Source: Escherichia phage B9-1. From it: a stretch of 64,000 nucleotides of DNA. The stretch lies in sequence record OQ420740.1. One strand, given 5' to 3'. Numbering within the stretch: position 1 is the first letter of the stretch; each line of letters begins with the position of its first letter. The translations under genes and the position numbers were made by a program. This document shows positions 1-64,000 of this stretch, one piece after another. Below the pieces are notes generated by a model that saw only the letters and a program-made list of their open reading frames with translations, did not search any database and had not been told where the DNA came from.

Positions 1-882
1 TGGACCCAGAGAGACTGGAACGATAACTATGCTAAAACAGGCTATACGCCTTGTAGTTACCTCCTGTCTCCAACCATTGAAGAGGGTATGAATTTCCTTA
101 CTGCAGTATTTAAGAATTTTGCATCAGCCGCTATGAGAAACAACCTGCCAGTGATTATGCAGATTGGTGAACCGTGGTGGTGGTTCAATACCGATACTCG
201 TAAGCCTTGTATTTATGACTACCCTACAAAGCAGGCGTTTTATGATGAGACTGGTGAATATGCACTAGACATTGGGACTATTGACGATCCTAAAACTGGC
301 GGTGTTTATGACAAGTATGTAGCATTTTGTCGTGGTAAGCTTGGCGCTCGTATTGTAGCCATTTCAAAGGCAATAAAAGCACACGCTGCATCGGCTCAGA
401 TGACAGCTTTACTGTTTTTCCCCACTATTATGGAAACCGAGCTTACGCAAAAACTGAACCTTGCTGACCAATATAAAAAGGAAGCAGGTGCTCTTGATTT
501 CTTCTGCACTGAGTGCTACGATTGGGTGATGCAGGGAGGTATTGAAAAGGCAAAAGAGTCTGTAAACATACCTATCGTTAAGTTAGGTTGGAAACCGTCT
601 GAAATACAATACCTTGCAGGGTTCGTTCCTAGCAAAGAGCTTGCTCCGGTATATGGCTACGACCCAACCAGGAATTACCAAGAATTTTTATGGAGATGTA
701 TTTGCGGAAACATGGCAACTATAGAGTATAGATACCCTGAGGTAAAACAGTATGTGTGGGCATACCCGCAAGTAATGTCTGACAGCATCACTGTTACCGC
801 CAGAGATTCTACCGTTCTGCACATGGGGCAGGTTGCTCTAAAAGGGTATGTAGAAGATGTTGTTCCGCCAGACTTCTCATAA
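1..882 (+). CDS. hypothetical protein, 5'-truncated at window edge (probably virion/tail-associated)
   Basis: Frame 1 is open from nt 1 to the stop at 882; the first in-frame ATG (88) has SD-like GAGGG only 1-2 nt upstream, so the gene most likely starts left of the window; lies directly upstream of tail-fibre genes. Confidence 0.5.
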   Translation, partial: WTQRDWNDNYAKTGYTPCSYLLSPTIEEGMNFLTAVFKNFASAAMRNNLPVIMQIGEPWWWFNTDTRKPCIYDYPTKQAFYDETGEYALDIGTIDDPKTGGVYDKYVAFCRGKLGARIVAISKAIKAHAASAQMTALLFFPTIMETELTQKLNLADQYKKEAGALDFFCTECYDWVMQGGIEKAKESVNIPIVKLGWKPSEIQYLAGFVPSKELAPVYGYDPTRNYQEFLWRCICGNMATIEYRYPEVKQYVWAYPQVMSDSITVTARDSTVLHMGQVALKGYVEDVVPPDFS

Positions 883-894
883 TCAGGAGATAAA

Positions 895-1935
895 ATGTCA
901 AAACCTAGTTTTCCATTAGAGATTTGGGCAGAGGAGGATCAGGTTCTGCCTAACACCCACAGACAGAACAGGCTACGCCCGATTGATGATTTGTGGAGAA
1001 AAGGTTGGGATCTTGGTCAAAAGCCGTCATGTGAAGAACTTAACTATATTTTCAATATGCTCGGGACTTGGGCAAAATATATTGCTGACGAGCAGATCCC
1101 AGCCCAAGAAGGCCGTTATCTGGTACGTGATAATAACCTAAGTGATCTTTTGAACATTCCTGTTGCCCGTAGAAACCTTGGGATTATTACTAAGGAAGAG
1201 GCAGACACCAGGTATGTAAAAGTTACAGGCGATACAATGACAGGCCCCTTAGGTTTGCAGCGTATCAACTTTAAAGCTGCTGAGACAGATAAGGCTTGGA
1301 TAGAGACAACTATTGGCCCAGATAAGACAACTCTCGACTTTGGGTTAAGTGATAACACTGGGGCGTTTGATGATGGTGGCACATCTACAGTAGATGCGTT
1401 TCGTTGGAGATTCCAGCCAACTCAGCCAGATATTAATCCAGAGTTCACTTTGATGTACCTGAACGCGATCACGGCTAACCGTGCGCTGTTGAAAGTGGTA
1501 GGTAATGTTGAAGTTGTCGATAACATGCGGTGTAACAACCTTACCATTAGCAGCACAGCAACATTCACCAACTGTAATGTGGCTAGTCAGTTGACAGCTG
1601 GGTCCGTTTATGTTAATGGCGGCGCAAGTTGTGACAGTATGGTTGTAAGAAGCCAGCATTGTGTTGTCGGTAACAGAAATGTGGTGCGCTCTGTGAATGG
1701 AGTGACGGCTAACGGTAACGGCGATGTAACGATCACCATCCCGCAGACAGGGGTACAGGATATCAGAATCGGTGCAAGACTTGTTGATGGTGTTTCTGAA
1801 TCTCCAGTTCGCAACGGCTACGTTGTCACAGGTTGGCATTTTGGTGATAAAAAAGAGATGCGTGGTTCAACCTACTGGGCAGGACCTTTACAAAAACTTG
1901 TAAACGGTCAATGGATCACTGTTAATTATGCGTAG
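895..1935 (+). CDS. tail fibre protein, paralog A
   Basis: 346 aa; SD AGGAGA upstream of ATG; N-terminal ~70 aa and C-terminal ~130 aa (ending QKLVNGQWITVNYA) paralogous to 2951..3994; immediately followed by a Tfa-type chaperone gene. Confidence 0.6.
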   Translation: MSKPSFPLEIWAEEDQVLPNTHRQNRLRPIDDLWRKGWDLGQKPSCEELNYIFNMLGTWAKYIADEQIPAQEGRYLVRDNNLSDLLNIPVARRNLGIITKEEADTRYVKVTGDTMTGPLGLQRINFKAAETDKAWIETTIGPDKTTLDFGLSDNTGAFDDGGTSTVDAFRWRFQPTQPDINPEFTLMYLNAITANRALLKVVGNVEVVDNMRCNNLTISSTATFTNCNVASQLTAGSVYVNGGASCDSMVVRSQHCVVGNRNVVRSVNGVTANGNGDVTITIPQTGVQDIRIGARLVDGVSESPVRNGYVVTGWHFGDKKEMRGSTYWAGPLQKLVNGQWITVNYA

Positions 1936-1949
1936 ATCGGAGGACTAGC

Positions 1950-2534
1950 ATGAAAATACTTCAAGAGTTTAAACTTTACCAACCGGGATCTGGCGAATAC
2001 CACACCAACAAGGAGACCAAGGAGCTGACTCCTCAGGAGGTTGAGGATTACACAGCATACACTGGATATTTTTTACGTAATGATGATGGCGATTGGTATG
2101 TGCAATCACGAACACTGCGACAAGAAAATCCAGGCTGTATCTTCTTACTTGTTGACGAGAAGGGTATTCTTAAGACATCTACAGAAGAACCTGATGCCTT
2201 GTGGCCTGCTCCGGGTCTTCGTGTGGTTATCGCCAAAAAAGAAGAGGTACCAGAAAACATTATGCTCCACCACGACGCTTTGCGTTTAGTTGGTGATGAA
2301 TTTGTCACAGACAATGAATTCTTTGTTCAACAGGCAGAGGGTGTCATAGAGACAGAACTTGCTTGGGCTACTGCTAGAATTGGTGCCTATCAAGACATGA
2401 TTGACCTTGAATACGATCTTACTGATGACCAAAAACGCAACATCAGAGATTTGAAAATGTACAGGGTAAAACTTCTTGAAATAGATACATCTAAAGCCCC
2501 TGACATTTTCTTCCCGGAACGACCTACCCTCTAA
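1950..2534 (+). CDS. tfa: tail fibre assembly protein (Tfa / Caudo_TAP-like chaperone)
   Basis: 194 aa; SD GGAGGA; C-terminus YRVKLLEIDTSKAPDIFFPERP matches the conserved C-terminal signature of lambda Tfa / P2 G-type tail-fibre assembly proteins; positioned right after a fibre gene. Confidence 0.65.
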   Translation: MKILQEFKLYQPGSGEYHTNKETKELTPQEVEDYTAYTGYFLRNDDGDWYVQSRTLRQENPGCIFLLVDEKGILKTSTEEPDALWPAPGLRVVIAKKEEVPENIMLHHDALRLVGDEFVTDNEFFVQQAEGVIETELAWATARIGAYQDMIDLEYDLTDDQKRNIRDLKMYRVKLLEIDTSKAPDIFFPERPTL

Positions 2535-2545
2535 GAGGAGGTGTT

Positions 2546-2860
2546 GTGGAGTTGGATTTGGCGGCATTGTACGGTATCTGCATGGGTACCGTTGTCCCGA
2601 TCTGTGTATGGGCTTTCAACCAGTGGCACACCAAATGGAAAGGCATTTCCAAGAGGTTGGATGAGCTGGAGAAAGACCTCATTTTAGTGAAAAATAGCAT
2701 GGTTACAAAAGATAGACTTGATTCCATTATTGAAACCCGGTTAAGTAAGCTAGAGGCTGATATCAACGACCTTAAGCAAGATGTCAGGACAGATGTCTCC
2801 GGTATCAGAGCTGATGTGCAAAAGATTTTACACATGCTTGTAGAGCATAGTAAAAGGTAA
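2546..2860 (+). CDS. hypothetical membrane / coiled-coil protein
   Basis: 104 aa; GTG start just after SD AAGAGGAGG; N-terminal hydrophobic helix then charged heptad-like segment; followed by terminator hairpin. Confidence 0.5.
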   Translation: MELDLAALYGICMGTVVPICVWAFNQWHTKWKGISKRLDELEKDLILVKNSMVTKDRLDSIIETRLSKLEADINDLKQDVRTDVSGIRADVQKILHMLVEHSKR

Positions 2861-2870
2861 ACAAAGGCCA

Positions 2871-2903
2871 GAACGGCAAGGATGCCGTTCTTGCATTTTG
2901 TTC
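2871..2903 (+). terminator. rho-independent terminator
   Basis: 8-bp stem GAACGGCA/TGCCGTTC with AGGA loop followed by TTGCATTTTGTT. Confidence 0.6.
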
Positions 2904-2950
2904 TCTAAAGTGTTAAAATAGTCCTTAAGGAATTTTCTCAGGAGAACGTG

Positions 2951-3994
2951 ATGACTAAACCAGTTATCCCTCTTGATATTTGGGCCAATCAGGATGTTGT
3001 GCTTGAAAATACGGGAGAATTGAATAAGTCCCAACCAAAAAAAGAAGAGAGATTGAAAGGTTGGGATATGACACAAAGAGTGGCATGTGAAGTTGTTAAC
3101 TTTGAACTTCACATGCTTTCTGCGTGGTTAAAGCATTTAACAGAAGATGTTGTCCCAGGATGGGATAATAGATTCTTAAGGGTCACTAATAATCTGGCAG
3201 ACGTTCCAGACAAAGCTGCTGCACGTCAAGTTCTCAATGTATACTCGCCTGAAGAAATGGATGACCTTTATGTTGACAAGACTGGAGACACAATGATCCA
3301 GACTCAAACTTTAGGTCTTCAAAGAATTGAGTTTGCATCTGCGTCAACAGACAATGCGGCGATATACACCACCATAACTCCAGACAAGACGATGATGGAT
3401 TTCTGGATTATGGACAACATCGGTGGCGCTGACGGCACAGACCTTGATGATCCTTCTCACCAAATAGACGGTTTCCGTTGGAGATTTCAACCTTCTGGTG
3501 GGCAGCCTGTGTTTTCGGCTATGAAGCTCAATGCTATAACTGCCAACCGTGCAAGACTGGCTATCCAAGGAAATCTTGAATGCAATGATGCAAAAAGCTC
3601 CTCTGCAAATGCCAATGCGGTAACGATACCAAGAGCCACTGTTAATGGACAACAATCCTGCGGCAGCGCTCAAATAGGTGGAAGAGTAGATTGTAACGAT
3701 AAAACCGCCAGGGGTCAATATGCAACAGTTGGTGGGAGAAACGTGGTCCGCAGGGTAAATGGTAGTAGCGCAGATAGCAGTGGTAACCTTACTATCCCTA
3801 TGCCTAGTAGGGGTGTTGAAGATGTAAGGATAGCAAACCGTTTCAGAACCACCTACAGAGAATCAAGAGTATACCCTGGGCATGTAATGTGCTCCGGCAA
3901 TTACGCCTATAAACACCCGTATCAAGGTGACTATTGGACTGGTGCTATTCAAAAATTTGTAAACGGTCAATGGATCACGATATCTTATGCTTAA
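2951..3994 (+). CDS. tail fibre protein, paralog B
   Basis: 347 aa from ATG 2951 (SD GGAG 6 nt upstream; track ORF begins at GTG 2948); conserved N-terminus and C-terminus (QKFVNGQWITISYA) shared with 895..1935, divergent central region. Confidence 0.6.
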   Translation: MTKPVIPLDIWANQDVVLENTGELNKSQPKKEERLKGWDMTQRVACEVVNFELHMLSAWLKHLTEDVVPGWDNRFLRVTNNLADVPDKAAARQVLNVYSPEEMDDLYVDKTGDTMIQTQTLGLQRIEFASASTDNAAIYTTITPDKTMMDFWIMDNIGGADGTDLDDPSHQIDGFRWRFQPSGGQPVFSAMKLNAITANRARLAIQGNLECNDAKSSSANANAVTIPRATVNGQQSCGSAQIGGRVDCNDKTARGQYATVGGRNVVRRVNGSSADSSGNLTIPMPSRGVEDVRIANRFRTTYRESRVYPGHVMCSGNYAYKHPYQGDYWTGAIQKFVNGQWITISYA

Positions 3995-4003
3995 AGAGGG
4001 TAA

Positions 4004-4270
4004 ATGAAATTAACTCAGTTTTTATGGGGGTTGGTTGCGGCATCTGATGACCCTACGAAAGTGTCCCAATCTAAGCTATGGTCAAACATAGGCATGGCAG
4101 TGATGACTGGGGTGTTTATTCATATGGGGTACAATGATACGCTTCCTGAATGGTATGCGTGGATATACGCACCTTCGGTAGCTTGCCCCCAGCTTATTAG
4201 CAAATTCATCTCGCTCCGGTGGGGTTGCCAGCACCCTGACCACGTTAAAAACGAAGAGCAAAAAGCTTAA
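4004..4270 (+). CDS. hypothetical small protein
   Basis: 88 aa ORF with SD AGAGGG; hydrophobic central segment; function unknown. Confidence 0.45.
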   Translation: MKLTQFLWGLVAASDDPTKVSQSKLWSNIGMAVMTGVFIHMGYNDTLPEWYAWIYAPSVACPQLISKFISLRWGCQHPDHVKNEEQKA

Positions 4271-4279
4271 GGAGAAATC

Positions 4280-6025
4280 ATGGCGCAAGACATGACAAGC
4301 TTTGAGCAGGCGGTAGATCAAGTAATTGTTGATTCTGAACGTTTGCACTTGGTTGTCAACGGCAACGCTGTGGATGAAGTTGTCGTAGAGGATGGGACCA
4401 CTATCCCTACGGTACGAAAAGCCATGCTTGACAACCTTTATTTTAAAACGCCACCGATCCCTTGGGCGTATGGTGCATCCACAACAGTTTTTAACCAGTT
4501 GTATGAGTTTAAAGGGGATACAGGCACTCAGTGGTGGTACGCCCCCGCAGCATCAAAATCTAACCCGGTTAGGATGCCAGCAGATCCTTCACAATCTCCG
4601 AACTGGAGATTATACACCGATTCTGCAGTAATGGCAAAATACTACGCAAAACTTAACAGCCCAAGGTTCGAAGGTGACCCGAGAGTACCTACACCTCCGA
4701 TGGATGATAAGTCAGAGTCTATAGCAAACACAGAGTTTGTTGTTGACTATGTGGATAGCATATTTAAAGCCATGGAGGGGATGAAAGTTACTGTAGGATC
4801 TTTGGTGGTAAAAGGTCTTACAGAACTTGCCAACACCATAGTTGGGGGCACCCTTACCTTACACGGACCTGTTAATGGAGCAGATTCTACTGCACGCTTC
4901 AGGAACCTAATCCTTACGGCAAATACTTCTACACTAACTTTTGCGTGGAGCGATCCTAAGCATGCAGACTGGAGAAGCACAGAGCTGCAACCTCATGAAG
5001 TATCAACTCACAGAGTTATAGCTGACACTATAACTTCTGGGAAACCAGTGGCTAATAACAACGATGTGCATTTTGATGGTCTAGGTAATAACTTTTTTGA
5101 CTACGTGTACATTCGTGGTAATGCCATGAAGGCAGCCACCGAACCGACATTGCAGGTTGATGGGACCACTAGGGTTAAGAACCTTGAGGTGACAGGCACC
5201 GTTACAGGGATAACCTACTCTGTAGATGGCACCATGATCTACCCTAGCTATATTGAAAGCACGGGAGATGCACTGATCAATGGAGATTTAGAGGTTGGTG
5301 GATCTATAGTCATTCGTGGCACAGCATCTGTCCAGAACATATCTTTAAATACTCTGAGGGTGAATGAGCGTGCCACTTTTGAAGGAGAGGGGCTTACAGC
5401 CAACAAAGGTGTAATTACCGAGCTGACAACCACCACTCTAACTGCAACAACTGCAAACTCTGAAAACTGCAACGTTACCAGAAACTTGCAGGTAAATGGA
5501 GATGTTAGTTTAAACGCAGCAGGGACGGGCACTACCTACCTTCACAACCTTGAAATATCAGGTACAGTGACTGGGTGGCTGCCAGACTTCTCTAATGTCA
5601 ACTTTGTCTGTAATGGCATTAACTCCAGTGGCAAGATAACCACCTCTCAAGAAATTGAAGCTGGTAAAACTATTACTGCCCCTGCTTTCCATGCAGGGAA
5701 GGTGGAGTTTGACTTAGAGGAGGCTGACGCATCTAGTGGGACATGGACACCTAACGGGCAGGCCAATATGTATGTTGTCCACGCGAAAGGGGATTTTACA
5801 ATAGGGCAATGGCCTGGAACATCGGCTGAAGATAAACCTTACCCGTTCACTGCAATCATCTATGTCATTCAAGATGCTGTAGGCCACAACGTGACTTTAC
5901 ACGATAAATATGCCATACTGTCGGCTACTCCTGTTATTAACAACAAAGCCAACAGTGTCACCTTGCTACAATTGACATATTGTGGTGTTGGTGATATTGT
6001 GGATGTGGTTATTGCACAACGTTAA
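4280..6025 (+). CDS. tail fibre / tail spike-like protein (beta-repeat rich)
   Basis: 581 aa; strong SD AAGGAGA; Gly/Thr/Asn-rich repeated segments (TGTVTGITYS, EISGTVTGW) typical of fibre shafts; in the fibre gene cluster. Confidence 0.55.
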   Translation: MAQDMTSFEQAVDQVIVDSERLHLVVNGNAVDEVVVEDGTTIPTVRKAMLDNLYFKTPPIPWAYGASTTVFNQLYEFKGDTGTQWWYAPAASKSNPVRMPADPSQSPNWRLYTDSAVMAKYYAKLNSPRFEGDPRVPTPPMDDKSESIANTEFVVDYVDSIFKAMEGMKVTVGSLVVKGLTELANTIVGGTLTLHGPVNGADSTARFRNLILTANTSTLTFAWSDPKHADWRSTELQPHEVSTHRVIADTITSGKPVANNNDVHFDGLGNNFFDYVYIRGNAMKAATEPTLQVDGTTRVKNLEVTGTVTGITYSVDGTMIYPSYIESTGDALINGDLEVGGSIVIRGTASVQNISLNTLRVNERATFEGEGLTANKGVITELTTTTLTATTANSENCNVTRNLQVNGDVSLNAAGTGTTYLHNLEISGTVTGWLPDFSNVNFVCNGINSSGKITTSQEIEAGKTITAPAFHAGKVEFDLEEADASSGTWTPNGQANMYVVHAKGDFTIGQWPGTSAEDKPYPFTAIIYVIQDAVGHNVTLHDKYAILSATPVINNKANSVTLLQLTYCGVGDIVDVVIAQR

Positions 6026-6033
6026 TATATCTG

Positions 6034-6060
6034 ACCGCTCCTGACGGGGCGGTTTTCTTA
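6034..6060 (+). terminator. putative rho-independent terminator
   Basis: Hairpin ACCGC...GCGGT followed by TTTTCTTAT directly after the stop of 4280..6025. Confidence 0.5.
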
Positions 6061-6073
6061 TCTGGAGAACACA

Positions 6074-9000
6074 ATGCTTCCAATCCCTTTGCTAAAACTT
6101 GGTCGTCATTTCCTCGATAAGAGGGGTGGAGTTAAGGAACTTGCTGTTCTGTCATACCCAATAGACAACAGTGACGGTACAAGCACTACAGTAGCTTATG
6201 TAAATAGCTTAGCTATACTTTTTGACGACGGTCAGCTTAATATTACTGGCTATAACAAGTTCGGGGAGTGTCGCACTGGGGATCGTAACCCTATAAACTA
6301 CCCGAGCGAGACGGCCTGGAATGTCGATCATGTGTGGAGAGCAGACCGTGCGTTTGTGATCCGGACTTTTGATAACCAGTTTTTCTACATCGGCTGCACT
6401 GCAGGTCTTATCGGATCCACTGCGGCAGGTGGTAACGATGTTTGCGTAAACGAGTGGACACCTCTTCCGGAACAGATTGTTCAAGGATTGCACCTTGACA
6501 CCCACCCAGAGCGCCTTATCGAGGTAATGGGTGGTATTAACAACACTGTTTGGGTTATGGCAGAGGCTGAGGGTGACGGCATTTTACACCTGTACGGGTC
6601 TGGTAACAACACCTACGGATCTTTACATGTAGATAAGAACCAGCATGCAACTCCTGTAAAGATTGGTGAAACATCAGAAAATCCTGAAACAGGCCCTTGG
6701 AAAAACCCAAGTATCAACTGCGAGGTGCATGACAACTCTGTTATTTTCGGTGGTCCTAGAGGTTTCTGGATTGCTGGGTACGACTTTCTGAGAAACAATA
6801 GTAGAAACACTCTCGTTTGGCCTCCTGCTCAGATTACCCGTGACGATTTGAGAGGAATTCCTGCAGATGAGGAGTGGAAAGGGTTCATGTGCGGTCCGAA
6901 TGGGGCAGTGGTTGCAACACAAAGAATGCACAGACCTGATGACCAACAACTTGTTAACGTATTTTATGGTCAAAACGTTTGGGGAGATGATACCTGGCGT
7001 GCTTTGAATATAACCTACACCCATGAGGTGATAATGGCTCGTGGGTACGGCACAAGTGGCATTTTCTTCAACAATGGTACTAAGCAGTATCGTGGCTTCT
7101 CTCGAAACCTGTGCAACGATATTGGCGCACAATCTGCAAACAATAATCCCCGTGCCGATTTTGTTCATTACCAGGCCCTTGCTACGGCCAAATATGTTGA
7201 GCAACGTTTGCCAGTTAGCTGGACAGAGAGTGTTTATTTCCAAGGCATCCATAGAGAAGGTTTTTTAGGGACCTTTACTGTTGTTAATGGTAAACTTTGG
7301 TGGTCAGGTATCCCAAGGGGAAGTTTTGCAGGCTCTAATAACCTGTTTGGCGGTAGACTTAATAGTCAAGGGTTCACAGAGGTTCCTGAGAATTGGTATA
7401 AAAATGTCCCAGTAGATAGTTGGGGTGTTGATGATATTTTTGACGTTAACGGTGTTAGCAGCGTTAGCAATATTTACATTGGTGACACGGTCAAGATGAA
7501 ATTGAAGCCTCAGCCAGAGGGGGCTACGTTCATTATTGACAAGATTGAGCTGGTAAATGCTGCGGGTACGGTTGTTACAGATGCAAATTACCAATTCTCC
7601 ACCAACTGGAACCACGGCGGGGCCAACGAAGTTGTTGTTACTCAGTATAACAGGAATGTTAACAGACGTGGCCTGTACTCTGTAAAAATAACCTATCATG
7701 ACAAGCATGGCACAGGAAGAACTCACACGACAAGGACTTTGAACTGGAACACCATAGTTCCTGCGTATCCTTCTGACGGTAAGTGGCATACCGTTGGTAG
7801 AAACAAGCAGTTCCATGTTAACGATACTGTATACTTCGGGCTGAATGGGACTCAGCCTGCGGTAGAAGGAGATACATCGTATATGGTCCGACTCCACAGA
7901 ATGGATGCTGGATCAGTCACCTATGATGTTACCCAAGAGATTTATGATCAGAGACGAAATACCTACAACAACTTAGTGCAGACACAGGCCGTATGGGAGT
8001 TCAACCCTAACGGCAGAGGCGGTAAAATGTTGCAGGTTAACGAGCAAAACGGAACGTCGTTGACTGTCCACGAACACCCAGACCCTTGGCCTGATCCTGG
8101 AAAACCTCACCCAGGTGCTCGTACACTGAAAATTGTCAGCCATGATGCAGGATATTTCGGAATACGCTGGGAAGCCACAGTAAGATATGCAGACGGGACA
8201 ACAAACAACATAGGGATTACACTTGGAGGCACCAGTGAAGATAGCTCTCTGAAAATTGCCTACACCCCTAGGGGCATCTCTATTGATAATATGGATGTTG
8301 TTCGCAATGGTTACGGCGATGTGAATGTCAAAGTTACTCTTGGCGAACATCTTGGTGGGGAAAGGATCATCATGTATGCCTTTGATCATGACCCGCGAAC
8401 CAATGGAACTTATGCAAATCAGGCATGGAGTTACCTGATAAATGCACCTGAGCCGAATACTAAAGAGTTCTACTACGGTATGAAGCGAGATGTATGCAAG
8501 AAAACAGGAACACATGACTGGATTGCTATCTGCGTTAAAGATGAGCGCACAGCTTGGGATGAGCCTGTTAATAGATGGTTCATAGGTATTCCTACCAGAA
8601 GCGATAAGTATATCGCAGAATACATTGTGTGCATGGGCGGTACCAACCTAAATATGTGTTGGAACGAAGATGCAAACAAATACTCTGATTATGACTATAT
8701 GAGAGATTACTCTTGTAATCAGTGGTTTAACCAATCAACAGGGTATCCTCCACGACAGGCGAGAGTAAACCCTGCAATCTTTACAGATACGCAGGTTTTC
8801 TTGACAAAACAGGCCAACGAGGTTCAGACCTTCAAGAACAAATACGACCCTAACAAGTGGTTTTATAACTGTTATGGCGCATTTTTCTGGGGTCCTGGCG
8901 AACTGCCTAATGGAGGATCTTGCTTCGAGGCTGCAACTTACGCCAGTGACAGGTTCATGGGGCAGGTTAAGAAGTACAAGATAATCCCAGGGCCTGAAAC

Positions 9001-11710
9001 TTTAGGCAACGCTGTTGACCCATATATCATCATGACAGCACTAAGATCGAACATGGACGGAACATCCATATCTATGCAAGTTCCAGTAACAAACGGGTAC
9101 AAACGTGTTGTGATGATCATTAAGTGCGACTTAATAGGTAAGCAAGTTCTTGCAGAAAACGGAACCTCAACACATCTATTCGAGACTGCTCTGCATTATC
9201 AGTTTGCTGATTCACCTTTTGCAGGGGATAAGAGAATATCTGATACAGACAACACTCGATGCAAGAAATTTATGCTTGGTGGTGGATGGTGGTGGTATGA
9301 ATTTGATTTAACAGACAAATTCACTGACACGTCTAAAGTGGTGACAGGGCTTCGTCTAGATCTTGGCGAAAACATGCACAAAAGTGTTTGTGATGGCACC
9401 TACGGTGACCCAACAATCTACTTAAAGTATGTCTCTTTTGAGCATCCGGAAGATGTTGTTTACGGTCCAAAACTGAGATTGTTTGGCAGTTGGATTGCAA
9501 AAGACAGGGTAGGCATGGGTAAAAAGGTAAGAGGGTTCTTGGTTGATGCAGGAACAGAAGACATGCTGGTTAATGCAGTGTGGCCTGAATTACCTGGGAC
9601 TCAGTGGGATAACTCAGCCAAGTCCATAAACTGGTTCAACATTCACAGAGCTATGTGGACAACTAACTGCTACCTGTGGAAAGAGTTGAATGACGGCGCT
9701 TTCGGGTTTACAGGTGGCAGAAGAATGGCAATCATTTGCTGGACAACGCTGCAAAGATGTTATGACCATGACTACGAGATTGGGGGTAGGGCATGGAAAA
9801 ATATTAGGGATAGAATCATAACTAACTTCGCAGACCCTAATGGTGGTGGAGCGTATGGCTTCGACTGCAGCAGGCTCATCCATTTGAACGGGTCCTCTGC
9901 ATATAAGAAAGAGGGTTACTCTGGATCTATGATTGAGTGGGGCCTGGTGAAAGATGCTCGCGTATTGATGGGTCAACAACTTGCTGCTGCAATAGGACCT
10001 AACGCAGTGCAGTCTGTTAAACCAGCGTGGTTCGATATCCCAATATGGTCATCTGGAACACCAGGAACTGCGGCAATCAACCCTACCACTGGGGATCTGG
10101 AAATCTCTTGGGAGGACTTGAAGCAGGTTGGTGGCTGGGATAAGACAGGCTACCAGGTACAATGGTGGAGATCTGACGGATCGTTAGCGGCTGATGAGTT
10201 TGTTAAGGACAATTTCTACACTATGTCCTCTGCAAAAGCACAGCAATTGTTTGGTCAGGCAACTCCGTCAACGATCACCATGTCCATGTGCTGTAAAGAC
10301 AACAGGACTGGAGCCCTGGGACCAAGGGTTGCTAAAGTTTTCTCAGGTATTAAATGGAATCTCCCTGTTCAAAGTGTTTCATGGAAGCAAATAGGTGATA
10401 ACAAGCTGCTGGTTACTCCTGCCTGTCAGTTCAACGCAACTCTTAACGTTGATCCTGCTGTTGCGGCAAACTCAGCTAAAGCTTCTGACTTCTCTGTGTC
10501 TAACACTGCTATGGCAGATGTGAGGAAGATTGATACACTGAATGCCAGAATTACCTGTAAAAACACTTATGGCACATTCCAGATCATCAACAACTTCACA
10601 GATGCTGATTCTAAGGTAGTGAGGACAGCAAGCCAGACTATGCAGTTGGGAACTCTGGCATACTCTGCCTTGATCACTGAACAATCTCCTACCCTTCAGG
10701 GTGGGGGTGTTGGTAAGTTGATCACAACACCTGTGTGGAAGCCAAATGAGTGGGTTGTGTTTGATTTGACTGTAGACTTCTCCAGTGACAATAACTGGAC
10801 ATGGGTAAGGAATTGCTTGTCACAGTTGATGGGTGGTCCAAGCTCTGTTAGTGATAGCCACGACTCTACTGACCCGAGCGTGTTCCAGGTGGGTAAAACT
10901 CACCCAGAAACTGGGGCACAGTTGCCTGACAGGAAGTATGCTTTGGTTTGCATCTCTTACGGAAAAGCAGATGTCACCTTCTCAGGGACGCACACTTATA
11001 ACGGAACTTACAACTTCTCAAGGAAGTATAGTCTCAAGGCTGGTAACATTATAGATGAAGTTGGTGCGTTGTATAACCCAGGTAACGGCATAGGGATTGT
11101 GGGTGGTAAACTGCAGATGCAGGAACCTTCTATTACCCCTTCCAATGTGTCTGGGATTAGAAAGACTTGGGAAAGCAGTAATACCAACATTGCAACAGTG
11201 GATGCTACCACAGGGCTGGTAACATTTAAAGCCCCTGGTAATGTCACTATAAAGTTTGTAGTTACTGATGATGCAGGGCGCAAAACGTCTTCAACATCTT
11301 TTACTGTCAAACAGATGACACCACAGTGGAGAATGTGGATAGGTACAGCAACAAACGGGGCATACCCTAATCCGGCAGGTACTTCTGGTATGAAGACTTT
11401 CTCTACAAGCAAACCGATGGAGTACGGCAGCGGTCCTAAGGTAGGGCAGATGGTGTACTTTGGTGCGTATATTCCTGAAATTATAGGGCTTCCGAGAAGT
11501 CAGCTTCAGTTGCTGTTTGGGGCTGGTGTTGACGATCTTGCCACTTTCGGGTATAGCGACAACATCGAGGCTGCAAGGAGTTCAGGATGGGTAGGGTTCA
11601 GAATGGAGTCTGGAAAGGAAGGCAGGATTCTAGGGACAGCCTCTATAGGTGTTATGTTCCCTGGTGACCAGCAGTATCGTCTGGAAGCCTACGCGACTTT
11701 CTCTCTTTAA
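6074..11710 (+). CDS. large virion-associated protein with C-terminal bacterial Ig-like (Big_2) domain
   Basis: 1878-aa uninterrupted ORF; segment SNTNIATVDATTGLVTFKAPGNVTIKFVVTDDAGRKTSSTSFTV fits the Big_2 fold signature; all antisense ORFs inside are short. Confidence 0.6.
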   Translation: MLPIPLLKLGRHFLDKRGGVKELAVLSYPIDNSDGTSTTVAYVNSLAILFDDGQLNITGYNKFGECRTGDRNPINYPSETAWNVDHVWRADRAFVIRTFDNQFFYIGCTAGLIGSTAAGGNDVCVNEWTPLPEQIVQGLHLDTHPERLIEVMGGINNTVWVMAEAEGDGILHLYGSGNNTYGSLHVDKNQHATPVKIGETSENPETGPWKNPSINCEVHDNSVIFGGPRGFWIAGYDFLRNNSRNTLVWPPAQITRDDLRGIPADEEWKGFMCGPNGAVVATQRMHRPDDQQLVNVFYGQNVWGDDTWRALNITYTHEVIMARGYGTSGIFFNNGTKQYRGFSRNLCNDIGAQSANNNPRADFVHYQALATAKYVEQRLPVSWTESVYFQGIHREGFLGTFTVVNGKLWWSGIPRGSFAGSNNLFGGRLNSQGFTEVPENWYKNVPVDSWGVDDIFDVNGVSSVSNIYIGDTVKMKLKPQPEGATFIIDKIELVNAAGTVVTDANYQFSTNWNHGGANEVVVTQYNRNVNRRGLYSVKITYHDKHGTGRTHTTRTLNWNTIVPAYPSDGKWHTVGRNKQFHVNDTVYFGLNGTQPAVEGDTSYMVRLHRMDAGSVTYDVTQEIYDQRRNTYNNLVQTQAVWEFNPNGRGGKMLQVNEQNGTSLTVHEHPDPWPDPGKPHPGARTLKIVSHDAGYFGIRWEATVRYADGTTNNIGITLGGTSEDSSLKIAYTPRGISIDNMDVVRNGYGDVNVKVTLGEHLGGERIIMYAFDHDPRTNGTYANQAWSYLINAPEPNTKEFYYGMKRDVCKKTGTHDWIAICVKDERTAWDEPVNRWFIGIPTRSDKYIAEYIVCMGGTNLNMCWNEDANKYSDYDYMRDYSCNQWFNQSTGYPPRQARVNPAIFTDTQVFLTKQANEVQTFKNKYDPNKWFYNCYGAFFWGPGELPNGGSCFEAATYASDRFMGQVKKYKIIPGPETLGNAVDPYIIMTALRSNMDGTSISMQVPVTNGYKRVVMIIKCDLIGKQVLAENGTSTHLFETALHYQFADSPFAGDKRISDTDNTRCKKFMLGGGWWWYEFDLTDKFTDTSKVVTGLRLDLGENMHKSVCDGTYGDPTIYLKYVSFEHPEDVVYGPKLRLFGSWIAKDRVGMGKKVRGFLVDAGTEDMLVNAVWPELPGTQWDNSAKSINWFNIHRAMWTTNCYLWKELNDGAFGFTGGRRMAIICWTTLQRCYDHDYEIGGRAWKNIRDRIITNFADPNGGGAYGFDCSRLIHLNGSSAYKKEGYSGSMIEWGLVKDARVLMGQQLAAAIGPNAVQSVKPAWFDIPIWSSGTPGTAAINPTTGDLEISWEDLKQVGGWDKTGYQVQWWRSDGSLAADEFVKDNFYTMSSAKAQQLFGQATPSTITMSMCCKDNRTGALGPRVAKVFSGIKWNLPVQSVSWKQIGDNKLLVTPACQFNATLNVDPAVAANSAKASDFSVSNTAMADVRKIDTLNARITCKNTYGTFQIINNFTDADSKVVRTASQTMQLGTLAYSALITEQSPTLQGGGVGKLITTPVWKPNEWVVFDLTVDFSSDNNWTWVRNCLSQLMGGPSSVSDSHDSTDPSVFQVGKTHPETGAQLPDRKYALVCISYGKADVTFSGTHTYNGTYNFSRKYSLKAGNIIDEVGALYNPGNGIGIVGGKLQMQEPSITPSNVSGIRKTWESSNTNIATVDATTGLVTFKAPGNVTIKFVVTDDAGRKTSSTSFTVKQMTPQWRMWIGTATNGAYPNPAGTSGMKTFSTSKPMEYGSGPKVGQMVYFGAYIPEIIGLPRSQLQLLFGAGVDDLATFGYSDNIEAARSSGWVGFRMESGKEGRILGTASIGVMFPGDQQYRLEAYATFSL

Positions 11711-11720
11711 CAAGTAGTAG

Positions 11721-11755
11721 ATAAAAAAGGGGCCAAATGGCCCCTTTCTTTTTAT
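11721..11755. terminator. bidirectional rho-independent terminator
   Basis: AAAAAAGGGGCCAAATGGCCCCTTTCTTTTT: perfect GGGGCC/GGCCCC stem flanked by an A-run and a T-run, between convergent genes 6074..11710 (+) and 11758..11958 (-). Confidence 0.7.
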
Positions 11756-11757
11756 AG

Positions 11758-11958
11758 TTAGTAATACTCCCAACATGCCCCATCTTCAGACGGCTTGACG
11801 CGCTTACCTTTATGGTCAACATAGGTATAGCCACAACCTTCACAAATAACAGGTGCTGCATAGCCTTCCTTCCACTGATCCTCAGTGATCAGACCTTCCA
11901 AATCTTTGCAGTCAAAGCCAAACAACTCTTCAGAGCAATCTTTACAAAAATCAGCCAT
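11758..11958 (-). CDS. small Cys-rich protein (zinc-ribbon-like)
   Basis: 66 aa; CxxC...CxxC pattern (DFCKDC ... CEGCG); SD GAGGA upstream. Confidence 0.5.
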   Translation of the reverse strand: MADFCKDCSEELFGFDCKDLEGLITEDQWKEGYAAPVICEGCGYTYVDHKGKRVKPSEDGACWEYY

Positions 11959-11961
11959 TTC

Positions 11962-12369
11962 TCAGTCCTCGCATTTAACAAATTTTTCTACAGATCCACC
12001 AAGCACAGCTTGTTGTTTGATGGCACTTTCTTCTTCATAGTGGATAGACTTATGTGCCGTACCTCCGAACTTACCTGTGTGGAAGGTGTGCACCCAAATC
12101 TCTTTGGGAAGGGATTTATTCTCTTCTTCCACCAATTCCCACATACCCCACAAGTGATCTGTGATATCTTTGATGAAATACCCCTCGCCGAGGTTTGTAT
12201 TCACACTATAGGCCGATTCGTGATCTCCACAAATATAACGGAAGGCAGTGTACTCCTTCCCAGGTGTGAAGTGGGTATCCATCAGTATAGCTGTTAGAGA
12301 ATTAGGGTCTCGAAAGCCCAAGAACTTTAGTTTAACAATTTCGACGTTCACACTTGCAAGATTATCCAT
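11962..12369 (-). CDS. hypothetical protein
   Basis: ATG at 12369 has strong SD GAGGAG 6 nt upstream; the longer track ORF begins at a TTG (12444) with no SD. Confidence 0.5.
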   Translation of the reverse strand: MDNLASVNVEIVKLKFLGFRDPNSLTAILMDTHFTPGKEYTAFRYICGDHESAYSVNTNLGEGYFIKDITDHLWGMWELVEEENKSLPKEIWVHTFHTGKFGGTAHKSIHYEEESAIKQQAVLGGSVEKFVKCED

Positions 12370-12532
12370 GACAATCTCCTCTGCTTGGTTGATGAGATAA
12401 TCATATATAAATCTGGTGTTGATGTCAAGCTTAATTTTAAGCAATTTGAGAGGGTATTTTATTTAGAAGGGTAATCACACAGAGGCAGGTAGTTTATGAA
12501 GGCATAGGCCTCGTTTGAGGCCTTAAAATAGG

Positions 12533-12916
12533 TTACGACGATACCTTGACAGATTTATCTGATAAAGCTGGGAAACCTAAAGCAGCACCAAGACCGCCAT
12601 ACGCTATCCACCACTGGAGTTCATCGTGGCACCATTTTCCAATCAAGAAGGTGCTGTAGTAGCGGGTCAGTATCTTGGCATATGCTTTAGGATCTGCATT
12701 CTCCGGTATGATAATGCTTGGTGGGCGTTTGTTATGACCACAGCAGCAGTTTAAGGTCTTCAATCCTGCCGCCCATAGGCTCATGATAGGTTTAGCCATG
12801 CACTTATCAAGGCACACACGTTTTTTGCCGTCACGGAGCTTTTTAGGCACATCAACGATAACATTTGGATGCTTGGCACCTTTCACTTTCCAATTATAAG
12901 ATTTACACTTGCACAT
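12533..12916 (-). CDS. hypothetical Cys-rich protein
   Basis: 127 aa ORF with SD GGAG; multiple Cys (CKCK, CLDKC, NCCCGH); function not recognised. Confidence 0.55.
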   Translation of the reverse strand: MCKCKSYNWKVKGAKHPNVIVDVPKKLRDGKKRVCLDKCMAKPIMSLWAAGLKTLNCCCGHNKRPPSIIIPENADPKAYAKILTRYYSTFLIGKWCHDELQWWIAYGGLGAALGFPALSDKSVKVSS

Positions 12917-12946
12917 TTAGTCAGTCTCCATCTAGAAAGCCATATT

Positions 12947-13117
12947 TTACTTAAAGTCTTTGTCACCTATTACGATTGCACGAATCCACTCATTGTGATG
13001 CTCAATGGATGTAAGGTGTAACATAATGCAGTGATTGTCATTACCAAACACGGCTCGATAAGCCTTAGCAGCACCATGATATAACTTCCACATCACGTAA
13101 TGGTATCTTCGTTTCAT
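12947..13117 (-). CDS. small hypothetical protein (56 aa)
   Basis: ATG overlaps the stop of upstream gene 13114..13593 (ATGA coupling); SD GGAG 8 nt upstream; below the 60-aa track cutoff. Confidence 0.35.
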   Translation of the reverse strand: MKRRYHYVMWKLYHGAAKAYRAVFGNDNHCIMLHLTSIEHHNEWIRAIVIGDKDFK

Positions 13118-13593
13118 GGTTCTTTCTCCGGTTCAGGATCTGGATAATCTTCAATAATAAAGGGCCATCCGTTACGCTTAGCGTCAGACTTATACTCAAT
13201 CTCCTTCATTGCAAACTCTAACTGATTCTTAGCCGGAATGCAAGCTGGAGAATCATCAACCCAGATGTCTGGGTAGATATCAAACTGCGCCAGATAAGCG
13301 GCCTTCTGAACGCCTTCAGTATAAAACACTCCAACATCTAACTCCTTGCGCCAGTATTCGATGTCCACGTTGTCTTGAGTGATGAATCGGAAAGTCACAA
13401 GATAGACTGTCCACCCTTCCTTCTTCAGGTCCTTAATAAGGCGGGAGAAGATGAAAGGGCTCGCATTAAACGTTCCATCAAAGTCGATAGCAATGATGTG
13501 GGTGCCGTGACGAGTCTCATATGGATTGCTCGTGGTGAGATTGCTGTAGTTGAAAGGTACTTCTTCTCCGCAGTAGCTGTAGTCCATATTCAC
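13114..13593 (-). CDS. HAD-superfamily phosphatase (nucleotidase / phosphatase-like)
   Basis: 159 aa; HAD motif I IAIDFDGT and later WVDDSP acidic motif. Confidence 0.6.
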   Translation of the reverse strand: MNMDYSYCGEEVPFNYSNLTTSNPYETRHGTHIIAIDFDGTFNASPFIFSRLIKDLKKEGWTVYLVTFRFITQDNVDIEYWRKELDVGVFYTEGVQKAAYLAQFDIYPDIWVDDSPACIPAKNQLEFAMKEIEYKSDAKRNGWPFIIEDYPDPEPEKEP

Positions 13594-13865
13594 ACCTTCT
13601 CGTTGATAAATTTACGGGCGGTTTGGTGAGTTGTTTCTGCTGTCTTCAGAATGATATTAATTTTATTGTCAAGATCATTCATCTCAGCAGTTAATTCAGG
13701 AATCTCTCCAGCATGCATGGTGAAATCATACATAGACATACCCAGGATCTCATTGATTCGGCGGTTGCATTCTGCAGCACGTTGGTTCATTTTCCAAGCT
13801 AACACTAGAGCCTCTTGCGTAGCCTCTAGTGCAAAGTCTAATACGTCAGCTTCTTCTTTCGTCAT
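13590..13865 (-). CDS. hypothetical protein
   Basis: 91 aa ORF, 4-nt overlap with downstream gene (operon coupling). Confidence 0.55.
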   Translation of the reverse strand: MTKEEADVLDFALEATQEALVLAWKMNQRAAECNRRINEILGMSMYDFTMHAGEIPELTAEMNDLDNKINIILKTAETTHQTARKFINEKV

Positions 13866-13921
13866 CTCAGTCTCTCTTGTTGTATTGTTGATAGGTGTAT
13901 GAATGCTTTATAACTCACCTT

Positions 13922-14488
13922 TTATTCAAACTGCAATAGCAAATCCACTACCGCGCTAGGTCTGTCAACAAACTCACCGGGTCCACATGCCCACAGAGGG
14001 TATCCGTCTACATACCGCCAAATCCAACCTGCAGTGTGGAGTTCTAGCAGGGCAGTACCGTCCTTACTGTCAACCACTCTTTCCCACAGTGTTGGGCAGC
14101 GAAGCTTGAGGATCGGATCCCCTCCCTTATACCCATCCATGTAGATACCCATTGCAAAGTTCAGCATCATCTTTTTGTGCACTGACCTCTTACTGAGGGT
14201 GCTCATCACTTCCTCTTTGTGGATGTTTGTAAGCTTCTCCTTGGCTACCTGCAGATCGTTGCAGCCATTGTTCAGAAGATCTTCCAGACACTTGACCCGA
14301 AGGTCGTGAATATCTTTGTCGTGCACCGTTGGTACAGGGTCGTAGCGATATAGCACTGTTGATACAAGGTTGCTCGGGTGTGGGTCTGACAGCAACCCAT
14401 AACCCCAATACTCCTCTGTATCTGAAAGGACAAGACACCCAATGTCTCTGTCAAGCTTTCCTGTGTTGTAAGCCACATTGACCGCCAT
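13922..14488 (-). CDS. hypothetical protein
   Basis: 188 aa ORF in the leftward operon; embedded ORFs in other frames judged spurious. Confidence 0.55.
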   Translation of the reverse strand: MAVNVAYNTGKLDRDIGCLVLSDTEEYWGYGLLSDPHPSNLVSTVLYRYDPVPTVHDKDIHDLRVKCLEDLLNNGCNDLQVAKEKLTNIHKEEVMSTLSKRSVHKKMMLNFAMGIYMDGYKGGDPILKLRCPTLWERVVDSKDGTALLELHTAGWIWRYVDGYPLWACGPGEFVDRPSAVVDLLLQFE

Positions 14489-14490
14489 AA

Positions 14491-14736
14491 TTATAGCTCC
14501 ACTAGCAAAGTGCTCTCAAAATGCCTCTCATGCAGACCACTATAAGGAACCACTTCCACAACACCGTCGCGGATGTATGGAGTCATCATGGTGACATAAT
14601 CACCGAACGGGTTGGCATTATCACTAACCACGACCACATGCTGCCCCTCCTTGGCAGAGTGCCAGATAGATCTGCACTTCATCATGTGTTCGAGAGCGCC
14701 AGGTAAAATCTTGTTACGTTCTTTACGGGTCTTCAT
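14491..14736 (-). CDS. hypothetical small protein
   Basis: 81 aa ORF; tightly packed with neighbours. Confidence 0.5.
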   Translation of the reverse strand: MKTRKERNKILPGALEHMMKCRSIWHSAKEGQHVVVVSDNANPFGDYVTMMTPYIRDGVVEVVPYSGLHERHFESTLLVEL

Positions 14737-15182
14737 AACAGATATAGCTCCTTATGAAAGTGGGCTTTCAATTTCTCACCGAGAAACTTCTTGATACCTT
14801 CCTCTAAAGTGTTTTCGATGTAGTCCAGCTTAACTGCTTCGATAGACATATCATAGATCGCCAGCTCTAAGCTGTCAAGTCCCATCATAGCATGAACCAT
14901 AAGATTTTCATCTTCAGATACATTCAGGGGACTTCCTATAACATCTGGAGGCAGAATAGTTTCCCAATTATTCTGGGCGGTAGATCTCCCGCCATCCACC
15001 TTACGTCTCAGCTCGAATGTATTCTTAGTGTAGAACACTTCATAAGAAACGATACGACTGTCACTCTCATAATAGACGAAGTTCAAGTAGGAGCCCAGCC
15101 GTAGTCGGCAAACTTCTACCCCAAACCATTGTTTCTTATAAGAATTCAGGCTAATGCTGTCGCATTCACGTTTGCTCAACAC
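14733..15182 (-). CDS. hypothetical protein
   Basis: 149 aa ORF overlapping downstream gene by 4 nt. Confidence 0.55.
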   Translation of the reverse strand: MLSKRECDSISLNSYKKQWFGVEVCRLRLGSYLNFVYYESDSRIVSYEVFYTKNTFELRRKVDGGRSTAQNNWETILPPDVIGSPLNVSEDENLMVHAMMGLDSLELAIYDMSIEAVKLDYIENTLEEGIKKFLGEKLKAHFHKELYLL

Positions 15183-15198
15183 GGCTCTCTCCTTCTTG

Positions 15199-15432
15199 TT
15201 AATCTTCGTAAATAATGATTTCTGCTTTAGGTTTTCGTGCTTTCAGGTCCAGCTCTATCCAGTGCACCATCGCTGTTTCAAGAAAAACAGCCTGGATGCA
15301 TCCGTCTTCAGCGTGCCCTACCAGCATAACAAGATCTTCACATTCATCATCTGCATCACGGACATACAAGATCTCTCCAGATTCAAAGTCTTTCACAACC
15401 TGATTGCTGGATAATTTACGAATTTTTGCCAT
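15199..15432 (-). CDS. hypothetical small protein (distant member of the tandem 87-aa family?)
   Basis: 77 aa ORF adjacent to three tandem paralogs, similar size and charge pattern. Confidence 0.5.
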   Translation of the reverse strand: MAKIRKLSSNQVVKDFESGEILYVRDADDECEDLVMLVGHAEDGCIQAVFLETAMVHWIELDLKARKPKAEIIIYED

Positions 15433-15433
15433 A

Positions 15434-15697
15434 TCAGAAACCCTCTAAAAAGCTCTTGTAGAAAATAATCTCAGTATCCACACCAGTCACGATCTTGTCG
15501 TTCCTGATTTCATCTGTAAGATAGGTGTCAAAACGCAGCACCTGTGTGGTATTGTCACACATCCACTCGGCTGTTACCATGGCAAAAATCTTAGCATCTT
15601 CATTATCTGGTGTAAATGTCACCACCTCACCGCATTTAAACTTTTCGATAGGTTGCGTGTTAGCTTTTGGTTCTGCAATGGTGATTTTCGTGGTCAT
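15434..15697 (-). CDS. small protein, tandem paralog 1 of 3
   Basis: 87 aa; shares the G.VV...D...... V(M/A)(I/L)V motif and length with 15697..15960 and 15960..16223. Confidence 0.55.
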   Translation of the reverse strand: MTTKITIAEPKANTQPIEKFKCGEVVTFTPDNEDAKIFAMVTAEWMCDNTTQVLRFDTYLTDEIRNDKIVTGVDTEIIFYKSFLEGF

Positions 15698-15960
15698 TAT
15701 TCTCCTCCTTCTTTTGAATAGCTTGTCTCTCCAAGGATGGTAATTTTGGTGTCAAGCTCTGTAACTTTCATGTTTGGTGGCAGATCGTACAACTCATTAT
15801 TTTCTAAATCGAACCCCCATACACAATGTTCCCCTGTTTTGACAATCATAACTATGTTTTGAATGCCGTCTCCGTCACAACTTACCACGGTCCCACATGG
15901 AAAACTGTCTGCACGCTTTTTGTTCTTCACTTTAGAATTGAATACAATGCTAGTAGCCAT
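15697..15960 (-). CDS. small protein, tandem paralog 2 of 3
   Basis: 87 aa; start overlaps the stop of the upstream gene; paralogous to neighbours. Confidence 0.55.
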   Translation of the reverse strand: MATSIVFNSKVKNKKRADSFPCGTVVSCDGDGIQNIVMIVKTGEHCVWGFDLENNELYDLPPNMKVTELDTKITILGETSYSKEGGE

Positions 15961-16223
15961 TATTGTTCCTCCACCATAACTTCGCCAAGAATTTCTATGC
16001 AGGCATCCATTTCTGTAACAACCAAGGTGTGAGGTAGTTCTGCAAACACCTTTCTGAACAGGTCAAATACCCCAACATATATGTTTGCAGGATGTGATCT
16101 CACAACAAGTGCTGTATTCACATCTCCAAGTTCATCAACAAACATCACCACAGTACCTGGAGCTACTGAAGACAGATACTTCTTAGTTTTACGGTTGGAT
16201 GCAAATTTTAACTCTGTTGCCAT
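15960..16223 (-). CDS. small protein, tandem paralog 3 of 3
   Basis: 87 aa; MATELKFASNRKTKK... resembles MATSIVFNSKVKNKK... of paralog 2. Confidence 0.55.
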   Translation of the reverse strand: MATELKFASNRKTKKYLSSVAPGTVVMFVDELGDVNTALVVRSHPANIYVGVFDLFRKVFAELPHTLVVTEMDACIEILGEVMVEEQ

Positions 16224-16238
16224 AAATAATCTCCTCCT

Positions 16239-17699
16239 TTATTTAACGTACTCGATTAATTCCACAGTTCTCCCAAAGCTAGGGATATAATTTTTATTAT
16301 ACCCTTCGGTGAGAACCCATAAAGTATCGTACTTTTTCCACTTGTTGTCAACAGCCTTTTGTTCAAAGTTATGCTCAAAGTATAGGTCGGTAAGGACGAT
16401 GACATCTTTTGCATTTGGTATGTTAGCATCCAGATACTCGAACACGCAGGCGGCTGTTGTGCCCCATGTTGAGTGGACCTCATAGTTGATCATCTCATCG
16501 ATGTTACCGCGAGTGTATACTTTAACCTCTCCAACCTCGGTTGACCAACAGAACATCGTAACCTTAAACTCTTTATACAAATTGCACAACCCGGTGATCT
16601 CATTGAACATTTTCTTTAAAGTTCTTTGTGAGATCGATCCAGAAACGTCTAAAGCCACCACAATATCTATAGTGTTTTCCGGATTACGACCAGGAACAAT
16701 AACGTGCTGATTCTTGTTTATAGCTCCAACTTTTCGCATTGTGGTGGTCAAAGACCCAGATCGGCGACCCGGTTTTCTGTAGGTTAACTCAGCCTTCCTT
16801 TTAGATAACATACGTTGCTTAATAATATCTATATAATTGATTACAGGCTTGCCTCTGTTTTTGACAAACTCGCGCACCGCCTCGGGGCAACGACCTCCTG
16901 AAGCTTGCATTGCTGCTTCCAACATGTCACCAGAGTCCTGCATGGCCTGATCTTTATCCGATTGACTGATTACTGGTTGCGGCTGATCATACCCCATAGC
17001 CTTTCCAAGATCATCACTAGTGCCACCGTTCCCGCTCATGTGATCATCGGTTTGTCGTTTATCTCCTTGGGAGTTCTCTCCTTTACCGTTCTTACTTTTA
17101 CCGCTATTCTGATCTCTTTGTTTATCAAGAACTGCATAGACGTTCTCAGCAATCCATCCATGAAACTTCATGTCGCAGTAGCAACTAGCTAAGAAGCCAA
17201 AAGGCTTACCTTTTACGAACTCAGTGCTTTTCCCCTTCGGGAAGAAAACACAAGGAGGCTTGCTAAAGTCAACCACAAGACCTGTGTTGATAACGTGATC
17301 ACAAGCAATATTGAACAGTTCCGGCTCAAAGCTTTTACCACGGACCAGATGATCACAGATAATATGCCCCACCTCATGTGACAGAAGAAAGGCCACCTCT
17401 TTCACAGATTTTGGGGAATAGAAAACCTCAGCCATCTCAAACTGCTTGTCAGTCAGAGATGCTTTAAGAATGGTTTTACGCTCATCTGCCAACCCCATAA
17501 TGAACTCAGGGCTGTAGTAGATGCGTTTATGGTCTGTTGCCATAGTGGAGCACCATGTGTGGTTTTCTACGAACTGCAACCCTGACAACAGTGTGCCATA
17601 AAACGGCAGCTTTTCAAGAAGGTACATGCGAGCGGCCTGCAGCATTCGCAAGGCATCATCTTTTTGTGCGGTAATGATTTCTGAACTTCTGCTATCCAT
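16239..17699 (-). CDS. metallopeptidase-like (HExxH) + von Willebrand factor A (vWA) domain protein
   Basis: N-terminal HEVGHIICDH (HExxH) and C-terminal VALDVSGSIS (MIDAS DxSxS) match the DUF2201_N putative metallopeptidase + VWA-like architecture that partners with MoxR ATPases; start taken at ATG 17699 (SD GGAG), the track start 17720 lies inside an intergenic hairpin. Confidence 0.65.
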   Translation of the reverse strand: MDSRSSEIITAQKDDALRMLQAARMYLLEKLPFYGTLLSGLQFVENHTWCSTMATDHKRIYYSPEFIMGLADERKTILKASLTDKQFEMAEVFYSPKSVKEVAFLLSHEVGHIICDHLVRGKSFEPELFNIACDHVINTGLVVDFSKPPCVFFPKGKSTEFVKGKPFGFLASCYCDMKFHGWIAENVYAVLDKQRDQNSGKSKNGKGENSQGDKRQTDDHMSGNGGTSDDLGKAMGYDQPQPVISQSDKDQAMQDSGDMLEAAMQASGGRCPEAVREFVKNRGKPVINYIDIIKQRMLSKRKAELTYRKPGRRSGSLTTTMRKVGAINKNQHVIVPGRNPENTIDIVVALDVSGSISQRTLKKMFNEITGLCNLYKEFKVTMFCWSTEVGEVKVYTRGNIDEMINYEVHSTWGTTAACVFEYLDANIPNAKDVIVLTDLYFEHNFEQKAVDNKWKKYDTLWVLTEGYNKNYIPSFGRTVELIEYVK

Positions 17700-17711
17700 T
17701 AAAACTCCAGA

Positions 17712-17728
17712 AGGGGCCATTGGCCCCT
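17712..17728 (-). other. intergenic GC hairpin (terminator/attenuator-like)
   Basis: AGGGGCCATTGGCCCCT, same type as the 11721 terminator, between 17733..18722 and 16239..17699; only a short T-run follows on the minus strand. Confidence 0.4.
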
Positions 17729-17732
17729 GTCA

Positions 17733-18722
17733 TTATTTAACGTGCTTGAAAATACCAGCCAACTCGGTCATTGTCATGCGAGTGGTCTTCATAAGGTCTG
17801 TCATAGCCTTCTCCATGATTGGAGATACTACCATGAAGTTACCTTTGGTGAAACCTTTGTTCCAGTCGGTAACTAATAGGGGTTTAAGTCCGGCACCGAG
17901 ACGTTCACCAGTTAAAGCACAACATTTTCGAATGTATGTGCTCTTAAACTGGCTGAATGACAGATCAACTTTCATACCTGCATCGTAGAACGTCTGGCAA
18001 TAGAAAGTGTAAGCTTTGGCAATCTCAACATCGTCAGGCAGTGCAGGAACCTCTTCTGTAAGCTCTTCTTCGACCCCTTGAGGCTCTTTTTCCTCTTCGT
18101 AAGCCTGTTGCGTCATCTCTTCAATCTCCTCTACTACAGGCTCGTTTACAATGTCAGAAATGTGCTTGTTGGCTCCACGATTAGCCATGAAGTTTTTAAA
18201 ATCCTGCATTGGTGACATATCTTCCTCCCATTCTTCGTCAAAGAGTGCTAGTTTATCCTCTTCCGTTCCATATTGCAAGATGAAATCTTCAAAAGTGTAA
18301 TCACCTTTCAATTTCTCCATACGCTCTTCGCTCAGGTGGAGCATCATCTGCTGGACAATTTTTCGATCAGTTTTGTCTTTAATCAAGACTGCGGTCTTTT
18401 TATCTACCAGGCAGTCCTTTAGGGAGTTGCATCTCAATCCCACCACACAACAATTATCAACCGCATAAGGACCTTCATCATCTATCCGCTCCAGAGATGG
18501 GTAGAAAGGATTTCCCAGTCCGTTTTCATCTGTGTGCATGTCGAAAGGTATAAGGGTATAGTCGCATACTCCCTCTCCTAAAAGTTTTTTACCAAATAGG
18601 AGATATTCTTCCCATGACAGGTTGAACTCTATATCCCGTTTCCGTGCGTTATTCTGTTTGCGTCTGTATTTTTTGAGCAAGCGCTCTAACTCTTCTGGTG
18701 TATAATATTTTTCAAGATTCAT
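17733..18722 (-). CDS. hypothetical acidic protein
   Basis: ATG at 18722 with SD AAGAGA; the track start 18782 is a TTG lying inside the divergent promoter region; Glu-rich central region. Confidence 0.55.
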   Translation of the reverse strand: MNLEKYYTPEELERLLKKYRRKQNNARKRDIEFNLSWEEYLLFGKKLLGEGVCDYTLIPFDMHTDENGLGNPFYPSLERIDDEGPYAVDNCCVVGLRCNSLKDCLVDKKTAVLIKDKTDRKIVQQMMLHLSEERMEKLKGDYTFEDFILQYGTEEDKLALFDEEWEEDMSPMQDFKNFMANRGANKHISDIVNEPVVEEIEEMTQQAYEEEKEPQGVEEELTEEVPALPDDVEIAKAYTFYCQTFYDAGMKVDLSFSQFKSTYIRKCCALTGERLGAGLKPLLVTDWNKGFTKGNFMVVSPIMEKAMTDLMKTTRMTMTELAGIFKHVK

Positions 18723-18753
18723 GAGTTGTCTCTTGTTCTCTGTGGGTGGAGAA

Positions 18754-18782
18754 ATCTTACCAAGTGCCTGAGAAGATGTCAA
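18754..18782 (-). promoter_or_regulatory. sigma70-like promoter (leftward operon)
   Basis: Minus strand TTGACA, 17-bp spacer, TAAGAT, about 30 nt upstream of ATG 18722; approximate. Confidence 0.4.
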
Positions 18783-18795
18783 CCTGAAAAACGTG

Positions 18796-18824
18796 TTGAC
18801 TTTACTCTAAATCCACGATATAGT
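18796..18824 (+). promoter_or_regulatory. sigma70-like promoter (rightward block)
   Basis: TTGACT, 17-bp spacer, TATAGT, about 40 nt upstream of ATG 18865 in a divergent intergenic region. Confidence 0.5.
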
Positions 18825-18864
18825 GCACCCATTCAAAAGAAAACTAACATAGGAGCACTTACTC

Positions 18865-19764
18865 ATGACAAATCTTAACAGTTTTAGCACCAGGTGGAAA
18901 CAAGATATCACAACCAATCTCTCAGCAGGTGATATCCTTTCTGCAATTTACGAGGCTTTGGATGATAAAGCTACTTCAAAATCGGTTTGTACTAATCCGC
19001 TAATCCCTGTAGTGATGAAGGTAATTGAGCGGAGGTTGGTATCTGGGTCCGATAAGTGGACATACCTTGATAATGGAGGGCATACTTACTCCAACGGATA
19101 TGTTGATATAAAAGTGGAATACGCAGTATCATACCGCCGGAGCGGTTCTGTAACTTTCAACTTCTCTGGAGGTTTCCGATCTCTGGCAACTTCACCTTTT
19201 GTTTCCTCAGAGGAGAAGTATGAGCTGCCATTTCTTTGGATGATGGCTAACGCGACAGGAAAAACCCCCGTTAGCATCCGAGTAAAATACAACTACAACG
19301 GATCTAGTAAGATCTATGCCGAGAGTGTCTCAGCAAGTTTTTATTTTGTGATGGGGGATGGAATCCTCAAACATATAAAGATGTGCGATATGCATGATGT
19401 TATAAATGAAGTGACTGATAAGAATGTCCTAGTGAAAGACCTCAATAATTTTTATACACCTGGAGACTATTACGTCAACCGCCCACTGTGCATCTTTAAT
19501 GCCGCACACCCTTTAGGTGAGTATTTGATCGCCAATAGCGATATTGCCAATAATCGCTTCGAGGTAGCAAGAGTACAGAATGAGGTGTTGACATCTTGCA
19601 AGAGCGGTGATAAGTTTACCGAAGAAGAGATGGGTGTTTTAGAGATGATGGGATATAAGTGTAGCCTTTGGGTAGATGAGGTGTTTAATGACGGCATCTA
19701 TGGACAGGATATTTACCCACTAAAGAAGTATACTGATTCCAGTTTAATTTACGCGGGGATTTGA
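18865..19764 (+). CDS. hypothetical protein
   Basis: 299 aa ORF, SD AGGAG. Confidence 0.6.
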   Translation: MTNLNSFSTRWKQDITTNLSAGDILSAIYEALDDKATSKSVCTNPLIPVVMKVIERRLVSGSDKWTYLDNGGHTYSNGYVDIKVEYAVSYRRSGSVTFNFSGGFRSLATSPFVSSEEKYELPFLWMMANATGKTPVSIRVKYNYNGSSKIYAESVSASFYFVMGDGILKHIKMCDMHDVINEVTDKNVLVKDLNNFYTPGDYYVNRPLCIFNAAHPLGEYLIANSDIANNRFEVARVQNEVLTSCKSGDKFTEEEMGVLEMMGYKCSLWVDEVFNDGIYGQDIYPLKKYTDSSLIYAGI

Positions 19765-19766
19765 CT

Positions 19767-20039
19767 ATGATGAAGTCATGTGGTAGTGTATATTATGTTG
19801 GTGAGAATGTTCAGGCAGATAGTGTGTGGAAATCCATTAAGTCCACCACCGATGATGCCTTCTTGAGCGGATCATGTTTCCCCAATCCTGGGGACATTCT
19901 CCCTTACCCTGGGGATTTTGTTGTCAATAAGATGGACGGTTACACCGTGTGCCTGATGGTTGAAAAAATCTTTTTAGACACTAGACACAATCACCGTCTT
20001 GTGTTAAAATTTCAAGAATGTAAAATGACAGTTGCCTAA
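19767..20039 (+). CDS. hypothetical small protein
   Basis: ATG 19767 (track start TTG 19761 overlaps the previous stop). Confidence 0.5.
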   Translation: MMKSCGSVYYVGENVQADSVWKSIKSTTDDAFLSGSCFPNPGDILPYPGDFVVNKMDGYTVCLMVEKIFLDTRHNHRLVLKFQECKMTVA

Positions 20040-20051
20040 GGAGGCCTACCA

Positions 20052-20408
20052 ATGTCTAAAGTTACTTATCGTGCAGCTATTTACTGCAATGAGCAACCAA
20101 TCAATAGTGATGGTCACTGCTTTTTTAAAGAAAATCAGTTGGGCTGTATTGCCCTCCCTGATGAAGGGGAAGGTTATATGATTGCATTGACAGGGTTTGA
20201 GCCTGAAGCCTTGGAAGCCAATCTGGACTACCTGGTAGAGAAGGGTGCTGCAGACTTGGTTGCCAATGGCCTCTCCATAAGCCTTGAAGAAGTGGAGCGC
20301 TTCATGGGCAATTACCGTGTAGTGCGTGAGTTTACTGTCGAGGTGGAAACTCCAGAGTGGGGTGGTACTGAAACTAATGCTGAAGAAAAAGAAGAGGAGG
20401 CAGAATAA
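20052..20408 (+). CDS. hypothetical protein (acidic C-terminus)
   Basis: 118 aa, strong SD AAGGAGG. Confidence 0.55.
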   Translation: MSKVTYRAAIYCNEQPINSDGHCFFKENQLGCIALPDEGEGYMIALTGFEPEALEANLDYLVEKGAADLVANGLSISLEEVERFMGNYRVVREFTVEVETPEWGGTETNAEEKEEEAE

Positions 20409-20665
20409 TGAAAGTGCAAATCTTAACTAATGCCGAGAAGATGTTTATCGAAGATACGCCTTTTGAAACTGGTGAGCTACAGTTTGTATATTTTGTTGAC
20501 TTAGATAAGGTTTTTCCTGCGCTGAATCTGGGTTTGGAGAAAGTACCTTATAAAACTCTATGCCAGGTTGTCCGTGCCTTAGCGGCAGATGGAGAGTTCC
20601 ACACCTTTGAAGATATCCAGACCTATGGGTATCTTGAACTGCAACGAGAAGAAGAGGTAGACTGA
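20408..20665 (+). CDS. hypothetical small protein
   Basis: 85 aa, SD GGAGG, start overlaps upstream stop. Confidence 0.55.
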   Translation: MKVQILTNAEKMFIEDTPFETGELQFVYFVDLDKVFPALNLGLEKVPYKTLCQVVRALAADGEFHTFEDIQTYGYLELQREEEVD

Positions 20666-20667
20666 TA

Positions 20668-21048
20668 ATGGCCCAGTGGAAGACAACAGTTGACCTTCAT
20701 GATCAGTGGTTAGGACGCATAACTGAAGACGGGAAACTGGTAGAGTGGGACAACAAACATGTTAGCGAGTTGGCAAGTATTGTGGCTGGCAAGTTACGCT
20801 CCAAGTTCCCTGAACAGCTGGATCCTGATAGTTCAAAGTTCGATCCTGAGTTGGAGGATGTTGTATACTACTTCGATACCGTTGATGACTACGACGCGTG
20901 GTTTGCAGCACGGGAGCTTTACCCACAAGGCTCTGCTATGCGCAAGATGGAAGAAGATTATCCTCCGTGTGAGCAATTCAATAGTGCAATGACTTGCCTC
21001 TATGATTGGGCAGATAAGAACCTTGTCTGGATTCGGACTGCATTTTAG
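20668..21048 (+). CDS. hypothetical protein
   Basis: 126 aa ORF. Confidence 0.55.
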   Translation: MAQWKTTVDLHDQWLGRITEDGKLVEWDNKHVSELASIVAGKLRSKFPEQLDPDSSKFDPELEDVVYYFDTVDDYDAWFAARELYPQGSAMRKMEEDYPPCEQFNSAMTCLYDWADKNLVWIRTAF

Positions 21049-21092
21049 TGGGTAGGGATGGCGGCAAGGATGCTGCTTAAGGAGCAGTAGAG

Positions 21093-21362
21093 ATGTTATA
21101 CCAGCAGTACGAACTTCGTGCAGAAAAAGAATTAAATTTTGACAAAGATATTCACAGATATTATTATGGGAAAGTTAGAGGGCAAGCAAGAAAGTGTACT
21201 CCAACACTCTTTTATGCCAGCAGACGACTAGCGCCAGAAGAGGCAACAGCAGAAAGGGTTGCATATGGCTGGAGAGTTGCGTATGATATTGACAGATCCG
21301 ATGTGATGTCTGTTTTGGAAAACTTTGAAAACACTTACACACAAGTAGAGGACTTTTACTAA
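21093..21362 (+). CDS. hypothetical small protein
   Basis: 89 aa, SD AAGGAG. Confidence 0.55.
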   Translation: MLYQQYELRAEKELNFDKDIHRYYYGKVRGQARKCTPTLFYASRRLAPEEATAERVAYGWRVAYDIDRSDVMSVLENFENTYTQVEDFY

Positions 21363-22546
21363 TGTCAAGAAACGTATTCGAAAGTGGTCAAATCACTGTC
21401 CGCGAGTTGCCAGCTATTATTCAATTTGCCCAGCGTCATAACCGATCTGTCCTGATTTTAGGACCGATGGGCGTGGGGAAGAGCCAGGTGATGAAGCAGA
21501 TTGCTGATAGTATGTTCGGTGAGCGAGATGACAACCTTGTTGACGTGCGACTGTCAGATAAAGACCCTGCTGACTTATCTGGGCTACCTATCCCTGTAGA
21601 GTCGGATGGGACTACACGTACAGTGTTTGCAATTCCAGAATTTTGGCCTGCAGATCCGGACTGGAGCGGAATTATCTTTCTAGACGAGCTTACTCATGCA
21701 GATAACTACCTGCAGAAGGTTGCAATGCAAATTATGCTCGACCACAAGTGCGGCACCTATGCATTTCCTAAGGGCTCTGTTTTTGTAGCTGCAGGTAACC
21801 GTGCTACAGACGGTGCTGTTCTTTCGGCGCTCGAAGCTCCTCTAGCTAACCGCTTTATCATTGTAGAAGTTACAAGCAGTGCAGAGGTGTTTATTGAGGA
21901 CTATGCATTCCTTAATGGGGTGCACTCCTCTGTAATTGGATATCTGAAAAGAGTCCCATCAGCCATTGATAATTATGAGGCCATGGCTGAGATTAATTGT
22001 CCATCTTTTGCCACACCGCGATCTTGGGTTGCTGCATCTGACATCTTGCACGATTTTGACAGCGGTATTATTTCTGACGCTATGGCCCGTGTCCTTCTAC
22101 AAGGTGCCATTGGTCACACTGCAGCGGTAGAAATTTGGACCTACCACACCAAGAAACGAAACTTGCCAGAAATCGGTCGGATTATGGCAGGAGGCTGCAA
22201 AGAATATGTAGGTCCTAAGCAGCCAGACATCTTGTGGATTCTGGGGTCTGAAGGTTGTATCGCTATTCGTAATATGATGGAAAATGCAAGTATCTCCGAC
22301 GAAGATCTCGTCAGCTGTGTGGCAAACTTCCTTGATTTCCTTTGGGAAAATTTCAAGGATGAGAACCGAGACTTTGTATTCTCAGTCTTTATGGCGATGA
22401 TGAAACCTAACGCCTTAGGAAATGCCTTACTTATTGGTAAAGGCAGGGACAAGATCGTTGCTCAGCTGATCAAAGCATACCCAAACCTGATGAAGATTGT
22501 AAAAGAGTTTGGTGAAGAGTTTAGCGCCATTTTAGCTAAAGCTTGA
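21362..22546 (+). CDS. MoxR-type AAA+ ATPase
   Basis: 394 aa; Walker A GPMGVGKS and Walker B IIFLDELTHA in MoxR-like spacing; likely partner of the vWA protein at 16239..17699. Confidence 0.7.
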   Translation: MSRNVFESGQITVRELPAIIQFAQRHNRSVLILGPMGVGKSQVMKQIADSMFGERDDNLVDVRLSDKDPADLSGLPIPVESDGTTRTVFAIPEFWPADPDWSGIIFLDELTHADNYLQKVAMQIMLDHKCGTYAFPKGSVFVAAGNRATDGAVLSALEAPLANRFIIVEVTSSAEVFIEDYAFLNGVHSSVIGYLKRVPSAIDNYEAMAEINCPSFATPRSWVAASDILHDFDSGIISDAMARVLLQGAIGHTAAVEIWTYHTKKRNLPEIGRIMAGGCKEYVGPKQPDILWILGSEGCIAIRNMMENASISDEDLVSCVANFLDFLWENFKDENRDFVFSVFMAMMKPNALGNALLIGKGRDKIVAQLIKAYPNLMKIVKEFGEEFSAILAKA

Positions 22547-22555
22547 GGAGGTTGT

Positions 22556-22936
22556 ATGGCTAAAGTAGGTAAGCGGGGAAACTACTTGGTGGTATTGACC
22601 GAGGAGCCGGAGAAGGAGTACGAATGCAGCTCCGCTTGTGTGATCGATATCCGAGAAAAAGATGTGGATGAAATCTGGTTTAAAATACTGGACGCTTGCG
22701 ACAGCAGTGACTATTTCTTCATCTATGTCAACGATAAAGCGGGGTTCTTCCATGACGATGGGGAATTACCGTATGAAATCTATGAACTTGTAGAGGCTTG
22801 CCATCGTGGAGATGCGGAGTTGTTTGGTCTACGGCTGAAAAGCGGTAAATTCTTCTATCAAGATGAATGCATGAATCTTCACAACTTCGTAGAGGGGACT
22901 TGCAACGATGGAGAGATTTTGGCACACTACGATTAA
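22556..22936 (+). CDS. hypothetical protein
   Basis: 126 aa, SD GAGGAGG. Confidence 0.55.
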   Translation: MAKVGKRGNYLVVLTEEPEKEYECSSACVIDIREKDVDEIWFKILDACDSSDYFFIYVNDKAGFFHDDGELPYEIYELVEACHRGDAELFGLRLKSGKFFYQDECMNLHNFVEGTCNDGEILAHYD

Positions 22937-22949
22937 TTTCTAAGACACA

Positions 22950-22976
22950 CCCCGCTTCGGCGGGGATTTTCTATTT
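22950..22976 (+). terminator. rho-independent terminator
   Basis: CCCCGCTTCGGCGGGG (GC stem, TTCG loop) followed by ATTTTCTATTT. Confidence 0.65.
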
Positions 22977-22985
22977 GGAGCTATT

Positions 22986-23486
22986 GTGAAAATTAAAATC
23001 TTTGCTATTATTTTGAGCGCATTTTTATCGCTGCCTGTTGTTGCAGCACCAAAACAAAAAGTATATCACACTTGCAAGCCGTCGGATACTAAGGAAAACA
23101 TTCTAGCATGCAATATCTACAGGGAGGCTAGAGGGGATGGCACGATGGGTATGCTGGCATCCGGATTTGCCACACTAAACAGGAAATCTCACCCCAAATA
23201 CCCAGACACTATAAGAAAGATTGTCTACCAACCTAACCAGTTTTCGTGGACAAACCACGGCAAAACTTTTAAGGTGACAGAAAAAGATTCATGGGATCAC
23301 GCTAAAAGTCTTGCAAAGATGCTTCTAAAGGTCTATAATAACAACCATGTTGCATACATGGCTATGGATATAACAGGCGGAGCAACACACTACCATACAA
23401 CAAAAGTACGACCGAAATGGGCAAAAAAGATGCAGAGGACAGCTCAATTCGGGAGCCATATCTACTACAAGGAGCGCAATAAATGA
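22986..23486 (+). CDS. secreted cell-wall hydrolase (SleB/CwlJ-like, Hydrolase_2 family)
   Basis: GTG start; N-terminal signal peptide MKIKIFAIILSAFLSLPVVAAP; motifs YREARGDG ... LNR ... YQPNQFSW match the SleB-type cell-wall hydrolase signature. Confidence 0.55.
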   Translation: MKIKIFAIILSAFLSLPVVAAPKQKVYHTCKPSDTKENILACNIYREARGDGTMGMLASGFATLNRKSHPKYPDTIRKIVYQPNQFSWTNHGKTFKVTEKDSWDHAKSLAKMLLKVYNNNHVAYMAMDITGGATHYHTTKVRPKWAKKMQRTAQFGSHIYYKERNK

Positions 23487-25465
23487 TTGTAAACAGCAAT
23501 GAAACTAAAGCGGTGCTAACTGGGAATATGGAGGTAACCAGGGGATCAATTTCTCTGAACAAAGAGACTTTTGGGCTAATCATCAAAGGGATTTATGAAG
23601 ATAAGGTACTGGCAAGCTGCCGTGAACCGATCTTCAATGCTGTGGACTCACATGTTGAGTCTGGACGAGGTGATGTACCGATCATCATTCACTCTCCTAC
23701 AGACCTTGAACCATACTTCTTTGTGCAGGACGTTGGATTAGGCATGTCAGAAGAGATGGTCCGTAACACTTTCATGAACCTAGGTGAGTCGACCAAGCGC
23801 AACAGCAACGCTCTGGTAGGCAATAAAGGTGTTGGTTCAAAGGCCCCGTTCAGCATGGTGGACACTTTCGATGTAATCAGTGTGCACAACGGTGTGGAAA
23901 GCACATACCTATTGTTCTTGGACCAGGGTATCCCAAATGTCACCAAGATCCGTGAGCGGAAGACTGAAGAGCACAACGGGGTAAAAGTTCAGTTTCATGT
24001 TAAGAAAGAGCATGTTCTGAAATATCGCACCGCTATTGCATCATGCCTGCGCTATGCAAAATTTCCGTTCACTGTCACCGACCCGATGACGAGCAAGATG
24101 CTGGAGGGAGACAAAGTAGAGGCGCAGTATTATTATGAAAAAGATGGTTGGAAGATGACCATCCTGAAGGGTTATACCAGCTCTGACGAGAGTCGTGTGG
24201 TAATGGGTCACCAACCTTACCGTTCTAAGTTCCTGGAGACACTAATAGATTATCCTGCAATTTGTGTAGAGATCCCTATCGGAGATTGCAATATTAACCC
24301 AGGGCGTGAATGGACCATAGAAGGTCACGACGATGGTGGATTCCAAGAGCGTTTGGAAGCTTTTGTCAAAGAAGGCATTCGCCTTCGTGGAGCAGAAGTT
24401 GTTGCAGAACTGGAGACAGCAAAAACATCCTCAGAAGCACGCGAGATGATGAAGAACAGTGGAGTGTTCGGGCACATCTTCGGTAAGAATTTTATGTATG
24501 ACCGCTGGGAAGAAACAGGGCTAGGAAATTTGGGGGACTGCGAGATCTTCGCTGGCGGCTTAAATAAAGGCCGCATAGGTTACGCCTGCTACGGAAAGGT
24601 AGAATTCTTACGGGGAGTTTATTTAGTATTTAACGACGGAGACGGCAAATATAACCGGAATAAGTGTAACTACTTAAGCGAGATTACCGGACGCAACGTT
24701 TTCTATTGCCGTAACACGGATCTGGTGAAAGAGTTTAAAGAGGCGGCACACCATCCGTTTTTTGCAGATACGGTCAAATTGTTATCGGAGCTTCCACGCC
24801 GACCTACGAAGAAAGGTGAAACCAAAACCCGTTACGAACCAGGCTATTGGGTTAAAAAACTTGAGAAGGATGGTTACTTCCGGCGTGAGCGTATTACTAA
24901 GGCAGAGTTCAGGAAGATTAAGCACTGCATACCGTATGAGGGGGATATCCAACGCGGAAGTTGTTGGCTAGGGCAGATGAGCAACATCTACCAGCAAGAT
25001 TATGACCGTGTGCGTTCGGCACTCCAGATTCCTGAAGGGGAAGATCTGTACCTGGTGTCGGAATCTCGTCTGCTTTGGACTGATCCTGATTGCCAATATG
25101 TTACAGAGAAGAATGTGGAACATTTGTTGAAAGAGGATGCTTGGAAATTCTTACTAACTCGCGCAGCAAATGAAACTTCATATGACAGCCTGTACAGACA
25201 GTTAGGTAAAATTATCCCCATGCAGGATTTTGGAAGTTATCGGCCACATTTCCACAAGTGGGAAGGTAGCACCACGTGGAAGTACGGTGAGCTAAATCAT
25301 CGTGCCAAAATCTTAATCGCCAACCGGGTTAAGTGCGGGAAGGCCTATATTGCAAGATTGGAAAAGAAATATCCACTTTTGAAGCATGTAGGCTTGAAAT
25401 ATTGGGACACTCCTGCTATGATTGAATACCGTGAACTGATTGATACAAAGAATAACATCAAATAA
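23483..25465 (+). CDS. GHKL-type ATPase (rIIA-like)
   Basis: 660 aa; N-box NAVDS, G1 box DVGLGMS, G2 box GNKGVGSKA in GHKL order; T4 rIIA carries such an N-terminal domain; rIIA assignment is by analogy only. Confidence 0.6.
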   Translation: MIVNSNETKAVLTGNMEVTRGSISLNKETFGLIIKGIYEDKVLASCREPIFNAVDSHVESGRGDVPIIIHSPTDLEPYFFVQDVGLGMSEEMVRNTFMNLGESTKRNSNALVGNKGVGSKAPFSMVDTFDVISVHNGVESTYLLFLDQGIPNVTKIRERKTEEHNGVKVQFHVKKEHVLKYRTAIASCLRYAKFPFTVTDPMTSKMLEGDKVEAQYYYEKDGWKMTILKGYTSSDESRVVMGHQPYRSKFLETLIDYPAICVEIPIGDCNINPGREWTIEGHDDGGFQERLEAFVKEGIRLRGAEVVAELETAKTSSEAREMMKNSGVFGHIFGKNFMYDRWEETGLGNLGDCEIFAGGLNKGRIGYACYGKVEFLRGVYLVFNDGDGKYNRNKCNYLSEITGRNVFYCRNTDLVKEFKEAAHHPFFADTVKLLSELPRRPTKKGETKTRYEPGYWVKKLEKDGYFRRERITKAEFRKIKHCIPYEGDIQRGSCWLGQMSNIYQQDYDRVRSALQIPEGEDLYLVSESRLLWTDPDCQYVTEKNVEHLLKEDAWKFLLTRAANETSYDSLYRQLGKIIPMQDFGSYRPHFHKWEGSTTWKYGELNHRAKILIANRVKCGKAYIARLEKKYPLLKHVGLKYWDTPAMIEYRELIDTKNNIK

Positions 25466-25475
25466 GGAGACCAAG

Positions 25476-26681
25476 ATGATTTTCATCTACGAACATTTCA
25501 AAACTCGTAAAGAAGCACGTGACCGCCGTGCAGAACTTGAGAAGAAGGGTTTCACATGCGCTATTGAGAAAGGTAACACAACCTGGACACTGGCAGTAGG
25601 TGCCCCAGAGTTGTTCGATCCTGACCGTGACAGCGTCTGCTACACCCGTGAGGATTTTGAAACCCGTGAAGAGGCCCGTTTATTTCGATATGGGCTGGAA
25701 GATAACGGTAAGTACGCCATGATCTTAGATTTAGGAGAAGGTTCCGTTAAACGTTGGGGTGTGGTATATCCACTGTGTGTTGTTCACGGTGTAGGGTTCA
25801 CTGGGGTAGCAATCAAGTCAGAAGAACCTTTAGTAGAAGTAAAAGACCCGGTGCTGGAGGTGGTGAGCAGTGTGTCTCAGCAACAGACCCGAAGCATCGA
25901 GCCTTTGGTGGTTATTTGCGGGGAACTCCTCCAGATCACCTGCAACGAAGGTATTTTTGAAATTCGCCGCAGTGAAAGTGAGGAAGTTTACCAGAAAGTC
26001 TTCGACCATATCTCTGTTCAGGAATATGACGAGGCAATTGGTGAAATCCTTGTCTGGCTGGAACGCAAGAATGAGTTCACCACACTTGCAGACAACCTGA
26101 TCATGAAAGATGGTAAGCTCTACTACTACGGTGTAGAGATGCGATCCACCATTGCAAAGAAAATTGAGAAAGATTATGCAGACGGAACACTGGATGACCG
26201 CTATGTGAAATTCCTCGTTCGCCTGCTACGCAATCCTTCTGCAAAATCTGTAAACATGCTCTACGATTTTATGCAGGCAAACGACATTCAGATTGCAGAA
26301 GATGGTCGAATCATTTGCTACAAAGGGGTTCAGTTTAACGGCGACAAGTGGGTGGATTGGCACAGTGGTAAAGTCCCACAATACCAGGGGGCTTTTGTAT
26401 CCATGCCTCGTAACTTTGTAGAGGATGATCCGGAAGCTGCATGCTCTTATGGCCTGCACTGTGCCAGCAAAGAGTATGCAAAGAGCTACGGAACTGTGAT
26501 GACGGTTATGGTTGACCCTGCCGATGTAGTTAGTGTACCTTACCAACACAACAGCGCCAAGTGCCGTGCATGCCGCTACGAAATCGTAGTAGCTCCAGAA
26601 TCGCGCAAAGATGGCGACCCAATTGAGTACGTGGTTGACCGCGACGGTAATACTATCGACATTATCTACGAGGAGGCGTAA
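25476..26681 (+). CDS. hypothetical protein (rIIB-like by position only)
   Basis: ATG 25476 with SD AAGGAGA (track start 25440 overlaps the upstream gene); two ~35-aa N-terminal repeats (TRKEARDRRAELEK / TREEARLFRYGLED). Confidence 0.55.
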   Translation: MIFIYEHFKTRKEARDRRAELEKKGFTCAIEKGNTTWTLAVGAPELFDPDRDSVCYTREDFETREEARLFRYGLEDNGKYAMILDLGEGSVKRWGVVYPLCVVHGVGFTGVAIKSEEPLVEVKDPVLEVVSSVSQQQTRSIEPLVVICGELLQITCNEGIFEIRRSESEEVYQKVFDHISVQEYDEAIGEILVWLERKNEFTTLADNLIMKDGKLYYYGVEMRSTIAKKIEKDYADGTLDDRYVKFLVRLLRNPSAKSVNMLYDFMQANDIQIAEDGRIICYKGVQFNGDKWVDWHSGKVPQYQGAFVSMPRNFVEDDPEAACSYGLHCASKEYAKSYGTVMTVMVDPADVVSVPYQHNSAKCRACRYEIVVAPESRKDGDPIEYVVDRDGNTIDIIYEEA

Positions 26682-28051
26682 TGGAAAAAGGGCAGTACGA
26701 TGTAGGCACAGATGCTGCCCTTGTTGCAATCATGAGCGGTGAGAATGTCTTCGTAAGTGGACCTGGTGGAACCGGGAAGACATATCTTATCAACATGATC
26801 CAGTCCATGTATGGAGACTCTTGCATAACGGTTGCCCCGACAGGGGTAGCCGCTTTAAACGTTAATGGAGCAACAGCGCACCGAACTTTCGATCTTGCCG
26901 CAGGTGTGAGCATGGAGTCAGACTGGACAGCAATAAGGGCAAAAACAGCAAAGCCTCTGAAAAGCAAGGCATTTACCATCCTGATTATCGATGAAATCTC
27001 TATGATCCGTGCTGACAAGTTCATAGAGATGGATAGAAAACTCCGCTTTCTTCGGAAAAATGACAAACCTTTCGGAGGCATTCAGGTGTTATTGTTTGGA
27101 GATTTCTACCAAGCACCTCCAGTTGTCTCTTCTATGGAGAAAGAAGCCTACTTCAACTTCTACCACACAGACCTGTGTTGCTATACAGAATCTTGGGAGG
27201 ATCTTAATCTTCACAACATAGCCTTAGTAGACCAGTTCCGTCAGGAATCTGTTCGCTTCGCCACAATGTTGAACTGTGTTCGTGAAGGTCGTCGCATAAA
27301 AGAGGTTGTAGCAGAGCTTAACACTCGTTGCTATCATGGTGGTGTCCCAACAGATGCCTTGACCATCTGTGCCACCAATAAGCAAGCAGAGGAGGTGAAC
27401 AGACGTTTCTATGATGCCATCAAGGCCCCAGAGAAGACCTACATTGGTAAAATGAAAGGTAAGTTCCCTTCCACACTACCTGTGGAGCAGGAAATGAGGC
27501 TGAAGATAGGGATGAAGGTTATGATAACCTCAAACGATGTTGACCCTACTCACAAAGTTCCGTATTATGTTAACGGGACACGTGCCACAGTGGTAAAATT
27601 CAAGACCAAATCCGTAGTAGTTGAGCTAGAAGACGGAACACAGGTTGAAATTGAGCCAAGATTGTGGGAGAATAACGAGTACAAACCTTCCCAGAGGTAC
27701 AATATTGCCGAAAGGAAGATGGAGAAGTTCATAGAGAGGGTTGTGATCGGGTCTTATGAGCAACTTCCTTTGAAATCTGGGTACGCAGTAACATCGCATA
27801 AAAGTCAAGGACTTACGTTAGATTGTTACAACCTAGACCTCGGAAAGAACGGAGCTTTCTCTCCCGGAATGACGTATGTTGCCTTGAGTCGGGTTAAGAC
27901 GATACAAGGAATAAACTTGTTGCGTCCATTAAGAGAGGTGGATATTATTGTTGACCCGAGAGTCGTAGAGTTTTATAATACAACTTTCCCTGGCTTAGAC
28001 GAGAAAGTCAGGAAAGATTTTGAAACTAGAGCAGAAAAGGGGGACGTATGA
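26681..28051 (+). CDS. dda: Dda-like SF1 DNA helicase (RecD/Pif1-like)
   Basis: 456 aa; Walker A GPGGTGKT, Walker B IIDEISM, C-terminal helicase motifs (VTSHKSQG, YVALSRV). Confidence 0.75.
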   Translation: MEKGQYDVGTDAALVAIMSGENVFVSGPGGTGKTYLINMIQSMYGDSCITVAPTGVAALNVNGATAHRTFDLAAGVSMESDWTAIRAKTAKPLKSKAFTILIIDEISMIRADKFIEMDRKLRFLRKNDKPFGGIQVLLFGDFYQAPPVVSSMEKEAYFNFYHTDLCCYTESWEDLNLHNIALVDQFRQESVRFATMLNCVREGRRIKEVVAELNTRCYHGGVPTDALTICATNKQAEEVNRRFYDAIKAPEKTYIGKMKGKFPSTLPVEQEMRLKIGMKVMITSNDVDPTHKVPYYVNGTRATVVKFKTKSVVVELEDGTQVEIEPRLWENNEYKPSQRYNIAERKMEKFIERVVIGSYEQLPLKSGYAVTSHKSQGLTLDCYNLDLGKNGAFSPGMTYVALSRVKTIQGINLLRPLREVDIIVDPRVVEFYNTTFPGLDEKVRKDFETRAEKGDV

Positions 28052-28389
28052 GTTTGTGGAGAAATATCGTTAACTACGTGTGTGGCAATCCGACTCCTGA
28101 AGAGAAGGATGTTGTGATTCACGATTTTACTAAAAGATCTCGTGAAAAAGATCTACTGCTAACAAAGGTGACTGATAAAGATCCTGCAGTAGGGGACTGG
28201 GCAGGTTTTGCGTTTACATCGGACAAATACACCTTTAACAAAGGTGACTACCTTGTTGTGGATTTTAACGAAGATATTGAGGGTGCTGAACCTTACTATC
28301 AAACCCTTATTGTTGCAGGGTGTGTTGATCTCTCTGCAGGCATGCACAGTTTGATTCTTTTTGAGCTTGACTCTGAAGACCTTGAGTAG
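28048..28389 (+). CDS. hypothetical protein
   Basis: 113 aa, ATGA overlap with the helicase gene. Confidence 0.5.
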   Translation: MSLWRNIVNYVCGNPTPEEKDVVIHDFTKRSREKDLLLTKVTDKDPAVGDWAGFAFTSDKYTFNKGDYLVVDFNEDIEGAEPYYQTLIVAGCVDLSAGMHSLILFELDSEDLE

Positions 28390-28450
28390 TAAGATGTGAG
28401 TATAAAGGGGAGGCACTCCTCCCCACAAAAACTAAGGAGAGCACCAAACG

Positions 28451-29794
28451 ATGAGTAAAACCAAATTAGAACTTACCTGGATAGGTAAGAACGAGCGCAA
28501 AAAGCTAGAGCCTCACATTTTGCGAGAAGATTCGAGCAAGTCTTATCACGCCAGTAAAAAGGTGACCGAAAACGATATTTTTGATAATAAACTGATTTTT
28601 GGAGATAACTTACTGGCATTGAAGGCACTAGAGCAAGAGTATGCAGGCAAAGTGAAGTGTGTTTACATAGACCCGCCATTTAATACCGGAAGGGATTTTG
28701 AGCACTACGATGATAGCCTGGAGCACTCCATTTGGCTGGGCTTAATGCGGGACAGATTAGAAATAATTCGTAATCTGCTAAGCGATGATGGAGTGATATT
28801 CGTTCACTTAGATGACTGCGAAATGGCTTATTTAAAAGTCTTGATGGACGAGATTTTTGGTCGTGCAAATCAGTTAAATACCATATCGATGACTACAAAT
28901 TGCCCTTCAGGCTTTAAGGCAACAGGAACTACAGTTTTCTCCACAGCAAACTTTTTGCTTGTATATGCAAAAGATCGTACCAAGAAACCACTTAACAAAA
29001 TCTATATACCTAAAGAGTATGATACGGGATATAACAAATATCTATTAAACCCAGATGACCATTATAAAAGTTGGACGTGGTGCGGTATTGCCGATGCGTT
29101 TGCAAAGGCCAATGGCTATAAAGATACAAAAGAAGCCAAGAAAAAACTGCCTGATACATTTGATGATGAATTAGCACAATTTGCAATTGATAATGCAGAA
29201 CGTGTATTTCAATCCGTTGCAATTGGCGGTGGTGCCAAAATAAAGAGAAAAGAAACTATCGAGAAGTCAAAGAAAGATAGGGATAAGGTTTATGTACATC
29301 CAAATGAGGATGTCGAAGGCTTTTATATCGCAAATGGTAGGCAAATGGTCTTTTATTCCAATAGGCTTTTGGAAATTGACGGTGAGATGCAGCCTGCTGA
29401 ACTAATAACTGATGTTTGGACTGACATTAGTTGGAATGGAATAGCAAATGAAGGGGGCGTTAGTTTCAAAAATGGAAAAAAACCTGAAGCGCTTTTGAAG
29501 CGGATTTTAAAAATGTGTACGCGAGAAGGAGATTTAGTATTGGATTCATTCGGCGGTTCGGGGACTACTGCTGCTGTAGCTCACAAGATGAAAAGACGTT
29601 GGATCTCTGTTGAGCTAGGAGATCATTGTCATACCCATATTATTCCACGCTTGCAAAAAGTGATCGATGGTGAAGATCAAAGTGGTATTTCTAAATCTGT
29701 AAACTGGCAAGGTGGTGGGGGCTTTCGTTATTACAAACTTGCCCAGAACTTAGTTGTGAAAGATAAGCTTGACTCAGAAGAAGATTTAGAGTAA
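28451..29794 (+). CDS. DNA methyltransferase (beta-class N6-adenine/N4-cytosine, Mod-like)
   Basis: 447 aa; catalytic motif IV DPPF (VYIDPPFNTG) near the N-terminus and SAM motif I FGGSGTT near the C-terminus (beta-class order). Confidence 0.7.
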   Translation: MSKTKLELTWIGKNERKKLEPHILREDSSKSYHASKKVTENDIFDNKLIFGDNLLALKALEQEYAGKVKCVYIDPPFNTGRDFEHYDDSLEHSIWLGLMRDRLEIIRNLLSDDGVIFVHLDDCEMAYLKVLMDEIFGRANQLNTISMTTNCPSGFKATGTTVFSTANFLLVYAKDRTKKPLNKIYIPKEYDTGYNKYLLNPDDHYKSWTWCGIADAFAKANGYKDTKEAKKKLPDTFDDELAQFAIDNAERVFQSVAIGGGAKIKRKETIEKSKKDRDKVYVHPNEDVEGFYIANGRQMVFYSNRLLEIDGEMQPAELITDVWTDISWNGIANEGGVSFKNGKKPEALLKRILKMCTREGDLVLDSFGGSGTTAAVAHKMKRRWISVELGDHCHTHIIPRLQKVIDGEDQSGISKSVNWQGGGGFRYYKLAQNLVVKDKLDSEEDLE

Positions 29795-29850
29795 TATTTA
29801 AAATATCGAAGGAGAGGTCTACTCTTAACACAAGATAAGGAGAACACCGA

Positions 29851-30156
29851 ATGATGAAGCGTTATAAACCATATACTTTTGAAATCGATTTCGAACTTGA
29901 CAATATGCTCACTGTAGAGGCTCAGGCAGTTGTCCAGTTGCCAGATCCAGAGTGCCGTGATTCTGATGTTGATTATTATGGATTTAGACAGATTACTGAT
30001 GTGCATGTTTACCACAACGGAGAAGAGGTGGATTTTCACCAACTGCCGAACGATATGCGCCACTCGATTTACAAACGGGCAGCACGTGAACTAGAGTCCT
30101 ATCTGGATGCAGCAACAACAGCGGCTGCATTTGCTGAAGAGACAGGAGGTTTCTGA
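29851..30156 (+). CDS. hypothetical protein
   Basis: 101 aa, SD AAGGAGA. Confidence 0.5.
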   Translation: MMKRYKPYTFEIDFELDNMLTVEAQAVVQLPDPECRDSDVDYYGFRQITDVHVYHNGEEVDFHQLPNDMRHSIYKRAARELESYLDAATTAAAFAEETGGF

Positions 30157-30551
30157 TGATTACAGATGTGAAGATTATCCAATACCACCTAACCAAATTA
30201 GAAGATGCTGAAAAAGAGCTTTCAGAAGTTCTGAACAGTGGGTATACTTTACTGACATGCTCCTGTTCAGACACATACATTGTGTGGACACTTGCTAAGA
30301 AGGAAGAACCAGCAGGAATCTTGGTGCCAAACCCTAAGATTATTAGTGAGGTGGACGACTACTCTCAGGATGGCCTACCAGAAGGCTGGGAAACATGGGA
30401 AGGTGGTGAAAACCCTGCACCAGGTAAGTGGGTAAAATACAAACTACGTAGCGGTGCACAGTATGCTGACTACTCTGATGACCTAGACTGGAGTCACTCT
30501 TCACCAGGATCATCTGCAAGTGCATATGATATTGTTGCTTTTCAGGAATAA
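30156..30551 (+). CDS. hypothetical protein
   Basis: 131 aa, SD AGGAGG, ATGA overlap. Confidence 0.5.
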   Translation: MITDVKIIQYHLTKLEDAEKELSEVLNSGYTLLTCSCSDTYIVWTLAKKEEPAGILVPNPKIISEVDDYSQDGLPEGWETWEGGENPAPGKWVKYKLRSGAQYADYSDDLDWSHSSPGSSASAYDIVAFQE

Positions 30552-30563
30552 GGAGAGAGTGTT

Positions 30564-31046
30564 ATGTCAGATTTTATGTGGAAGGTAGGCTACGCTGCTC
30601 CCGAGATGTGCAAGGCCTGCTTTGTGAAAATAGGCCGCGAGGATATCGACAAAGTTATCTTTAAGTTTCGTGATGTGGCTGTAATCGGCAACCGAGTGCT
30701 TAAGCACTTAAAAAATCTGAAACTCACCAAAAAGAAATTCTTCGGGCTTTTTGAAGAGAAAGTTGATGCTTGGACCCATTGCATTCAGGAAGCTAAATCT
30801 CACTACAGTGCTATTGTTACTCCAGAACGGGTAGCCAAGATGGAAGGATTCATCAACAGCACGGAGTTTGAGTGCTTAAAAGCTGCCCTTGATAGTTATC
30901 CAAAGTGCCTCAAACATCTCGACAAGTATGTAGAAGAGGATGGGGAAATGTATCTCACTCTGGATGCATACTATGAGATGCAAGAAATTTTAAATTTAGA
31001 TTTGACATTGGTATCCACCGAGTATACAATAGGTATCCGGGTTTAA
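30564..31046 (+). CDS. hypothetical protein
   Basis: 160 aa, SD AAGGAGA. Confidence 0.55.
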   Translation: MSDFMWKVGYAAPEMCKACFVKIGREDIDKVIFKFRDVAVIGNRVLKHLKNLKLTKKKFFGLFEEKVDAWTHCIQEAKSHYSAIVTPERVAKMEGFINSTEFECLKAALDSYPKCLKHLDKYVEEDGEMYLTLDAYYEMQEILNLDLTLVSTEYTIGIRV

Positions 31047-31052
31047 CACTAG

Positions 31053-31080
31053 GCCCTGCCCGAAAGGGTGGGGCTTTTTG
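31053..31080 (+). terminator. rho-independent terminator (copy 1 of a duplicated hairpin)
   Basis: GCCCTGCCCGAAAGGGTGGGGC (9-bp stem with 2 G-U pairs, GAAA loop) then TTTTTG; same hairpin recurs at 41199. Confidence 0.65.
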
Positions 31081-31097
31081 CATTAGGAGACAGCAAA

Positions 31098-31862
31098 TTG
31101 AAATTTATCTACAAAGAACACTACCACAAAGGTGTTGTGTGGAGTCTATTTGACGGGTCTGGTGGTGCAGTTATTGACTGGGCAAAAGCTGGATATCTGT
31201 GCCTGTGCTTTAACGCAGAAGGTGCTGACCATGGCAGTTATGCAGAGGTGATAACCGATCATCCCAACATTCACTACGTGGATTATTGGATTGACCCGTG
31301 GTTCCCTCAAGAAACTTTTTGCATGTACCCAGCTCCAGACTTTATTCTTGCATTTCCTCCGTGCACGCATTTAGCAGTATCAGGTGCTGCACATTTTAAG
31401 AAAAAGCTGGCTAAGGACCCTCTGATTCAAATTAATGCTGTAAAAGATGCTCGGGTTGCAGAAGAGTTGGGAGAGATTTACGATTGCCCGTGGCATGTAG
31501 AGAATCCTGTGGGAGTTATGTCCACACTGTGGCGAAAACCTGATTACCGTTTTCATCCTTCAGATTATGGCGGGTATTTACCGGAGGATGATGTAAACCC
31601 CTGGTTTCCTGAATTTATAGCTCCACGGGATGCCTACCCAAAAATAACTTGCGGTTGGATAGGCAATGGATTTATAATCCCCGCCACAAAACCTGTCCCG
31701 CAAATAGTTGATGTGGTTAGTGGTTATTCCATGCAACACGCTAAGCTAGGTGGAAAGAGTGCAAGGACGAAGATGATTCGAAGCCTTACACCACGTGGCT
31801 GGGCAAGAGCTGTATTCTTAGCAAACGAGCCTGCAGTAAGGAGAAGAATTAATGGGCAGTAA
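31098..31862 (+). CDS. C5-cytosine methyltransferase-like protein (minimal catalytic domain)
   Basis: TTG start after SD AGGAGA; ordered motifs LFDGSGG (motif I-like), FPPCTHLAVSG (PC, motif IV-like) and ENPVG (motif VI-like); only ~255 aa with no obvious target-recognition domain. Confidence 0.45.
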   Translation: MKFIYKEHYHKGVVWSLFDGSGGAVIDWAKAGYLCLCFNAEGADHGSYAEVITDHPNIHYVDYWIDPWFPQETFCMYPAPDFILAFPPCTHLAVSGAAHFKKKLAKDPLIQINAVKDARVAEELGEIYDCPWHVENPVGVMSTLWRKPDYRFHPSDYGGYLPEDDVNPWFPEFIAPRDAYPKITCGWIGNGFIIPATKPVPQIVDVVSGYSMQHAKLGGKSARTKMIRSLTPRGWARAVFLANEPAVRRRINGQ

Positions 31863-33930
31863 ATTCATGGCATCTGCATACAACCGTTTCGGTGAGCCAA
31901 ACCCGAAAGCAACTAAGTATAAAAGTGGGGGAAGTGTGAAACGAGACTATCGTGATGAAAAAGAAGTTGAAACTGTAGAGACTGTTTTAGAAAATACTAA
32001 AATTGTCCCTGTTCCACAACAAAATATTGGACTGATGGCTGCACAATATTTTGGTGTACGATCATCGCTATCCCAAGAGGATGGTGTAACTGTTACTGCC
32101 ACCTACTTTCCGTATTACGACCGCTACGGTAATCTATCTGGCTTTAAAAAGCGTGACTGGACAATCCCTAAAGAGCAAAGGGGCCATTTCTCGGTTGTCG
32201 GCATAGTAAAGGCCAACTCCCAGATGTTTGGTCAAAAGCTGTGTGCATCCTCCAACAACCGCAAGCAGATTAACGTTTGTGAGGGGGAAGGGGATGTTAT
32301 TGCAGCGTGGCAGGCTGCATATCAGGTACAAGTAAAAGGAATTCTCACCAATGCTAAAGCCCCAGCGAAGGTGAAGCAGTGGGCTAAAGAAGTCCAGGAT
32401 GGGATCGATGCAGTTATCAACGGCGGCGATCTTGCAGGAAAACCATGCCTGCCTTTTGTTGGAATTAACTGCGGGTGTGCAAACGCAGTAGACACTTTTG
32501 CGAACAATGAGAAATTTATCCGTAGCTACGGAACAGTAGTCCTTGCAATGGACAACGATGCAGCTAACGAGGTAGAGAAGCAAAAACACGTTATCAAAGG
32601 TGTTGAAGCTACGCATAATATCGCAGCATTTTTGATGGCTGACAACGTTTACCACGTGGAATACCCAGGTGAGGTAAACGACCCTGATGGTGTAAAAGAT
32701 ATTCGTGACATGCTGAAGGCTAAAAAGCTGGAAGATATTGTCAACATGTTCCGTCACCCAGTCAAATATGTGCCTGATGCTGTATCTGATTTAGAAGACT
32801 TCTCCATTGAATCTCTTCGTAAGAAGACTTCCAATGGCGTGGATATTAGTGCAGAGTTCCCTAAACTGCAGAAGATGCTGAAAGGACTCCACAAAGGCAC
32901 CTTGATGATGCTGACAGGCCCGTCTGGCGGTGGTAAAACAACTGTAGCCAAGAAGCTGGAACATTGCATTGCAAGATACTTGATGGATCCAACATGCCCT
33001 AAAGCTGATGATTATGAAGAGGATGATCGCCTGTGCCTGATTCACCTTGAAGAGGATCCTGAGGAAGCAATCAACTCTCTGTACGCTAACCAGCTGGGGT
33101 TTGATGTTAAAGAGTTTGTTGAAGACCCCAGTCAGTTCCTGACCGATCAGGAGCACGCTGAGATTCATCAATCTTGGGCCAAGGCCGGAAAAATCAAAGT
33201 GTTCAAGCATTTCGGCTCCATCCCTGTAGATGAGCTGATCACTAAGCTTAAACAAATGGTGTGCCTGTATCACTGCCGTTACATTGTGCTGGATCACTTG
33301 TCTATGGTGATTTCAGGGCTTAATGTTAAGGATGAGCGTAAAGAGCTTGACATGGCTATGACTCAACTAGCCGCGTTCTGTAAGCAGTTTAATGTGTTTA
33401 TCTTGGTGATTGCTCACCTGAAGCGCACAGAGATTGTACCTCCGAAGGATAAGGATGGAAATCCGTTACCTTTCTGGTACCCTGTACGAAAAGAGAACCT
33501 TCGCGGTAGTGCCGGATTGGAGCAACTTAGCTGGGTGGTTGTCGGGGTAGAGGCAGAGGAGATGGTGGATCGTTCCCGTGGACGTGTCCGACTGGTAGGT
33601 CTTAAAAACCGCCCAGCAAAAACCTTAGGTATTGCGGACACTCTAGTTATGGATCCTCACACAGGCAAGTTCCATGATGCCAGCAACTGGTACTGGGACA
33701 AAGAAATGCAGATGTTTACAGACGGGGAAGGTGGGGAGGTTGTTTGGAGACCTCAGGCTATGTTTGAGGATCAGGAGCATGCAGTTGTAGAAACACCTGT
33801 GGGCAAGGTTGTGGCTGATAAGGTTGTAACTCCTACTGTTAACCCTGTTGACACACAGGAAGACCTTCAGTATGATGATCCGTCCTCTAACCACGTTCCG
33901 GGTTTTGAAGACGACGAAACACCTTTTTAA
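31852..33930 (+). CDS. DNA primase-helicase (TOPRIM + DnaB-like helicase)
   Basis: 692 aa; TOPRIM signatures VCEGEGD and LAMDNDAAN; helicase Walker A GPSGGGKTT and Walker B IVLDHLS. Confidence 0.7.
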   Translation: MGSKFMASAYNRFGEPNPKATKYKSGGSVKRDYRDEKEVETVETVLENTKIVPVPQQNIGLMAAQYFGVRSSLSQEDGVTVTATYFPYYDRYGNLSGFKKRDWTIPKEQRGHFSVVGIVKANSQMFGQKLCASSNNRKQINVCEGEGDVIAAWQAAYQVQVKGILTNAKAPAKVKQWAKEVQDGIDAVINGGDLAGKPCLPFVGINCGCANAVDTFANNEKFIRSYGTVVLAMDNDAANEVEKQKHVIKGVEATHNIAAFLMADNVYHVEYPGEVNDPDGVKDIRDMLKAKKLEDIVNMFRHPVKYVPDAVSDLEDFSIESLRKKTSNGVDISAEFPKLQKMLKGLHKGTLMMLTGPSGGGKTTVAKKLEHCIARYLMDPTCPKADDYEEDDRLCLIHLEEDPEEAINSLYANQLGFDVKEFVEDPSQFLTDQEHAEIHQSWAKAGKIKVFKHFGSIPVDELITKLKQMVCLYHCRYIVLDHLSMVISGLNVKDERKELDMAMTQLAAFCKQFNVFILVIAHLKRTEIVPPKDKDGNPLPFWYPVRKENLRGSAGLEQLSWVVVGVEAEEMVDRSRGRVRLVGLKNRPAKTLGIADTLVMDPHTGKFHDASNWYWDKEMQMFTDGEGGEVVWRPQAMFEDQEHAVVETPVGKVVADKVVTPTVNPVDTQEDLQYDDPSSNHVPGFEDDETPF

Positions 33931-33988
33931 TGTTTAACCAAGAGTGGGAGGGGTAGTACAACCGCCTCCCCTTTAAGGAGAACTGTAT

Positions 33989-36766
33989 ATGAGCATGTGG
34001 TCGTTCGATTTTGAGGCCTCTGGCCTGCTGGAAGACCCAGATCTTTATTATCACTGCGGTTTGTTTAAAGAGCTGAATAAGAACCGTTTTATGCTGTTCC
34101 TTCCTCTAAATGACCGCACACACTACTCTGAAGAGGATGTGGAGAAAGCTAAGAACTTCATTCTGGCAAAGAAGACCCTTTATACAGATTTTGATGTTCG
34201 CATAGCAGATTTTTCAGAGTTGGAGGGTTGGCTTACAGGTAACTCAGACTGGTCACCTACAGCTTTGAACTGTCATAACTGCTACAGCTACGACTTTATG
34301 CTAATGGAGAGATTATCCGGTATTCATTTTGATATGTTCCGTGATCCTAAATGCATGGGGACTATCAACGACCACCAGGTTAATCTGTTCGATACGTTAG
34401 CAATGAGTCGAATCTTGTGGCCTGACCGCCCTTTGCCAAAAGGTTGTCCGGACGCAGTATTTAATCCAGTTACCAAGAAAATGCAGCCTGTTGGGCCTCA
34501 TGGCCTTATGGCATGGGGCTATGCCCTTGGTAACCAGAAAGTTCAAATCGATGACTGGCGTGAGCTTCCGCTGTGGAAGTATGTGGATCGTGTGTTCGAG
34601 GACGTTATCATTCAGGAGTTGCTCTGGAAGGAGTTGGTAGCTGAATCAAAAGGTGTATTCTACGGCAAATCTGACATGCAGAACTTTATGTACGATCCTG
34701 CCAAAGAGAAGCCGAAAGGCTTCAAGAAGATCACCTGGAAGAACGCATTACGCCGAGGCATGTTACAGCACTTCCTGATGGAGCTGCAGGCTCGACAGGG
34801 GGTGTATTTCGACATAGATGGGGCTATTGCTCTACGTGACCGTTGCGATGCGTGGATGAAAGAGATCGCTGATCGTGTTGAACCACAACTCCCTTTAAAA
34901 GAGCTATCAATGTCTCAACGGCCTAAGTTTCCTGAAAAGCCGTTTAACCAGGATGGGACAATCTCCAATAATGGTTGGAAATGGTTAAAAGACAAGCTTG
35001 GCTACCCTGTGGACATGAGTGCTTTAGAGTTCAAAGCTCCTCCTAAGCGAGCATTTACCTCCACAGGGGATGTAAGTAAGATGGGGATAAAATGGTGTGA
35101 AGAGATGGGCTGTAAAGACCCCGATAAGATGGCTGATTTCTTGAGGGGGTATATCAAAGGAACTTCTACACCACACCCTTTACCTAAAGAGCTGATGGAT
35201 CAGGCGATAAGTGACCTACAGCAGAAGCGAATGCCTGACTGCAAGATACCTATGAAAATCAGCAATCAGGACGACATCAAGCGATACCTGATCAGTGCTG
35301 GTTGGCTCCCAACAATGTGGAGAACTAAGGATGTAACTAAGGACAGCAAGAAGAAAGCTTTACCTGATGCAGATGTTGATGCACGAGTATATGCATATAT
35401 GGACGAGCTTTTGGAGTCAGAGTATTGTGACCTAATTATCAACTTCTGGAACAAAACTGATGCTAAGTTCCAGACAACTGTACATAAGTTCAGAAGCTTC
35501 CCTAACTCTGAAAGAATTAAAAAGGAAGTGTTCGGGAAAATACGTAGAAAAGCCAGAGCGCTTATTACTTCTCCGCAACTGAAAGATACGTTTGGACACC
35601 TATGTCCGAATCTTGAAAAATTGAACGGAGAGATGGCTAAAGATATCGTTTTGTGGTTATCATTGCGAAACCGCAGATCGGTCCTTGATCCAATCAAGGA
35701 AGATAAGGTCGATACTGGTCTTCTTAATCATCCACGTTTGAAGATTGACCACAAGCTTCCTGCTAAAAGTTCTGGATTAACAAACACTTCCAGACAGAAA
35801 CATAGTATTTGTGCAAACATGCCTAAACCATCTCCTAAAGTGGTTATGGGTAAAGAGATGCGTAGTCTGTGGGGTGTTCCTCCGGGATACTTTGAGATCG
35901 GTATTGACGGGTCCAACTTAGAGCAGCTCATCGGGGCCTGGGGTGCCTTTGAGTTTGACAACGGTCTGTATTATGATGTTGTAAGTAACGGGGACGCGCA
36001 CCAAAACAATGCTGAGGCATATACAAAAGTAGCAGGTAGAGAGGTGTCTCGTAACGATGGTAAACCTATCACGTATGGGGTTATGTATGGGGCACAAAAA
36101 GATAAAGTTGCAGATATGCTGGATATCTCTCCAGAACTGGGGCAGAGAGTAATTGATGCTCTCTGGGATGCCAACCCAGGTCTTAAGGGGCGCAAAGAGG
36201 ATCTGGAGAAATTCTGGGAAGCAACAGGTAAGAAATTTATCTACTCTTTTGACGGGCATGCCATTTGGACCCGCTCTAAACACTCTTTGCTTAATGCATA
36301 TCAGCAAAATGGCGGTGCATCGTTGTGCGACTTGGTCGGAATCCTCATGCACCACCAAATGGTGAAGCGTGGATGGTATGATGAAGGTGTTCGTCGTATT
36401 ATTTATTACCATGACGAATATCAGCTTCAAGTGCCTGACACCCCTAAGTATAAAACTGTATACACCTTCGACACAATTGAAGAGCTGGAAACATTTAAAG
36501 CCCAACAAGAGGCTAAACTTCATGTGTTCGACGGTCATAAGTACAAAAAGGCACGCAAAGATGAGGACGGAAACGAAGTGGTTGACAAGGACGGAAATAC
36601 GGTATACGATCCTATCTTGAACGATGACGGAAAGCTTGAACTTATCTGGAGCCCTGTGGGCGAAATGGTGGTGCATTGCTTCTGGCAGGCTTCTAAAATG
36701 ATGGGCGTTCCGTTCCAGATCACAGGTGAATACTTGTGCGGTCGTAACTGGGGCGATTGTCACTAA
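33989..36766 (+). CDS. DNA polymerase, family A (Pol I-like)
   Basis: 925 aa; exonuclease-like FDFEASGL near the N-terminus; motif A GIDGSNLEQL, motif B KPITYGVMYG, motif C YHDE. Confidence 0.75.
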   Translation: MSMWSFDFEASGLLEDPDLYYHCGLFKELNKNRFMLFLPLNDRTHYSEEDVEKAKNFILAKKTLYTDFDVRIADFSELEGWLTGNSDWSPTALNCHNCYSYDFMLMERLSGIHFDMFRDPKCMGTINDHQVNLFDTLAMSRILWPDRPLPKGCPDAVFNPVTKKMQPVGPHGLMAWGYALGNQKVQIDDWRELPLWKYVDRVFEDVIIQELLWKELVAESKGVFYGKSDMQNFMYDPAKEKPKGFKKITWKNALRRGMLQHFLMELQARQGVYFDIDGAIALRDRCDAWMKEIADRVEPQLPLKELSMSQRPKFPEKPFNQDGTISNNGWKWLKDKLGYPVDMSALEFKAPPKRAFTSTGDVSKMGIKWCEEMGCKDPDKMADFLRGYIKGTSTPHPLPKELMDQAISDLQQKRMPDCKIPMKISNQDDIKRYLISAGWLPTMWRTKDVTKDSKKKALPDADVDARVYAYMDELLESEYCDLIINFWNKTDAKFQTTVHKFRSFPNSERIKKEVFGKIRRKARALITSPQLKDTFGHLCPNLEKLNGEMAKDIVLWLSLRNRRSVLDPIKEDKVDTGLLNHPRLKIDHKLPAKSSGLTNTSRQKHSICANMPKPSPKVVMGKEMRSLWGVPPGYFEIGIDGSNLEQLIGAWGAFEFDNGLYYDVVSNGDAHQNNAEAYTKVAGREVSRNDGKPITYGVMYGAQKDKVADMLDISPELGQRVIDALWDANPGLKGRKEDLEKFWEATGKKFIYSFDGHAIWTRSKHSLLNAYQQNGGASLCDLVGILMHHQMVKRGWYDEGVRRIIYYHDEYQLQVPDTPKYKTVYTFDTIEELETFKAQQEAKLHVFDGHKYKKARKDEDGNEVVDKDGNTVYDPILNDDGKLELIWSPVGEMVVHCFWQASKMMGVPFQITGEYLCGRNWGDCH

Positions 36767-36817
36767 TGTAAACTATCAACACACGGAAGTGTTGTTAGAC
36801 AAAGAGAGGAGACTTTT

Positions 36818-37102
36818 ATGGTAGTAGAACCAACAAAAACATTTACCTCCATGACTATCCCTGTCATTATGCAGGTAGAGTGCGTTCAGGTGTCCCAAGT
36901 GTGGCCCGGTACTAAAATTCCAACAGGGCCCGATTTCTTTCAGGTCGGCAAAGTGTATAATGTCTGGAAGGCACCGGATTGTTATCCTTTCATCAAAGAT
37001 GACCGTGGGATGCTGTGGTATCTTGGAAATGATTTGACACTGCATCTTGGAAATGCTATTATTGCAGTGTTCCGGCTCAACAAGAAGGAGACAGATCAAT
37101 GA
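36818..37102 (+). CDS. small protein, tandem family member
   Basis: 94 aa; motif GKVYNV...D.RGMLWYL shared with 37099..37326 and 37323..37517. Confidence 0.5.
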   Translation: MVVEPTKTFTSMTIPVIMQVECVQVSQVWPGTKIPTGPDFFQVGKVYNVWKAPDCYPFIKDDRGMLWYLGNDLTLHLGNAIIAVFRLNKKETDQ

Positions 37103-37326
37103 CAACTTTGGTTAAAGCTACATTTGTAGAAGAAAAGATGACAGACCTGTCATTCTTTGAAGAAGGTAAGGTCTACAAGGTTTATTACGATAAGGATCGC
37201 AGGAACAATATGATCGAAGACGAGGACGGTATCTCCTGGTATATCTCCCATCTGGCAAATGGTGAGTATCATATCTATGGGACCACCCTACTTGCCAAGT
37301 TTGTAGTTGTTGAAGAGGATCTATGA
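37099..37326 (+). CDS. small protein, tandem family member
   Basis: 75 aa; GKVYKV...DEDGISWYI; ATGA coupling. Confidence 0.5.
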   Translation: MTTLVKATFVEEKMTDLSFFEEGKVYKVYYDKDRRNNMIEDEDGISWYISHLANGEYHIYGTTLLAKFVVVEEDL

Positions 37327-37517
37327 AAGTAAAGTATCTGGCTGAAGGTATGAGTAGGTATTTTACCCTTGGGGAAGAGTATTGGCCCTTCACGGAAAAT
37401 GGAGATGTATACGTGAAGGATGACCAAGGTGTGCCGTGGTTTCTGCACCATAATGGGTTGGGATATTCCATCTACTGCGGTGCGGTGAACAACACAACCC
37501 TTGCAGAGTTTGTATAG
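37323..37517 (+). CDS. small protein, tandem family member
   Basis: 64 aa; GEEYW...DDQGVPWFL; ATGA coupling. Confidence 0.45.
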   Translation: MKVKYLAEGMSRYFTLGEEYWPFTENGDVYVKDDQGVPWFLHHNGLGYSIYCGAVNNTTLAEFV

Positions 37518-37527
37518 AGGAGGTAGA

Positions 37528-37899
37528 ATGTTAGTAAAAGGTACCCACACAGTCAAGCAACGTATTGAAGTTGAGATTGATGACTGCGAGCTGAAGCATA
37601 TTTTACAGTCATGCTCCAACGTTTTGCTCCTCAGTATTCTCCAGGAGCGAGCGGAGAACGAGTTCTTAAATGCACTGGCAGGCCGCCCCGGTGACTTCTG
37701 TGTGCGTAAGCGTGGTGACAACAAGTCATGGTTGTGGGAAATCGATGCCGACTGGGATTACCACAAAAATGAGGGTATAGATGAGCCTATTCGTGAATTG
37801 ACAGACAAAGAGATTCAGATGTACAATGAAGTTTGTCATTGGGCAAAACGCCAACAAATTTACCTCGACCCTGTGTGGCTGATTGAAAATAGCCATTGA
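37528..37899 (+). CDS. hypothetical protein
   Basis: ATG 37528 with SD AGGAGG (track start TTG 37501 overlaps the upstream gene). Confidence 0.5.
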   Translation: MLVKGTHTVKQRIEVEIDDCELKHILQSCSNVLLLSILQERAENEFLNALAGRPGDFCVRKRGDNKSWLWEIDADWDYHKNEGIDEPIRELTDKEIQMYNEVCHWAKRQQIYLDPVWLIENSH

Positions 37900-37924
37900 C
37901 AAGAAGTAAGATTAGATATAAGAT
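37896..37924 (+). promoter_or_regulatory. sigma70-like promoter
   Basis: TTGACA followed 15-17 bp later by TATAAG/TAAGAT, about 50 nt upstream of ATG 37975. Confidence 0.45.
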
Positions 37925-37974
37925 GCTTCACACAAACAGAGCGTTGATTTCAAATAATTAAGGAGACCTCCAAG

Positions 37975-38229
37975 ATGAAAATCACTTTGAAGCCAGAATG
38001 CGTTGCAAATGACCGAGCTTTTAAAGATTGCACAGTCGGTGCAATTTATGAAGCAGAGTTTTGTGAGAATCCCCTGGTAAAAGCCCTTCTGGAAGAAGGG
38101 ACCTATTTATCACAAGAAGAGCTAGATGAGTTGGAAAACTCAGCCCAGTGTCTTACCTTTAAAGATGATGAAGGAGATTCTGTCTGGTGCACTGTTAACG
38201 AAGTAGTTTTTGTAAAACCTGAGCATTAA
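37975..38229 (+). CDS. small acidic protein (paralog pair with 38293..38553)
   Basis: 84 aa; KPECVANDRAFKDCT ... DDEGDSVWCT parallels KPDYLEKDSAFRDCT ... DDNGDCVFCT in the next gene. Confidence 0.5.
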   Translation: MKITLKPECVANDRAFKDCTVGAIYEAEFCENPLVKALLEEGTYLSQEELDELENSAQCLTFKDDEGDSVWCTVNEVVFVKPEH

Positions 38230-38232
38230 TAC

Positions 38233-38261
38233 TTGACAATAGCGATAGGGCCTAATATAAT
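38233..38261 (+). promoter_or_regulatory. consensus sigma70 promoter (TTGACA-17-TATAAT)
   Basis: Exact TTGACA at 38233-38238, 17-bp spacer, exact TATAAT at 38256-38261, upstream of ATG 38293. Confidence 0.6.
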
Positions 38262-38292
38262 GGCCCTATCAAAACGAAAGGGTACCACAGCA

Positions 38293-38553
38293 ATGACCAA
38301 ACAATATCAACGAATTAAAGCCAAGGTTAAGCCAGACTATCTGGAGAAGGACTCTGCTTTTCGGGACTGCACGGCAGATAAAGTTTACACAGGTTCCGTT
38401 CTGTTAAACGACGAATTTGAAGTGGATGTTCTTGGTAAAGAGGCCGTTATCGAAGATGACAACGGGGACTGTGTTTTCTGCACCACCCGTGAGCTGGAAG
38501 TCTTAGAATACTTCGGTGAAATCTTCAACTCATTAGATGACGAGGAAGCGTGA
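38293..38553 (+). CDS. small acidic protein (paralog of 37975..38229)
   Basis: ATG 38293 chosen because the track start (TTG 38233) is the -35 hexamer of a consensus promoter. Confidence 0.45.
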   Translation: MTKQYQRIKAKVKPDYLEKDSAFRDCTADKVYTGSVLLNDEFEVDVLGKEAVIEDDNGDCVFCTTRELEVLEYFGEIFNSLDDEEA

Positions 38554-38954
38554 TGAAAAACATTTGGGATATTAATATCTTTGAAGCCTCGGAGCTTGAC
38601 GGTGCCGATGGGGTTATTATAGTTTCTGATGGGAAGGCAACATTGACCTCTGGACTGACCTATGAGGACACTACCTACGCATTGGGCGATCTTGCCTTGT
38701 TGAAATCCACAGGTGACTCTCTGGAAGAACGTCTGCAAGGATTTGCCTTTAAAGAAGGCACAAGCACCACACTAATGTGCACTACACGCACTGTTCAGTT
38801 GGGCAACGGGGTCTATATGGTCATTGCAGTGTGCCCCAAATTCAGCAACATCAATAAAGATGATGCTGACGCTGTCAACGACGTGGTTGTCCTCTTCGTT
38901 GGTGACGCTATGGCAGATCTGATGAATGCAGGAGAAGCAGCAAATGAAGACTGA
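38553..38954 (+). CDS. hypothetical protein
   Basis: ATG 38553 with SD GAGGAAG, overlapping the upstream stop. Confidence 0.5.
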   Translation: MKNIWDINIFEASELDGADGVIIVSDGKATLTSGLTYEDTTYALGDLALLKSTGDSLEERLQGFAFKEGTSTTLMCTTRTVQLGNGVYMVIAVCPKFSNINKDDADAVNDVVVLFVGDAMADLMNAGEAANED

Positions 38955-39246
38955 AAACATCAACCCAACAGGATTCTTGAAAGTATACCGTGAACTGCTG
39001 TATACTACAGAAGATAGTGTTCTAGAGTATCCAGAATATCTTTTGCTGTATAAGTATCTACAGGAAGCTGGTGAAAATCTACCAGTTAGTGCAGAAGGCG
39101 GTCCGAACTGGATATACAGCGCATGGAGAAAGGTTGACATTCTCCCAGATCCAGGAAAAGATATGGTAGTTTGGCAGCTTATCAACAACATCGGGATTCC
39201 AATCTTTGATGAGGCTGTTAAAATCTATTTTGAACTTGACGATTAA
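38944..39246 (+). CDS. hypothetical protein
   Basis: ATG 38944 with SD AGGAGA 8 nt upstream (track start 38926 lacks an SD). Confidence 0.45.
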   Translation: MKTENINPTGFLKVYRELLYTTEDSVLEYPEYLLLYKYLQEAGENLPVSAEGGPNWIYSAWRKVDILPDPGKDMVVWQLINNIGIPIFDEAVKIYFELDD

Positions 39247-39263
39247 TATCAGGAGACCTTAAG

Positions 39264-39509
39264 ATGGCTGAAGTAGTTGCTCGCGCAGGACAGAAAGTAC
39301 GTTGTGTTGAAGTTGGTTTCGGCGGCAAAGGTTGCCAGAACCTGACACAAGGTAAGGAATACGCTGTTATTTCTGGTGGTGGCGATAAGAGCATTGTGTT
39401 CGATGACCATATTCTGGATGCTGAAAACTTTGAAATAATTGACGATGATGGTGATCCAATCACCTGCCTGCTGAACGGGAGTTGGGGTACTTTCGAAGTA
39501 ATTGGCTAA
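39264..39509 (+). CDS. hypothetical small protein
   Basis: 81 aa, SD AGGAGA. Confidence 0.5.
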   Translation: MAEVVARAGQKVRCVEVGFGGKGCQNLTQGKEYAVISGGGDKSIVFDDHILDAENFEIIDDDGDPITCLLNGSWGTFEVIG

Positions 39510-39546
39510 CAAATACCTGTTGTAATTTACAGAAGGAGATGCTAAA

Positions 39547-39957
39547 ATGGTGTCTCCTTTATGTTGTTCAAATAAAATCGGAGATTCCACAATGGAACAA
39601 ATGAACGATCAAACGTCGGTTGCGATGAACGGGCAAGAACAACCTCAAGAATTTTTCTTAGGGTTAAGCAAAGATCAAGTGTCTCTTCTACTAGTGCTTT
39701 CTTCTTTCATGGGAAGACTTCAGGAGCTTACACAACAGCCAGAGGCTGAACAATTATTCCAGGCTCTGCGTGAAGAAGAAAAATATCGCCGTTTGGACTA
39801 TGCCTTAGGTTGGGTAGCTCAACAACGAGATATGCTGATGGCCCTCTCTGGGACCACGAGTTTTGCAATGGGCCTGTTGGCTCAAGTTCAGGACAAATTA
39901 ATTCAAGCAGGGTTTGCACACACGGCAAACACTAACGAAGAACAAGGAGATAAATAA
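39547..39957 (+). CDS. hypothetical protein
   Basis: 136 aa, SD AAGGAGA. Confidence 0.5.
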   Translation: MVSPLCCSNKIGDSTMEQMNDQTSVAMNGQEQPQEFFLGLSKDQVSLLLVLSSFMGRLQELTQQPEAEQLFQALREEEKYRRLDYALGWVAQQRDMLMALSGTTSFAMGLLAQVQDKLIQAGFAHTANTNEEQGDK

Positions 39958-41183
39958 TGAGCGTTATTCAACAATTCGCTAACCCGATGAATCCGCGTGA
40001 AACTGTTTTACTGGCTCACGGCATGATTAAACGTGTCAGCATCAAGCCTATCAAAGGTGCTGATCCTACAACAGGTATTAAAACCACTGTGTGGCAAGGT
40101 AAGAAAATTGAATCCAGCCACACCATCTCTTTACTGATTTCTGAACTGGACTCCTCTGATAACCTGCTCCAAGGTGGTGAAGAAGTTTGGATCAGCATGG
40201 GTGATAAGCTGCTTAAGCCTGGTCATCAAGACTCCGTCTCTGTTAAAATTGATGACAAGTGGGAAACAGTAACGCCAGGATGGATCGTAAATATCCCTTT
40301 AAAGGCAAATGAGCATAACGGTAAGACCTACTACAAAGGCTCACTGGCTAAAATGGTTAAGTTGGGGGCAGGAGAGGCTCCAGCAGCTCCACAGCAACAA
40401 AAACAGCAACAAGGCACACAATCACAAGGTCAGAAGCAGAAACCTCAGCAGAATGCCAATCAGGACGTTTTACGCATCTATGGTGATGTGACTCAGATTG
40501 TTGGTAACGTGGTTACTGTCAATGACCACAAGATTGGCGAAGGTGCTATGGTTGTCTCTGATGAGCAGCTTAAAGACCTAGTGGTAGGTGGTCGTGTTGC
40601 GGCTATTGTTGACAAAGACACCGGGAATATTATCAGCGGTTTTAAAGCCTACCCGCCCAAGGCAGAGAACGGAACTCAAGGCTCTGGTGGTAAGCGTAAA
40701 TCTTCTTATGATCCTATCGGTGTAGAAACAGGACATAGCATCAATGCGTTGCAAATCATCCTGGATCGCGGGTTTAAGGTAGACAATCCTTTAGACGTGG
40801 CTAAAACACTACACGTTGTCACCATTGAGCTTAAGAAAGAGTACGCTCAAGCTACCAACCGAACTGAAGATGAAGTAGGTGCCAGTGTTGGTAATGCGGT
40901 ATTGAACGCTTGTCGCCGTATTGACAAGAAAACGAAAGTTGACGATTTTGCAGTAGCAATTACTGCAGAGGCAAAAGATGTCTTGACTAATCTTGCTGAA
41001 CCGTTGTATGATTGGATCAAGAACGGTGCGGGAGCCACTGACCATCAAGAACCTCAAGCTGCCAAACAGGAAGCTGCTCCACAGCAAAACACTGTAGACG
41101 CTCCTCCTGTAGATAATGATGAAGATGACCCTATGGATCAGAATCCGGCACAGTACGCCTTTGATGATGACATTCCTTTTTAA
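39957..41183 (+). CDS. putative ssDNA-binding protein with host SSB-like C-terminal tip
   Basis: 408 aa; two Gln/Pro-rich low-complexity linkers and a C-terminus ...QYAFDDDIPF whose last six residues equal the E. coli SSB tip DDDIPF; N-terminal fold not recognised by eye. Confidence 0.45.
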   Translation: MSVIQQFANPMNPRETVLLAHGMIKRVSIKPIKGADPTTGIKTTVWQGKKIESSHTISLLISELDSSDNLLQGGEEVWISMGDKLLKPGHQDSVSVKIDDKWETVTPGWIVNIPLKANEHNGKTYYKGSLAKMVKLGAGEAPAAPQQQKQQQGTQSQGQKQKPQQNANQDVLRIYGDVTQIVGNVVTVNDHKIGEGAMVVSDEQLKDLVVGGRVAAIVDKDTGNIISGFKAYPPKAENGTQGSGGKRKSSYDPIGVETGHSINALQIILDRGFKVDNPLDVAKTLHVVTIELKKEYAQATNRTEDEVGASVGNAVLNACRRIDKKTKVDDFAVAITAEAKDVLTNLAEPLYDWIKNGAGATDHQEPQAAKQEAAPQQNTVDAPPVDNDEDDPMDQNPAQYAFDDDIPF

Positions 41184-41198
41184 CATCTAGTTAACATG

Positions 41199-41228
41199 GC
41201 CCTGCCCGAAAGGGTGGGGCATTTTTGT
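41199..41228 (+). terminator. rho-independent terminator (copy 2 of duplicated hairpin)
   Basis: GCCCTGCCCGAAAGGGTGGGGC then ATTTTTG, identical to the hairpin at 31053. Confidence 0.65.
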
Positions 41229-41245
41229 ATATAGAGGACTGAAAA

Positions 41246-41662
41246 ATGACATTAGAAGATATCATTGTTAAACCTGAGAACTATGACCAATACAATCTAT
41301 CAACTCAATCTGTGGATCTTGGATGCGCCACTGTCAGTGCGTGGCTGGTTAACGGAAAAGAGCTGGATAAATGCTTAGAAGCTCACATGACTGTGAACAA
41401 GTTCCTTGATGAAAATACTCACTGGCTGGAAGGTGCAGGTGTATACGCTTCGTGGCTAGAGAGTATGGGATTTGACTACCAATCTGAAGAGGGGTGGTGG
41501 AGCTATCTGGCTATCTGTCCAGAGACGTTGCAATGCTTCATGAAATATTCTGAAGATTTGGAGTACCGGGCGGTGGTTGACAGTGCTATTGCCCGTTATA
41601 GCCGCAAACCTTTTTCCCATGACATTAAAACTGTGGAAGAATTTGTTGAAGTTTTCTGTTGA
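41246..41662 (+). CDS. hypothetical protein
   Basis: 138 aa, SD AGAGGA. Confidence 0.5.
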   Translation: MTLEDIIVKPENYDQYNLSTQSVDLGCATVSAWLVNGKELDKCLEAHMTVNKFLDENTHWLEGAGVYASWLESMGFDYQSEEGWWSYLAICPETLQCFMKYSEDLEYRAVVDSAIARYSRKPFSHDIKTVEEFVEVFC

Positions 41663-41690
41663 CACGGGTTGTAAGGTGTGCAATTATAAC
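41659..41690 (+). promoter_or_regulatory. sigma70-like promoter
   Basis: TTGACA, 17-bp spacer, AATTAT/TATAAC, overlapping the end of 41246..41662, ~70 nt upstream of ATG 41759. Confidence 0.45.
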
Positions 41691-41758
41691 CTTGTTGAGC
41701 TGGAGGATGTGATGAACGAAGAAAACTGGGATGTGTAACTAACAGGAGGCCACTGCCC

Positions 41759-41956
41759 ATGATTTATCGAATCCGTGTGAGAGAAGATGCACCAGGTTGT
41801 TACTTTGACTGGCGTGGGTGGTGGTTTCTCCACCCAATGGATGGACTCACAGATAGAATGCTAGATGCTGCCCTTTACACAGATACTGACATAGAGTATA
41901 ATCTTTACTTGAAGGATGGTATCGATAACGGCCTGTTTGAAGCAATTCCTGCGTAA
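41759..41956 (+). CDS. hypothetical small protein
   Basis: 65 aa, SD AGGAGG. Confidence 0.5.
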   Translation: MIYRIRVREDAPGCYFDWRGWWFLHPMDGLTDRMLDAALYTDTDIEYNLYLKDGIDNGLFEAIPA

Positions 41957-42021
41957 GAGAATGTGATCGCCATGTTTTATGATCTTCCTGTAGCACCACC
42001 TATTGATCCTGGAGAACTACG

Positions 42022-42447
42022 ATGATTTATGAAATGCCAAAACTGATTCGTGACGATGCACGAAACGCCCACACCTTTATTATGGGCAAGCGCATGGATA
42101 TTATTTGTCACAAAGACTTCTGGGAAGGGAGCTACTTCACAGAATATTTTGGAAAAATGGATGATGGCCTACTGATCCAGTTTTACACCGATGCGGAAAA
42201 CAACATTAGTTGGGAGTTCGAGACCGAAGATGTCCATAAACTTTTCACCTTCCTCGACATTAAGGTTAAGGCCAAGTTTGAAGAAGGTGAGTGCGACGAT
42301 TGTGGATTTTATGAGGTAACGGATTTCTATCTTCCGAGCGGTAAAAACCTTTACTATGAAAGCCACTTCGGTAACTCCAATATGCCACAGTGCTGGACTG
42401 AGTTTTTTGAAATTGTGGAAGAGGAGCTGGAATATCGTGATTATTGA
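42022..42447 (+). CDS. hypothetical protein
   Basis: 141 aa, SD GGAGA. Confidence 0.5.
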   Translation: MIYEMPKLIRDDARNAHTFIMGKRMDIICHKDFWEGSYFTEYFGKMDDGLLIQFYTDAENNISWEFETEDVHKLFTFLDIKVKAKFEEGECDDCGFYEVTDFYLPSGKNLYYESHFGNSNMPQCWTEFFEIVEEELEYRDY

Positions 42448-42895
42448 TACTGTAGAGGGAGATTTAATCTCCCTTTTTAAGAGCGGTGCTGGTCACCTGA
42501 TCCACGGTTGTAACTGCTTCCACACAATGGGGAAGGGTGTAGCAAAGCAGATTGCTCGTGAATTCCCTCAAGCATTGGAAGCTGATAAAATGACTATGCA
42601 CGGTTGCCTAAGTAAACTGGGCGCGTTCTCCCGCTGGGAGCACTTATCTCCGAGAGGTATTGTCTACGGAATAAATCTGTATACTCAGTTCTACCCAGGG
42701 CCTAATGCTGAATATTTCTCAATACTGAAAGGATTTGAGCGAGTCAATGAAGTATTTGAGGGGTCGATTTTACCATTCTACATCCCTAAGATCGGGTGCG
42801 GCATAGGCGGTTTGAAGTGGGAACATGTAGAGGACATTATTAACCTTGCCACTTTTGATATAGATATTATCGTGGTGGAGTACAAAGAGTGTTGA
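42437..42895 (+). CDS. macro-domain protein (ADP-ribose binding/processing)
   Basis: GTG 42437 with SD GAGGAG (track ORF starts further upstream inside the preceding gene); GDLISLFKSGAGHLIHGCNCFHTMGKGVAKQIA aligns with the macrodomain pattern GDIT...VNAAN..L.GGGGV.GAI; second glycine motif IGCGIGG. Confidence 0.55.
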   Translation: MIIDTVEGDLISLFKSGAGHLIHGCNCFHTMGKGVAKQIAREFPQALEADKMTMHGCLSKLGAFSRWEHLSPRGIVYGINLYTQFYPGPNAEYFSILKGFERVNEVFEGSILPFYIPKIGCGIGGLKWEHVEDIINLATFDIDIIVVEYKEC

Positions 42896-42920
42896 CAGCT
42901 ATATTTTAAGGTGGTATAGT
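42892..42920 (+). promoter_or_regulatory. sigma70-like promoter
   Basis: TTGACA, 17-bp spacer, TATAGT, ~30 nt upstream of ATG 42950. Confidence 0.5.
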
Positions 42921-42949
42921 CACCACAACGATTAAGACAGGGGAGCACT

Positions 42950-43144
42950 ATGGAGACTAAAATCTTAATTCTAGCTGTGGTAGATACAACAGAAGGAGCC
43001 ATGTTTGAATCTGCAGGAGGGTATTTCTACCTGCCCTACGGAAAAAGAACTTCCGAGCCGAGTAAAGATTCAATCATCAAAGTGTTCCCGTGTGCTTTCT
43101 GGCTGGAGATTCTGGTAGAAGATTGCAGAGGCTTGGGGAGATAA
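42950..43144 (+). CDS. hypothetical small protein
   Basis: 64 aa ORF with SD GGGGAG. Confidence 0.4.
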   Translation: METKILILAVVDTTEGAMFESAGGYFYLPYGKRTSEPSKDSIIKVFPCAFWLEILVEDCRGLGR

Positions 43145-43146
43145 TT

Positions 43147-43341
43147 ATGAGAAACAAGAAAGAGCTTTACTCTGGCGAGTGGATAAACGATCAACAGGTA
43201 GGAGAGGTAACCTGCTTCCGTTGCTTTACTCGGTACAATCTTAAAACTGCACCAAAAAGTGTTCCAAAGACTGACGGTTATTACATAAAAGAACCTCATT
43301 GCCCGAAGTGTAAATGCCGAGTATACTGGAGTAACCTGTAA
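43147..43341 (+). CDS. small zinc-ribbon protein
   Basis: ATG 43147 with SD GGGGAGA; CFRC ... CPKC paired Cys motifs. Confidence 0.45.
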   Translation: MRNKKELYSGEWINDQQVGEVTCFRCFTRYNLKTAPKSVPKTDGYYIKEPHCPKCKCRVYWSNL

Positions 43342-43345
43342 AAGG

Positions 43346-43373
43346 TTGACATCTGAAAACTGCGGTATATAAT
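43346..43373 (+). promoter_or_regulatory. sigma70-like promoter
   Basis: TTGACA, 16-bp spacer, TATAAT, ~30 nt upstream of ATG 43405. Confidence 0.55.
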
Positions 43374-43404
43374 ATAAACATAAACTAGCAGAGAGGGATA
43401 AATT

Positions 43405-43596
43405 ATGGTAATTTTTAATCGAGACGGTATCATAGTTAGACAGCACCCATTCCTTGAATACTATCAGGTTGAGCAATGGTGTTACGGTGATTGCAGTCAT
43501 TCCTATGGGCAAAGTTGGGGATATCGCACAGTTTTTGAATCAACAGATCTTGATAAAGTAAAACAGAAAGTCTTAGAACTTCTTAACAACAAGTGA
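43405..43596 (+). CDS. hypothetical small protein
   Basis: 63 aa, SD AGAGGGA. Confidence 0.45.
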   Translation: MVIFNRDGIIVRQHPFLEYYQVEQWCYGDCSHSYGQSWGYRTVFESTDLDKVKQKVLELLNNK

Positions 43597-43606
43597 GTAT
43601 TATACT

Positions 43607-43939
43607 ATGGTAACATTAGAAAGACGTAAAGCTATCGCCGCCACACTGGCAGACATCTTTTGGGATTGCAATTTAAAAGATACCCGATATTGCGGCGCAT
43701 CTGTAGATGTATTATTCCCACGGCCCACCATTGTTGCAATGGGTAGCCTGCTGGGTGTAGTTGCAGGTGCATGGGATAAGGAAGGTGGTTTCTATATCTG
43801 GCAGCCTGACTACGGGACCTGGAAAGAAGTAAGGGGTGCTGATGACTTTGGGCCTGCAGTTGCTAAGATGGATGGCTGGGAAATTTATGTTGGAAACGAC
43901 ATGAAGCTGAAAGGTGAGATTGTTTACTGGTTACCTTAA
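43607..43939 (+). CDS. hypothetical protein
   Basis: 110 aa ORF; weak SD. Confidence 0.45.
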   Translation: MVTLERRKAIAATLADIFWDCNLKDTRYCGASVDVLFPRPTIVAMGSLLGVVAGAWDKEGGFYIWQPDYGTWKEVRGADDFGPAVAKMDGWEIYVGNDMKLKGEIVYWLP

Positions 43940-43959
43940 TAAAACGCAGGAGATAAAGT

Positions 43960-44205
43960 ATGAACAAAGGGTGGACATTTGTAGACGGCGTTAAAAACAT
44001 GCCTCTAGGAAAGTATATTGTAGCCATGGCAGATGAGAATGGCAAGGTGGATTTCGGAGTTTGCGAGATTGTTCTTGCAGGATCTGGTGACTATGCCCAC
44101 AAAACTGGGATAATTAACGGTCATTTCTACTTTGATTACAACCCTGTTGTGGCGTATATGGCTATGCCAGAGTTAGAGCTCCCAAAGGAGGGTGCAAATG
44201 TTTAA
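43960..44205 (+). CDS. hypothetical small protein
   Basis: 81 aa, SD AGGAGA. Confidence 0.5.
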   Translation: MNKGWTFVDGVKNMPLGKYIVAMADENGKVDFGVCEIVLAGSGDYAHKTGIINGHFYFDYNPVVAYMAMPELELPKEGANV

Positions 44206-44395
44206 GCTTAAATCTGCATGGAACATTGCTGTGGGTGATGAGATCCGCATCCCTGGTGGGAAGACCGTTATGAAGATATCTCGTATTGAATACGAAGGCG
44301 ACCGTGTATTCCACATCTTTGCAGAAGATGGTCGGGAAATTTATGTACAAGCGGGCTCTCACATCTATATCCGTAAGAAAGGGGATGACAAATGA
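44198..44395 (+). CDS. hypothetical small protein
   Basis: ATG 44198 with SD AAGGAGG 6 nt upstream (track start is GTG 44192). Confidence 0.45.
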   Translation: MFKLKSAWNIAVGDEIRIPGGKTVMKISRIEYEGDRVFHIFAEDGREIYVQAGSHIYIRKKGDDK

Positions 44396-44721
44396 CAGAG
44401 ATCATTATTTCAACTGCAGGGTATGTATTCCTGACAATCATTGCTCTGACCATTTTGGTGGCGGTATATGGATTTGTTATTCTACCTATTCTTGAGACAA
44501 TTAGTTTGTGTCGGTGTTGGAGAAAGGCTTACGGTCCACAGCCGTGGAGGGACTGGCCCCACCTGGTTCGCATAGCGTTCTCTTATGCTTATGATCACGC
44601 CAGCAGTGCATGCATAACCGGGTATCACGCTCACAATTGGAACTGGGAGGGGTTGGGTAGATGGAATGTTATAAAGACCATACCTCTACGTATGCACAAG
44701 CCTAAAAACAAAGACAGTTGA
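44392..44721 (+). CDS. hypothetical membrane protein
   Basis: 109 aa; ATGA coupling; N-terminal transmembrane segment IIISTAGYVFLTIIALTILVAVYGFVILPIL. Confidence 0.5.
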   Translation: MTEIIISTAGYVFLTIIALTILVAVYGFVILPILETISLCRCWRKAYGPQPWRDWPHLVRIAFSYAYDHASSACITGYHAHNWNWEGLGRWNVIKTIPLRMHKPKNKDS

Positions 44722-44724
44722 TAC

Positions 44725-44753
44725 TTGAAAATCCCTGGCACATCAAGTATAAG
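44725..44753 (+). promoter_or_regulatory. sigma70-like promoter
   Basis: TTGAAA, 17-bp spacer, TATAAG, immediately followed by SD AAGGAGG and a short ORF. Confidence 0.45.
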
Positions 44754-44766
44754 GAGGATTTCTAAA

Positions 44767-44874
44767 ATGGACTTCCTCCTTTTGATATTTTACCTGGCCG
44801 GATATTTTAAAATTCTTAGAAAATCAGAAAATGGATCGAAAACTAAAATGGATTTTTCAAGACAGGCGCGATAA
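44767..44874 (+). CDS. putative micro-protein (35 aa, hydrophobic N-terminus)
   Basis: ATG 8 nt after strong SD AAGGAGG; MDFLLLIFYLAGYFKIL...; below track cutoff. Confidence 0.3.
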   Translation: MDFLLLIFYLAGYFKILRKSENGSKTKMDFSRQAR

Positions 44875-45032
44875 GATGTGCTGCTCATTCTATCGTTCGC
44901 ACCGTACTTTAAGTTACTATTCCAGATTTTCCGCACATACTCTCACCCTTCTACCAGGACTTTCCCAGCTTACCTTTGACCCTTTATAACAATAAACCCA
45001 TTATTCTCAGTAGGTTTTGATACATCTCTCTC

Positions 45033-45198
45033 AGTACTCGATCTGTTTTTCGTTTCAAAGATTGAATTTTCTGAAAATTTTTCTCGATAAATTTCTTAGT
45101 ACTCGATCTGTTTTTCGTTTTCTGAATCAGATTTTCTGGAAATCGTTCCGGAGCTCGACCTGAAATTTTTGGGGACGAAATCGATTTTTCGTTTTCGG
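45033..45198. repeat. iteron-like direct repeats
   Basis: 23-bp AGTACTCGATCTGTTTTTCGTTT at ~45033-45055 and ~45098-45120, with degenerate copies GCTCGACCTGAAATTTTTGG (~45151) and AATCGATTTTTCGTTTTCGG (~45179). Confidence 0.55.
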
Positions 45199-45326
45199 AA
45201 ATGGATTTTTAAAATTTGTATATGGAAATACTTAAGGAGGTATTATTTTATATAGAATTGTCACGGTAGGTAATTAGCATGCTAACTAAATTTATGAAAT
45301 GCGAAAAGTTCTCATTTAGAATTTTG

Positions 45327-45380
45327 AATGATAATCATTCTCGTTTGCAGAATAACGGGCACCCCCGGTGATTGTCTCCC
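45327..45380. repeat. GC-rich conserved element, copy 1 (AATGATAAT...CCGGTGATTGTCTCCC)
   Basis: AT-rich arm AATGATAATCATTCTCGTTTGCAG then core CCGGTGATTGTCTCCC (45365-45380); repeated ~130 bp downstream and in inverse orientation at 54119. Confidence 0.5.
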
Positions 45381-45456
45381 GGCCCCTGTTGCCCCGGCTT
45401 GTTATTATAGTATCACACAGGACAAAGAAAGCAAGGATTTTTTGCATAAATTTTTA

Positions 45457-45514
45457 AATGATAATGATAACCGTTCTCATTTTATGCAGCGCCCATCCCC
45501 GGTGGTTGTCTCCC
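45457..45514. repeat. GC-rich conserved element, copy 2
   Basis: AATGATAATGATAACCGTTCTCATTTTATGCAG then core CCGGTGGTTGTCTCCC (45499-45514). Confidence 0.5.
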
Positions 45515-45699
45515 CCGTCACCGGTGCCTGCCGTCCTTTCGATAGGTATATTGTGCCACCTGGCGGGGCCGCTGTCAACACTTTTCAAAAAAATTCTAAC
45601 CTGATGCGCTAACCGTTGCAACCTGGCGGGGCCAGCCTGGCAGGGCTATGCTATAGGGTAGGCAACAACTGAAGAGGAGGTACAAAAATAAAAGGTAAT

Positions 45700-45867
45700 A
45701 TGATCCCTGGAAATGTAGCGATTAATGACGCTGAGGCTATCGCCCTGGTTGAAAAGGCTATGGCGGGAGCGTTGGAACATAAAGAAGAGTACGAAAAAAT
45801 GATGGTTAACCTGGCAGGGCGGCGGCTGGAGAATTCTGCCCAAAAAATAATTCTAACTAATGGTTGA
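45700..45867 (+). CDS. putative small protein (55 aa)
   Basis: ORF MIPGNVAINDAEAIALVEKAMAG... with coding-like composition; weak SD AAAGG; below track cutoff; overlapping antisense track ORF 45646..45843 looks spurious. Confidence 0.3.
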   Translation: MIPGNVAINDAEAIALVEKAMAGALEHKEEYEKMMVNLAGRRLENSAQKIILTNG

Positions 45868-45891
45868 CAGCTCGGATAGTTCTGTTATTCT
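45864..45891 (+). promoter_or_regulatory. sigma70-like promoter
   Basis: TTGACA, 16-bp spacer, TATTCT, ~50 nt upstream of ATG 45944. Confidence 0.45.
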
Positions 45892-45943
45892 TATCCTCGC
45901 AAGGTGAACAACACCACACTAATTAACAGAGAGGATAAAAATC

Positions 45944-46141
45944 ATGAACGCCTACGGAATTAAAGTACGTCGCAACACTCGCCAGGCCGTCACCGATCAA
46001 ATGATTTGCCAGGTGGACGTAACCATCAACAACGGGCAAGGCCTTTATAAATTCCGTCGCGGTCAGAGCTACACCCGGCAACAGCTTAATCGTTGCGCCC
46101 TGACAAAAGGCCAGATCAACCACTGGTTTAATAAAAAATAA
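45944..46141 (+). CDS. hypothetical small basic protein
   Basis: 65 aa; leader AGAGAGGATAAAAATCATG; antisense track ORF 45923..46123 rejected. Confidence 0.5.
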   Translation: MNAYGIKVRRNTRQAVTDQMICQVDVTINNGQGLYKFRRGQSYTRQQLNRCALTKGQINHWFNKK

Positions 46142-46144
46142 GTA

Positions 46145-46173
46145 TTGACATACAGTCTGACACCAAATACACT
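46145..46173 (+). promoter_or_regulatory. sigma70-like promoter
   Basis: TTGACA (46145-46150), 17-bp spacer, TACACT, ~30 nt upstream of ATG 46206. Confidence 0.5.
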
Positions 46174-46205
46174 AAAAGCACAAAAGACACTAAGAGGATA
46201 AAATC

Positions 46206-46604
46206 ATGAAAACCACTACCTTTAATTTTGATAATGCGGACTTTTCTTTTTCTGATGTCAAGAACTGCCGCCGTGATCGTGGATTTTACAAGGCTTATAA
46301 TCTGGTGGGCCTGGACGATGACAATAATTTGCACGAAGTAGCTGAGATCCGGTATTATGCCGCCGCCAGCGGGAACACTCAATACTGTGTTTTTTGGATT
46401 CACGACAACAAGAACAATAAGTACGGTTATACTGGCGGGAAGGCGAGCGGTCACGGTTACGATAAAGCTAATGCAGCACTTGAGAGCGCATTAAATGCTA
46501 TGGGGATCACTGCCAACGGCTGGATCTATGAAGAAGAGTTTTTGTCGGCACTTGCTAACCACCTGGGCTATAAAAAGCACATTGTAACATGCGCCCACGA
46601 ATAA
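46206..46604 (+). CDS. hypothetical protein
   Basis: 132 aa; leader TAAGAGGATAAAATCATG. Confidence 0.55.
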   Translation: MKTTTFNFDNADFSFSDVKNCRRDRGFYKAYNLVGLDDDNNLHEVAEIRYYAAASGNTQYCVFWIHDNKNNKYGYTGGKASGHGYDKANAALESALNAMGITANGWIYEEEFLSALANHLGYKKHIVTCAHE

Positions 46605-46610
46605 AAATTG

Positions 46611-46638
46611 TTGACACGCTGCAAAATTCAAGTAAACT
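46611..46638 (+). promoter_or_regulatory. sigma70-like promoter
   Basis: TTGACA (46611-46616), 16-bp spacer, TAAACT. Confidence 0.5.
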
Positions 46639-46648
46639 AATCACAAAA

Positions 46649-46667
46649 GGCGGGAATGTTTCCCGCC
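46649..46667 (+). other. 5' leader stem-loop
   Basis: GGCGGGAATGTTTCCCGCC, 7-bp stem, just downstream of the predicted transcription start and ~20 nt before ATG 46687; near-identical to the hairpin at 49189. Confidence 0.45.
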
Positions 46668-46686
46668 AACACAAAGGAAAAAGATC

Positions 46687-47091
46687 ATGAATAAGAACGT
46701 ACGCCGCATCATGAATGAACTGGCAAACGATGAAAAAATTATTGACATGCATTTGATCAACATTTGCCGCCGTTGTGTAACATATAACAACCGCGCCGCA
46801 AAAGCGCGTGAGATGAACGCAAAAGGCACCTTAAAGCCCTTCCAGGTGGTGGTAAAGGCCATTAAAGATGTAACTAATACGGCAAATCAGGTACAGGGGA
46901 ACACCAACGAAAGTACCAATATTGATCCGGCTTACATCATGAAACGGATCCGGACCTGCAAGAACAAAGAGCAGGTGTATAACGTCATAGACTGGTTGGA
47001 TTCCATGGGCGACGTGGTGTACAATAGGTTTTCTGCAGCTATCGAGATCCAGCTTGACAGGTTGGACGGTAAAGTACTGAAAACTTACTAA
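46687..47091 (+). CDS. hypothetical protein
   Basis: 134 aa; leader AAAGGAAAAAGATCATG. Confidence 0.55.
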   Translation: MNKNVRRIMNELANDEKIIDMHLINICRRCVTYNNRAAKAREMNAKGTLKPFQVVVKAIKDVTNTANQVQGNTNESTNIDPAYIMKRIRTCKNKEQVYNVIDWLDSMGDVVYNRFSAAIEIQLDRLDGKVLKTY

Positions 47092-47140
47092 GTTTATTTT
47101 TAGATGGCCTTGACTACAGGGCCATCAATAAAGTAAACTA
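47092..47140 (+). repeat. 46-bp repeated intergenic element, copy 1 (palindrome over a -35-like hexamer)
   Basis: GTTTATTTTTAGATGGCCTTGACTACAGGGCCATCAATAAAGTAAACT; 7-bp inverted repeat GATGGCC/GGCCATC encloses TTGACT. Confidence 0.5.
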
Positions 47141-47170
47141 ATCTCAGTTAAGCGAAAAAGGGGCTTTAAG

Positions 47171-47290
47171 ATGAGCACTACACGCCAATACACAAAGGTA
47201 ACTATTATCGCCTGCGTTGTCGGTTACATCCTGGCGCAAATGTTAATGAGTAGCGCTAACAGTTTTGCAAAATTTTTCTTAAATTTTTAA
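47171..47290 (+). CDS. putative hydrophobic micro-protein (39 aa)
   Basis: ATG after SD AAAGGGGC; MSTTRQYTKVTIIACVVGYILAQMLMSSANSFAKFFLNF; below track cutoff. Confidence 0.3.
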   Translation: MSTTRQYTKVTIIACVVGYILAQMLMSSANSFAKFFLNF

Positions 47291-47318
47291 TTGACAAGCT
47301 AACCCAAATCAGTATACT
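47291..47318 (+). promoter_or_regulatory. sigma70-like promoter
   Basis: TTGACA (47291-47296), 16-bp spacer, TATACT, then an imperfect hairpin CGGGAAAACTTCCCAG and SD AAAGGAGA before ATG 47370. Confidence 0.5.
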
Positions 47319-47369
47319 TAAACACGTAAACGGGAAAACTTCCCAGAACACACAAAAGGAGAAAACACC

Positions 47370-47711
47370 ATGACTACTATGACCGCCGCAGAAAAAGCTA
47401 TTCAGGTTGCCGCACTGAAAAAACAGATCGCAGACCTTGAGAACAAGATCGATAACTTTGAAATCGACGAGGACAAGTACGACGAAAACTATGATGAATG
47501 GTTAGACGAGGTCTACGGCGAAATCATGATCGGAAACATTTCTTTTCTTCCGTCGCGTATCCTCAAGGAGCTAGATCCTATCGCTTACCGCTGCGGATTT
47601 AGCGACTACATCGACAGCCTGGATATTGAGGACGATGAAGAGTACCAAGAATTGCAAACAGAGTTGGAAGAAGCAAAAGAAGAGCTTGCAGAACTGGAAG
47701 AAAACGAGTAA
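47370..47711 (+). CDS. hypothetical acidic coiled-coil protein
   Basis: 113 aa; Glu/Asp-rich with heptad-like spacing. Confidence 0.55.
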   Translation: MTTMTAAEKAIQVAALKKQIADLENKIDNFEIDEDKYDENYDEWLDEVYGEIMIGNISFLPSRILKELDPIAYRCGFSDYIDSLDIEDDEEYQELQTELEEAKEELAELEENE

Positions 47712-47760
47712 GTTTATTTTTAGATGGCCTTGACTCCAGGGCCATCAATAAAGTAAACTT
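47712..47760 (+). repeat. 46-bp repeated intergenic element, copy 2
   Basis: AGTTTATTTTTAGATGGCCTTGACTCCAGGGCCATCAATAAAGTAAACT, directly after the stop of 47370..47711. Confidence 0.5.
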
Positions 47761-47797
47761 TACACTGTTAACACTGAACTAATGAGGAGTTAAAACC

Positions 47798-48043
47798 ATG
47801 GCAGCACTAATCACCAAATACTATGCCCCTACCAACACCAAAAGCGCCCGGATCATGGTAAAAGGCTTCGGACGTAAAAAGGTTTACACCTGGGATTATT
47901 CCCTAGACATGGAAGACAACTACACCAACGCGATGACCGATTTTATTAACGAGCTGAATACGCGGATCTTAACAAATTATAAAATTACCGACATTGCTTA
48001 TATAGGTGAAGGCGGGATCTGTTTTGTAGGCATTGTGAAATAG
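47798..48043 (+). CDS. hypothetical small protein
   Basis: 81 aa, SD GAGGAG. Confidence 0.5.
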   Translation: MAALITKYYAPTNTKSARIMVKGFGRKKVYTWDYSLDMEDNYTNAMTDFINELNTRILTNYKITDIAYIGEGGICFVGIVK

Positions 48044-48095
48044 TTATTTTTTCGGTGGTCCTGGTTGCAGGGCCATCTATAAAAATAATTTACTA
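48044..48095 (+). repeat. diverged copy of the 46-bp intergenic element
   Basis: TTATTTTTTCGGTGGTCCTGGTTGCAGGGCCATCTATAAAAATAATTTACT, same T-run / inverted repeat / -10-like layout. Confidence 0.4.
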
Positions 48096-48118
48096 ACACC
48101 ATGAAAGGAGAAAGTAAC

Positions 48119-48472
48119 ATGATCAGCGGTGCAAGTTTTATTATTGGCGCTATTGCTACGGCTTTAATTGTAAACAAGATCCAATCCAAAAACGAAAAAG
48201 AGAGCAACGCCCTTGCAGAATATCCATTTTGGACATTTAACGATAACGAAGATTATATTATAAAGTATAAAAATAAAGAAGGTGACCAAGTAACACCGCG
48301 ACCGATCCCGGCTTACAAGATGCAGGAAACACTATACCGCCTGGAGGCGGGGGGCGCAAAAATTGTGGACTTTTGGGGATACGATCACACAGATCAGGAA
48401 GTTATAAAGCGCCGTATCCGGGCTATTCAGGCCAATATTGAAGTTAGCAAGGGGGGAATATATGAAGATTAA
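48119..48472 (+). CDS. hypothetical membrane-anchored protein
   Basis: ATG 48119 with SD AAAGGAGA (track start 48101 lacks an SD); N-terminal hydrophobic segment ISGASFIIGAIATALIV. Confidence 0.5.
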   Translation: MISGASFIIGAIATALIVNKIQSKNEKESNALAEYPFWTFNDNEDYIIKYKNKEGDQVTPRPIPAYKMQETLYRLEAGGAKIVDFWGYDHTDQEVIKRRIRAIQANIEVSKGGIYED

Positions 48473-48659
48473 TTTTGAGAAGATTGTAAAGCGATCTCAT
48501 GATTCCGAAGAGCTGCCGGAACGCCGCCAGCGTAACAATAAACTGAATAAGCCAAAAAGATTTGGAAAGATCTGGCGAAATCATTATGATCGTAAATTGC
48601 CTGGCCTACTTTTGGAACGTGAACGACAGGCAGAACGATACCGCCATAAAGACAAATAA
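48462..48659 (+). CDS. hypothetical small basic protein
   Basis: ATG 48462 with SD AAGGGGGG; overlaps the upstream gene by 11 nt. Confidence 0.4.
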   Translation: MKINFEKIVKRSHDSEELPERRQRNNKLNKPKRFGKIWRNHYDRKLPGLLLERERQAERYRHKDK

Positions 48660-48667
48660 CAACCAAC

Positions 48668-48696
48668 GCCCCGCCATTGTGCGGGGCTTTTTATTT
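48668..48696 (+). terminator. rho-independent terminator
   Basis: GCCCCGCCATTGTGCGGGGC (7-bp stem) followed by TTTTTATTT. Confidence 0.7.
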
Positions 48697-48840
48697 CTAT
48701 CCTACGAATAGCGCCCCTGGTTGGCCCTATAAGCGCCAAAAAGGCCCCCACCTATGCAATCCCCTTTCTTAACCTGAAAACATCGCCCAGGGCCGTTTTA
48801 TGGCGTTAAAAATATTATTGACAGTGATTTTATTTAAAGC

Positions 48841-48868
48841 TTGACATCTTAAACAGGTTAGCTATACT
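48841..48868 (+). promoter_or_regulatory. sigma70-like promoter
   Basis: TTGACA (48841-48846), 16-bp spacer, TATACT; a second TTGACA lies ~20 bp upstream. Confidence 0.5.
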
Positions 48869-48900
48869 AACCACATCAAAGAGAGAAAGGAGTAAACGCC

Positions 48901-49161
48901 ATGCGTAAATTAAAAAATTTTGATAAGGTTGATGTTGTCCTGAATAATTTTTACTACTGCAACAACAAGGCCATTTGGTGGCGTGATAGTTCCACCGATA
49001 AAGTCAAGGCGCGCTTTCTCCAGGGGCACTGGCAAGGCCGCCCAGTGATTAAAATCATGGGGCAATTGGTAGCGTTTAAAAATTGCCGCCGTGTTGATGA
49101 CGTTGAAGAGATCTTGAACATTTTACGCCACAATAATTTAAAAAATAGTGTTGACAAGTAA
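48901..49161 (+). CDS. hypothetical small protein
   Basis: 86 aa, SD AAAGGAG. Confidence 0.5.
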   Translation: MRKLKNFDKVDVVLNNFYYCNNKAIWWRDSSTDKVKARFLQGHWQGRPVIKIMGQLVAFKNCRRVDDVEEILNILRHNNLKNSVDK

Positions 49162-49178
49162 ATCTCGATAAGTATAAT
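49151..49178 (+). promoter_or_regulatory. sigma70-like promoter
   Basis: TTGACA (49151-49156), 16-bp spacer, exact TATAAT (49173-49178); overlaps the end of the upstream gene. Confidence 0.55.
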
Positions 49179-49188
49179 TAAACACACA

Positions 49189-49207
49189 GGCGGGAAAACT
49201 TCCCGCC
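49189..49207 (+). other. 5' leader stem-loop
   Basis: GGCGGGAAAACTTCCCGCC, perfect 7-bp stem, ~10 nt after the -10 and ~30 nt before ATG 49236. Confidence 0.45.
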
Positions 49208-49235
49208 ACTAACAAAGAAAACAGGAGAAAATATC

Positions 49236-49859
49236 ATGACCACCGTTAACATTACCACAGGTTACAATTTATCTTTCGACGTGCTGACCGACGAACAAAA
49301 AGAAAAAGCCGTTGAAATGGTCCGCGAAAGAGAAGAACACAGCGGGGATAACTTTTTTGCAGAAAGTGTAATTGAATACTATAAAGAATATGTTTTTCCA
49401 GAGTATGGCCTTGAAGATACCGAAGTACATTGGTCCGGCTTTTGGTGCCAGGGTGACGGCGCGTCAATCAGTGCTGAAAACGTTGATTTAGAAAAATTCT
49501 TGCGTAAAGTCAAATCTCTGACTAAATTCCGCTCAATTCGTAACTTGTTCGGCACAATGCACGATGGCGAGCTATCTGCAAGTGTTGAGCGTGATCCATA
49601 TAGCCGCCATAGTCACGAAAACACTGTAAGCGGGTACATTGATACTACATGGCTAGACCTGACAGCCAAGCAAGAAAGTAAGGTTGAAGAGCTGGAAGAG
49701 CTGATCACCGAGACGGTACGGGAGCTATCCCGCAAGGTTTATGTAGACCTGGAGGAGGCCTATCTTGAACAGTTTACTACCGAAAACCTGATCGGCCTTA
49801 TTGAAGCCAATGATTGGCGGTTTAATGTGGATGAATATGGGGAGATGAGTTTTTCATAA
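49236..49859 (+). CDS. hypothetical protein
   Basis: 207 aa; SD ACAGGAGA; no family recognised by eye. Confidence 0.55.
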   Translation: MTTVNITTGYNLSFDVLTDEQKEKAVEMVREREEHSGDNFFAESVIEYYKEYVFPEYGLEDTEVHWSGFWCQGDGASISAENVDLEKFLRKVKSLTKFRSIRNLFGTMHDGELSASVERDPYSRHSHENTVSGYIDTTWLDLTAKQESKVEELEELITETVRELSRKVYVDLEEAYLEQFTTENLIGLIEANDWRFNVDEYGEMSFS

Positions 49860-49867
49860 ATAAAGTG

Positions 49868-49895
49868 TTGCAATAATCTAAAAACCTGCTATATT
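49868..49895 (+). promoter_or_regulatory. sigma70-like promoter
   Basis: TTGCAA, 16-bp spacer, TATATT, followed by hairpin GGGGCGAGATGACTTGCCCC and leader AAAGAGGATAACATCATG. Confidence 0.45.
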
Positions 49896-49948
49896 AAAAC
49901 TCAAGGGGCGAGATGACTTGCCCCACACAAAACAAAGAGGATAACATC

Positions 49949-50329
49949 ATGAAAAACACCACCAAGGCTATTGACACCGTTATGTTTAACCTGGTTACAT
50001 TCCGTGAAGATATGAAAGATCTTCCACGTGAAACAGTGTGCGACCATATCGAAAACTATCGCAAACTTATTAAAGAATTGCCATTAAAACGAGATCAGTA
50101 CGCGGCTAACGCTATGCTTAACGCCATGATCAAAAAGATGATCCAGTGTGATTTAACTCTGGCCTATGATTATGCAGGTGGTCGTTTTGCAGTATACAAT
50201 CAGCCCGTGCCTGGTATGAGCACCACCGAAGAATTGCACGCGCTCAATCTAAAACAAGACGTGTGGGATAATATGCCCCGCGTGGTGGTGTGGGCAGAAA
50301 GCGGAAAGATTTACGGCGATAATTTTTAA
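49949..50329 (+). CDS. hypothetical protein
   Basis: ATG 49949 with SD AAGAGGA (track start 49913 lies in the promoter/hairpin). Confidence 0.5.
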   Translation: MKNTTKAIDTVMFNLVTFREDMKDLPRETVCDHIENYRKLIKELPLKRDQYAANAMLNAMIKKMIQCDLTLAYDYAGGRFAVYNQPVPGMSTTEELHALNLKQDVWDNMPRVVVWAESGKIYGDNF

Positions 50330-50395
50330 TCAGGTAACAGGCGGCGGCATATTTGCCGCCCTATTGTTAAGAAGAATTGTAAGAGGGTACATAGA

Positions 50396-50767
50396 ATGGA
50401 ATTTATTATTTTGGCTATATTAGTTGCCTTGTTTAACGCCTGGATCGCTGGCAAGATGGGCAGATCTGCCTTTTTATGGTTTATTATATCTATCTTCCTG
50501 GGAGTGGTTGCAACTATTGTATTGGTTATCCTTGCAATTGTTGATAAGGGGAATAATAGAAAGGGTAAAGTATTTTCAGACCTGTACGACGCTCAAACAT
50601 TTGTCAACGCCTACTACAGCGATCTTCCAGTCTCCCTACGTTGCAGCCTTGCACAACAGGTTTTCGATGAAGCTAAAACCAGAGATCACGCCCATGAGAT
50701 ATGTTTAACTGAGGCGGATCGCCTATTTGAGAGGAATAGAAAATATGTGGACCAACCGTTTAAATAA
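50396..50767 (+). CDS. hypothetical membrane protein
   Basis: 123 aa; two hydrophobic helices (FIILAILVALFNAWIA, FLWFIISIFLGVVATIVLVILAIV). Confidence 0.5.
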   Translation: MEFIILAILVALFNAWIAGKMGRSAFLWFIISIFLGVVATIVLVILAIVDKGNNRKGKVFSDLYDAQTFVNAYYSDLPVSLRCSLAQQVFDEAKTRDHAHEICLTEADRLFERNRKYVDQPFK

Positions 50768-50966
50768 TGCCACGTTAATTAATCCCTTTAGTGAAGATTT
50801 GAAGCCAGCCGCCTGGCGTGATGGATTCAATAACGAAAGCTTTATTTTCAGGCCTGATCTTAAGGAATTTTATAACAATGGATCGAACAACGACAGAGAT
50901 AATTTTTCTCGTAATGTGCGTGGCGATAATACTCCTGGGGGCCATTGCAAACCACGTCACTGCTAA
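50745..50966 (+). CDS. hypothetical small protein (uncertain)
   Basis: ATG 50745 with SD GAGAGGA; conflicts with an alternative-frame hydrophobic ORF (MDRTTTEIIFLVMCVAIILLGAI, ending 51003); the real gene is not resolved. Confidence 0.3.
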   Translation: MWTNRLNNATLINPFSEDLKPAAWRDGFNNESFIFRPDLKEFYNNGSNNDRDNFSRNVRGDNTPGGHCKPRHC

Positions 50967-50986
50967 CAGGAGGGAAGGGGGAGACG

Positions 50987-51106
50987 ATGACACCCAAGGA
51001 TAAGCCCCGCACCGATAAGGCGCGCCGTGTTATGGTATGGCTTGAGATCATCGCCCTTGAAATATTGTTAGGCGTAGGGATGTATTTTATCGCTGTAAGT
51101 AACTGA
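50987..51106 (+). CDS. putative hydrophobic micro-protein (39 aa)
   Basis: ATG after SD GGGGGAG; MTPKDKPRTDKARRVMVWLEIIALEILLGVGMYFIAVSN; followed by a terminator. Confidence 0.3.
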   Translation: MTPKDKPRTDKARRVMVWLEIIALEILLGVGMYFIAVSN

Positions 51107-51110
51107 TAAC

Positions 51111-51150
51111 GGCCCCCGATCCCTGGGGGCCTAACTTTTTAAATTTTTTC
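51111..51150 (+). terminator. rho-independent terminator
   Basis: GGCCCCCGATCCCTGGGGGCC hairpin followed by TAACTTTTTAAATTTTTT. Confidence 0.65.
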
Positions 51151-51160
51151 TCCCTGGGTG

Positions 51161-51189
51161 TTGCAATCCGATCCAGAATATGGATAATA
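51161..51189 (+). promoter_or_regulatory. sigma70-like promoter
   Basis: TTGCAA, 16-17-bp spacer, GATAAT, then hairpin GGGGAGCAATCCCC and leader AAAAAGGAGAAACAAAATG; shares AATATGGATAATAA with the promoter at 51975. Confidence 0.45.
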
Positions 51190-51243
51190 ACAATCAACGG
51201 GGAGCAATCCCCACCAACACAAAGACTAAAAAGGAGAAACAAA

Positions 51244-51444
51244 ATGAGCAACAATATCCGCGTTATTAACTTCAAAAAAGAAGAAAAAATTGCCGTGCTG
51301 ATTGACGGTCAAGAAATCTTTAAAGGCGATTATGAAGATCATCAGGTAGCGATCAGTATTACCCGCGTGATTGGTTACCATAATTTTTACCCCCAAGGCG
51401 CTGAGGCAGCAGTAAAACGAATTAAAGAGATTGTAGGCCTGTAA
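51244..51444 (+). CDS. hypothetical small protein
   Basis: 66 aa, SD AAGGAGA. Confidence 0.5.
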   Translation: MSNNIRVINFKKEEKIAVLIDGQEIFKGDYEDHQVAISITRVIGYHNFYPQGAEAAVKRIKEIVGL

Positions 51445-51491
51445 AATTTATTTTTAGATGGCCTTGACTCCAGGGCCATCAATAAAGTAAA
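51445..51491 (+). repeat. 46-bp repeated intergenic element, copy 3
   Basis: AATTTATTTTTAGATGGCCTTGACTCCAGGGCCATCAATAAAGTAAA, identical core to 47712..47760. Confidence 0.5.
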
Positions 51492-51528
51492 TTTAAACCC
51501 TGTTAAAATAATCAGTGCAAAAGGAGTA

Positions 51529-51834
51529 ATGATCATGTTTATCCAGGCTAATAATCTTTATTTCTTTGATGGTCAGATCGTAGACGGCGTGGAGGTGGAA
51601 ATCACCGGGTGCCCTGGCGGTCAGGTTATGACTTTTCGGAATAATGCCTTTGATGATTCTCATATCGTTATGAGAATGGAAGTTAGTAAGCTGGACGATA
51701 AGAAAACACTCATTGATTATTCCGTGAAAGATCATCCAGACTACCACATGATCTATGGCGATTTGTGCATTGTTGACCGTGACAAGGTGGGCGGCATTGT
51801 GATCGCTATTGTGAACGATGTTTTCTCTAAATAA
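51529..51834 (+). CDS. hypothetical protein
   Basis: 101 aa, SD AAAGGAG (second ATG at 51535 also possible). Confidence 0.5.
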   Translation: MIMFIQANNLYFFDGQIVDGVEVEITGCPGGQVMTFRNNAFDDSHIVMRMEVSKLDDKKTLIDYSVKDHPDYHMIYGDLCIVDRDKVGGIVIAIVNDVFSK

Positions 51835-51974
51835 TTCCGGCAAATGATGCAAAATAAGGCCCCTGGCAGGGCCTGCAGCGATATAATCACATAAAGGCTA
51901 TGCGGTTGCATGGCCTTTATTATTTTAGCGTTACAGCTGCCCCCAAGGCGCTTAAAAAATTTTTAAAGAAGTAC

Positions 51975-52002
51975 TTGCATCAAGTCCTACAATATGGATA
52001 AT
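51975..52002 (+). promoter_or_regulatory. sigma70-like promoter
   Basis: TTGCAT, 16-bp spacer, GATAAT, ~60 nt upstream of ATG 52064. Confidence 0.45.
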
Positions 52003-52063
52003 AAAGGGTGTCGGGGGGCGGTGAGGCCTCCAATCATTAACCAGATAGATAGGAGTTAAAACC

Positions 52064-52348
52064 ATGGCTATTGTTACCGTTGGCGATGTAGTAGAAATGG
52101 AAGCCAAATACTTAAAAGCGGGTATGCATATCATACGGAATGATCAAGAATTGTTATTAACCATGGTTGAATATAATCCCGGTCAGGATTATCCTAGCGT
52201 TGACTACTTTTTCCAGTATGTTGATGAAGAATTAAAAGAGGATGAGGCTTATCAGGGTGAATTTTGCAATTTCTTTTGCTCTGACGAGGTTGTAAAAGTT
52301 ATTTATCAACCTGGTGTACCTTTCCCGTTGCACGCCATCAATAAATAA
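52064..52348 (+). CDS. hypothetical small protein
   Basis: 94 aa, SD TAGGAG. Confidence 0.5.
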   Translation: MAIVTVGDVVEMEAKYLKAGMHIIRNDQELLLTMVEYNPGQDYPSVDYFFQYVDEELKEDEAYQGEFCNFFCSDEVVKVIYQPGVPFPLHAINK

Positions 52349-52414
52349 GCCTGGCGGGGCCGAAAAGGCCCCTCCTGAAATTATGAAAAAAAAAATAAAG
52401 AGGGGTGAATCATC

Positions 52415-52651
52415 ATGATTGAACAAATTAAAAGCACTAAACCGAACGTTAACGGCAATGTTTCTCACTTTATTGGTGATAATGAAAGAGGGACACCGTA
52501 CGCTGCGGTAACAGTTCAACCGAACGGGGATTATTGGTTTACTGTATATGGATCTTATTCTTTTGGGCGTCCGGTGCATGATAGAATTTTAAAAGTAGCT
52601 AATCCGACCGGGAAGAATATCACAGCAGAAAAATTTTTTGAAAATAGTTGA
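52415..52651 (+). CDS. hypothetical small protein
   Basis: 78 aa, SD AAGAGGGG. Confidence 0.5.
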   Translation: MIEQIKSTKPNVNGNVSHFIGDNERGTPYAAVTVQPNGDYWFTVYGSYSFGRPVHDRILKVANPTGKNITAEKFFENS

Positions 52652-52675
52652 CATGACCGTATAAGACTGTAGTAT
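52648..52675 (+). promoter_or_regulatory. sigma70-like promoter
   Basis: TTGACA, 16-bp spacer, TAGTAT, then hairpin GGGGGCAAGCCCC and leader AAAGAGGATAAAAATCATG. Confidence 0.45.
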
Positions 52676-52723
52676 ATAAATCAAAGGGGGCAAGCCCCAC
52701 CAACCACAAAGAGGATAAAAATC

Positions 52724-52903
52724 ATGGCTATTATTGCAAAGACCGAGATTGTAGGGTTAGATTCTATTCTCCTGGCATATGAGGAGGCTATAGAAATGTA
52801 TGTGGTTTCCTATGGTGAGTATATCCGTGAATATAAATCTATTGATCTAGCTTTTGAATGTTATATTCGCCAGGTCAATAAAGCATATGATGATTATCGT
52901 TAA
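52724..52903 (+). CDS. putative small protein (59 aa)
   Basis: ATG after the conserved leader AAAGAGGATAAAAATC; one residue under the track cutoff. Confidence 0.4.
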   Translation: MAIIAKTEIVGLDSILLAYEEAIEMYVVSYGEYIREYKSIDLAFECYIRQVNKAYDDYR

Positions 52904-52995
52904 AATAGTTTGACAACAAACAACACCGTCTAACAAAGCATAATACATAAGGTGGTGGAATGGTCCGCCACCTGGAGCAAGAAGAGGAAAACAAG

Positions 52996-53100
52996 ATGAA
53001 ACAGAAATTAATTGATGCGATGATCCTGGTTATTGCCCTGGGTATTGGCCTGATTGCAACCATGGCTAATATGATCTTGTCTTCCAACGGTATCGGATAA
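52996..53100 (+). CDS. putative transmembrane micro-protein (34 aa)
   Basis: ATG after SD GAAGAGGAAA; MKQKLIDAMILVIALGIGLIATMANMILSSNGIG; preceded by hairpin GGTGGTGGAATGGTCCGCCACC. Confidence 0.35.
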   Translation: MKQKLIDAMILVIALGIGLIATMANMILSSNGIG

Positions 53101-53109
53101 GGTGGGCAA

Positions 53110-53325
53110 ATGATCACCAACAAAACAGGCAAAACAGAATTTTTACGCAACTTGCAGATCGGCAAGCCTGAGATCTGGTATTGCACTAAAACACCACGTG
53201 ACGAAATGAAAGATTTTACCGCCACGCTGAAGCGGGTAAAGATATCTATCACGCAGAAAAAAGCCTTGATAGTGGTTGAAGGTGAGATCCCTCAAGCCGT
53301 TGTTATAGTTGAGCGTACAGCATAG
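53110..53325 (+). CDS. hypothetical small protein
   Basis: 71 aa ORF. Confidence 0.45.
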   Translation: MITNKTGKTEFLRNLQIGKPEIWYCTKTPRDEMKDFTATLKRVKISITQKKALIVVEGEIPQAVVIVERTA

Positions 53326-53416
53326 TTTAATTTATACAGATACCCGAAAATTAACCAACAAAGCATAAACAGGCGGTTACTGCCGCCTTAAACGTAGCAG
53401 AAAGAGGATAGACACA

Positions 53417-53701
53417 ATGAAAAAGATGATCGCAGTGGTTGCCCTGGTTGTTGGACTTAATGCGCCTGTAATGGCTAAAGAGTTGGCAAAAGAGGTAGAT
53501 CTAACTGATATCCATGCCGTCAATCAAATCGGGGTTACTTATCGCCTATGCCTTGCCGCAAAAACTTTTAAGGACGGCACTACAGAGTACTACGGATTCG
53601 AGGGCGTCCGGTGCGGTGAACTTGCTCGCGACCTTAAAGAAGATCCAGACCTGGAGGATCTGCCGATAACCGTAAACGGGAAAACTTACGTGAACCGTTA
53701 A
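53417..53701 (+). CDS. secreted small protein
   Basis: 94 aa; SD AAAGAGGA; signal-peptide-like N-terminus MKKMIAVVALVVGLNAPVMA. Confidence 0.5.
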   Translation: MKKMIAVVALVVGLNAPVMAKELAKEVDLTDIHAVNQIGVTYRLCLAAKTFKDGTTEYYGFEGVRCGELARDLKEDPDLEDLPITVNGKTYVNR

Positions 53702-53703
53702 CC

Positions 53704-53838
53704 ATGAGAAAGATAATTATTACCATAGGGATCGTGGCGGCAATGTTGGCGATCTTTCCCCTTATGGTTAGGTATGTGCTGATCAGTGTTGTCCTGGTAG
53801 TCAGCGATCTAATGTTATATATTAACTCATTGTTTTAG
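53704..53838 (+). CDS. putative hydrophobic micro-protein (44 aa)
   Basis: ATG 2 nt after the upstream stop; MRKIIITIGIVAAMLAIFPLMVRYVLISVVLVVSDLMLYINSLF; no clear SD. Confidence 0.3.
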   Translation: MRKIIITIGIVAAMLAIFPLMVRYVLISVVLVVSDLMLYINSLF

Positions 53839-53846
53839 GTGGAATA

Positions 53847-54038
53847 ATGACAGCAGAAGAAGTTAAAAAAGTACTGGCAGTACTGCGCTACCATAATCAC
53901 AGAAAGGTAATAGATGATCCTGATTATGTAGATTCAAGCCTAGAAGAGGATACACTACAAGCTATCAGCCATATGCAAGAATTGTTTAAGCGTATGACAG
54001 AGAAGAACAGATCCGACTACATAGGCGAAAAAATATAA
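53847..54038 (+). CDS. hypothetical small protein
   Basis: 63 aa, SD AGGTGG. Confidence 0.45.
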   Translation: MTAEEVKKVLAVLRYHNHRKVIDDPDYVDSSLEEDTLQAISHMQELFKRMTEKNRSDYIGEKI

Positions 54039-54056
54039 TCCTTAAATACTATAAAG

Positions 54057-54083
54057 CAGGGCTTGCAACGGTCCTGTTTTTTG
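54057..54083 (+). terminator. putative rho-independent terminator
   Basis: Short hairpin CAGGGCTTGCAACGGTCCTG followed by TTTTTTG. Confidence 0.45.
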
Positions 54084-54118
54084 TTACACTTGTTTCACGG
54101 GTGGCACCTGGCGACGGG

Positions 54119-54134
54119 GGGAGACAATCACCGG
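54119..54134 (-). repeat. GC-rich conserved element, inverted copy 3
   Basis: GGGAGACAATCACCGG is the reverse complement of the core at 45365-45380; flank CCCCGTCGCCAGGTGCC resembles copy 2; sits just upstream of the promoter at 54167. Confidence 0.5.
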
Positions 54135-54166
54135 GCCTGCCTGTCATATAAAAACTATAAAAACCG

Positions 54167-54195
54167 TTGACACCTGCCAGGCGGTGGGGTAACAT
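54167..54195 (+). promoter_or_regulatory. sigma70-like promoter
   Basis: TTGACA, 17-bp spacer, TAACAT, then hairpin GGGCAAAAGTGCCC and leader AGAAGAGAGGAAAACGCCATG. Confidence 0.5.
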
Positions 54196-54249
54196 TTATC
54201 TTGAAGGGGCAAAAGTGCCCACACAACAACCAGAAGAGAGGAAAACGCC

Positions 54250-54522
54250 ATGTTAGGCTGGATTAACCAAGAAGTCGAATCACGTTTTAACGCTATTTGG
54301 GATCTCATCGAAAAAGAGGACGGAACATCAAGCCCTTATCTCAATAATCTTGAATTCCATTTCGTGGAAGCGATGAACGCAGAACATGATCACGAAGGTG
54401 GTGCGGACGAGTTCGCTAAAGGGTATGGCTTCAACAATGCCAACGAAATGATCGAGGCGGTTGTACTCCAGGCTGAGGAAGATTATCAATTAAAAACGCT
54501 TGAATTCTGCCGCCGTAAGTAA
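54250..54522 (+). CDS. hypothetical small acidic protein
   Basis: 90 aa. Confidence 0.5.
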   Translation: MLGWINQEVESRFNAIWDLIEKEDGTSSPYLNNLEFHFVEAMNAEHDHEGGADEFAKGYGFNNANEMIEAVVLQAEEDYQLKTLEFCRRK

Positions 54523-54584
54523 TAAGATAATGACACGGGCCAAAAGGCCCACTAAACCAGGACCACATAAAGAGGAAAAACATC

Positions 54585-54848
54585 ATGAAACGTCTGGATC
54601 AGCTCAAACTAGTTCAGTACATGGCTTACAAAATTCTTGAAGTCCAAAAAGGTAGCAAAAAAGAAGTTTGCGAGAAAGCTTACAAGATCTTTACTCGCAA
54701 AAAAGACGATTGGATGTTACGCCAGACTAAAAAGGCTGATATCTTGGGGTGCCTGGAAGAAGAGATCCGGCTTGAAGAACAAGAAGAGATCCGCCGTAGT
54801 GAGGCAGATTATCAGGCAGCTTGGGAAAACTGGATGAGCAACAAATAA
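54585..54848 (+). CDS. hypothetical small protein
   Basis: 87 aa, SD AAAGAGGAAA; the overlapping track ORF 54637..54837 in another frame is rejected. Confidence 0.5.
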   Translation: MKRLDQLKLVQYMAYKILEVQKGSKKEVCEKAYKIFTRKKDDWMLRQTKKADILGCLEEEIRLEEQEEIRRSEADYQAAWENWMSNK

Positions 54849-54914
54849 TACAACAAGCTACATGGTCAGGGGCAATAAAGCCCCTTGATCACATAAAAAT
54901 TATGCTATCCTTGG

Positions 54915-54943
54915 TTGACAGGGATCGGCAGTTTTGCTATATT
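54915..54943 (+). promoter_or_regulatory. sigma70-like promoter
   Basis: TTGACA, 17-bp spacer, TATATT, ~50 nt upstream of ATG 54993. Confidence 0.5.
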
Positions 54944-54992
54944 CTTTTTTGAAGGGAAGTTGTAAGAAAATTAACTAAGAGGTAAAAACACC

Positions 54993-55412
54993 ATGAACAT
55001 TAAATCTGATAATCCGGCATATAGCTTTGATAACGCTTTTTGTCACGGTCCGGCGGCGAAAGGATTCGAAATCGATGGTAAACTAGTTATTGTTAATGTT
55101 GACGGGGAAGAGGTTGCAGTATATCCGGTGGCAGACGTTAAAAGCCGTCTACAATGCCGCATGGATGTTACCGCCTACCAGCTTGATCCGGTCCGGGTAG
55201 TTGCCCTAGTCCTGGAAGAAGAAATTAAAGCAATGCACCACAGCAACAAGTTTATTGGTGACGCTCAAGATAATATGCAGGTATGCCGCCATAAAGTTAA
55301 TGAAGTACTTAAAGAGTACGGCTATAAGGATTTAATGATCAAGCGTGATGAAAAATTCCGTTACCGTAACGACCTGGCAAATCGGATTTTTGAAATATAC
55401 GAATCATTATAA
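54993..55412 (+). CDS. hypothetical protein
   Basis: 139 aa, SD TAAGAGG; last gene of the rightward array. Confidence 0.55.
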   Translation: MNIKSDNPAYSFDNAFCHGPAAKGFEIDGKLVIVNVDGEEVAVYPVADVKSRLQCRMDVTAYQLDPVRVVALVLEEEIKAMHHSNKFIGDAQDNMQVCRHKVNEVLKEYGYKDLMIKRDEKFRYRNDLANRIFEIYESL

Positions 55413-55430
55413 TTTCTTAACTGAATTATC

Positions 55431-55458
55431 AAGGGGCTTAAAGGCCCCTTTCTTTTTG
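55431..55458 (+). terminator. rho-independent terminator
   Basis: AGGGGCTTAAAGGCCCCT hairpin followed by TTCTTTTTG, 20 nt after the stop at 55412. Confidence 0.7.
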
Positions 55459-56074
55459 TCTGCTCTTCTCCTACCATAAACGGCCCTACCTGGCAAGTGG
55501 AATAATTGACTAGCCATCAATCCCACACACTGTACAAATATACATATAAAATAACTATTGCATAATCTTTCACTGTGTGGTAGCAGGGCCATTTTTACCC
55601 GTTTTCTCTCCCAAAAGTGCACGTAATGCCGCTATTGCACAAATTTTAACCTGATGCACATCTCCAATATCTTGTCAACAACTAAAAATCTTTATAAGTC
55701 ATACACTTACACAACATAGAAAGCGTGTCCTACGCGAAAAATCGAGTATAACTATAGCCGCCAGATCTCAGAATTCACGTACGAACACCATTCTATAGTC
55801 TGCAAAGTATTTATTCCAACCACAGAATAACGGAATAGTCAATACCTGCATAAAATAATTATTCGTGTAAACTGCATAACATAAATCAGCTCAGGTGTCA
55901 ACATTTTTCGTAAACAGTCCGAAATTATCACGATGAGTTATCATAAACAGAGAAATCTTTAGTCGTCTAATGTTTACTGTACATTACTATACTGACTGGA
56001 ATCATTAGATGACTAAGAGAAAGATAAGAAATAATTAATAATGTAATTGTTTTACCTGTAACAATAAGGCAACT

Positions 56075-56094
56075 ATGCAAACGAATGGCATGGC
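56075..56094. repeat. 20-bp direct repeat, copy 1
   Basis: ATGCAAACGAATGGCATGGC, identical copy 213 bp downstream. Confidence 0.6.
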
Positions 56095-56213
56095 GCGACG
56101 GAGTCGCGACATAATATAAAAGCAGTAACAATCACCCCCGTGATAGTTTTTCTGCAATCTATTACTCAGATCATAGTTGCCTTGTATTTAGTTAATCATG
56201 ACATAACAAGCAA

Positions 56214-56241
56214 GGCAACTATAGATCTTCTAATAGTTGCC
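56214..56241. repeat. 28-bp palindrome
   Basis: GGCAACTAT AGATCTTCTA ATAGTTGCC: perfect 9-bp inverted arms; the same arm sequence (AGGCAACTAT / ATAGTTGCCT) also occurs at ~56066 and ~56172. Confidence 0.55.
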
Positions 56242-56287
56242 CTGCTTTTATATTATGTCATAGATTGTTAGCTTGTTAATTGTTTTC

Positions 56288-56307
56288 ATGCAAACGAATG
56301 GCATGGC
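56288..56307. repeat. 20-bp direct repeat, copy 2
   Basis: ATGCAAACGAATGGCATGGC. Confidence 0.6.
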
Positions 56308-56333
56308 TTATCATCTCTGTGTAAACTGTTCAG

Positions 56334-56359
56334 GCGTAAACAGTCTATGCGTAAACAGT
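56334..56359. repeat. tandem 11-bp iterons (GCGTAAACAGT x2; third copy at 56653-56663)
   Basis: GCGTAAACAGT at 56334-56344 and 56349-56359, preceded by inverted partial TGTAAACTGTT; third copy at 56653. Confidence 0.55.
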
Positions 56360-57866
56360 GAGATATGGAATAGTAACAGCCGTTATTGTGTCATATTGTG
56401 TGACATTGTGTCCGGTGTCTGGTGTCCAGTGTGTCAGACAAGTTTTTCTCCTCTTTGTCAAGTGCTGCATGAAAAATTTACAAACTGGTATGGTAGCATT
56501 TTTGCGGCCCTGTTTACATTCAGGAATGTATGTATAATCCTTGTTGTGTGGGCGTTTAGACGTCTGGACGGTCAGAAGTCTGCAGGTCAATATCTAATCT
56601 ATTGGTTGCTAACTATATCCCACACAAATAGTAAGAAATATAATTGTTATATGCGTAAACAGTAACCCATGTTATCAATCCCTGCATGTATCGCCAGTGG
56701 TGCGCATAATGGGTATTATGTTAAATTGCCCGTAATGATAACCATTCTCACAATGATAGGTATTCTCATTCACTCCCACAAGATAGATTGCAAATGTTGT
56801 GCCACTGTGTGAACGGCCTGGCCTATTAATTTGCCTCACTGCCTCGATATTTGAGAATTATTATAAAAATGAGAAGTATTCCCATTCCGTCCGCCTGGCA
56901 GCACTCCTGTAGGACAGGCACAAAATCGGGGTATAACTGGACCTGTTCAGATATTTCTGGCTGACTCTTCAGGCCTGTGTGGGAAAAGCCAACCTCTCCG
57001 GCGGCGGGGAGGGGTCAATTAAAAAATTTACGTGGTGTATGAAGCGCTCTTCAGGTAAGGCAGGTATTATGGGATGAAACCCTCTTCAGATGATGATATT
57101 TGTGGGTGTGATATTTGCTGGAAAGCCAGATATGACGGGACTCCCGGCAGGGGTGGGGTAGTACAGACAGGGAAAATGTGGGAATGTGATGGAGTAAATT
57201 GATCAGGTAGGTAGGATATGGAATATGTTACAAGTATGTTAAATATGGAGGTAGGATATTTGTAAGATTTGTGTGTAAAATCAAATACTTAAGTGGTGTT
57301 GTGGTATTTTCTATAAATAATTCAAGTTTAATAGGTGATATTTGTCTCCATCCACTTTGTGTGGTAAACAGATTCTAATTGAATTGGTTTACAAGTGTAT
57401 ATAAAGTATACAAATTAAAGATATAAGAAACCCCCCTCCCCCTTCGGCTACCATTCACCTTTTCCTCTGACTGGTACTTAAACACTTATTCAGACTCTTC
57501 AGGTTATCACCCATATACTATATGGCAGTGACTGGTGTCCTCCGGCCCCTCTTTCGTCACCCGTCCGCTTCGCCATGCTAATGCCATAGCCAAATGTTCG
57601 GTTGTTCACCCTGTTCACTCAGGTGTATCTCCATACCCCTTCAAACCGAAGAGAACAGAAAACCCGAATTACTCGGTAAAAGAAAAGAGAAGAACTTAAT
57701 TTTATCAAGATAGGCAAGAATGTCAAGGGATGACTGCTCACTAAACAAGCAAACAGTCATGTGTGGTGGGTAAGTAACTGTGTTGGTAGGAAATTTAGTT
57801 GAAAGATGTTATAGGTGCCTCCAGAACCTTAGCTGGGCAGCTAAACCTGCAAAGCAGACTTGTGTG

Positions 57867-58082
57867 TCAGTCCAAAGGTTCATCTACTACTTCACTGAAA
57901 TCAATGGTCAGAGTCTCTTCCCAACCATCAATCTCAGCACCGGAGTAGAGATCTTTAGGGTCTACATCAAGGGCTTCCGCAACAGCATCTATATTTAACA
58001 CCTCTGGCAGGTATGATTCATCAAATTCAAGGTAAATCAGGCCACGAGTGTTGTCAGCCCCACCAAATATTTCTATTTTCAT
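57867..58082 (-). CDS. small acidic protein
   Basis: ATG 58082 with strong SD GAGGAG (track start 58148 is a GTG without SD); 71 aa, Asp/Glu-rich. Confidence 0.5.
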   Translation of the reverse strand: MKIEIFGGADNTRGLIYLEFDESYLPEVLNIDAVAEALDVDPKDLYSGAEIDGWEETLTIDFSEVVDEPLD

Positions 58083-58202
58083 GAAATCTCCTCTGGAAAT
58101 GAGAGTGTGAACGGGGTTTATACGTTCCAATACGATGGAATTATGCACGTTTGCCTCTTCAGGCCATGCTTTAGCATGATAAACTTATGTGGGCTCGGTG
58201 CT

Positions 58203-58388
58203 TCATAGTCTCCCACCTCTGAACTCTTCGTGCTCAGGCATAATAGAGAACCAGATGGCTATGATATCTTCCCACGTTAGGTCATCAGCCTCAGGATCCA
58301 CCTGGGACGGAGATAGAGAATCCTCAGAATTGAAGTTTTCCTCTGTCACCCCTTCAGATGTCTCTTTAGATGCATGTGTGTTGGTCAT
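58203..58388 (-). CDS. small acidic protein (uncertain)
   Basis: 61 aa ORF, Glu/Asp-rich like neighbours, weak SD. Confidence 0.35.
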   Translation of the reverse strand: MTNTHASKETSEGVTEENFNSEDSLSPSQVDPEADDLTWEDIIAIWFSIMPEHEEFRGGRL

Positions 58389-58656
58389 GTTCCACCCGTG
58401 AGTATTCCGGCAACATGTTTAAAAATAAGACTTTATCGACATATGGCTGGAACGTGTCGATGCTATAAGCATATTTCAGGAGCGGTAATGTGTCAACAGA
58501 AGCGCCGCGAGGGTTTGGTTAAAATCCGAGCGTATGGTGATTTGGGTCAAAACGGACGTGCGTTCTCGCTACGCTCGAAATAGAGAGTTGCTTGTAAGCC
58601 GCCCTTAAACGCTCTGTAATGAGATTAACTGCTTAAGGTATGGAATCGTTCACCGG

Positions 58657-58684
58657 ATAAAGAAAAGGACGCCACAGAGCGTCC
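58657..58684 (-). terminator. rho-independent terminator (minus strand)
   Basis: Minus-strand hairpin GGACGC...GCGTCC followed by TTTTCTTTAT, just downstream of 58710..59009. Confidence 0.55.
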
Positions 58685-58709
58685 TATGTGCCTTAAATTT
58701 GATACTTTG

Positions 58710-59009
58710 CTATACCCATGAAGGCTTGTCTAGGTTTGAGTAACTAAAAGGTGTCAAAAGGTGACTGTCAAAATCTTTCAAACTCTCCAGATCTTTTTCC
58801 TCGTCTTGACACCATCTGTGCCTACATTTATTGTTGTAGTGCATGGAGTGCATAGCGTTCTGCAACTTAACAGGTACAAGGGATTCAGGAGTAGATAGAA
58901 TTGTTGGGTATGCCAGGACTATCTCAAACAATGGAAACACATCGAAACTGAAGTCTATTTCTGCTGAGGTTGCTGGCATATAGGAGTATTTAGCTGTCGT
59001 TGTAGACAT
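58710..59009 (-). CDS. hypothetical protein
   Basis: ATG 59009 with SD GAGGTGG (track start 59021 is GTG); 99 aa. Confidence 0.5.
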   Translation of the reverse strand: MSTTTAKYSYMPATSAEIDFSFDVFPLFEIVLAYPTILSTPESLVPVKLQNAMHSMHYNNKCRHRWCQDEEKDLESLKDFDSHLLTPFSYSNLDKPSWV

Positions 59010-59017
59010 AATCCACC

Positions 59018-59344
59018 TCACACAGGCTTGATAATACCTTCACCGAATAACTCTTCATATTTAATCTTATCAGGATCCCACTCTTGGATAATTTCGAAGA
59101 CAATGTCCAGCCCGGGGATAATCACTTCTCCAGTATCAAGTCTGGCAAGAACAAAACCGGAAGGTTGAATGGTTTCCCAGTTGCGACGATTAGAATAGAG
59201 AACTTCGAAAATATCACCAACCGCAATCTGCTGATCAAGGTGCTCAAGATTCTCTTTCATATAAACGCAGCGTATTTTCCGTGCAGGCCACAGGCCCCCT
59301 ACATCACGTTCATTTAGCTCTTTTACAGTAATCGGCATTAGCAT
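59018..59344 (-). CDS. hypothetical protein
   Basis: 108 aa, SD AGGAGA. Confidence 0.55.
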   Translation of the reverse strand: MLMPITVKELNERDVGGLWPARKIRCVYMKENLEHLDQQIAVGDIFEVLYSNRRNWETIQPSGFVLARLDTGEVIIPGLDIVFEIIQEWDPDKIKYEELFGEGIIKPV

Positions 59345-59364
59345 CTCTGATCTCCTTCATAGAT

Positions 59365-59392
59365 AGTAAAAAGAGGGGCTTTGAGCCCCTCT
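59365..59392 (-). terminator. rho-independent terminator (minus strand)
   Basis: 9-bp stem AGAGGGGCT/AGCCCCTCT, loop TTG, followed on the minus strand by TTTTTACT; between 59399..59704 and 59018..59344. Confidence 0.65.
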
Positions 59393-59398
59393 TTGTCA

Positions 59399-59704
59399 TT
59401 ATTCTACAGAGCGTTTGAACAGAATGTCTGCTTCAGACATGTGCTCAACCTCCTCTTCGATTTTAGCTCGACGTTTTTCAGCTTCGTAGCGGATATCGAA
59501 CTCGGTAGCCACCAATGACTTGATAAACTTAGGAGAATACAAGTGATCCTGTTTCTCGACAAGAATAATATCCTTGATAGCGTCTTTCAGATCTTTAATC
59601 TGAAGCTGAAGTTCCACCAGCTCTTCAATTGTTTTACGGAGGCGATCACGCTCTGCAATGTCAGAAGGAAGAGAGGTGAACAGTTCAACTTTAGATTTAG
59701 CCAT
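59399..59704 (-). CDS. hypothetical coiled-coil protein
   Basis: 101 aa, SD AAGGAGA; Lys/Glu-rich heptad pattern. Confidence 0.55.
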   Translation of the reverse strand: MAKSKVELFTSLPSDIAERDRLRKTIEELVELQLQIKDLKDAIKDIILVEKQDHLYSPKFIKSLVATEFDIRYEAEKRRAKIEEEVEHMSEADILFKRSVE

Positions 59705-59732
59705 AGTAAGAGTCTCCTTATATTGTTTTAAA

Positions 59733-59984
59733 TTAACGTTCTACAAAAATACCGTTCAGTTCGATAACCAGGAATTTCTGGTCTTCACTATCGTCACGTG
59801 CCAGCACCTCACAGACGTAGCGGTCATCTCCGTCATCATCACAGTCAAATACAAGGCTAAGGACTTTATCATGATAAACCTTCGCCACAACTGCCTCGTA
59901 AGTATTGCCGATTGTGAATCCAAGATAATCCCCGATGCATTTGACAACAACATGGTCGCCAGCATTTAAGTCAATCTTCGTCAT
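59733..59984 (-). CDS. small acidic protein
   Basis: ATG 59984 with strong SD AAGGAG (track ORF extends to 60050 without SD); 83 aa. Confidence 0.5.
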   Translation of the reverse strand: MTKIDLNAGDHVVVKCIGDYLGFTIGNTYEAVVAKVYHDKVLSLVFDCDDDGDDRYVCEVLARDDSEDQKFLVIELNGIFVER

Positions 59985-60139
59985 TACTGTGCTCCTTGGG
60001 TGAGAATATGGTATGTAAAACTTTAACCAGAGATGTGAATAACGCCCCAAAACACACCGATAGCGCTAAAACAGATAAGGCCATCATTAAAGCTTCAGTA
60101 AAATCAGTCATTCCTCACCTCTTGTTAGTCACTATACTA

Positions 60140-60403
60140 TCATTTGTCTTTGCCGTCAAGAACTTTTTTAAATCTCTCAGGAATATCTCCTGTTCTTAGA
60201 TAGTTCATGACCTCACAAGGTTCCCACTTAAACTTCTTACACAGCAGGGCGGCTGAGATTGTCTCATTGCGAAAAGAAAGGATATTAATATCCCACTCTG
60301 AGAACCCTAATTTCCGAAGAGTGGCTATAGAAATCCTCACAGCAACCCAACAAGAGAGGCACGCAACAAACGCTACTGCTACAACCCACACCAAGATGTT
60401 CAT
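60140..60403 (-). CDS. small membrane-anchored protein
   Basis: ATG 60403 with SD AAGGGG (track start 60454 is TTG); N-terminal hydrophobic helix ILVWVVAVAFVACLSCWVAV. Confidence 0.45.
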   Translation of the reverse strand: MNILVWVVAVAFVACLSCWVAVRISIATLRKLGFSEWDINILSFRNETISAALLCKKFKWEPCEVMNYLRTGDIPERFKKVLDGKDK

Positions 60404-60491
60404 ACAGCCCCTTAATGAAATACAAGACATAGTGCCAAGGTCACTATCCAGCAAATAATTAACAGTGCCGTTGCAACCTTGGCAAGATTTA

Positions 60492-60779
60492 TCATAGCGT
60501 CTCTAAAATTTCATACCCTTCGGGTCGGAAAACAAGCCACTCAGGTGCTCCATTTGGTCGATACGCTTTATACAGAACAACCTGATCTCGGCACATACAC
60601 ATTGCTACATAGTTTTCATCCACACCTGCAGCCTGCATTGCATCTTCTTCTCCGGCAACCGCTTTGCTTACAACTTCCTTGGTAGGCAGGTGGGCGATCA
60701 GTTCGTCACCATCGTTAATTCCAAAATGGCTGAGTTCTCCATTGGTGTCTTTAATCTTGATCTTAATCAAATCTTTCAT
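60492..60779 (-). CDS. small acidic protein (leftward family)
   Basis: 95 aa; start overlaps upstream stop by 1 nt (TAATG). Confidence 0.55.
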   Translation of the reverse strand: MKDLIKIKIKDTNGELSHFGINDGDELIAHLPTKEVVSKAVAGEEDAMQAAGVDENYVAMCMCRDQVVLYKAYRPNGAPEWLVFRPEGYEILETL

Positions 60780-61108
60780 TAGTCTTCCCCCAAGTTCAAA
60801 GGCCCTAAGATCTCATATGCCAGATTAGAGGTTACCAGGGGATCTTCTGCATCTTTAGTATTATACCACCCGTGAATAACCAGAGTCCCACTTTGCTTCA
60901 TGTCTAACTGGAACTGTTCTGCCGTTTCCTCATCCATCTCCAAGATCTCCATGAGGTATTTGATGTTAGGAAGGTGTGCAGCTGTTACAGTCCCCTCTAC
61001 TAGGCCTTCAGGCCAACCTACATCCGGATGACAAGTAGGGACCAGAGAGGTCAGCTTGATAGTGTATGCTTTTTCTGCACGAGCCTTCAGTAACGGATCA
61101 ATTTTCAT
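60779..61108 (-). CDS. small acidic protein (leftward family)
   Basis: 109 aa; TAATG coupling on both sides. Confidence 0.55.
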   Translation of the reverse strand: MKIDPLLKARAEKAYTIKLTSLVPTCHPDVGWPEGLVEGTVTAAHLPNIKYLMEILEMDEETAEQFQLDMKQSGTLVIHGWYNTKDAEDPLVTSNLAYEILGPLNLGED

Positions 61109-61458
61109 TATTCTTCCTCCTCTTCGGTGCCTGCTTCCAGTAGTAAGTTAAGAACATCTTCAGCAGAAGGTTCGTAGAACTCTTGGCCTTCGTTGTCGAT
61201 GATGCTATAGTCATCACCACGAATAATCAGAGGATCGTCATCAAAACCTTCAAGACCTTTAACAACGACAACACGGTCGATTGCCATCATTGTAAGAACT
61301 TTATCGACATCTTCCTCTGCTACACCATACTGCAGCAGAATGTCTTTGGTAGGAGGAACAGCATCAACCACAACACCGTTACCAAAACCTTCCGGGAGTT
61401 TAGCTAAAATATCTTCCGGAACCGCATTCATATCAAAACCTGTGATCTCTACTTTCAT
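61108..61458 (-). CDS. small acidic protein (poly-Glu C-terminus)
   Basis: 116 aa ending EAGTEEEEE. Confidence 0.55.
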   Translation of the reverse strand: MKVEITGFDMNAVPEDILAKLPEGFGNGVVVDAVPPTKDILLQYGVAEEDVDKVLTMMAIDRVVVVKGLEGFDDDPLIIRGDDYSIIDNEGQEFYEPSAEDVLNLLLEAGTEEEEE

Positions 61459-61716
61459 TTACAGCACCTCTTCGTCAACTACTTCATAAAAATGGCTCGG
61501 GATTGCAATAGCGTTCTCACCTTCACCTACAAACACAGTCCCGTCAAGGATCAACATCATAAGAATGTCTGTAATATCCTCCTCCGGAACGTTGCCAAAA
61601 CCTTTAATCAACTTATATGTCGGGACATTCGCCTCTAGGATGTCGCCATCTTTAGAACGGAAATCAACACCTTCCTGAATCTCTGCCGTTTCAAGGTTTT
61701 TCAATTTAATCTTCAT
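61459..61716 (-). CDS. small acidic protein, paralog of 62885..63154
   Basis: ATG 61716 with SD AGGAGA; MKIKLKNLETAEIQEG...YEVVDEEVL parallels MKIKLFQTELADKNCG...YEVVEE. Confidence 0.55.
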   Translation of the reverse strand: MKIKLKNLETAEIQEGVDFRSKDGDILEANVPTYKLIKGFGNVPEEDITDILMMLILDGTVFVGEGENAIAIPSHFYEVVDEEVL

Positions 61717-61749
61717 CAATCAGTCTCCTAATCTTGTTAAGATGAAGGT

Positions 61750-61778
61750 ATTATTGCACACAGGGTTGGTGTTGTCAA
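61750..61778 (-). promoter_or_regulatory. sigma70-like promoter (minus strand)
   Basis: Minus strand TTGACA, 17-bp spacer, AATAAT, ~35 nt upstream of ATG 61716. Confidence 0.45.
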
Positions 61779-61796
61779 CACCTGTGTGGCATAAAA

Positions 61797-62192
61797 TTAC
61801 TGAAACAGTGCAGATAAATTACCTTCTGGTGGGAACTTATCTGCCAGGAATGGGGTTAGAACAGTGGCCTTCTGAATATCAGGAGTCCACTCATTGTTCA
61901 GAACATCCCAGTAGTACGCAATGTTACTGTGTGGGTGCCGCATTACGAACTTTTTCCCTTCGTAGTCAGTTGAAACCTCTACAGAAGAAATAACAACAGA
62001 ATCTTCAAGGGTTTCTTCATAGAAAGATCCACCCTCAAATTTCCAACGAGATGCAAGAGCTCCTGCCTTAAACGCTGCAGATAACGGATTGTCTGCAAGA
62101 ACATACATTTCTTGCACTCTATCACTGCGATCTTTGCTTCTTACGTTGTATACAGTATCTGAGCTATACTCAACACGGTATAGACTTACCAT
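61797..62192 (-). CDS. hypothetical protein
   Basis: 131 aa, strong SD GAGGAGG. Confidence 0.55.
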   Translation of the reverse strand: MVSLYRVEYSSDTVYNVRSKDRSDRVQEMYVLADNPLSAAFKAGALASRWKFEGGSFYEETLEDSVVISSVEVSTDYEGKKFVMRHPHSNIAYYWDVLNNEWTPDIQKATVLTPFLADKFPPEGNLSALFQ

Positions 62193-62524
62193 TACCGAAC
62201 CTCCTCAATAACTTCCACATCTGAACCCACCACAAATGCAAAAGGACAGGTTTCATGAAAGATATCCGGATCTCCACCGAGCTTGCTAACTATCTCTCCG
62301 CCACTAATAAACACAAGCTCACCAATATTCATCAGATTGCTAAAATAGTAGCCATAATGATTGAAGAATGCAGCTGGGTCAGGTAGACTGGTGGCCTCAA
62401 GCTCTACATTGCTTGAGATCACTTTCTTATCATACCCTCGCGCCTTTTGAGATGCAAGATCTGCAGAGTCTTCAGGAGACCGGAGATGCACAGGAATTGT
62501 TTCACCAATAAAGCGTACTTTCAT
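62192..62524 (-). CDS. small acidic protein
   Basis: 110 aa; TAATG coupling. Confidence 0.55.
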   Translation of the reverse strand: MKVRFIGETIPVHLRSPEDSADLASQKARGYDKKVISSNVELEATSLPDPAAFFNHYGYYFSNLMNIGELVFISGGEIVSKLGGDPDIFHETCPFAFVVGSDVEVIEEVR

Positions 62525-62528
62525 ATTC

Positions 62529-62792
62529 TCACCCTACAATCATGGCTTCAAAAGGTGTCATAAACGAATAAACAGCATCATCATCTGCTTCAGGGAATGC
62601 CCCCAAAGACTTCATGTCTGAGCCTTTGACAAATACAAGGTTTTGATCAAAAGCTTCTTGGGGATCAATCCGATACATATCTTGTAGGATACCGCTTACC
62701 TCCTCATCAAGAGGCGAGTATGCTGTGCACGTTTTTCCAATCAAGCTTTGAGAATCAGGGTATCCACCTGAAGTTTTAAAATAAACAATCAT
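62529..62792 (-). CDS. small acidic protein
   Basis: 87 aa ORF. Confidence 0.5.
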   Translation of the reverse strand: MIVYFKTSGGYPDSQSLIGKTCTAYSPLDEEVSGILQDMYRIDPQEAFDQNLVFVKGSDMKSLGAFPEADDDAVYSFMTPFEAMIVG

Positions 62793-62884
62793 ATAGTATC
62801 ACCTCTGGTAAGAGATGGGGATTCCTTTCCCACAAATAATTATAAACATTTCTTGTCGAGGAAAGTATTCCAACCCAAGCAGGA

Positions 62885-63154
62885 TTACTCTTCTACAACC
62901 TCATACACATCCGGAGTTACAATCAACTCCTCTCCATTACCCGGAGCAACAAACACTACCAAACCTTCCGGTGTGTGCTTTTTAGCCATCTCGATGACAT
63001 CTTCTCGCAGAGCTGGCTCCATCAGATCAAAACCTTCACCCAGGGCATCACGAACCACCTTCATGTAGTCAACTGGTTGTGCTTCAACGATCATGCCTTC
63101 AACCAGTCCACAGTTTTTGTCTGCCAGCTCAGTTTGGAATAATTTAATTTTCAT
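62885..63154 (-). CDS. small acidic protein, paralog of 61459..61716
   Basis: 89 aa, SD GGAGA. Confidence 0.55.
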   Translation of the reverse strand: MKIKLFQTELADKNCGLVEGMIVEAQPVDYMKVVRDALGEGFDLMEPALREDVIEMAKKHTPEGLVVFVAPGNGEELIVTPDVYEVVEE

Positions 63155-63180
63155 TTAGAGGTCTCCTCAATTATTTGATA

Positions 63181-63282
63181 TTAATAGCCGTAACCTAACA
63201 CATTAACTACAACTGCGATTGCAAACATAATTTCAAAGCATGCAATCTCTACATTTGGGATTAATTTCTTAATCGTGCCCAT
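63181..63282 (-). CDS. putative hydrophobic micro-protein (33 aa)
   Basis: ATG after SD GAGGTG, directly downstream of the HPF-like gene; MGTIKKLIPNVEIACFEIMFAIAVVVNVLGYGY. Confidence 0.3.
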   Translation of the reverse strand: MGTIKKLIPNVEIACFEIMFAIAVVVNVLGYGY

Positions 63283-63297
63283 TGTAGCACCTCAATC

Positions 63298-63609
63298 TCA
63301 AAAGTCAATCTTTACTTTGCCTTTTCCCTTACCTTTCTTTCCACCACACTTAGCCAACTGGCGTGCTGCAACATCTACCATACGGTCAGTTGCCTCGTAA
63401 GCATCACTACCTTTAGCTTTGGCGATAACTTCTTTTCCAGAAGTGTCAAAAATGAAAGCCATAACTTCCTGGTGATCATTTTCAACTTTTACACTCACAC
63501 GTGCATAGTTGGCAGAGGGGTGCAAACGCTCCAGCTTGGACATTTTGTTGGAAATGAAAGACACCATACCTTCAGTGATCTCTACGTTGCCAGTGATTTC
63601 AATTTGCAT
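63298..63609 (-). CDS. hpf: ribosome hibernation promoting factor homolog (HPF / RaiA / YfiA family)
   Basis: 103 aa; N-terminus MQIEITGNVEITEGMVSFISNKMSKLERL closely follows the bacterial HPF consensus MQLNITGHNVEITEALREFVTAKFAKLEQ; family-typical length; Lys/Gly-rich C-terminal tail. Confidence 0.7.
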   Translation of the reverse strand: MQIEITGNVEITEGMVSFISNKMSKLERLHPSANYARVSVKVENDHQEVMAFIFDTSGKEVIAKAKGSDAYEATDRMVDVAARQLAKCGGKKGKGKGKVKIDF

Positions 63610-63627
63610 AATGTGTTCCTTTTAAAG

Positions 63628-63647
63628 AAGAGGGACCAACCCCTCTT
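63628..63647 (-). other. 5' leader stem-loop of the HPF-like gene
   Basis: Minus strand AAGAGGG-GTTGGT-CCCTCTT (7-bp stem) between the promoter and SD AAAGGAA. Confidence 0.4.
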
Positions 63648-63655
63648 TGAAAACA

Positions 63656-63684
63656 ATGATACTAAATCTGAAGCGTTGTGTCAA
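63656..63684 (-). promoter_or_regulatory. sigma70-like promoter (minus strand) for the HPF-like gene
   Basis: Minus strand TTGACA (63684..63679), 17-bp spacer, TATCAT (63661..63656). Confidence 0.5.
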
Positions 63685-63690
63685 CAGTTT

Positions 63691-63981
63691 TTACAACTTG
63701 TTGTCGATAGTTTTTAAAATATCTACTGCAAGATCTGCCATTTTACGAACATACTCTGCAAACTCAACAGGATCCTTGATCAATGAGTTCACAGGGTCAT
63801 ACCCTAAAGCGTTTAAAATGGCTACAGCATCCACGACCTTCTCATCATTTGCGAAGATCTCACCGTCAAACTTGTAGGTCCATTTTGAGTCAATCTTGAC
63901 ATCGCAGGATTGGTCCATGCTTATTACACCATCTTTTTTAAACGATCCGGTGTTATCAGCGTCCAAAACTAAATCCATCAT
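63691..63981 (-). CDS. hypothetical small acidic protein
   Basis: 96 aa ORF whose start lies 20 nt from the window edge. Confidence 0.5.
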   Translation of the reverse strand: MMDLVLDADNTGSFKKDGVISMDQSCDVKIDSKWTYKFDGEIFANDEKVVDAVAILNALGYDPVNSLIKDPVEFAEYVRKMADLAVDILKTIDNKL

Positions 63982-64000
63982 GTAAGCACCCCACTATTTC

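Follow-up and report, generated by a model that had tools for sequence, protein, structure and literature searches.

The locus and its gene neighbourhood

The stretch of DNA analysed here, 64,000 nucleotides of Escherichia phage B9-1 (OQ420740.1) and hereafter the window, shares 99.8% DNA identity with records of Vequintavirinae and Escherichia phages, and we assign it to a Vequintavirus, that is, an rV5-like E. coli myophage. In many of these matching GenBank records the two genes of interest carry the names rIIA and rIIB. They lie on the same strand with rIIA first, rIIA ending at 25465 and rIIB starting at 25476, in the following setting.

22950..22975, + strand: terminator-like hairpin CCCCGC-TTCG-GCGGGG with a T-rich tail; a terminator is annotated at the corresponding position in EdH4
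22986..23486, + strand: SleB/CwlJ-type cell-wall hydrolase with a signal peptide, the 5' neighbour (Pfam Hydrolase_2, E 2.1e-19)
23483..25465, + strand: rIIA orthologue, 660 aa; GHKL (Bergerat) ATPase at the N-terminus, transducer-like second domain, and a C-terminal region peculiar to the family
25476..26681, + strand: rIIB orthologue, 401 aa, starting at ATG 25476 with AAGGAG 8 nt upstream
26681..28051, + strand: PIF1/Dda-like helicase, the 3' neighbour (Pfam PIF1, E 1.8e-33; phrog_325)

The hydrolase, which has a hydrophobic N-terminus (Kyte-Doolittle score 2.29), overlaps the rIIA start with its stop in the junction ATGA, and rIIB runs with its stop codon into the start of the helicase gene (TAATG), so that the genes fall into one apparent operon; all four, from hydrolase to helicase, belong to a transcription unit whose upstream limit is marked by the hairpin. 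Bas54 and relatives with 49% and 43% identity retain the order rIIA, rIIB, PIF1 helicase. Among the closest systems are the rV5-like phages ECP26, FV3 and Bas54, together with EdH4 (Vequintavirus murica), and both EdH4 and Bas54 share the longer order hydrolase, rIIA, rIIB, helicase. The EdH4 proteins (EdH4_00063, rIIA; EdH4_00062, rIIB) have the same lengths as those of the window, 660 and 401 aa, and each is 97% identical to its counterpart, with only point substitutions between them. In the deposited EdH4 record both genes are called 'hypothetical protein', rII being named in the notes only.

The first gene encodes a GHKL ATPase of the RIIA family

A preliminary description of this DNA, made from the letters alone, had picked out the N, G1 and G2 boxes of the GHKL fold in the 660-aa protein, and all three are indeed intact.

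23624..23647, + strand: N box, E48-P-I-F-N52-A-V-D55, with E48, N52 and D55 invariant in the alignment
23729..23743, + strand: G1 box, D83-V-G-L-G87 (D83-x-G85-x-G87)
23819..23836, + strand: G2 box, G113-N-K-G-V-G118 (G113-x2-G116-x-G118), then invariant S119 and K120

All nine box residues are invariant across 22 homologues reaching down to 20% identity, and residues 50-147 match Pfam HATPase_c_3 with 34.9 bits (E 1.8e-8), above its curated cut-off of 25 bits. Judged by its sequence, then, rIIA retains all the ATP-binding and catalytic motifs of a GHKL ATPase. Outside the GHKL region Pfam gives no significant match.

Family membership is carried by the PHROG profiles. The RIIA family, phrog_612, matches the protein at E 1.4e-123, residues 1-658 aligning with profile positions 1-724 of 725, and it is also the best family of T4 rIIA, which it likewise matches over the full length. 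Pairwise BLASTP against T4 rIIA gives 28% identity over residues 1-190 (E 4e-21), that is, over the N-terminal GHKL region, and nothing past residue 190; the C-terminal two thirds are not alignable by BLASTP, and the likeness there is seen through the family profile only. We therefore place the product of the first gene in the RIIA family, as an orthologue of T4 rIIA.

The fold of rIIA resembles the ATPase modules of Hsp90, topoisomerase II, MORC and MutL, and its second domain is like the transducer domain of these ATPases. The Bergerat fold and the N, G1 and G2 boxes are held in common with Hsp90/TRAP1, GyrB/ParE/topoisomerase II, MutL and MORC, whereas identity to these transducer-carrying ATPases is 12-15% and the C-terminal 350 aa of rIIA are family-specific. 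NCBIfam has no rII model and returns weak sacsin and Hsp90 GHKL matches, all under their cut-offs. Sequence searches of the PDB with rIIA and rIIB found no relative, the best E values (0.1-0.16) being chance or weak Hsp90-type matches.

The partner protein is rIIB

The downstream protein had been described as 402 aa long and as showing no obvious similarity to rIIB by eye. Its length is 401 aa, since the start codon preceded by a ribosome-binding site is ATG 25476, and its similarity to rIIB is plain: residues 173-372 align with T4 rIIB by BLASTP at 37% identity over 200 aa (E 5e-39), the conserved C-terminal core carries the motifs G-L-H and D-V-V-S-[IV]-P, and the RIIB family phrog_609, which is the best family of T4 rIIB too, matches at E 1.6e-61. 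The Pfam family PF26926 (Phage_T4_rIIB) is found on homologues ranging from 99% (P0001, precomputed) down to 35% identity. The core gives tblastn matches in 2877 phage records, and a Foldseek search of it against BFVD returns 31 matches at E <= 1e-3, of which the named ones are mostly rIIB proteins; no solved structural relative of the core was found. We assign the second gene unambiguously to rIIB, and the protein divides as follows.

25482..25601, + strand: repeat unit 1, residues 3-42, beta-alpha-beta-beta in the AlphaFold model; R11, A14, R15 and W37 invariant
25632..25784, + strand: repeat unit 2, residues 53-103, beta-alpha-beta-beta in the AlphaFold model; F61, R64, E66, A67, R68, R93 and W94 invariant
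25785..25898, + strand: linker, residues 104-141, pLDDT 24-28, variable and indel-rich in the alignment, poorly conserved
25905..26666, + strand: core and C-terminal tail, residues 144-397, pLDDT mostly 80-95; residues ~170-372 are common to T4 rIIB

Together, the two family profiles bear out the tentative suggestion of the preliminary description that the genes form a rIIA/rIIB-like pair. T4 rIIA (725 aa) and rIIB (312 aa) are the classical anti-Rex genes, and they too lie side by side on one strand, rIIA leading. The setting and the ends of rIIB differ, in that the T4 genes are flanked by topoisomerase gene 60 and denB where those of the window have the cell-wall hydrolase and the PIF1 helicase, and the window rIIB ends in a 30-aa tail. 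A natural RIIA-RIIB fusion of 1049 aa occurs in phage RB43 (found in BFVD), and in the phrog_609 profile itself the N-terminal end matches rIIA and the C-terminal end rIIB. Two long GHKL homologues (P0150 and P0151) screened for such a fusion have no rIIB core. An AV108 gene named 'rIIA-rIIB' was rejected as a fusion, being a plain rIIB gene beside a separate rIIA.

A double repeat where T4 rIIB has a helix-turn-helix

The N-terminus of the window rIIB had been described as beginning with two repeats of ~35 aa. The repeats are real, residues 1-50 aligning locally with residues 51-110 at a score of 44 against 20.4 +/- 4.1 for shuffled sequences, none of 2000 of which reach 44; their length needs revision to ~40-50 aa, given the extent of the modelled units. 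Both units share the motif F-x-[ST]-R-x-[DE]-A-R ... [RK]-W-x-V, which does not vary among relatives of as little as 36% identity.

T4 rIIB, by contrast, begins with a helix-turn-helix (HTH) domain, with HTH_7, HTH_28 and HTH_29 matching within residues 7-50 (HTH_7 at residues 7-44, E 5.6e-5), while the window rIIB has no HTH match in Pfam at E <= 0.1 and carries instead the two repeats and a disordered linker. The HTH is a feature of the T4 clade and is not required by the Pfam rIIB core family. A profile of the double repeat searched against 1.84 billion representative proteins yields 9 clusters at E <= 0.001, in which the full-length matches (~400-430 aa) look like rIIB of the same clade and the remaining ones are short fragments; no double repeat was found there in any other kind of protein. 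On these comparisons the double repeat is clade-restricted and stands where T4 rIIB has its HTH.

SPOR domains (PF05036) bind septal peptidoglycan and are built of two repeats of ~35 aa, and the rIIB N-terminus resembles them in its two-fold internal repeat and in a helix with the motif F-x-[ST]-x-x-[ED]-A. One GenBank record labels the rIIB gene 'SPOR domain-containing protein', and Pfam SPOR (cut-off 21 bits) gives a weak, half-domain match to repeat 1 (residues 8-42) that scores 19.3 bits in the whole protein and 23.5 bits when the N-terminus is taken alone. Each rIIB repeat is, however, a complete beta-alpha-beta-beta unit, with a low-confidence loop between the two, and the match takes in only half of the SPOR profile. 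rIIB lacks a hydrophobic N-terminus, a signal peptide and a membrane anchor; its highest 19-residue Kyte-Doolittle score, 1.69, falls at residues 95-113, a Gly/His/Pro-rich segment for which the model gives a strand and then disorder. We therefore set aside a role as a SPOR peptidoglycan binder, because the match is to a half domain and no export signal is present in rIIB.

Function of the pair

An indication of function comes from EdH4. Adler et al. 2025 (PMC11879866) report that CRISPRi-ART knock-down of EdH4 rIIA or rIIB lowers plating efficiency on RexAB+ E. coli only, and that rII knock-down in five phages, EdH4 among them, has no phenotype without Rex. On E. coli K-12, Bas54 tolerates transposon insertions in both rIIA and rIIB (supplement to 10.1101/2025.11.20.689424). 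The functional evidence is that of these orthologues, and for EdH4 it comes from knocking the genes down, not deleting them. By analogy with what is reported for the EdH4 orthologues, the window genes would be dispensable on a defence-free host and needed on RexAB+ (lambda-lysogenic) E. coli. To call the pairing and function open, as the preliminary description did, was thus an overstatement, in that the plating test it proposed is reported for orthologues 97% identical to the window proteins. We consider it very probable that the pair is the rIIA-rIIB counter-defence module of Vequintavirus, orthologous to T4 rIIA/rIIB.

The label 'RIIA/RIIB lysis inhibitor' suggests a different role, namely a module that delays holin-mediated lysis on superinfection, and PHROG places both families in the category 'lysis'; the gene directly upstream, overlapping the rIIA start, encodes a secreted cell-wall hydrolase, and the rIIB N-terminus is weakly SPOR-like. 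The label, however, goes back to the rapid-lysis plaques for which T4 r mutants were historically known, and T4 lysis inhibition proper needs rI, rIII and the holin, not rII. The reported lack of a knock-down phenotype unless Rex is present also speaks against such a role, as does the want of a signal peptide or transmembrane segment by which rIIB could reach the cell wall, and we hold it to be very improbable.

No better placed is the proposal that rIIB is mainly a transcription factor modulating the phage programme, with rIIA as its ATP-dependent regulator. In Iyer et al. 2021 (PMC7824862) rIIB appears among the specific transcription factors, and for T4-type rIIB the role has been proposed because of the N-terminal HTH, but in the window rIIB its place is taken by the two beta-alpha-beta-beta units, and the EdH4 orthologue is nevertheless reported to counter RexAB. 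Least probable of all is that the GHKL protein is a gyrase/topoisomerase II- or MutL-type DNA enzyme with an unrelated accessory protein downstream, since its likeness to these enzymes is at the level of the fold (only 12-15% identity), Pfam finds nothing significant beyond the GHKL region, the RIIA profile covers the whole 660 aa, TRAP1 (Hsp90) scores at least as high as the DNA enzymes, the downstream protein is unambiguously rIIB, and we found neither the Toprim domain and partner DNA-cleavage subunit of type II topoisomerases/GyrB nor, in rIIA, the C-terminal dimerisation/endonuclease domain of MutL. The two outcomes that the preliminary description had set against its own suggestion, a gyrase- or MutL-like GHKL protein and the absence of any rII relationship, thus do not describe these genes, both of whose products belong to rII families.

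As a counter-defence module, the pair might work as follows. rIIA would be an ATP-driven dimerising clamp, as in other GHKL-plus-transducer ATPases, hydrolysing ATP and working in complex with the rIIB core. The two proteins may then either hide from RexA the infection signal by which it is activated or stop RexA from opening the RexB channel, and in either case membrane depolarisation and abortive infection would be prevented. The location or the binding partner of the complex would depend on the N-terminal module of rIIB, which is variable. Neither rIIA nor rIIB has a predicted transmembrane segment, and direct action on the membrane protein RexB would therefore need peripheral association.

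Implications for rII biology

As a finding, the pair adds little, as it is already known: rIIA and rIIB are annotated in many genomes of this phage group, and an anti-RexAB role is reported for a near-identical orthologue. Slightly out of the ordinary are the N-terminus of rIIB, its core with no solved structural relative, and the likeness of the rIIA fold to Hsp90, topoisomerase II, MORC and MutL. EdH4 rIIB is reported to counter RexAB while having no T4-type HTH, and the shared function must therefore lie in the conserved core and not in the HTH. We offer as a speculation, and as a rather unlikely one, that the N-terminal module is an interchangeable targeting or evasion domain, the T4-type HTH having been swapped in Vequintavirinae and their relatives. 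T6 RIIB triggers the Lysobacter CARD-gasdermin system, and the double unit might conceal rIIB from host sensors of T-even rIIB such as this one, or might take the rII complex elsewhere in the cell or to another ligand. Were this so, comparison of the clades would separate the anti-Rex part of rIIB from the part sensed by the host.

How rII neutralises Rex-type abortive infection is a question some 70 years old, and this clade provides one small handle on it, in that a divergent, HTH-less rIIB reported to be active against lambda RexAB makes the conserved core, jointly with the rIIA ATPase, the seat of the shared activity.

Organization and phage background of the rII locus

The two adjacent plus-strand reading frames singled out in a preliminary description, as a GHKL ATPase with a repeat-bearing partner, are an ordinary rIIA/rIIB pair, already annotated and already known, and the function of an almost identical orthologue has been reported. 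The pair had been correctly spotted, though it is neither unusual nor newly named. The coordinates of the first frame (23483-25465) and the end of the second (26681) were reproduced, while the partner shrinks from 402 to 401 aa because translation most plausibly begins at the 25476 ATG. Behind a hairpin, the genes follow in the packed order hydrolase, rIIA, rIIB, helicase.

Features of the rII locus
22950-22975 (+), terminator-like GC-rich hairpin, then a T-rich tract, preceding four tightly packed genes
22986-23486 (+), cell-wall hydrolase of the SleB/CwlJ type (Pfam Hydrolase_2, E 2e-19) bearing a clear signal peptide
23483-25465 (+), rIIA gene, 660 aa, start overlapping the hydrolase stop (ATGA)
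25476-26681 (+), rIIB gene, 401 aa, AAGGAG 8 nt upstream of its ATG
26681-28051 (+), PIF1/Dda-like helicase, 456 aa, start overlapping the rIIB stop (TAATG)

The 3.2-kb rII region is 99.4-99.8% identical to those of Vequintavirinae sp. EcoIv14a_Aya and Escherichia phages S127 BCL3, vB_EcoM-ECP26 and NHEP1, a near-identity that places the window within the roughly 136-kb genome of an rV5-like E. coli myophage. In all, 118 phage records are at least 90% identical to the region, and most annotated records among the matches listed use the names rIIA and rIIB, described as ‘protector’, ‘lysis inhibitor’ or ‘membrane integrity protector’. Sixteen matching records are labelled ‘Campylobacter phage’, 15 of them with Campylobacter jejuni as host, including MG065655 (Campylobacter phage C2; 92.9% identical over the full length of the region); all appear to be Vequintavirus genomes whose stated host is either unexpected or wrong.

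Family membership of the two proteins

The N, G1 and G2 boxes of the GHKL fold, noticed by eye in the 660-aa protein, are indeed present (E48-x3-N52-x2-D55, D83-x-G85-x-G87 and G113-x2-G116-x-G118), and their nine residues are invariant across an alignment of 22 homologues with identity down to 20%. Pfam HATPase_c_3 matches residues 50-147 over its curated cut-off, and PHROG 612 (‘RIIA’), which is likewise the best family for T4 rIIA, spans the whole protein (E 1.4e-123). Direct BLASTP against T4 rIIA aligns residues 1-190 (28% identity, E 4e-21), the remainder being tied to T4 rIIA via the family profile only.

For the 401-aa partner, in which no obvious similarity to rIIB had been seen, PHROG 609 (‘RIIB’) gives a match at E 1.6e-61 and BLASTP aligns residues 173-372 with T4 rIIB (37% identity, E 5e-39) across a stretch that contains the G-L-H and D-V-V-S-[IV]-P motifs, so that profile searches of the kind proposed at the outset place both proteins in rII families. 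Our Pfam scan returned just a weak SPOR match because the copy used lacked the PF26926 (Phage_T4_rIIB) model, which precomputed assignments place on rIIB homologues of 99% to 35% identity. By tblastn, the rIIB core occurs in 2877 phage records, 132 of which cover at least 80% of the protein. The AlphaFold2 model has a confident core (residues 144-397, pLDDT mostly 80-95) preceded by a low-confidence linker (residues 101-141); a search of the PDB gave no structure of rIIA or rIIB. A 498-aa metagenomic protein, encoded on one lone 3.3-kb contig, combines TPR repeats with a stretch that covers 55% of the window rIIB at 100% identity; it probably reflects chimeric assembly and not a genuine fusion.

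Conserved pairing and reported function

Relatives at 49% and 43% rIIB identity keep the arrangement GHKL protein, rIIB, PIF1 helicase, and so does Bas54, a Vequintavirinae phage where hydrolase, rIIA, rIIB and helicase follow one another as in the window. Phage RB43 encodes a natural 1049-aa ‘RIIA-RIIB’ fusion (BFVD entry Q56C47), which fits the two-ended PHROG 609 profile of 1055 positions, its N-terminal end matching rIIA proteins and its C-terminal end rIIB proteins. The 330-aa ‘rIIA-rIIB membrane associated lysis inhibitor’ of Escherichia phage AV108 (3231-4223 of locus L007) is an ordinary rIIB gene beside a separate rIIA, its name seemingly carried over from the true RB43 fusion.

The Vequintavirus EdH4 encodes proteins of equal length, EdH4_00063 and EdH4_00062, which match the window rIIA and rIIB at 97% and 97% identity, respectively. 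Adler et al. (Nat Microbiol 2025; PMC11879866) report in summary that dCas13d knock-down of RIIA or RIIB in T4, MM02, EdH4, SUSP1 and N4 leaves infection of Rex-free E. coli unaffected, whereas these phages plate less efficiently once the cells express lambda RexAB. HIDEN-SEQ transposon data for Bas54 indicate that rIIA and rIIB insertions are tolerated on K-12 (supplement to 10.1101/2025.11.20.689424). Given these two data sets, the plating of mutants on hosts with exclusion systems, proposed in the preliminary description, has in effect already been reported for this phage group. Elsewhere, T6 RIIB by itself is described as setting off CARD-gasdermin defence and as being toxic in E. coli (PMC10312443).

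The N-terminal double repeat of rIIB

The partner opens, as had been suggested, with two tandem repeats: local alignment between the halves of residues 1-110 scores 44, against 20.4 +/- 4.1 for shuffles (0/2000 reach 44), a motif F-x-[ST]-R-x-[DE]-A-R ... [RK]-W-x-V is common to both units and does not vary among relatives as distant as 36% identity, and AlphaFold2 models both (residues 3-42 and 53-103) as beta-alpha-beta-beta. This double module stands in place of the N-terminal helix-turn-helix (HTH) of T4 rIIB (HTH_7, residues 7-44, E 5.6e-5), the feature for which rIIB has been classed among transcription factors (PMC7824862), whereas the Pfam scan of the window rIIB gave no HTH match. Among 1.84 billion representative proteins, the double-repeat profile finds nine clusters in all, the full-length matches (about 400-430 aa) resembling same-clade rIIB and the remainder being short fragments. 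Peptidoglycan binding by this N-terminus is unlikely, since the SPOR resemblance is marginal (half of the profile; 19.3 bits for the whole protein and 23.5 for a fragment, against a cut-off of 21) and rIIB has neither export signal nor transmembrane segment.

Neighbouring genes

The secreted wall hydrolase is apparently co-transcribed with rII, a curious neighbour for the weakly SPOR-like rIIB N-terminus; a Hydrolase_2 gene also lies upstream of rIIA in a Klebsiella-phage relative (L009) and Bas54, but is absent there in another related locus (L008). The helicase is a single intact 456-aa frame in the window and EdH4, but is annotated as two CDSs in ECP26 (9199-9930 and 10010-10567 of L001; locus 9199-10567), a split suggestive of a frameshift or a sequencing mistake in that record; in one Bas54 HIDEN-SEQ comparison, insertions in the orthologous helicase were strongly depleted (log2 fold change -6.3; supplement to 10.1101/2025.11.20.689424). 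On the far side of the 22950 terminator, two genes ahead of the rII operon, is a MoxR-like AAA+ ATPase (21362-22546, +; phrog_1297, E 3e-110). Downstream, an N6/N4 DNA methyltransferase (28451-29794, +; Pfam N6_N4_Mtase, E 1e-43) lies where the window is poorest in GC (0.398 at 28001-30000 versus about 0.44-0.46 nearby), which hints at more recent acquisition. Further away, a very long frame of 1878 aa (6074-11710, +) is followed by a minus-strand gene block with reversed GC skew (12000-18800, -), two genes of which (about 16.2-18.8 kb) have ECP26 orthologues annotated ‘anti-sigma factor’. A tRNA search across the whole window gave no genes.

Implications for rII function

The present analysis itself establishes family membership, conserved ATPase motifs in rIIA, and the conserved adjacency of both genes with their fusion elsewhere. 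Mechanistically, rIIA may act as an ATP-dependent dimerising clamp complexed with rIIB, and this complex would prevent activation of RexA/RexB and hence membrane depolarisation. The EdH4 orthologue reportedly acts against RexAB, so it is the conserved rIIB core, in combination with rIIA, that most likely confers the shared anti-Rex activity, and not the N-terminal module. The small residual value of the locus lies in the domain swap at the rIIB N-terminus.

Follow-up and report, generated by a model that had tools for sequence, protein, structure and literature searches.

Two predicted DNA methyltransferases, one Type III Mod-like and one compact and Dcm-like, encoded in a Vequintavirus

The 64-kb stretch of Escherichia phage B9-1 DNA analysed here (64,000 nucleotides, called the window below) belongs to a Vequintavirus, an rV5-like E. 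coli myovirus, and is 98.5% identical to phage ECP2303. Between positions 28451 and 31862 it carries two genes, termed here gene A and gene B, whose products are predicted to modify DNA. A preliminary description of the window had proposed such a pair, and both open reading frames, with every motif quoted for them, lie where it had placed them. That description was made without database searches; public records of near-identical phages label both genes. The features of gene A are:

28451..29794, + strand: gene A, ATG start, 447 aa; orphan Type III Mod-like beta-class amino-methyltransferase, probably N6-adenine
28670..28681, + strand: gene A motif IV, DPPF (catalytic), aa 74-77; aligned with DPPY of Mod and EcoP15I Mod
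29549..29569, + strand: gene A motif I, FGGSGTT (SAM binding), aa 367-373; aligned with F(A/G)GSGTT of Mod proteins, CcrM, and M.MboIIA

Motif IV of gene A is upstream of motif I, and the protein therefore has the beta-class order. This order, from DPPF to FGGSGTT, had been noted previously, and the positions of both motifs are confirmed in the sequence. The beta-class amino-methyltransferase identity proposed at that time agrees with the match to PF01555 (E 9.8e-44; 150 bits, with a cut-off of 26.7), with the match to the PADLOC Type III Mod profile MTase_III PDLC03636 (E 6e-203), and with the best solved relatives in the PDB, Mod 6k0w (E 2e-29) and EcoP15I Mod 4zcf (E 6.5e-23), whose motifs are aligned with those of gene A. 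There is also a match to phrog_67 (E 6e-65). Like these Type III Mod subunits, gene A combines DPP[FY] and F(G/A)GSGTT with a central target-recognition domain (TRD), located between motif IV and motif I as in the beta-class Type III Mod lineage. The match to the PADLOC profile is near full-length, covering positions 2-445 of 575, and so a C-terminal part is missing. Unlike the Type III systems, however, gene A is not accompanied by Res. Near it lie a gene for a PIF1/Dda-like SF1 helicase (PF05970, phrog_325) and small ORFs without an assigned function, and neither the ORF list nor profile searches, including PADLOC, revealed a Res (helicase-nuclease) subunit among them. Because no Res partner was found, and because the gene is encoded by a lytic phage, gene A is regarded as an orphan methyltransferase. 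Most likely, the enzyme would use SAM to methylate adenine at N6 within a short site on the phage DNA. DPPF and the Mod relatives favour m6A, which from the sequence is probably the product; an N4-cytosine enzyme instead of an N6-adenine enzyme is possible in principle.

Gene B lies downstream and is preceded by a set of expression signals:

31002..31030, + strand: sigma-70-like promoter TTGACA-17-TACAAT, within the 3'-terminal part of the upstream ORF; 11/12 consensus matches
31051..31079, + strand: terminator-like G+C-rich hairpin and T run, after the stop of the upstream ORF (31046) and before gene B
31085..31089, + strand: Shine-Dalgarno AGGAG, 8 nt 5' of the gene B TTG, as read from the sequence
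31098..31862, + strand: gene B, predicted compact Dcm-like C5-cytosine DNA methyltransferase (phrog_757 / K42-Dcm family), 254 aa, TTG start
31146..31166, + strand: gene B motif I, LFDGSGG (SAM-binding loop), aa 17-23; F18, G20, S21, and G22 at least 90% conserved in 68 homologs
31353..31373, + strand: gene B motif IV, FPPCTHL, with the predicted catalytic Cys89, aa 86-92; P87, P88, and C89 invariant in 68 homologs
31500..31514, + strand: gene B motif VI, ENPVG (Glu135), aa 135-139; E135, N136, and P137 invariant in 68 homologs
31554..31646, + strand: family-specific conserved insertion in the motif VIII loop, aa 153-183, ending in K182; candidate DNA-contact element
31683..31739, + strand: variable 19-residue segment, a putative "mini-TRD", aa 196-214, at the expected TRD position
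31776..31805, + strand: conserved IRSLTPRGWA at the start of the C-terminal helix; R228, S229, and R233 invariant, T231, P232, and G234 at least 90% conserved in 68 homologs

The hairpin (31051-31076) has 11 pairs in its stem, 7 of them G-C, is capped by a GAAA loop and followed by TTTTT, and folds as RNA at -22.8 kcal/mol (z -2.6 relative to shuffles). The site equivalent to the upstream promoter is annotated as P231 in the rV5 record. The longest mechanical ORF for gene B (31068-31862; 264 aa) starts at a GTG, with the TTG at 31098 in frame. Since this GTG sits within the 3' arm of the hairpin, the TTG is the better start, and it is also the start in the public records of rV5 gp226 and MaxBurger bas54_0074 (765 nt). 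Thus, the start at a TTG just after a terminator, as originally described, is retained, with the stem-loop, the T run, and the Shine-Dalgarno sequence all in place. At its other end, gene B overlaps by its last 11 nt the primase/helicase gene (ATG 31852), and homologs of gene B adjoin a helicase gene in all four phage groups examined. Gene B would be expressed together with the primase/helicase, with translational coupling probable, so that newly replicated phage DNA would be marked.

The arrangement of LFDGSGG, FPPCTHL, and ENPVG in the order of C5-methyltransferase motifs I, IV, and VI, which the preliminary description had pointed out, is confirmed. Motif I is in register with that of DNMT3B, HaeIII, and HhaI in the alignment, and P88-C89 is more than 85% conserved in a diverse family set. 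The ordered pattern F.G.G...PC...EN[VP] occurs once across the six reading frames of the window, in gene B. Beyond motif VI, the protein departs from the classical plan. Its motif VIII region has no RxR; the strand reads PK182-I-T-C-G-W, with K182 and T184 conserved, and neither the Arg of classical motif VIII nor the Asn of classical motif X has a clear counterpart. The insertion at aa 153-183, where HhaI has only about 10 residues, has a mean top-residue frequency of 0.79 in alignment A2, matching the catalytic motifs. Internal variability in the family is limited to two stretches, the 67-81 loop and the segment at aa 196-214, the latter with a frequency of 0.46 in alignment A2 and 0.28 in A3. 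IRSLTPRGWA resembles motif IX (RxLTPRE) by sequence and DNMT3 motif X (GRSW) by position, and profile comparisons left this region unaligned; in the structure model, the C-terminal helix spans residues 233-251.

Only 42 residues separate the motif VIII strand (strand 7) from the last helix, compared with 131 in HhaI. The canonical variable TRD between motifs VIII and IX is absent from gene B, and aa 196-214 is the sole variable part there. The earlier estimate of about 255 aa is accurate, and the apparent lack of a TRD holds for a canonical one. Among the 1013 relatives (clusters at 50% identity), nearly all of the best 150 fall within 210-260 aa, so the shortness is a family trait rather than a truncation. 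A split C5-methyltransferase of the M.AquI type, with a second gene supplying the TRD and motifs IX-X, was considered and rejected. The sole candidate partner, a 101-aa ORF at 29851-30156 with a weak phrog_1573 match, is found in 121 phage records compared with 1505 for gene B, and the other phage groups examined showed no conserved partner.

Every curated C5-methyltransferase profile failed with the window protein, which has no Pfam or NCBIfam match. The preliminary description had named a lack of such profile similarity as evidence against its own reading, and for the window protein, in the narrowest sense, this lack is what was found. However, 14 of 24 close homologs match PF00145, and the fold match is specific. 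The individually scanned members above the PF00145 gathering cut-off of 22 bits (P0053, P0067, and P0069) reach 24.7-28.5 bits, with alignments limited to profile positions 4-94, and by sequence the similarity of gene B to classical C5 enzymes is confined to motifs I-IV. The C5-methyltransferase catalytic-domain fold is present, with the DNA enzymes DNMT3B, 3g7u, and DNMT3A scoring above Dnmt2 in the fold comparison. Together, homolog conservation, fold, and the missing canonical TRD uphold the C5-cytosine-methyltransferase-like identity first suggested for gene B. Full-length similarity and a family length of about 225-260 aa place it in a compact phage "Dcm" family (phrog_757 / K42 Dcm); the phrog_757 match (E 5.8e-87) covers residues 10-262 of the 264-aa ORF form. 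At 90% identity this family splits into more than 4183 clusters and at 50% into 1013, and it occurs in 1505 phage records. About 3% of the phages sequenced carry a member, most of them infecting E. coli, Klebsiella, or Salmonella. To our knowledge, the family represents the smallest C5-methyltransferase architecture.

The orthologs of gene B in rV5 (gp226, YP_002003728) and MaxBurger (bas54_0074) are about 97% identical, share the TTG start, and occupy the same place between ORF232 and the primase/helicase. Public entries for these orthologs already carry the name "DNA methyltransferase" or "Dcm-like C5 cytosine methyltransferase", with some records giving a hypothetical protein or a longer GTG start. 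A further relative is the "Dcm-like C5 cytosine methyltransferase" of KarlJaspers (Bas06)/K42 (bas06_0055), which is 54% identical to gene B over 235 aa (E 9e-87). The two proteins (236 and 254 aa) have identical Cys/Glu/Lys spacing (C82, E128, and K175 of K42 Dcm correspond to C89, E135, and K182 of gene B), share a helicase neighbourhood, and model best onto DNMT3A/3B. They differ in that K42 Dcm K176 corresponds to Ile183 in gene B and in the variable segment 196-214, which is of the YSMQH type in one and the DNPGW type in the other; K42/KarlJaspers is a Drexlerviridae siphovirus, whereas gene B belongs to a Vequintavirus myovirus. K42 Dcm places 5mC on msDNA, as determined by LC-MS, and its C82A/E128A/K175A/K176A mutant is inactive; it triggers retron Ec86 (Eco1), and triggering is lost when the CCTGG site of the msDNA is mutated (bioRxiv 10.1101/2023.08.16.553469). 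A later paper takes this as settled (PMC12916289). Among solved structures, the catalytic domains of DNMT3A and DNMT3B (6u8p, 4u7t) are the closest neighbours, at about 14% identity; gene B is still shorter, and the conserved motif VIII loop insertion is unique to the phage protein. Compared with the E. coli Dcm / M.HhaI type (PF00145), gene B lacks the PF00145 match, QxRxR, and GN(S/A)V.

Taken as a whole, the locus is best explained by two ordinary, earlier-annotated phage DNA methyltransferases in the Vequintavirus replication module, a reading to which we assign a probability of about 0.8. Both genes are already known, being annotated in many public records of near-identical phages. Gene B itself would be a SAM-dependent enzyme of the compact phage "Dcm" family that methylates DNA at cytosine C5. 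By the C5-methyltransferase mechanism, Cys89 of the Pro-Cys dipeptide would attack C6 of a flipped-out cytosine, and Glu135 of ENP would activate the ring for methyl transfer to C5. Without the roughly 90-residue classical TRD, recognition must come from other elements; candidates are the 30-residue motif VIII loop insertion, the 19-residue variable segment, and the basic KLGGKSxRTK stretch, and the protein may act as a dimer like DNMT3A/3B. By analogy with the K42 homolog, the target is probably narrow and Dcm-like (CCWGG), a specificity assumed for K42 Dcm from host Dcm and tested via retron triggering only, in a host, MG1655, that has its own Dcm. Such a mark would protect CCWGG-type sites and would be tolerated by E. 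coli. In the window, CCWGG is not avoided (138 sites; O/E 0.90), and several other C-containing sites are, with strong avoidance of RCCGGY, TGGCCA, CGATCG, and GGCGCC. Vequintavirinae have been described as "exceptionally susceptible" to RM systems of types I, II, and III (PMC8594841), and because they are very sensitive to all RM systems tested, the benefit of gene B to the phage is in question.

Other accounts of gene B were also weighed. One, unlikely yet the most credible of those considered, is that the compact family may recognise DNA unlike classical C5-methyltransferases, through the motif VIII insertion and the mini-TRD, perhaps as a DNMT3-like dimer or coupled to the replicative helicase; the target might then be another short motif, or hemimethylated or fork DNA, not CCWGG. 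It is improbable that gene B is instead a broad-specificity or non-specific cytosine methylase without a TRD, methylating most cytosines as a general anti-restriction device, as the preliminary description had envisaged. The 42 residues where HhaI has 131 would fit this proposal, as would a C-terminal half that is conserved rather than hypervariable in the family, and M.EcoGII, a non-specific adenine methylase from a prophage, provides a precedent (PMC5778455). Yet Vequintavirinae are highly sensitive to restriction, the avoidance of RCCGGY, TGGCCA, CGATCG, and GGCGCC would be needless under blanket 5mC, and retron triggering by the K42 homolog hinges on a single CCTGG site; on these grounds the suggestion is not supported. 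Vequintaviruses are also routinely isolated on K-12 MG1655, and this strain carries McrBC, which restricts abundant R(5mC) and thus counts against blanket 5mC by gene B. We consider it similarly improbable that the substrate is something other than duplex phage DNA, such as tRNA (as for Dnmt2) or single-stranded or hairpin fork DNA, or that the role is regulatory. The sole demonstrated substrate of a family member is indeed retron msDNA, a stem-loop; the family is consistently linked to helicase genes, and no RM-protection phenotype is known. Nevertheless, the methylated part of the msDNA is a double-stranded stem with a Dcm site, the fold comparison ranks the DNA enzymes above Dnmt2, and gene B lacks the Dnmt2 TRD and the CFT motif within it.

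Less credible again is a different C5 modification, for instance 5-carboxymethylcytosine made from host CmoA-derived carboxy-SAM, as by phage CmoX. E. coli supplies Cx-SAM, and R233 of gene B opens the C-terminal helix roughly at the place of the CmoX carboxylate-binding Arg350. DNMT3A, though, is a SAM-dependent enzyme that carries an Arg in the corresponding position (GRSW). CmoX (8yf3) is a 333-residue chain, about 80 residues longer than gene B, and is GC-specific. The CmoX family is recognised by SPPC, an Arg in place of the motif X Asn, and a CmoA/CmoY gene neighbourhood (PMC12783734); gene B was rejected as a member, having FPPC, an R233 that is less than 85% conserved in the diverse family alignment, and no CmoA or CmoY-type (ligase) gene annotated within 20 kb on either side in the close relative NHEP1. 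Plain 5mC, found by LC-MS for the 54%-identical K42 Dcm, likewise speaks against the "different pyrimidine-modifying enzyme" suggested earlier. Least credible of all, and very doubtful, is a catalytically dead fold kept for DNA binding or a structural replication role. The window protein does lack a curated profile match (Pfam, NCBIfam), and distant family members (P0263, P0265, and P0229) have lost Cys and Glu, but 68 homologs, gene B among them, show no variation at C89, E135, N136, or P137 and conservation of at least 90% at the motif I glycines, and the active K42 Dcm is 54% identical.

As a discovery, the locus is minor: many near-identical public genomes carry both genes with an annotation, and the family of gene B already includes a biochemically tested member and has a described role as a retron Ec86 trigger. 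If gene B acts as the predicted CCWGG-type methyltransferase, its mark would make the phage detectable by retron Ec86 (Eco1), and gene B could make Vequintaviruses visible to it. The family would then be a liability marker for retron defence, relevant to the choice of therapeutic phages. E. coli B strains carry retron Ec86 natively, and Vequintaviruses are reported as not infecting E. coli B.

Genes A and B lie in the replication module of the phage, in the order rIIB-like gene, PIF1/Dda-like helicase, small ORF, gene A, three small ORFs, gene B, primase/helicase, and DNA polymerase. The 6-kb region around them shares 98.5% identity with Escherichia phage ECP2303 and about 93% with phage rV5. 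By these identities the window is assigned to a Vequintavirus, a lytic E. coli myovirus of 136 kb. Both genes and their motifs are found where the preliminary description had placed them:

28451-29794, + strand: gene A, 447 aa, carrying DPPF (residues 74-77) and FGGSGTT (367-373)
29851-30156: 101-aa ORF (phrog_4240), with weak matches to the 'DNA methyltransferase' PHROGs phrog_1573 (E 3e-6) and phrog_2060
within 31002-31079, + strand: near-consensus sigma-70 promoter, TTGACA-17-TACAAT, about 20 nt upstream of the hairpin and, like it, 5' of gene B
31051-31076, + strand: terminator-like hairpin followed by TTTTT (-22.8 kcal/mol, z -2.6)
31068, + strand: GTG, mechanical ORF start of gene B, within the 3' arm of this G+C-rich hairpin
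31098, + strand: TTG, in-frame start of gene B, with AGGAG 8 nt before it
gene B protein, + strand: LFDGSGG (residues 17-23), FPPCTHL (86-92), and ENPVG (135-139), an ordered pattern that occurs once in the six frames of the window

Both genes have been annotated before. In the public records of near-identical phages, gene B is called a 'DNA methyltransferase', 'DNA cytosine methyltransferase', or 'Dcm-like C5 cytosine methyltransferase', and two genome papers on the Vequintavirinae make the same assignment using HHpred (PMC11370258, PMC7344957). A homologue has been characterized biochemically. The 711-bp 'dcm' of phage K42, which is 95.4% identical to the BASEL phage KarlJaspers, is the trigger of retron Ec86/Eco1, and it is disrupted in retron escape mutants (bioRxiv 10.1101/2023.08.16.553469). 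In the same work, LC-MS detected 5mC in the msDNA upon expression of K42 dcm, whereas a C82A/E128A/K175A/K176A mutant gave none; changing CCTGG in the msDNA to AATGG, ACTGG, or CATGG abolished defence; and the authors modelled K42 Dcm on DNMT3A. A later paper treats the retron-trigger result as established (PMC12916289). The KarlJaspers gene, bas06_0055, is also 711 bp, and its product and that of gene B share 54% identity across 235 residues (E 9e-87), with C82, E128, and K175 of the K42/KarlJaspers protein aligning with C89, E135, and K182 of gene B. Thus, the gene B family has a demonstrated 5mC-forming member, and what has been shown for the family is that cytosine in duplex DNA undergoes SAM-type C5 methylation that requires the Pro-Cys, Glu, and Lys residues. 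The title of the published retron study recurs in many papers, presumably as a citation.

The family itself is large. At 90% identity it falls into more than 4183 clusters, at 50% identity into 1013, and its members occur in 1505 of the 50,697 phage records, chiefly those of Drexlerviridae, Klebsiella Webervirus, Dhillonvirus, and Vequintavirinae. Among the best 150 of the 1013 relatives (50% clusters), nearly all are 210-260 aa long, and the small size of gene B is therefore native. Across 68 homologues, P87-P88-C89, E135-N136-P137, K182, R228, and R233 are invariant, and F18, G20, and G22 of motif I are at least 90% conserved. In the profile searches that had been proposed for the two genes, PF01555 matches gene A, and the gene B protein has no match in Pfam, NCBIfam, or PADLOC; a phmmer search of the PDB yields only a marginal motif I match to HaeIII. 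Its homologues do match: PF00145 is hit individually by 14 of 24, and among members scanned individually, three exceed the gathering score, over motifs I-IV only. In addition, phrog_757 ('DNA methyltransferase') matches gene B with E 5.8e-87, and the PDB sequences found with the profile of its close homologues, though weak matches, are all C5-methyltransferases aligned in register at motifs I and IV. The identity first given to gene B is correct.

Motifs VIII, IX, and X were sought by comparing the family profile with PDB sequences, by hhalign against verified M.HhaI, and from the PF00145 coordinates of homologues; each of these alignments to the classical enzymes ends at motif IV. The AlphaFold2 prediction made with 68 sequences has high confidence (pLDDT 91.1, pTM 0.90), and Foldseek gives an agreeing picture. 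Motif I begins at residue 18 in both gene B and M.HhaI. In contrast, 131 residues separate the motif VIII strand from motif X in HhaI, and only 42 separate strand 7 from the C-terminal helix in gene B. The sole variable internal stretches in the family are residues 67-81 and the 19 residues 196-214, the latter at the place where a target-recognition domain (TRD) would be expected. Given the 42 versus 131 residues and this short variable segment, the early statement that gene B lacks a TRD is essentially right. Two other parts equal the catalytic motifs in conservation: the 30-residue insertion of the motif VIII loop (153-183) and the stretch KLGGKSxRTKxIRSLTPRG. With a 'mini-TRD' of only 19 residues, the obvious ways in which the protein might read its site are dimerisation of the DNMT3 kind and use of the conserved insertion in the motif VIII loop. 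Some relatives depart from this plan: P0250 carries an HNH_2 nuclease domain fused at its C-terminus, and in P0263, P0265, and P0229, which are probably inactive derivatives, PPS/PPG replaces Pro-Cys, xNPA replaces ENP, and the N-terminus has a long low-complexity extension.

Gene B would carry out K42-type C5 methylation on replicating phage DNA. Replicating DNA is suggested as the substrate by the last 11 nt of gene B, which are shared with the start of the primase/helicase gene, and by the helicase genes that adjoin its homologues in all four phage groups examined. Its specificity would be narrow and, as the K42 work suggests, probably CCWGG-like. With 138 sites (O/E 0.90), CCWGG shows no avoidance in the window, and GATC is not depleted (O/E 0.95). 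Restriction-site avoidance is otherwise strong: only 1 of 100 CCGG sites is RCCGGY (14-36 expected); TGGCCA, CGATCG, GGCGCC, GCTAGC, and CTCGAG are absent from the 64 kb (4-10 expected each); and GTAC, CTAG, and ACGT are depleted. CCWGG methylation is harmless to E. coli, because the host makes the same mark and C(5mC)WGG is not known to be a target of McrBC, which would explain the plating of such phages on K-12.

The preliminary description had suggested a broad-specificity anti-restriction methylase or a different pyrimidine-modifying enzyme; neither function is supported. Against a non-specific cytosine methylase stand the site avoidance in the window, the site dependence of retron triggering by the K42 homologue, and the sensitivity of these phages to restriction-modification (RM). 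The RM systems in BASEL are not known to include a CCWGG enzyme. The extreme RM sensitivity reported for the Vequintavirinae (PMC8594841) therefore speaks against broad protection, not against narrow CCWGG protection. A CmoX-like carboxymethyltransferase, an idea that arose from a fold match to 8yf3 and from Arg233, was rejected as the main reading: CmoX has SPPC where gene B has FPPC, no CmoA/CmoY neighbours are annotated in the 20 kb flanking each side of the gene in the relative NHEP1, conservation of R233 is poor in the diverse family alignment, and the K42 homologue makes 5mC.

A dead enzyme is unlikely, since the catalytic residues are invariant. Gene B may act on RNA or fork DNA, though nothing specific supports this. 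Literature searches for methylomes or restriction digests of rV5-like phages returned nothing specific, and the DruSM1 preprint had no bearing on the question. An M.AquI-like split enzyme formed with the 101-aa ORF was rejected on co-occurrence (121 versus 1505 records). That ORF is limited to Vequintavirus and a few Erwinia phages and contains no recognisable methyltransferase motif; the 'DNA methyltransferase' labels of its PHROG matches may be annotation spill-over.

The TTG at 31098, which corresponds to the start in the records of rV5 gp226 and MaxBurger bas54_0074, does follow a terminator-like hairpin, as first noted. The upstream promoter is annotated as P231 in the rV5 record, and the hairpin would sit at about +14 to +39 of its transcripts. 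It may terminate upstream transcripts, attenuate the promoter, or act as a 5' stabiliser.

Gene A was also correctly identified. PF01555 scores 150 bits (cut-off 26.7), and the PADLOC Type III methyltransferase profile gives a nearly full-length match (E 6e-203) that covers positions 2-445 of its 575, gene A stopping at position 445. Its best solved relatives are the Type III Mod proteins 6k0w (E 2e-29) and EcoP15I Mod (E 6.5e-23), with which its DPP[FY] and F[AG]GSGTT motifs align. There is no Res gene in the vicinity, the adjoining helicase being a PIF1/Dda-type SF1 enzyme. These matches and the missing Res partner identify gene A, at the level of sequence, as an orphan amino-methyltransferase of the beta class, derived from the Mod lineage. 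As its target, N6-adenine is favoured by DPPF and by the kinship with Mod proteins. Its G+C content (0.392; GC3 0.355) is the lowest in the module, the flanking helicase, primase, and polymerase genes having 0.45-0.46, and the gene may therefore have been acquired horizontally.

In other phage groups, as in phages B2, mar001J1, and Pantoea AH01, gene B homologues often have small HNH or 'restriction endonuclease' genes as immediate neighbours, which may encode homing endonucleases or proteins that work together with the methyltransferase. Retron Ec86, triggered by a methyltransferase of the gene B family, is native to E. coli B/BL21. The inability of Vequintavirinae to infect E. coli B has been attributed to receptors (BASEL, PMC8594841); the retron could contribute. 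Finally, 16-39 GenBank records of 'Campylobacter phage' (MG0656xx), with Campylobacter jejuni as the stated host, share 92-97% identity with E. coli Vequintaviruses in the region of genes A and B, and this host assignment looks doubtful.

Follow-up and report, generated by a model that had tools for sequence, protein, structure and literature searches.

The 64,000-nucleotide stretch of the rV5-like Escherichia phage B9-1 analyzed here (OQ420740.1; the window) contains a gene that probably encodes the phage's own SSB (a protein binding single-stranded DNA, ssDNA), a member of the non-canonical family phrog_4477 and the ortholog of Bas52_0087. Its SSB-like fold and host C-tip are already known from an April 2026 preprint on that near-identical protein from Escherichia phage RudolfGeigy/Bas52; the family breadth, the lack of another SSB, the primase-helicase tail, and the endonuclease-capped alleles are not part of that work (bioRxiv 10.64898/2026.04.29.721553). 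The initial annotation had proposed either a phage SSB that hijacks the host SSB interactome or a decoy carrying the tip alone. An SSB with the host tip is what the evidence favors, namely predicted OB folds, a basic OB fold 1 with an acidic tail, a place in the replication module, no other SSB, and orthology to Bas52_0087; the hijacking we infer from the tip. The predicted structure contains OB folds, which led us to reject the pure decoy.

The SSB-Like Gene and Its Surroundings

The gene is an uninterrupted ATG open reading frame of 408 codons whose product ends in ...NPAQYAFDDDIPF* (...AFDDDIPF), and the opposite strand is interrupted by many stop codons. At the DNA level it shares 98% identity with phage S127 BCL3 and 115 phage records. 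The following features define the locus:

39592..39957, plus strand: upstream small ORF encoding 121 aa, with its ATG at 39592; phrog_7310, orthologous to bas52_0086
39944..39959, plus strand: translation start, read from the sequence, with Shine-Dalgarno AAGGAG at 39944-39949 and ATG at 39957-39959
39957..41183, plus strand: complete gene of the SSB-like protein, from ORF and translation; ortholog of Bas52_0087, rV5 ORF214, and FV3_00195; phrog_4477
41199..41230, plus strand: intrinsic-terminator-like hairpin GCCCTGCCC-GAAA-GGGTGGGGC with T-run, directly 3' of the SSB-like gene

The upstream ORF stops at a TAA whose last base is also the first of the SSB-like gene's ATG (TAATG), an overlap that the annotations of FV3, rV5, and Bas52 show as well. 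The sequence at this junction suggests that the two genes are translationally coupled, and the SSB-like protein may have the 121-aa upstream product as a partner. At the other end of the gene, the hairpin and T-run form the top terminator-like site of the region and are identical in FV3 and rV5.

Identity to Bas52_0087 (QXV84166.1) amounts to 396 of 408 residues (97%), gap-free and in the same syntenic slot. None of the twelve substitutions falls in the tip core, although its context reads SFDDDIPF in Bas52 and AFDDDIPF in the window.

Domain Architecture and Predicted Folds

The architecture was derived from an AF2 model, its pLDDT values, and structural-neighbor searches with Foldseek. Structure prediction, which the initial annotation had named as the check for OB folds, returned two of them, at residues 1-138 and 171-232. 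The domains are arranged as follows:

39957..40370, plus strand: predicted OB fold 1, residues 1-138, basic (pI 9.1)
40371..40466, plus strand: linker 1, residues 139-170, Gln-rich and disordered (pLDDT 24-33; 72% Q/P/A/G)
40467..40652, plus strand: predicted OB fold 2 (residues 171-232), forming a compact barrel of five strands
40653..40706, plus strand: linker 2, residues 233-250, Gly/Lys-rich, basic (pI 10.3), and disordered (pLDDT <50 at 237-250)
40707..41027, plus strand: four-helix domain (residues 251-357), where conservation within the family is highest
41028..41159, plus strand: disordered acidic tail, residues 358-401, Q/P/A/E-rich (pLDDT 27-39; pI 4.05)
41160..41183, plus strand: C-terminal tip FDDDIPF (residues 402-408) and TAA stop, from translation; uninterrupted ("empty") allele of the endonuclease site, with the insertion point taken from alignment with rV5

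The same anatomy was obtained independently for Bas52_0087, which Phold/AF2 describes as "SSB-like" with OB-fold-1, OB-fold-2, a four-helix bundle, a disordered region, and an FDDDIPF C-tip (bioRxiv 10.64898/2026.04.29.721553). The two low-complexity stretches noticed at first reading are real, one being Q-rich (139-170) and the other Q/P/A/E-rich (358-400), and both are predicted to be disordered (pLDDT <50). By contrast, the remark that the N-terminal domain has no recognizable OB fold holds at the sequence level, where Pfam, phmmer, and profile searches agree with it, and fails at the fold level, where an OB fold is predicted.

Among 57 diverse family members, OB fold 1 has conserved aromatic and basic positions at H55, K97, W102, H120 (mostly Y/W in members), K123, and Y126. 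Linker 1 differs in length and sequence between members. OB fold 2 is an accessory domain, missing from short members and dispensable in most. The four-helix domain carries the motifs D252, G255, G259-H260, N263, H286, G308, and G312. With OB fold 1 at pI 9.1 and the tail at pI 4.05, the computed charge layout is typical of SSBs.

For both predicted OB folds the best structural neighbors are SSB, RPA, Stn1, and PriB, with matches that include 1se8, 2cwa, and several RPA subunits. The top Foldseek match is 4klk, a DUF2815 phage SSB-like protein, and is a weak one (E=0.026, without sequence similarity). In the model, the OB fold resembles the DNA-binding domain of SSBs. OB folds could also serve another nucleic-acid role instead of forming a generic coat: the protein might mediate recombination or annealing (RecO-like, with an OB fold and a helical domain) or be an accessory to a primosome or loader. 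This is very improbable: SSB, RPA, Stn1, and PriB dominate the neighbors; no annealase, RecO, or loader family was matched in Pfam or PHROG; RecO binds the SSB tip but carries none; and it is SSBs themselves that are recognized by a PF-ending acidic tail without order.

A Non-canonical Family

The protein matches phrog_4477 over residues 1-408 (E=2e-172), as do all 57 diverse relatives, and the family comprises about 244 clusters. Its members share an N-terminal OB fold, an optional OB fold 2, the four-helix domain, and a disordered acidic tail with a PF end. Among 150 representatives with pairwise identity of no more than 50%, 125 have the acidic tail ending in PF (114 as plain PF and 11 as PF with an extension), which makes this tail a family hallmark.

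No sequence-level link to any characterized SSB family was found by Pfam, phmmer, or profile searches. In Pfam, neither the 408-aa protein nor its 57 relatives had a match, the SSB profile PF00436 included. Searches of PDB sequences with phmmer and profile HMMs, using the whole protein, the N-domain, or the helical domain, returned noise only, and a search with the 25-residue tail, a query too short for the purpose, gave no match. Two PHROGs that are named SSB, phrog_18154 and phrog_378, were weakly matched by a few relatives and were discounted as probable tail-driven matches. As for annotation, some depositors have entered homologs of the phi92 and phAPEC8 types as "single-stranded DNA-binding protein," while every Vequintavirus record examined labels the protein "hypothetical."

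E. coli SSB is a protein of 178 aa that forms a tetramer via its single OB fold. The phage protein and E. coli SSB (PF00436) have in common an OB module (in the phage protein a predicted fold and putative DNA binder), a low-complexity disordered linker, and the acidic tip FDDDIPF, and by analogy the phage protein likely follows the same logic of an ssDNA coat that doubles as a protein-recruitment hub. The folded parts, however, lack detectable sequence homology, and the phage protein differs in its 408 aa, two predicted OB folds per chain, and four-helix domain. Multiple OB folds in a single chain are also a feature of Deinococcus/Thermus SSB and eukaryotic RPA. In contrast to these, the second OB fold of the phage protein is small and set apart by a disordered linker, most family members can do without it, and a helical domain has been added.

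The Replication Module

The SSB-like gene lies in a replication module, about 3 kb downstream of two genes of the replisome:

31852..33930, plus strand: DnaB/gp4-like primase-helicase, product ending in ...GFEDDETPF (translation; Pfam DnaB_C and AAA_25)
33989..36766, plus strand: family A DNA polymerase of 925 aa, its allele uninterrupted by comparison with other alleles (Pfam DNA_pol_A E=9.5e-8, below the gathering score; annotated as DNA polymerase in relatives)

Queried with E. coli SSB, phmmer recovered the control SSB but no canonical SSB, either in the window or across one complete genome of a Vequintavirus. Likewise, a complete PHROG-annotated Vequintavirus genome with a T7-like replisome has no annotated SSB. 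The rV5, phi92, and phAPEC8 groups are large lytic phages, common in therapy and biocontrol collections, whose SSB is unannotated. Assigning phrog_4477 as the SSB-type protein of the replisome would fill this gap in their genomes and add about 244 clusters to the non-canonical SSBs.

The closest known arrangement is that of T7. T7 gp2.5 and the DUF2815 SSB-like proteins (PDB 4klk, 4jg2) resemble the putative phrog_4477 SSB in being phage-encoded OB-fold proteins found alongside a DnaB-like primase-helicase and a polymerase of family A, and in T7 both SSB and helicase have acidic Phe-ending tails. Unlike the phrog_4477 protein, gp2.5 has one OB fold, no helical domain, and a tail that is not identical to the host tip. 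The tails of T7 gp2.5 and gp4 bind gp5/thioredoxin. In the window, the primase-helicase C-terminus is a second acidic Phe-terminated tail of the same replisome, and the family A polymerase is a candidate phage-internal partner of both. A phage-internal role of the tip is therefore as plausible as one in the host. That the tail works mainly in this T7-style manner, with the SSB-like and primase-helicase ends docking on the polymerase or on each other, is possible but rather unlikely; in that case the tip would match the host's through common chemistry or ancestry and not for the recruitment of host proteins. Such a role is compatible with the protein being an SSB and concerns only the main partner of its tip. 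It gains from the combination of a family A polymerase with a DnaB/gp4-like helicase, from the ...DDDTPF end of the Seunavirus primase-helicase ortholog, and from the phage's own set of polymerase, helicases, ligase, and nucleases, which leaves little need for host replication partners.

The C-Terminal Tip

The initial annotation had equated the last six residues, DDDIPF, with the E. coli SSB tip. The match is exact and extends to seven residues, FDDDIPF. The SSB-Ct is given as DDDIPF in the literature, where binding is described as requiring the carboxylate and a basic rim of the partner pocket (PMC5872125), and FDDDIPF is named C-tip-like in the DRT10 preprint (bioRxiv 10.64898/2026.04.29.721553). 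By chance, 5.8e-6 segments ending in DDDIPF would be expected among the 343 stop-to-stop segments that are 60 aa or longer, given the amino-acid composition of the window.

As in canonical SSBs, a disordered linker leads to a DDDIPF-type acidic tip at the extreme C-terminus. The whole tail (358-408) has a net charge of about -12, and in the window's allele the stop codon directly after Phe leaves a free C-terminal Phe carboxylate. More informative than the chance estimate is that, across the 57 diverse relatives, P407 and F408 never vary and 84-88% are acidic at positions 403-405. Unlike the tip, the tail N-terminal to it diverges freely, keeping its acidic and proline character but not its sequence.

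Many members carry PPMDFDDDIPF, 11 residues that match the tail of E. coli SSB, and the tip varies among IPF, LPF, and VPF. This speaks against a mainly phage-internal tail, as the family tips follow the bacterial SSB consensus very closely, beyond generic acidity and a final Phe, and their variants resemble the variation of bacterial SSB tips.

For the preferred reading, a phage SSB bearing the host tip, the following mechanism is proposed. The basic N-terminal OB fold would bind ssDNA exposed at the T7-like replisome (family A polymerase and DnaB-like primase-helicase), aided in the long form by the small second OB fold, and the protein would self-associate via its conserved four-helix domain. 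The long disordered acidic tail would display the terminal FDDDIPF. Since this equals the host SSB tip, docking into host SSB-partner pockets is possible; the free Phe carboxylate and acidic residues would enter the basic-rimmed pockets of ExoI/SbcB, chi, PriA, RecQ, DnaG, and others. Other docking sites may be the phage's polymerase and primase-helicase, by analogy with T7 gp2.5 and its acidic tail ending in Phe. The ORF, the tip with its conservation across the family, the fold predictions, the genomic setting, the orthology to Bas52_0087, and the preprint's genetics of DRT10 escape are shown; we infer ssDNA binding, oligomerization, and every contact between tip and partner.

An Endonuclease Cassette at the Tip Codons

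Comparison of alleles revealed that a mobile endonuclease cassette inserts exactly 3' of the tip's Phe codon. It appends about 15 residues (APVGLQYGKSRIHAL; APxGLQY...) to Phe and thereby caps the tip. The window gene is an empty allele without the cassette; relative to it, rV5 has an insertion of roughly 640 bp. rV5 itself has the capped allele, as do about 52 of roughly 115 records of Vequintavirus (about 45%). Read-through or frameshifting was considered as the source of the residues after IPF and was rejected, as there is no trace of the extension after the window's stop and the roughly 640-bp insertion is found instead. In rV5-type alleles the 15-aa extension abolishes the free C-terminal Phe carboxylate, which should remove the contact used by partner pockets. 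Because capped alleles are frequent among Vequintavirus records, a free tip is not essential for viability.

The cassette is hosted not only by the phrog_4477 family but also by canonical phage ssb genes and primase-helicase genes. For example, the primase-helicase of Seunavirus KE23 ends in ...DDDTPF followed by the same endonuclease-borne extension. Since the same cassette follows both tips, it treats the ends of phrog_4477-family genes and of bona fide ssb genes as equivalent in their DNA, a point in favor of the SSB reading. A tentative explanation, to which we give somewhat less than even weight, is that the tip-coding DNA (acidic codons, CCN-TTY-stop) is the homing site of free-standing endonuclease genes that move between non-homologous replication genes (ssb, two-OB SSB-like, and primase-helicase), each capping the tip with about 15 residues. 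The homing endonucleases would be of the endonuclease VII / HNH type with a shared N-terminal CxxC module. Their insertions can decay and leave a scar, and co-conversion of flanks might spread the tip module among unrelated proteins. A literature search yielded no relevant description of an endonuclease tied to the SSB tip.

Relation to DRT10 Defense

In work that rests on predictions and genetics, Bas52_0087 was found to trigger the DRT10 defense, which ExoI/SbcB modulates; Bas52_0087 expressed alone did not trigger it, and overexpression of SbcB attenuated DRT10 restriction of Bas52 (bioRxiv 10.64898/2026.04.29.721553). The escape mutants D252V and Y351C were recovered in the same study (bioRxiv 10.64898/2026.04.29.721553). 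Both residues are conserved in the 408-aa protein and map to its four-helix domain (D252 at 40710-40712, Y351 at 41007-41009). Because both mutations sit in the helical domain, outside the tip and the OB folds, the DRT10 genetics does not implicate the tip. It does link the protein to an ExoI-governed pathway, and ExoI is a classical client of the SSB tip; this argues against a tail that works mainly within the phage replisome.

The same genetics bears on a decoy or anti-host factor that would titrate ExoI, RecQ, PriA, or RecO off host SSB, with the OB folds as a scaffold or localization device; the phage might benefit, for example, through protection of its ssDNA 3' ends or shutdown of host repair. 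The tip mimics the host exactly, and the preprint raises the idea that Bas52_0087 competes with or displaces SbcB and finds restriction attenuated by SbcB overexpression (bioRxiv 10.64898/2026.04.29.721553). A decoy is nevertheless improbable. Two OB folds and a conserved, putative oligomerization domain would not be needed for it, the full SSB layout is conserved in 244 clusters, the gene lies in the replication module of a phage in which no other SSB was found, and capped-tip alleles are frequent and evidently viable. If the protein is instead the phage SSB, a by-product would be that the DRT10 reverse-transcriptase defense detects it or the influence it has on ExoI and ssDNA metabolism.

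Bacterial immunity is repeatedly triggered by phage SSBs, and the tip, the four-helix domain, and the capped alleles offer handles on the sensing of phage ssDNA metabolism. Were the tip codons indeed a homing site, capped and free alleles of near-identical phages would constitute a natural experiment on the tip, DRT10 triggering included. Per-phage DRT10 sensitivities for capped and free-tip phages are absent from the preprint text and supplementary figure legends. Within the BASEL phages, DrSchubert, EmilHeitz, and WalterGehring have the capped allele and RudolfGeigy/Bas52 has the free one.

SSB-Like Gene and C-Terminal Tip

The initial annotation of a 408-residue product carrying the exact C-terminal tip of the host SSB was confirmed. 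The ORF at 39957-41183 (+ strand) ends in ...NPAQYAFDDDIPF and is followed by TAA, and the opposite strand is closed by many stops. A Shine-Dalgarno sequence (AAGGAG) is found 7 nt 5' of the gene, and the start codon shares a base with the stop codon of the upstream ORF (TAATG). The strongest terminator-like site of the region lies 3' of the gene:

41199-41230, terminator-like hairpin and T-run

The last seven residues (FDDDIPF) are those of the E. coli SSB tip, and the SSB-Ct is given as DDDIPF (PMC5872125). Based on the window's own amino-acid composition, 5.8e-6 C-termini reading DDDIPF are expected among its 343 long stop-to-stop segments. The low-complexity stretches described initially are also present and are predicted to be disordered.

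The preceding small ORF (39592-39957, +; 121 aa with ATG 39592 as start) belongs to phrog_7310, of unknown function, and is an ortholog of bas52_0086. Through the TAATG overlap, its translation is coupled to that of the SSB-like gene in all relatives examined, and its product may be a partner of the SSB-like protein.

Predicted Domains

The structure was modeled by AlphaFold2 with the family alignment, which produced confident domains with disordered segments between them.

Predicted anatomy of the SSB-like protein
Residues 1-138, beta domain (OB1), pLDDT 85-90
Residues 171-232, beta domain (OB2), pLDDT ~82
Residues 253-355, four helices, pLDDT ~92
Residues 140-169, 237-250, and 359-408, disordered segments

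The charge layout is SSB-like, with a pI of 9.1 for OB1 and a pI of 4.05 and net charge of about -12 for the tail (residues 358-408). Six OB1 positions are aromatic or basic family-wide, namely H55, K97, W102, H120 (Tyr or Trp in most members), K123, and Y126, and these residues are plausible ssDNA contacts.

Family Distribution and Tip Conservation

The window comes from a ~137-kb E. coli myovirus of the rV5/FV3-like type (Vequintavirus). The SSB-like gene has 98% DNA identity to phage S127 BCL3, and the 115 phage records that contain it label the product "hypothetical protein". Searches with the protein matched no Pfam family and no PDB sequence; it was assigned to phrog_4477 ("unknown function"). 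A word-indexed search found 57 relatives with identity down to 33%, and when 1.84 billion representatives were searched in full with a profile, 244 clusters (50% identity) were found, of which 169 had E<1e-10. The family has a long form of ~350-420 aa, which resembles the window protein, and a short form of ~260-300 aa without residues 171-232. Among cultured phages it is found only in 135-160-kb myoviruses (rV5-, phi92-, phAPEC8-, phiTE-, and CR8-like groups). The phi92 and phAPEC8 versions were already labeled "single-stranded DNA-binding protein" by a minority of depositors.

In the 57-member alignment (21% mean identity), P407 is invariant, residue 408 is Phe in 56 members and Trp in one, and positions 403-405 are acidic in 84-88%. 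Because these positions are conserved while the tail before them varies freely, the tip is judged to be under selection and not a chance match. The exact ending -PF is seen in 114 of 150 family representatives, PF plus a short extension in 11, and an acidic run with a final Phe or Trp in another 11; most others look like truncated fragments. Many members carry the 11 residues PPMDFDDDIPF, which match the E. coli SSB tail.

The family appears to be mosaic at domain boundaries. In alignment members P0040, P0041, and P0043, OB1 is divergent, and the linker and OB2 are almost identical to those of the P0007-P0039 group. The helical domains pair otherwise, P0040 with P0033 and both P0041 and P0043 with P0034. 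The alignment suggests recombination within the low-complexity linkers. Sixteen "Campylobacter phage" records (host C. jejuni; e.g., MG065635, MG065654, MG065666) share 93-98% identity with E. coli Vequintaviruses over the gene. Their host labels appear doubtful, perhaps reflecting contaminating coliphages or mislabeling.

Prior Description of Bas52_0087

Two independent mutants of the BASEL phage Bas52 that escape the reverse-transcriptase defense DRT10 (UG17) carry D252V or Y351C in Bas52_0087, as described in a preprint of 30 April 2026 (bioRxiv 10.64898/2026.04.29.721553). From structure prediction, Bas52_0087 was called SSB-like there, with two OB folds, a four-helix bundle, and an FDDDIPF C-tip. 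The escape residues were placed at a putative oligomerization interface, defense was modulated by the dosage of ExoI/SbcB, and Bas52_0087 expressed alone did not trigger DRT10 (bioRxiv 10.64898/2026.04.29.721553). Bas52 is phage RudolfGeigy, in which the 1227-nt bas52_0087 occupies the same slot as the window gene; the proteins are identical at 396 of 408 residues (97%) without gaps. D252 (start of helix 1) and Y351 (end of helix 4) are both conserved in the window protein. In diverse family members D252 is acidic in 84%, and Y351 is kept only among close relatives. Since the preprint reached the same conclusion on this ortholog, the central SSB-like interpretation is already known, and our independent structure analysis agrees with it. 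What remains of value is the survey of the whole family, the argument from a missing SSB, and the endonuclease-capped alleles, which could serve as a test bed.

Replication Module and Missing SSB

The SSB-like gene lies ~3 kb downstream of two replication genes in the same orientation:

31852-33930, +, primase-helicase, DnaB/gp4-like
33989-36766, +, DNA polymerase, matches family A; 925 aa, uninterrupted allele

With a family A polymerase and a DnaB/gp4-like helicase, the replisome is T7-like. A PIF1-like SF1 helicase (26681-28051, +; Pfam PF05970, E=1.8e-33), just downstream of rIIA/rIIB-like genes, provides a second helicase in the module. The annotation of NHEP1, a complete Vequintavirus genome with PHROG-style names, lists a polymerase, primase/helicase, second helicase, ligase, exonuclease, and resolvase, and no SSB. 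A phmmer search with E. coli SSB found nothing in the NHEP1 genome or the window; the control SSB of phage morffagbaw was detected.

The replication context, the conserved predicted OB folds, and the lack of another detected SSB bear on the two readings first offered, a phage SSB that may hijack the host SSB interactome or a decoy carrying only the tip. The interpretation was supported in part, for the SSB-like character of the protein, whereas a pure decoy is unlikely on the same three grounds. We consider it probable that the protein serves the phage as its SSB-type protein in replication. In this model, ssDNA would be bound by OB1 alone or together with OB2, the four-helix domain would allow self-association, and the host-identical tip, presented by the disordered acidic tail, could occupy SSB-client pockets. 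A basic rim and an ionic contact to the carboxylate of the terminal Phe are common to such pockets (PMC5872125). A RecO-like mediator is very improbable, as RecO binds the SSB tip and this protein carries one.

The primase-helicase product ends in ...GFEDDETPF (last codons 33904-33927), so that the module encodes two acidic tails with a terminal Phe. Both tips are uninterrupted alleles ending CCTTTT-TAA. In T7, the tails of gp4 and gp2.5 bind the polymerase, and this pair is mirrored by the two tails in the window. It is possible, if rather tentative, that the tip equally or additionally contacts the phage's own polymerase and helicase, which would be compatible with a replicative SSB-type protein.

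The NHEP1 polymerase contains an intein-like 324-aa in-frame insertion after residue 671, and in FV3 an HNH endonuclease gene, itself free-standing, splits the polymerase gene after residue 808. These insertions make the polymerase gene a selfish-element hotspot in the genus.

Endonuclease Insertions at the Tip

In some homologs, rV5 ORF214 among them, ~15 further residues follow IPF (APVGLQYGKSRIHAL and variants); no such sequence was found after the window's SSB-like stop. Alignment of rV5 with the window revealed a ~640-bp insertion exactly at the tip Phe codon, and the window (41160-41186) and FV3 have the empty allele. Within the insertion lies an "endonuclease VII" gene (phrog_1035), and its start and the extended ORF share a 29-nt overlap. 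Cassettes were found exactly where an acidic-PF tail encodes its last Phe, after three unrelated gene types:

rV5 (locus L002), 2544-3167, endonuclease VII, after the SSB-like gene
morffagbaw (locus L003), 2044-2484, endonuclease, after the canonical phage ssb gene
KE23 (Seunavirus; locus L009), 2610-3062, endonuclease, after the primase-helicase gene

Each is a free-standing endonuclease VII/HNH-type gene with an N-terminal CxxC module; its overlap with the extended ORF is 20-29 nt, and its insertion caps the tip with ~15 residues (APxGLQY...). The morffagbaw overlap is 29 nt, as in rV5, and its junction reads acidic codons, CCN TTY, GCY..rTAGGwTTrCAATATG, then the CxxC N-terminus of the endonuclease. 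The KE23 primase-helicase product ends DDDTPF-APIGLQYANHAIYVL. In phi92-like BME3 (locus L004, 3125-4072), the short-form homolog ends DDDIPF-APIGLQYGRNFLHCF and keeps just the first ~45 nt of the cassette; the next gene is a methyltransferase, with no endonuclease gene. This remnant is apparently a scar from endonuclease loss.

A tblastn search with a 23-residue tip-plus-extension query had matches in 233 phage records, often at genes with an SSB annotation. The endonucleases, from different PHROG families, have in common only a ~45-residue N-terminal module overlapping the junction. The simplest reading of these sequences is a family of free-standing putative homing endonucleases targeting tip-coding DNA; a literature search found no description of such a cassette at SSB tip codons. 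The rV5 endonuclease is found at >=80% identity in 52 of the ~115 Vequintavirus records with the SSB-like gene. As the extension buries the Phe carboxylate, endonuclease-carrying alleles are natural "capped-tip" variants, and their abundance shows that viability does not require a free tip.
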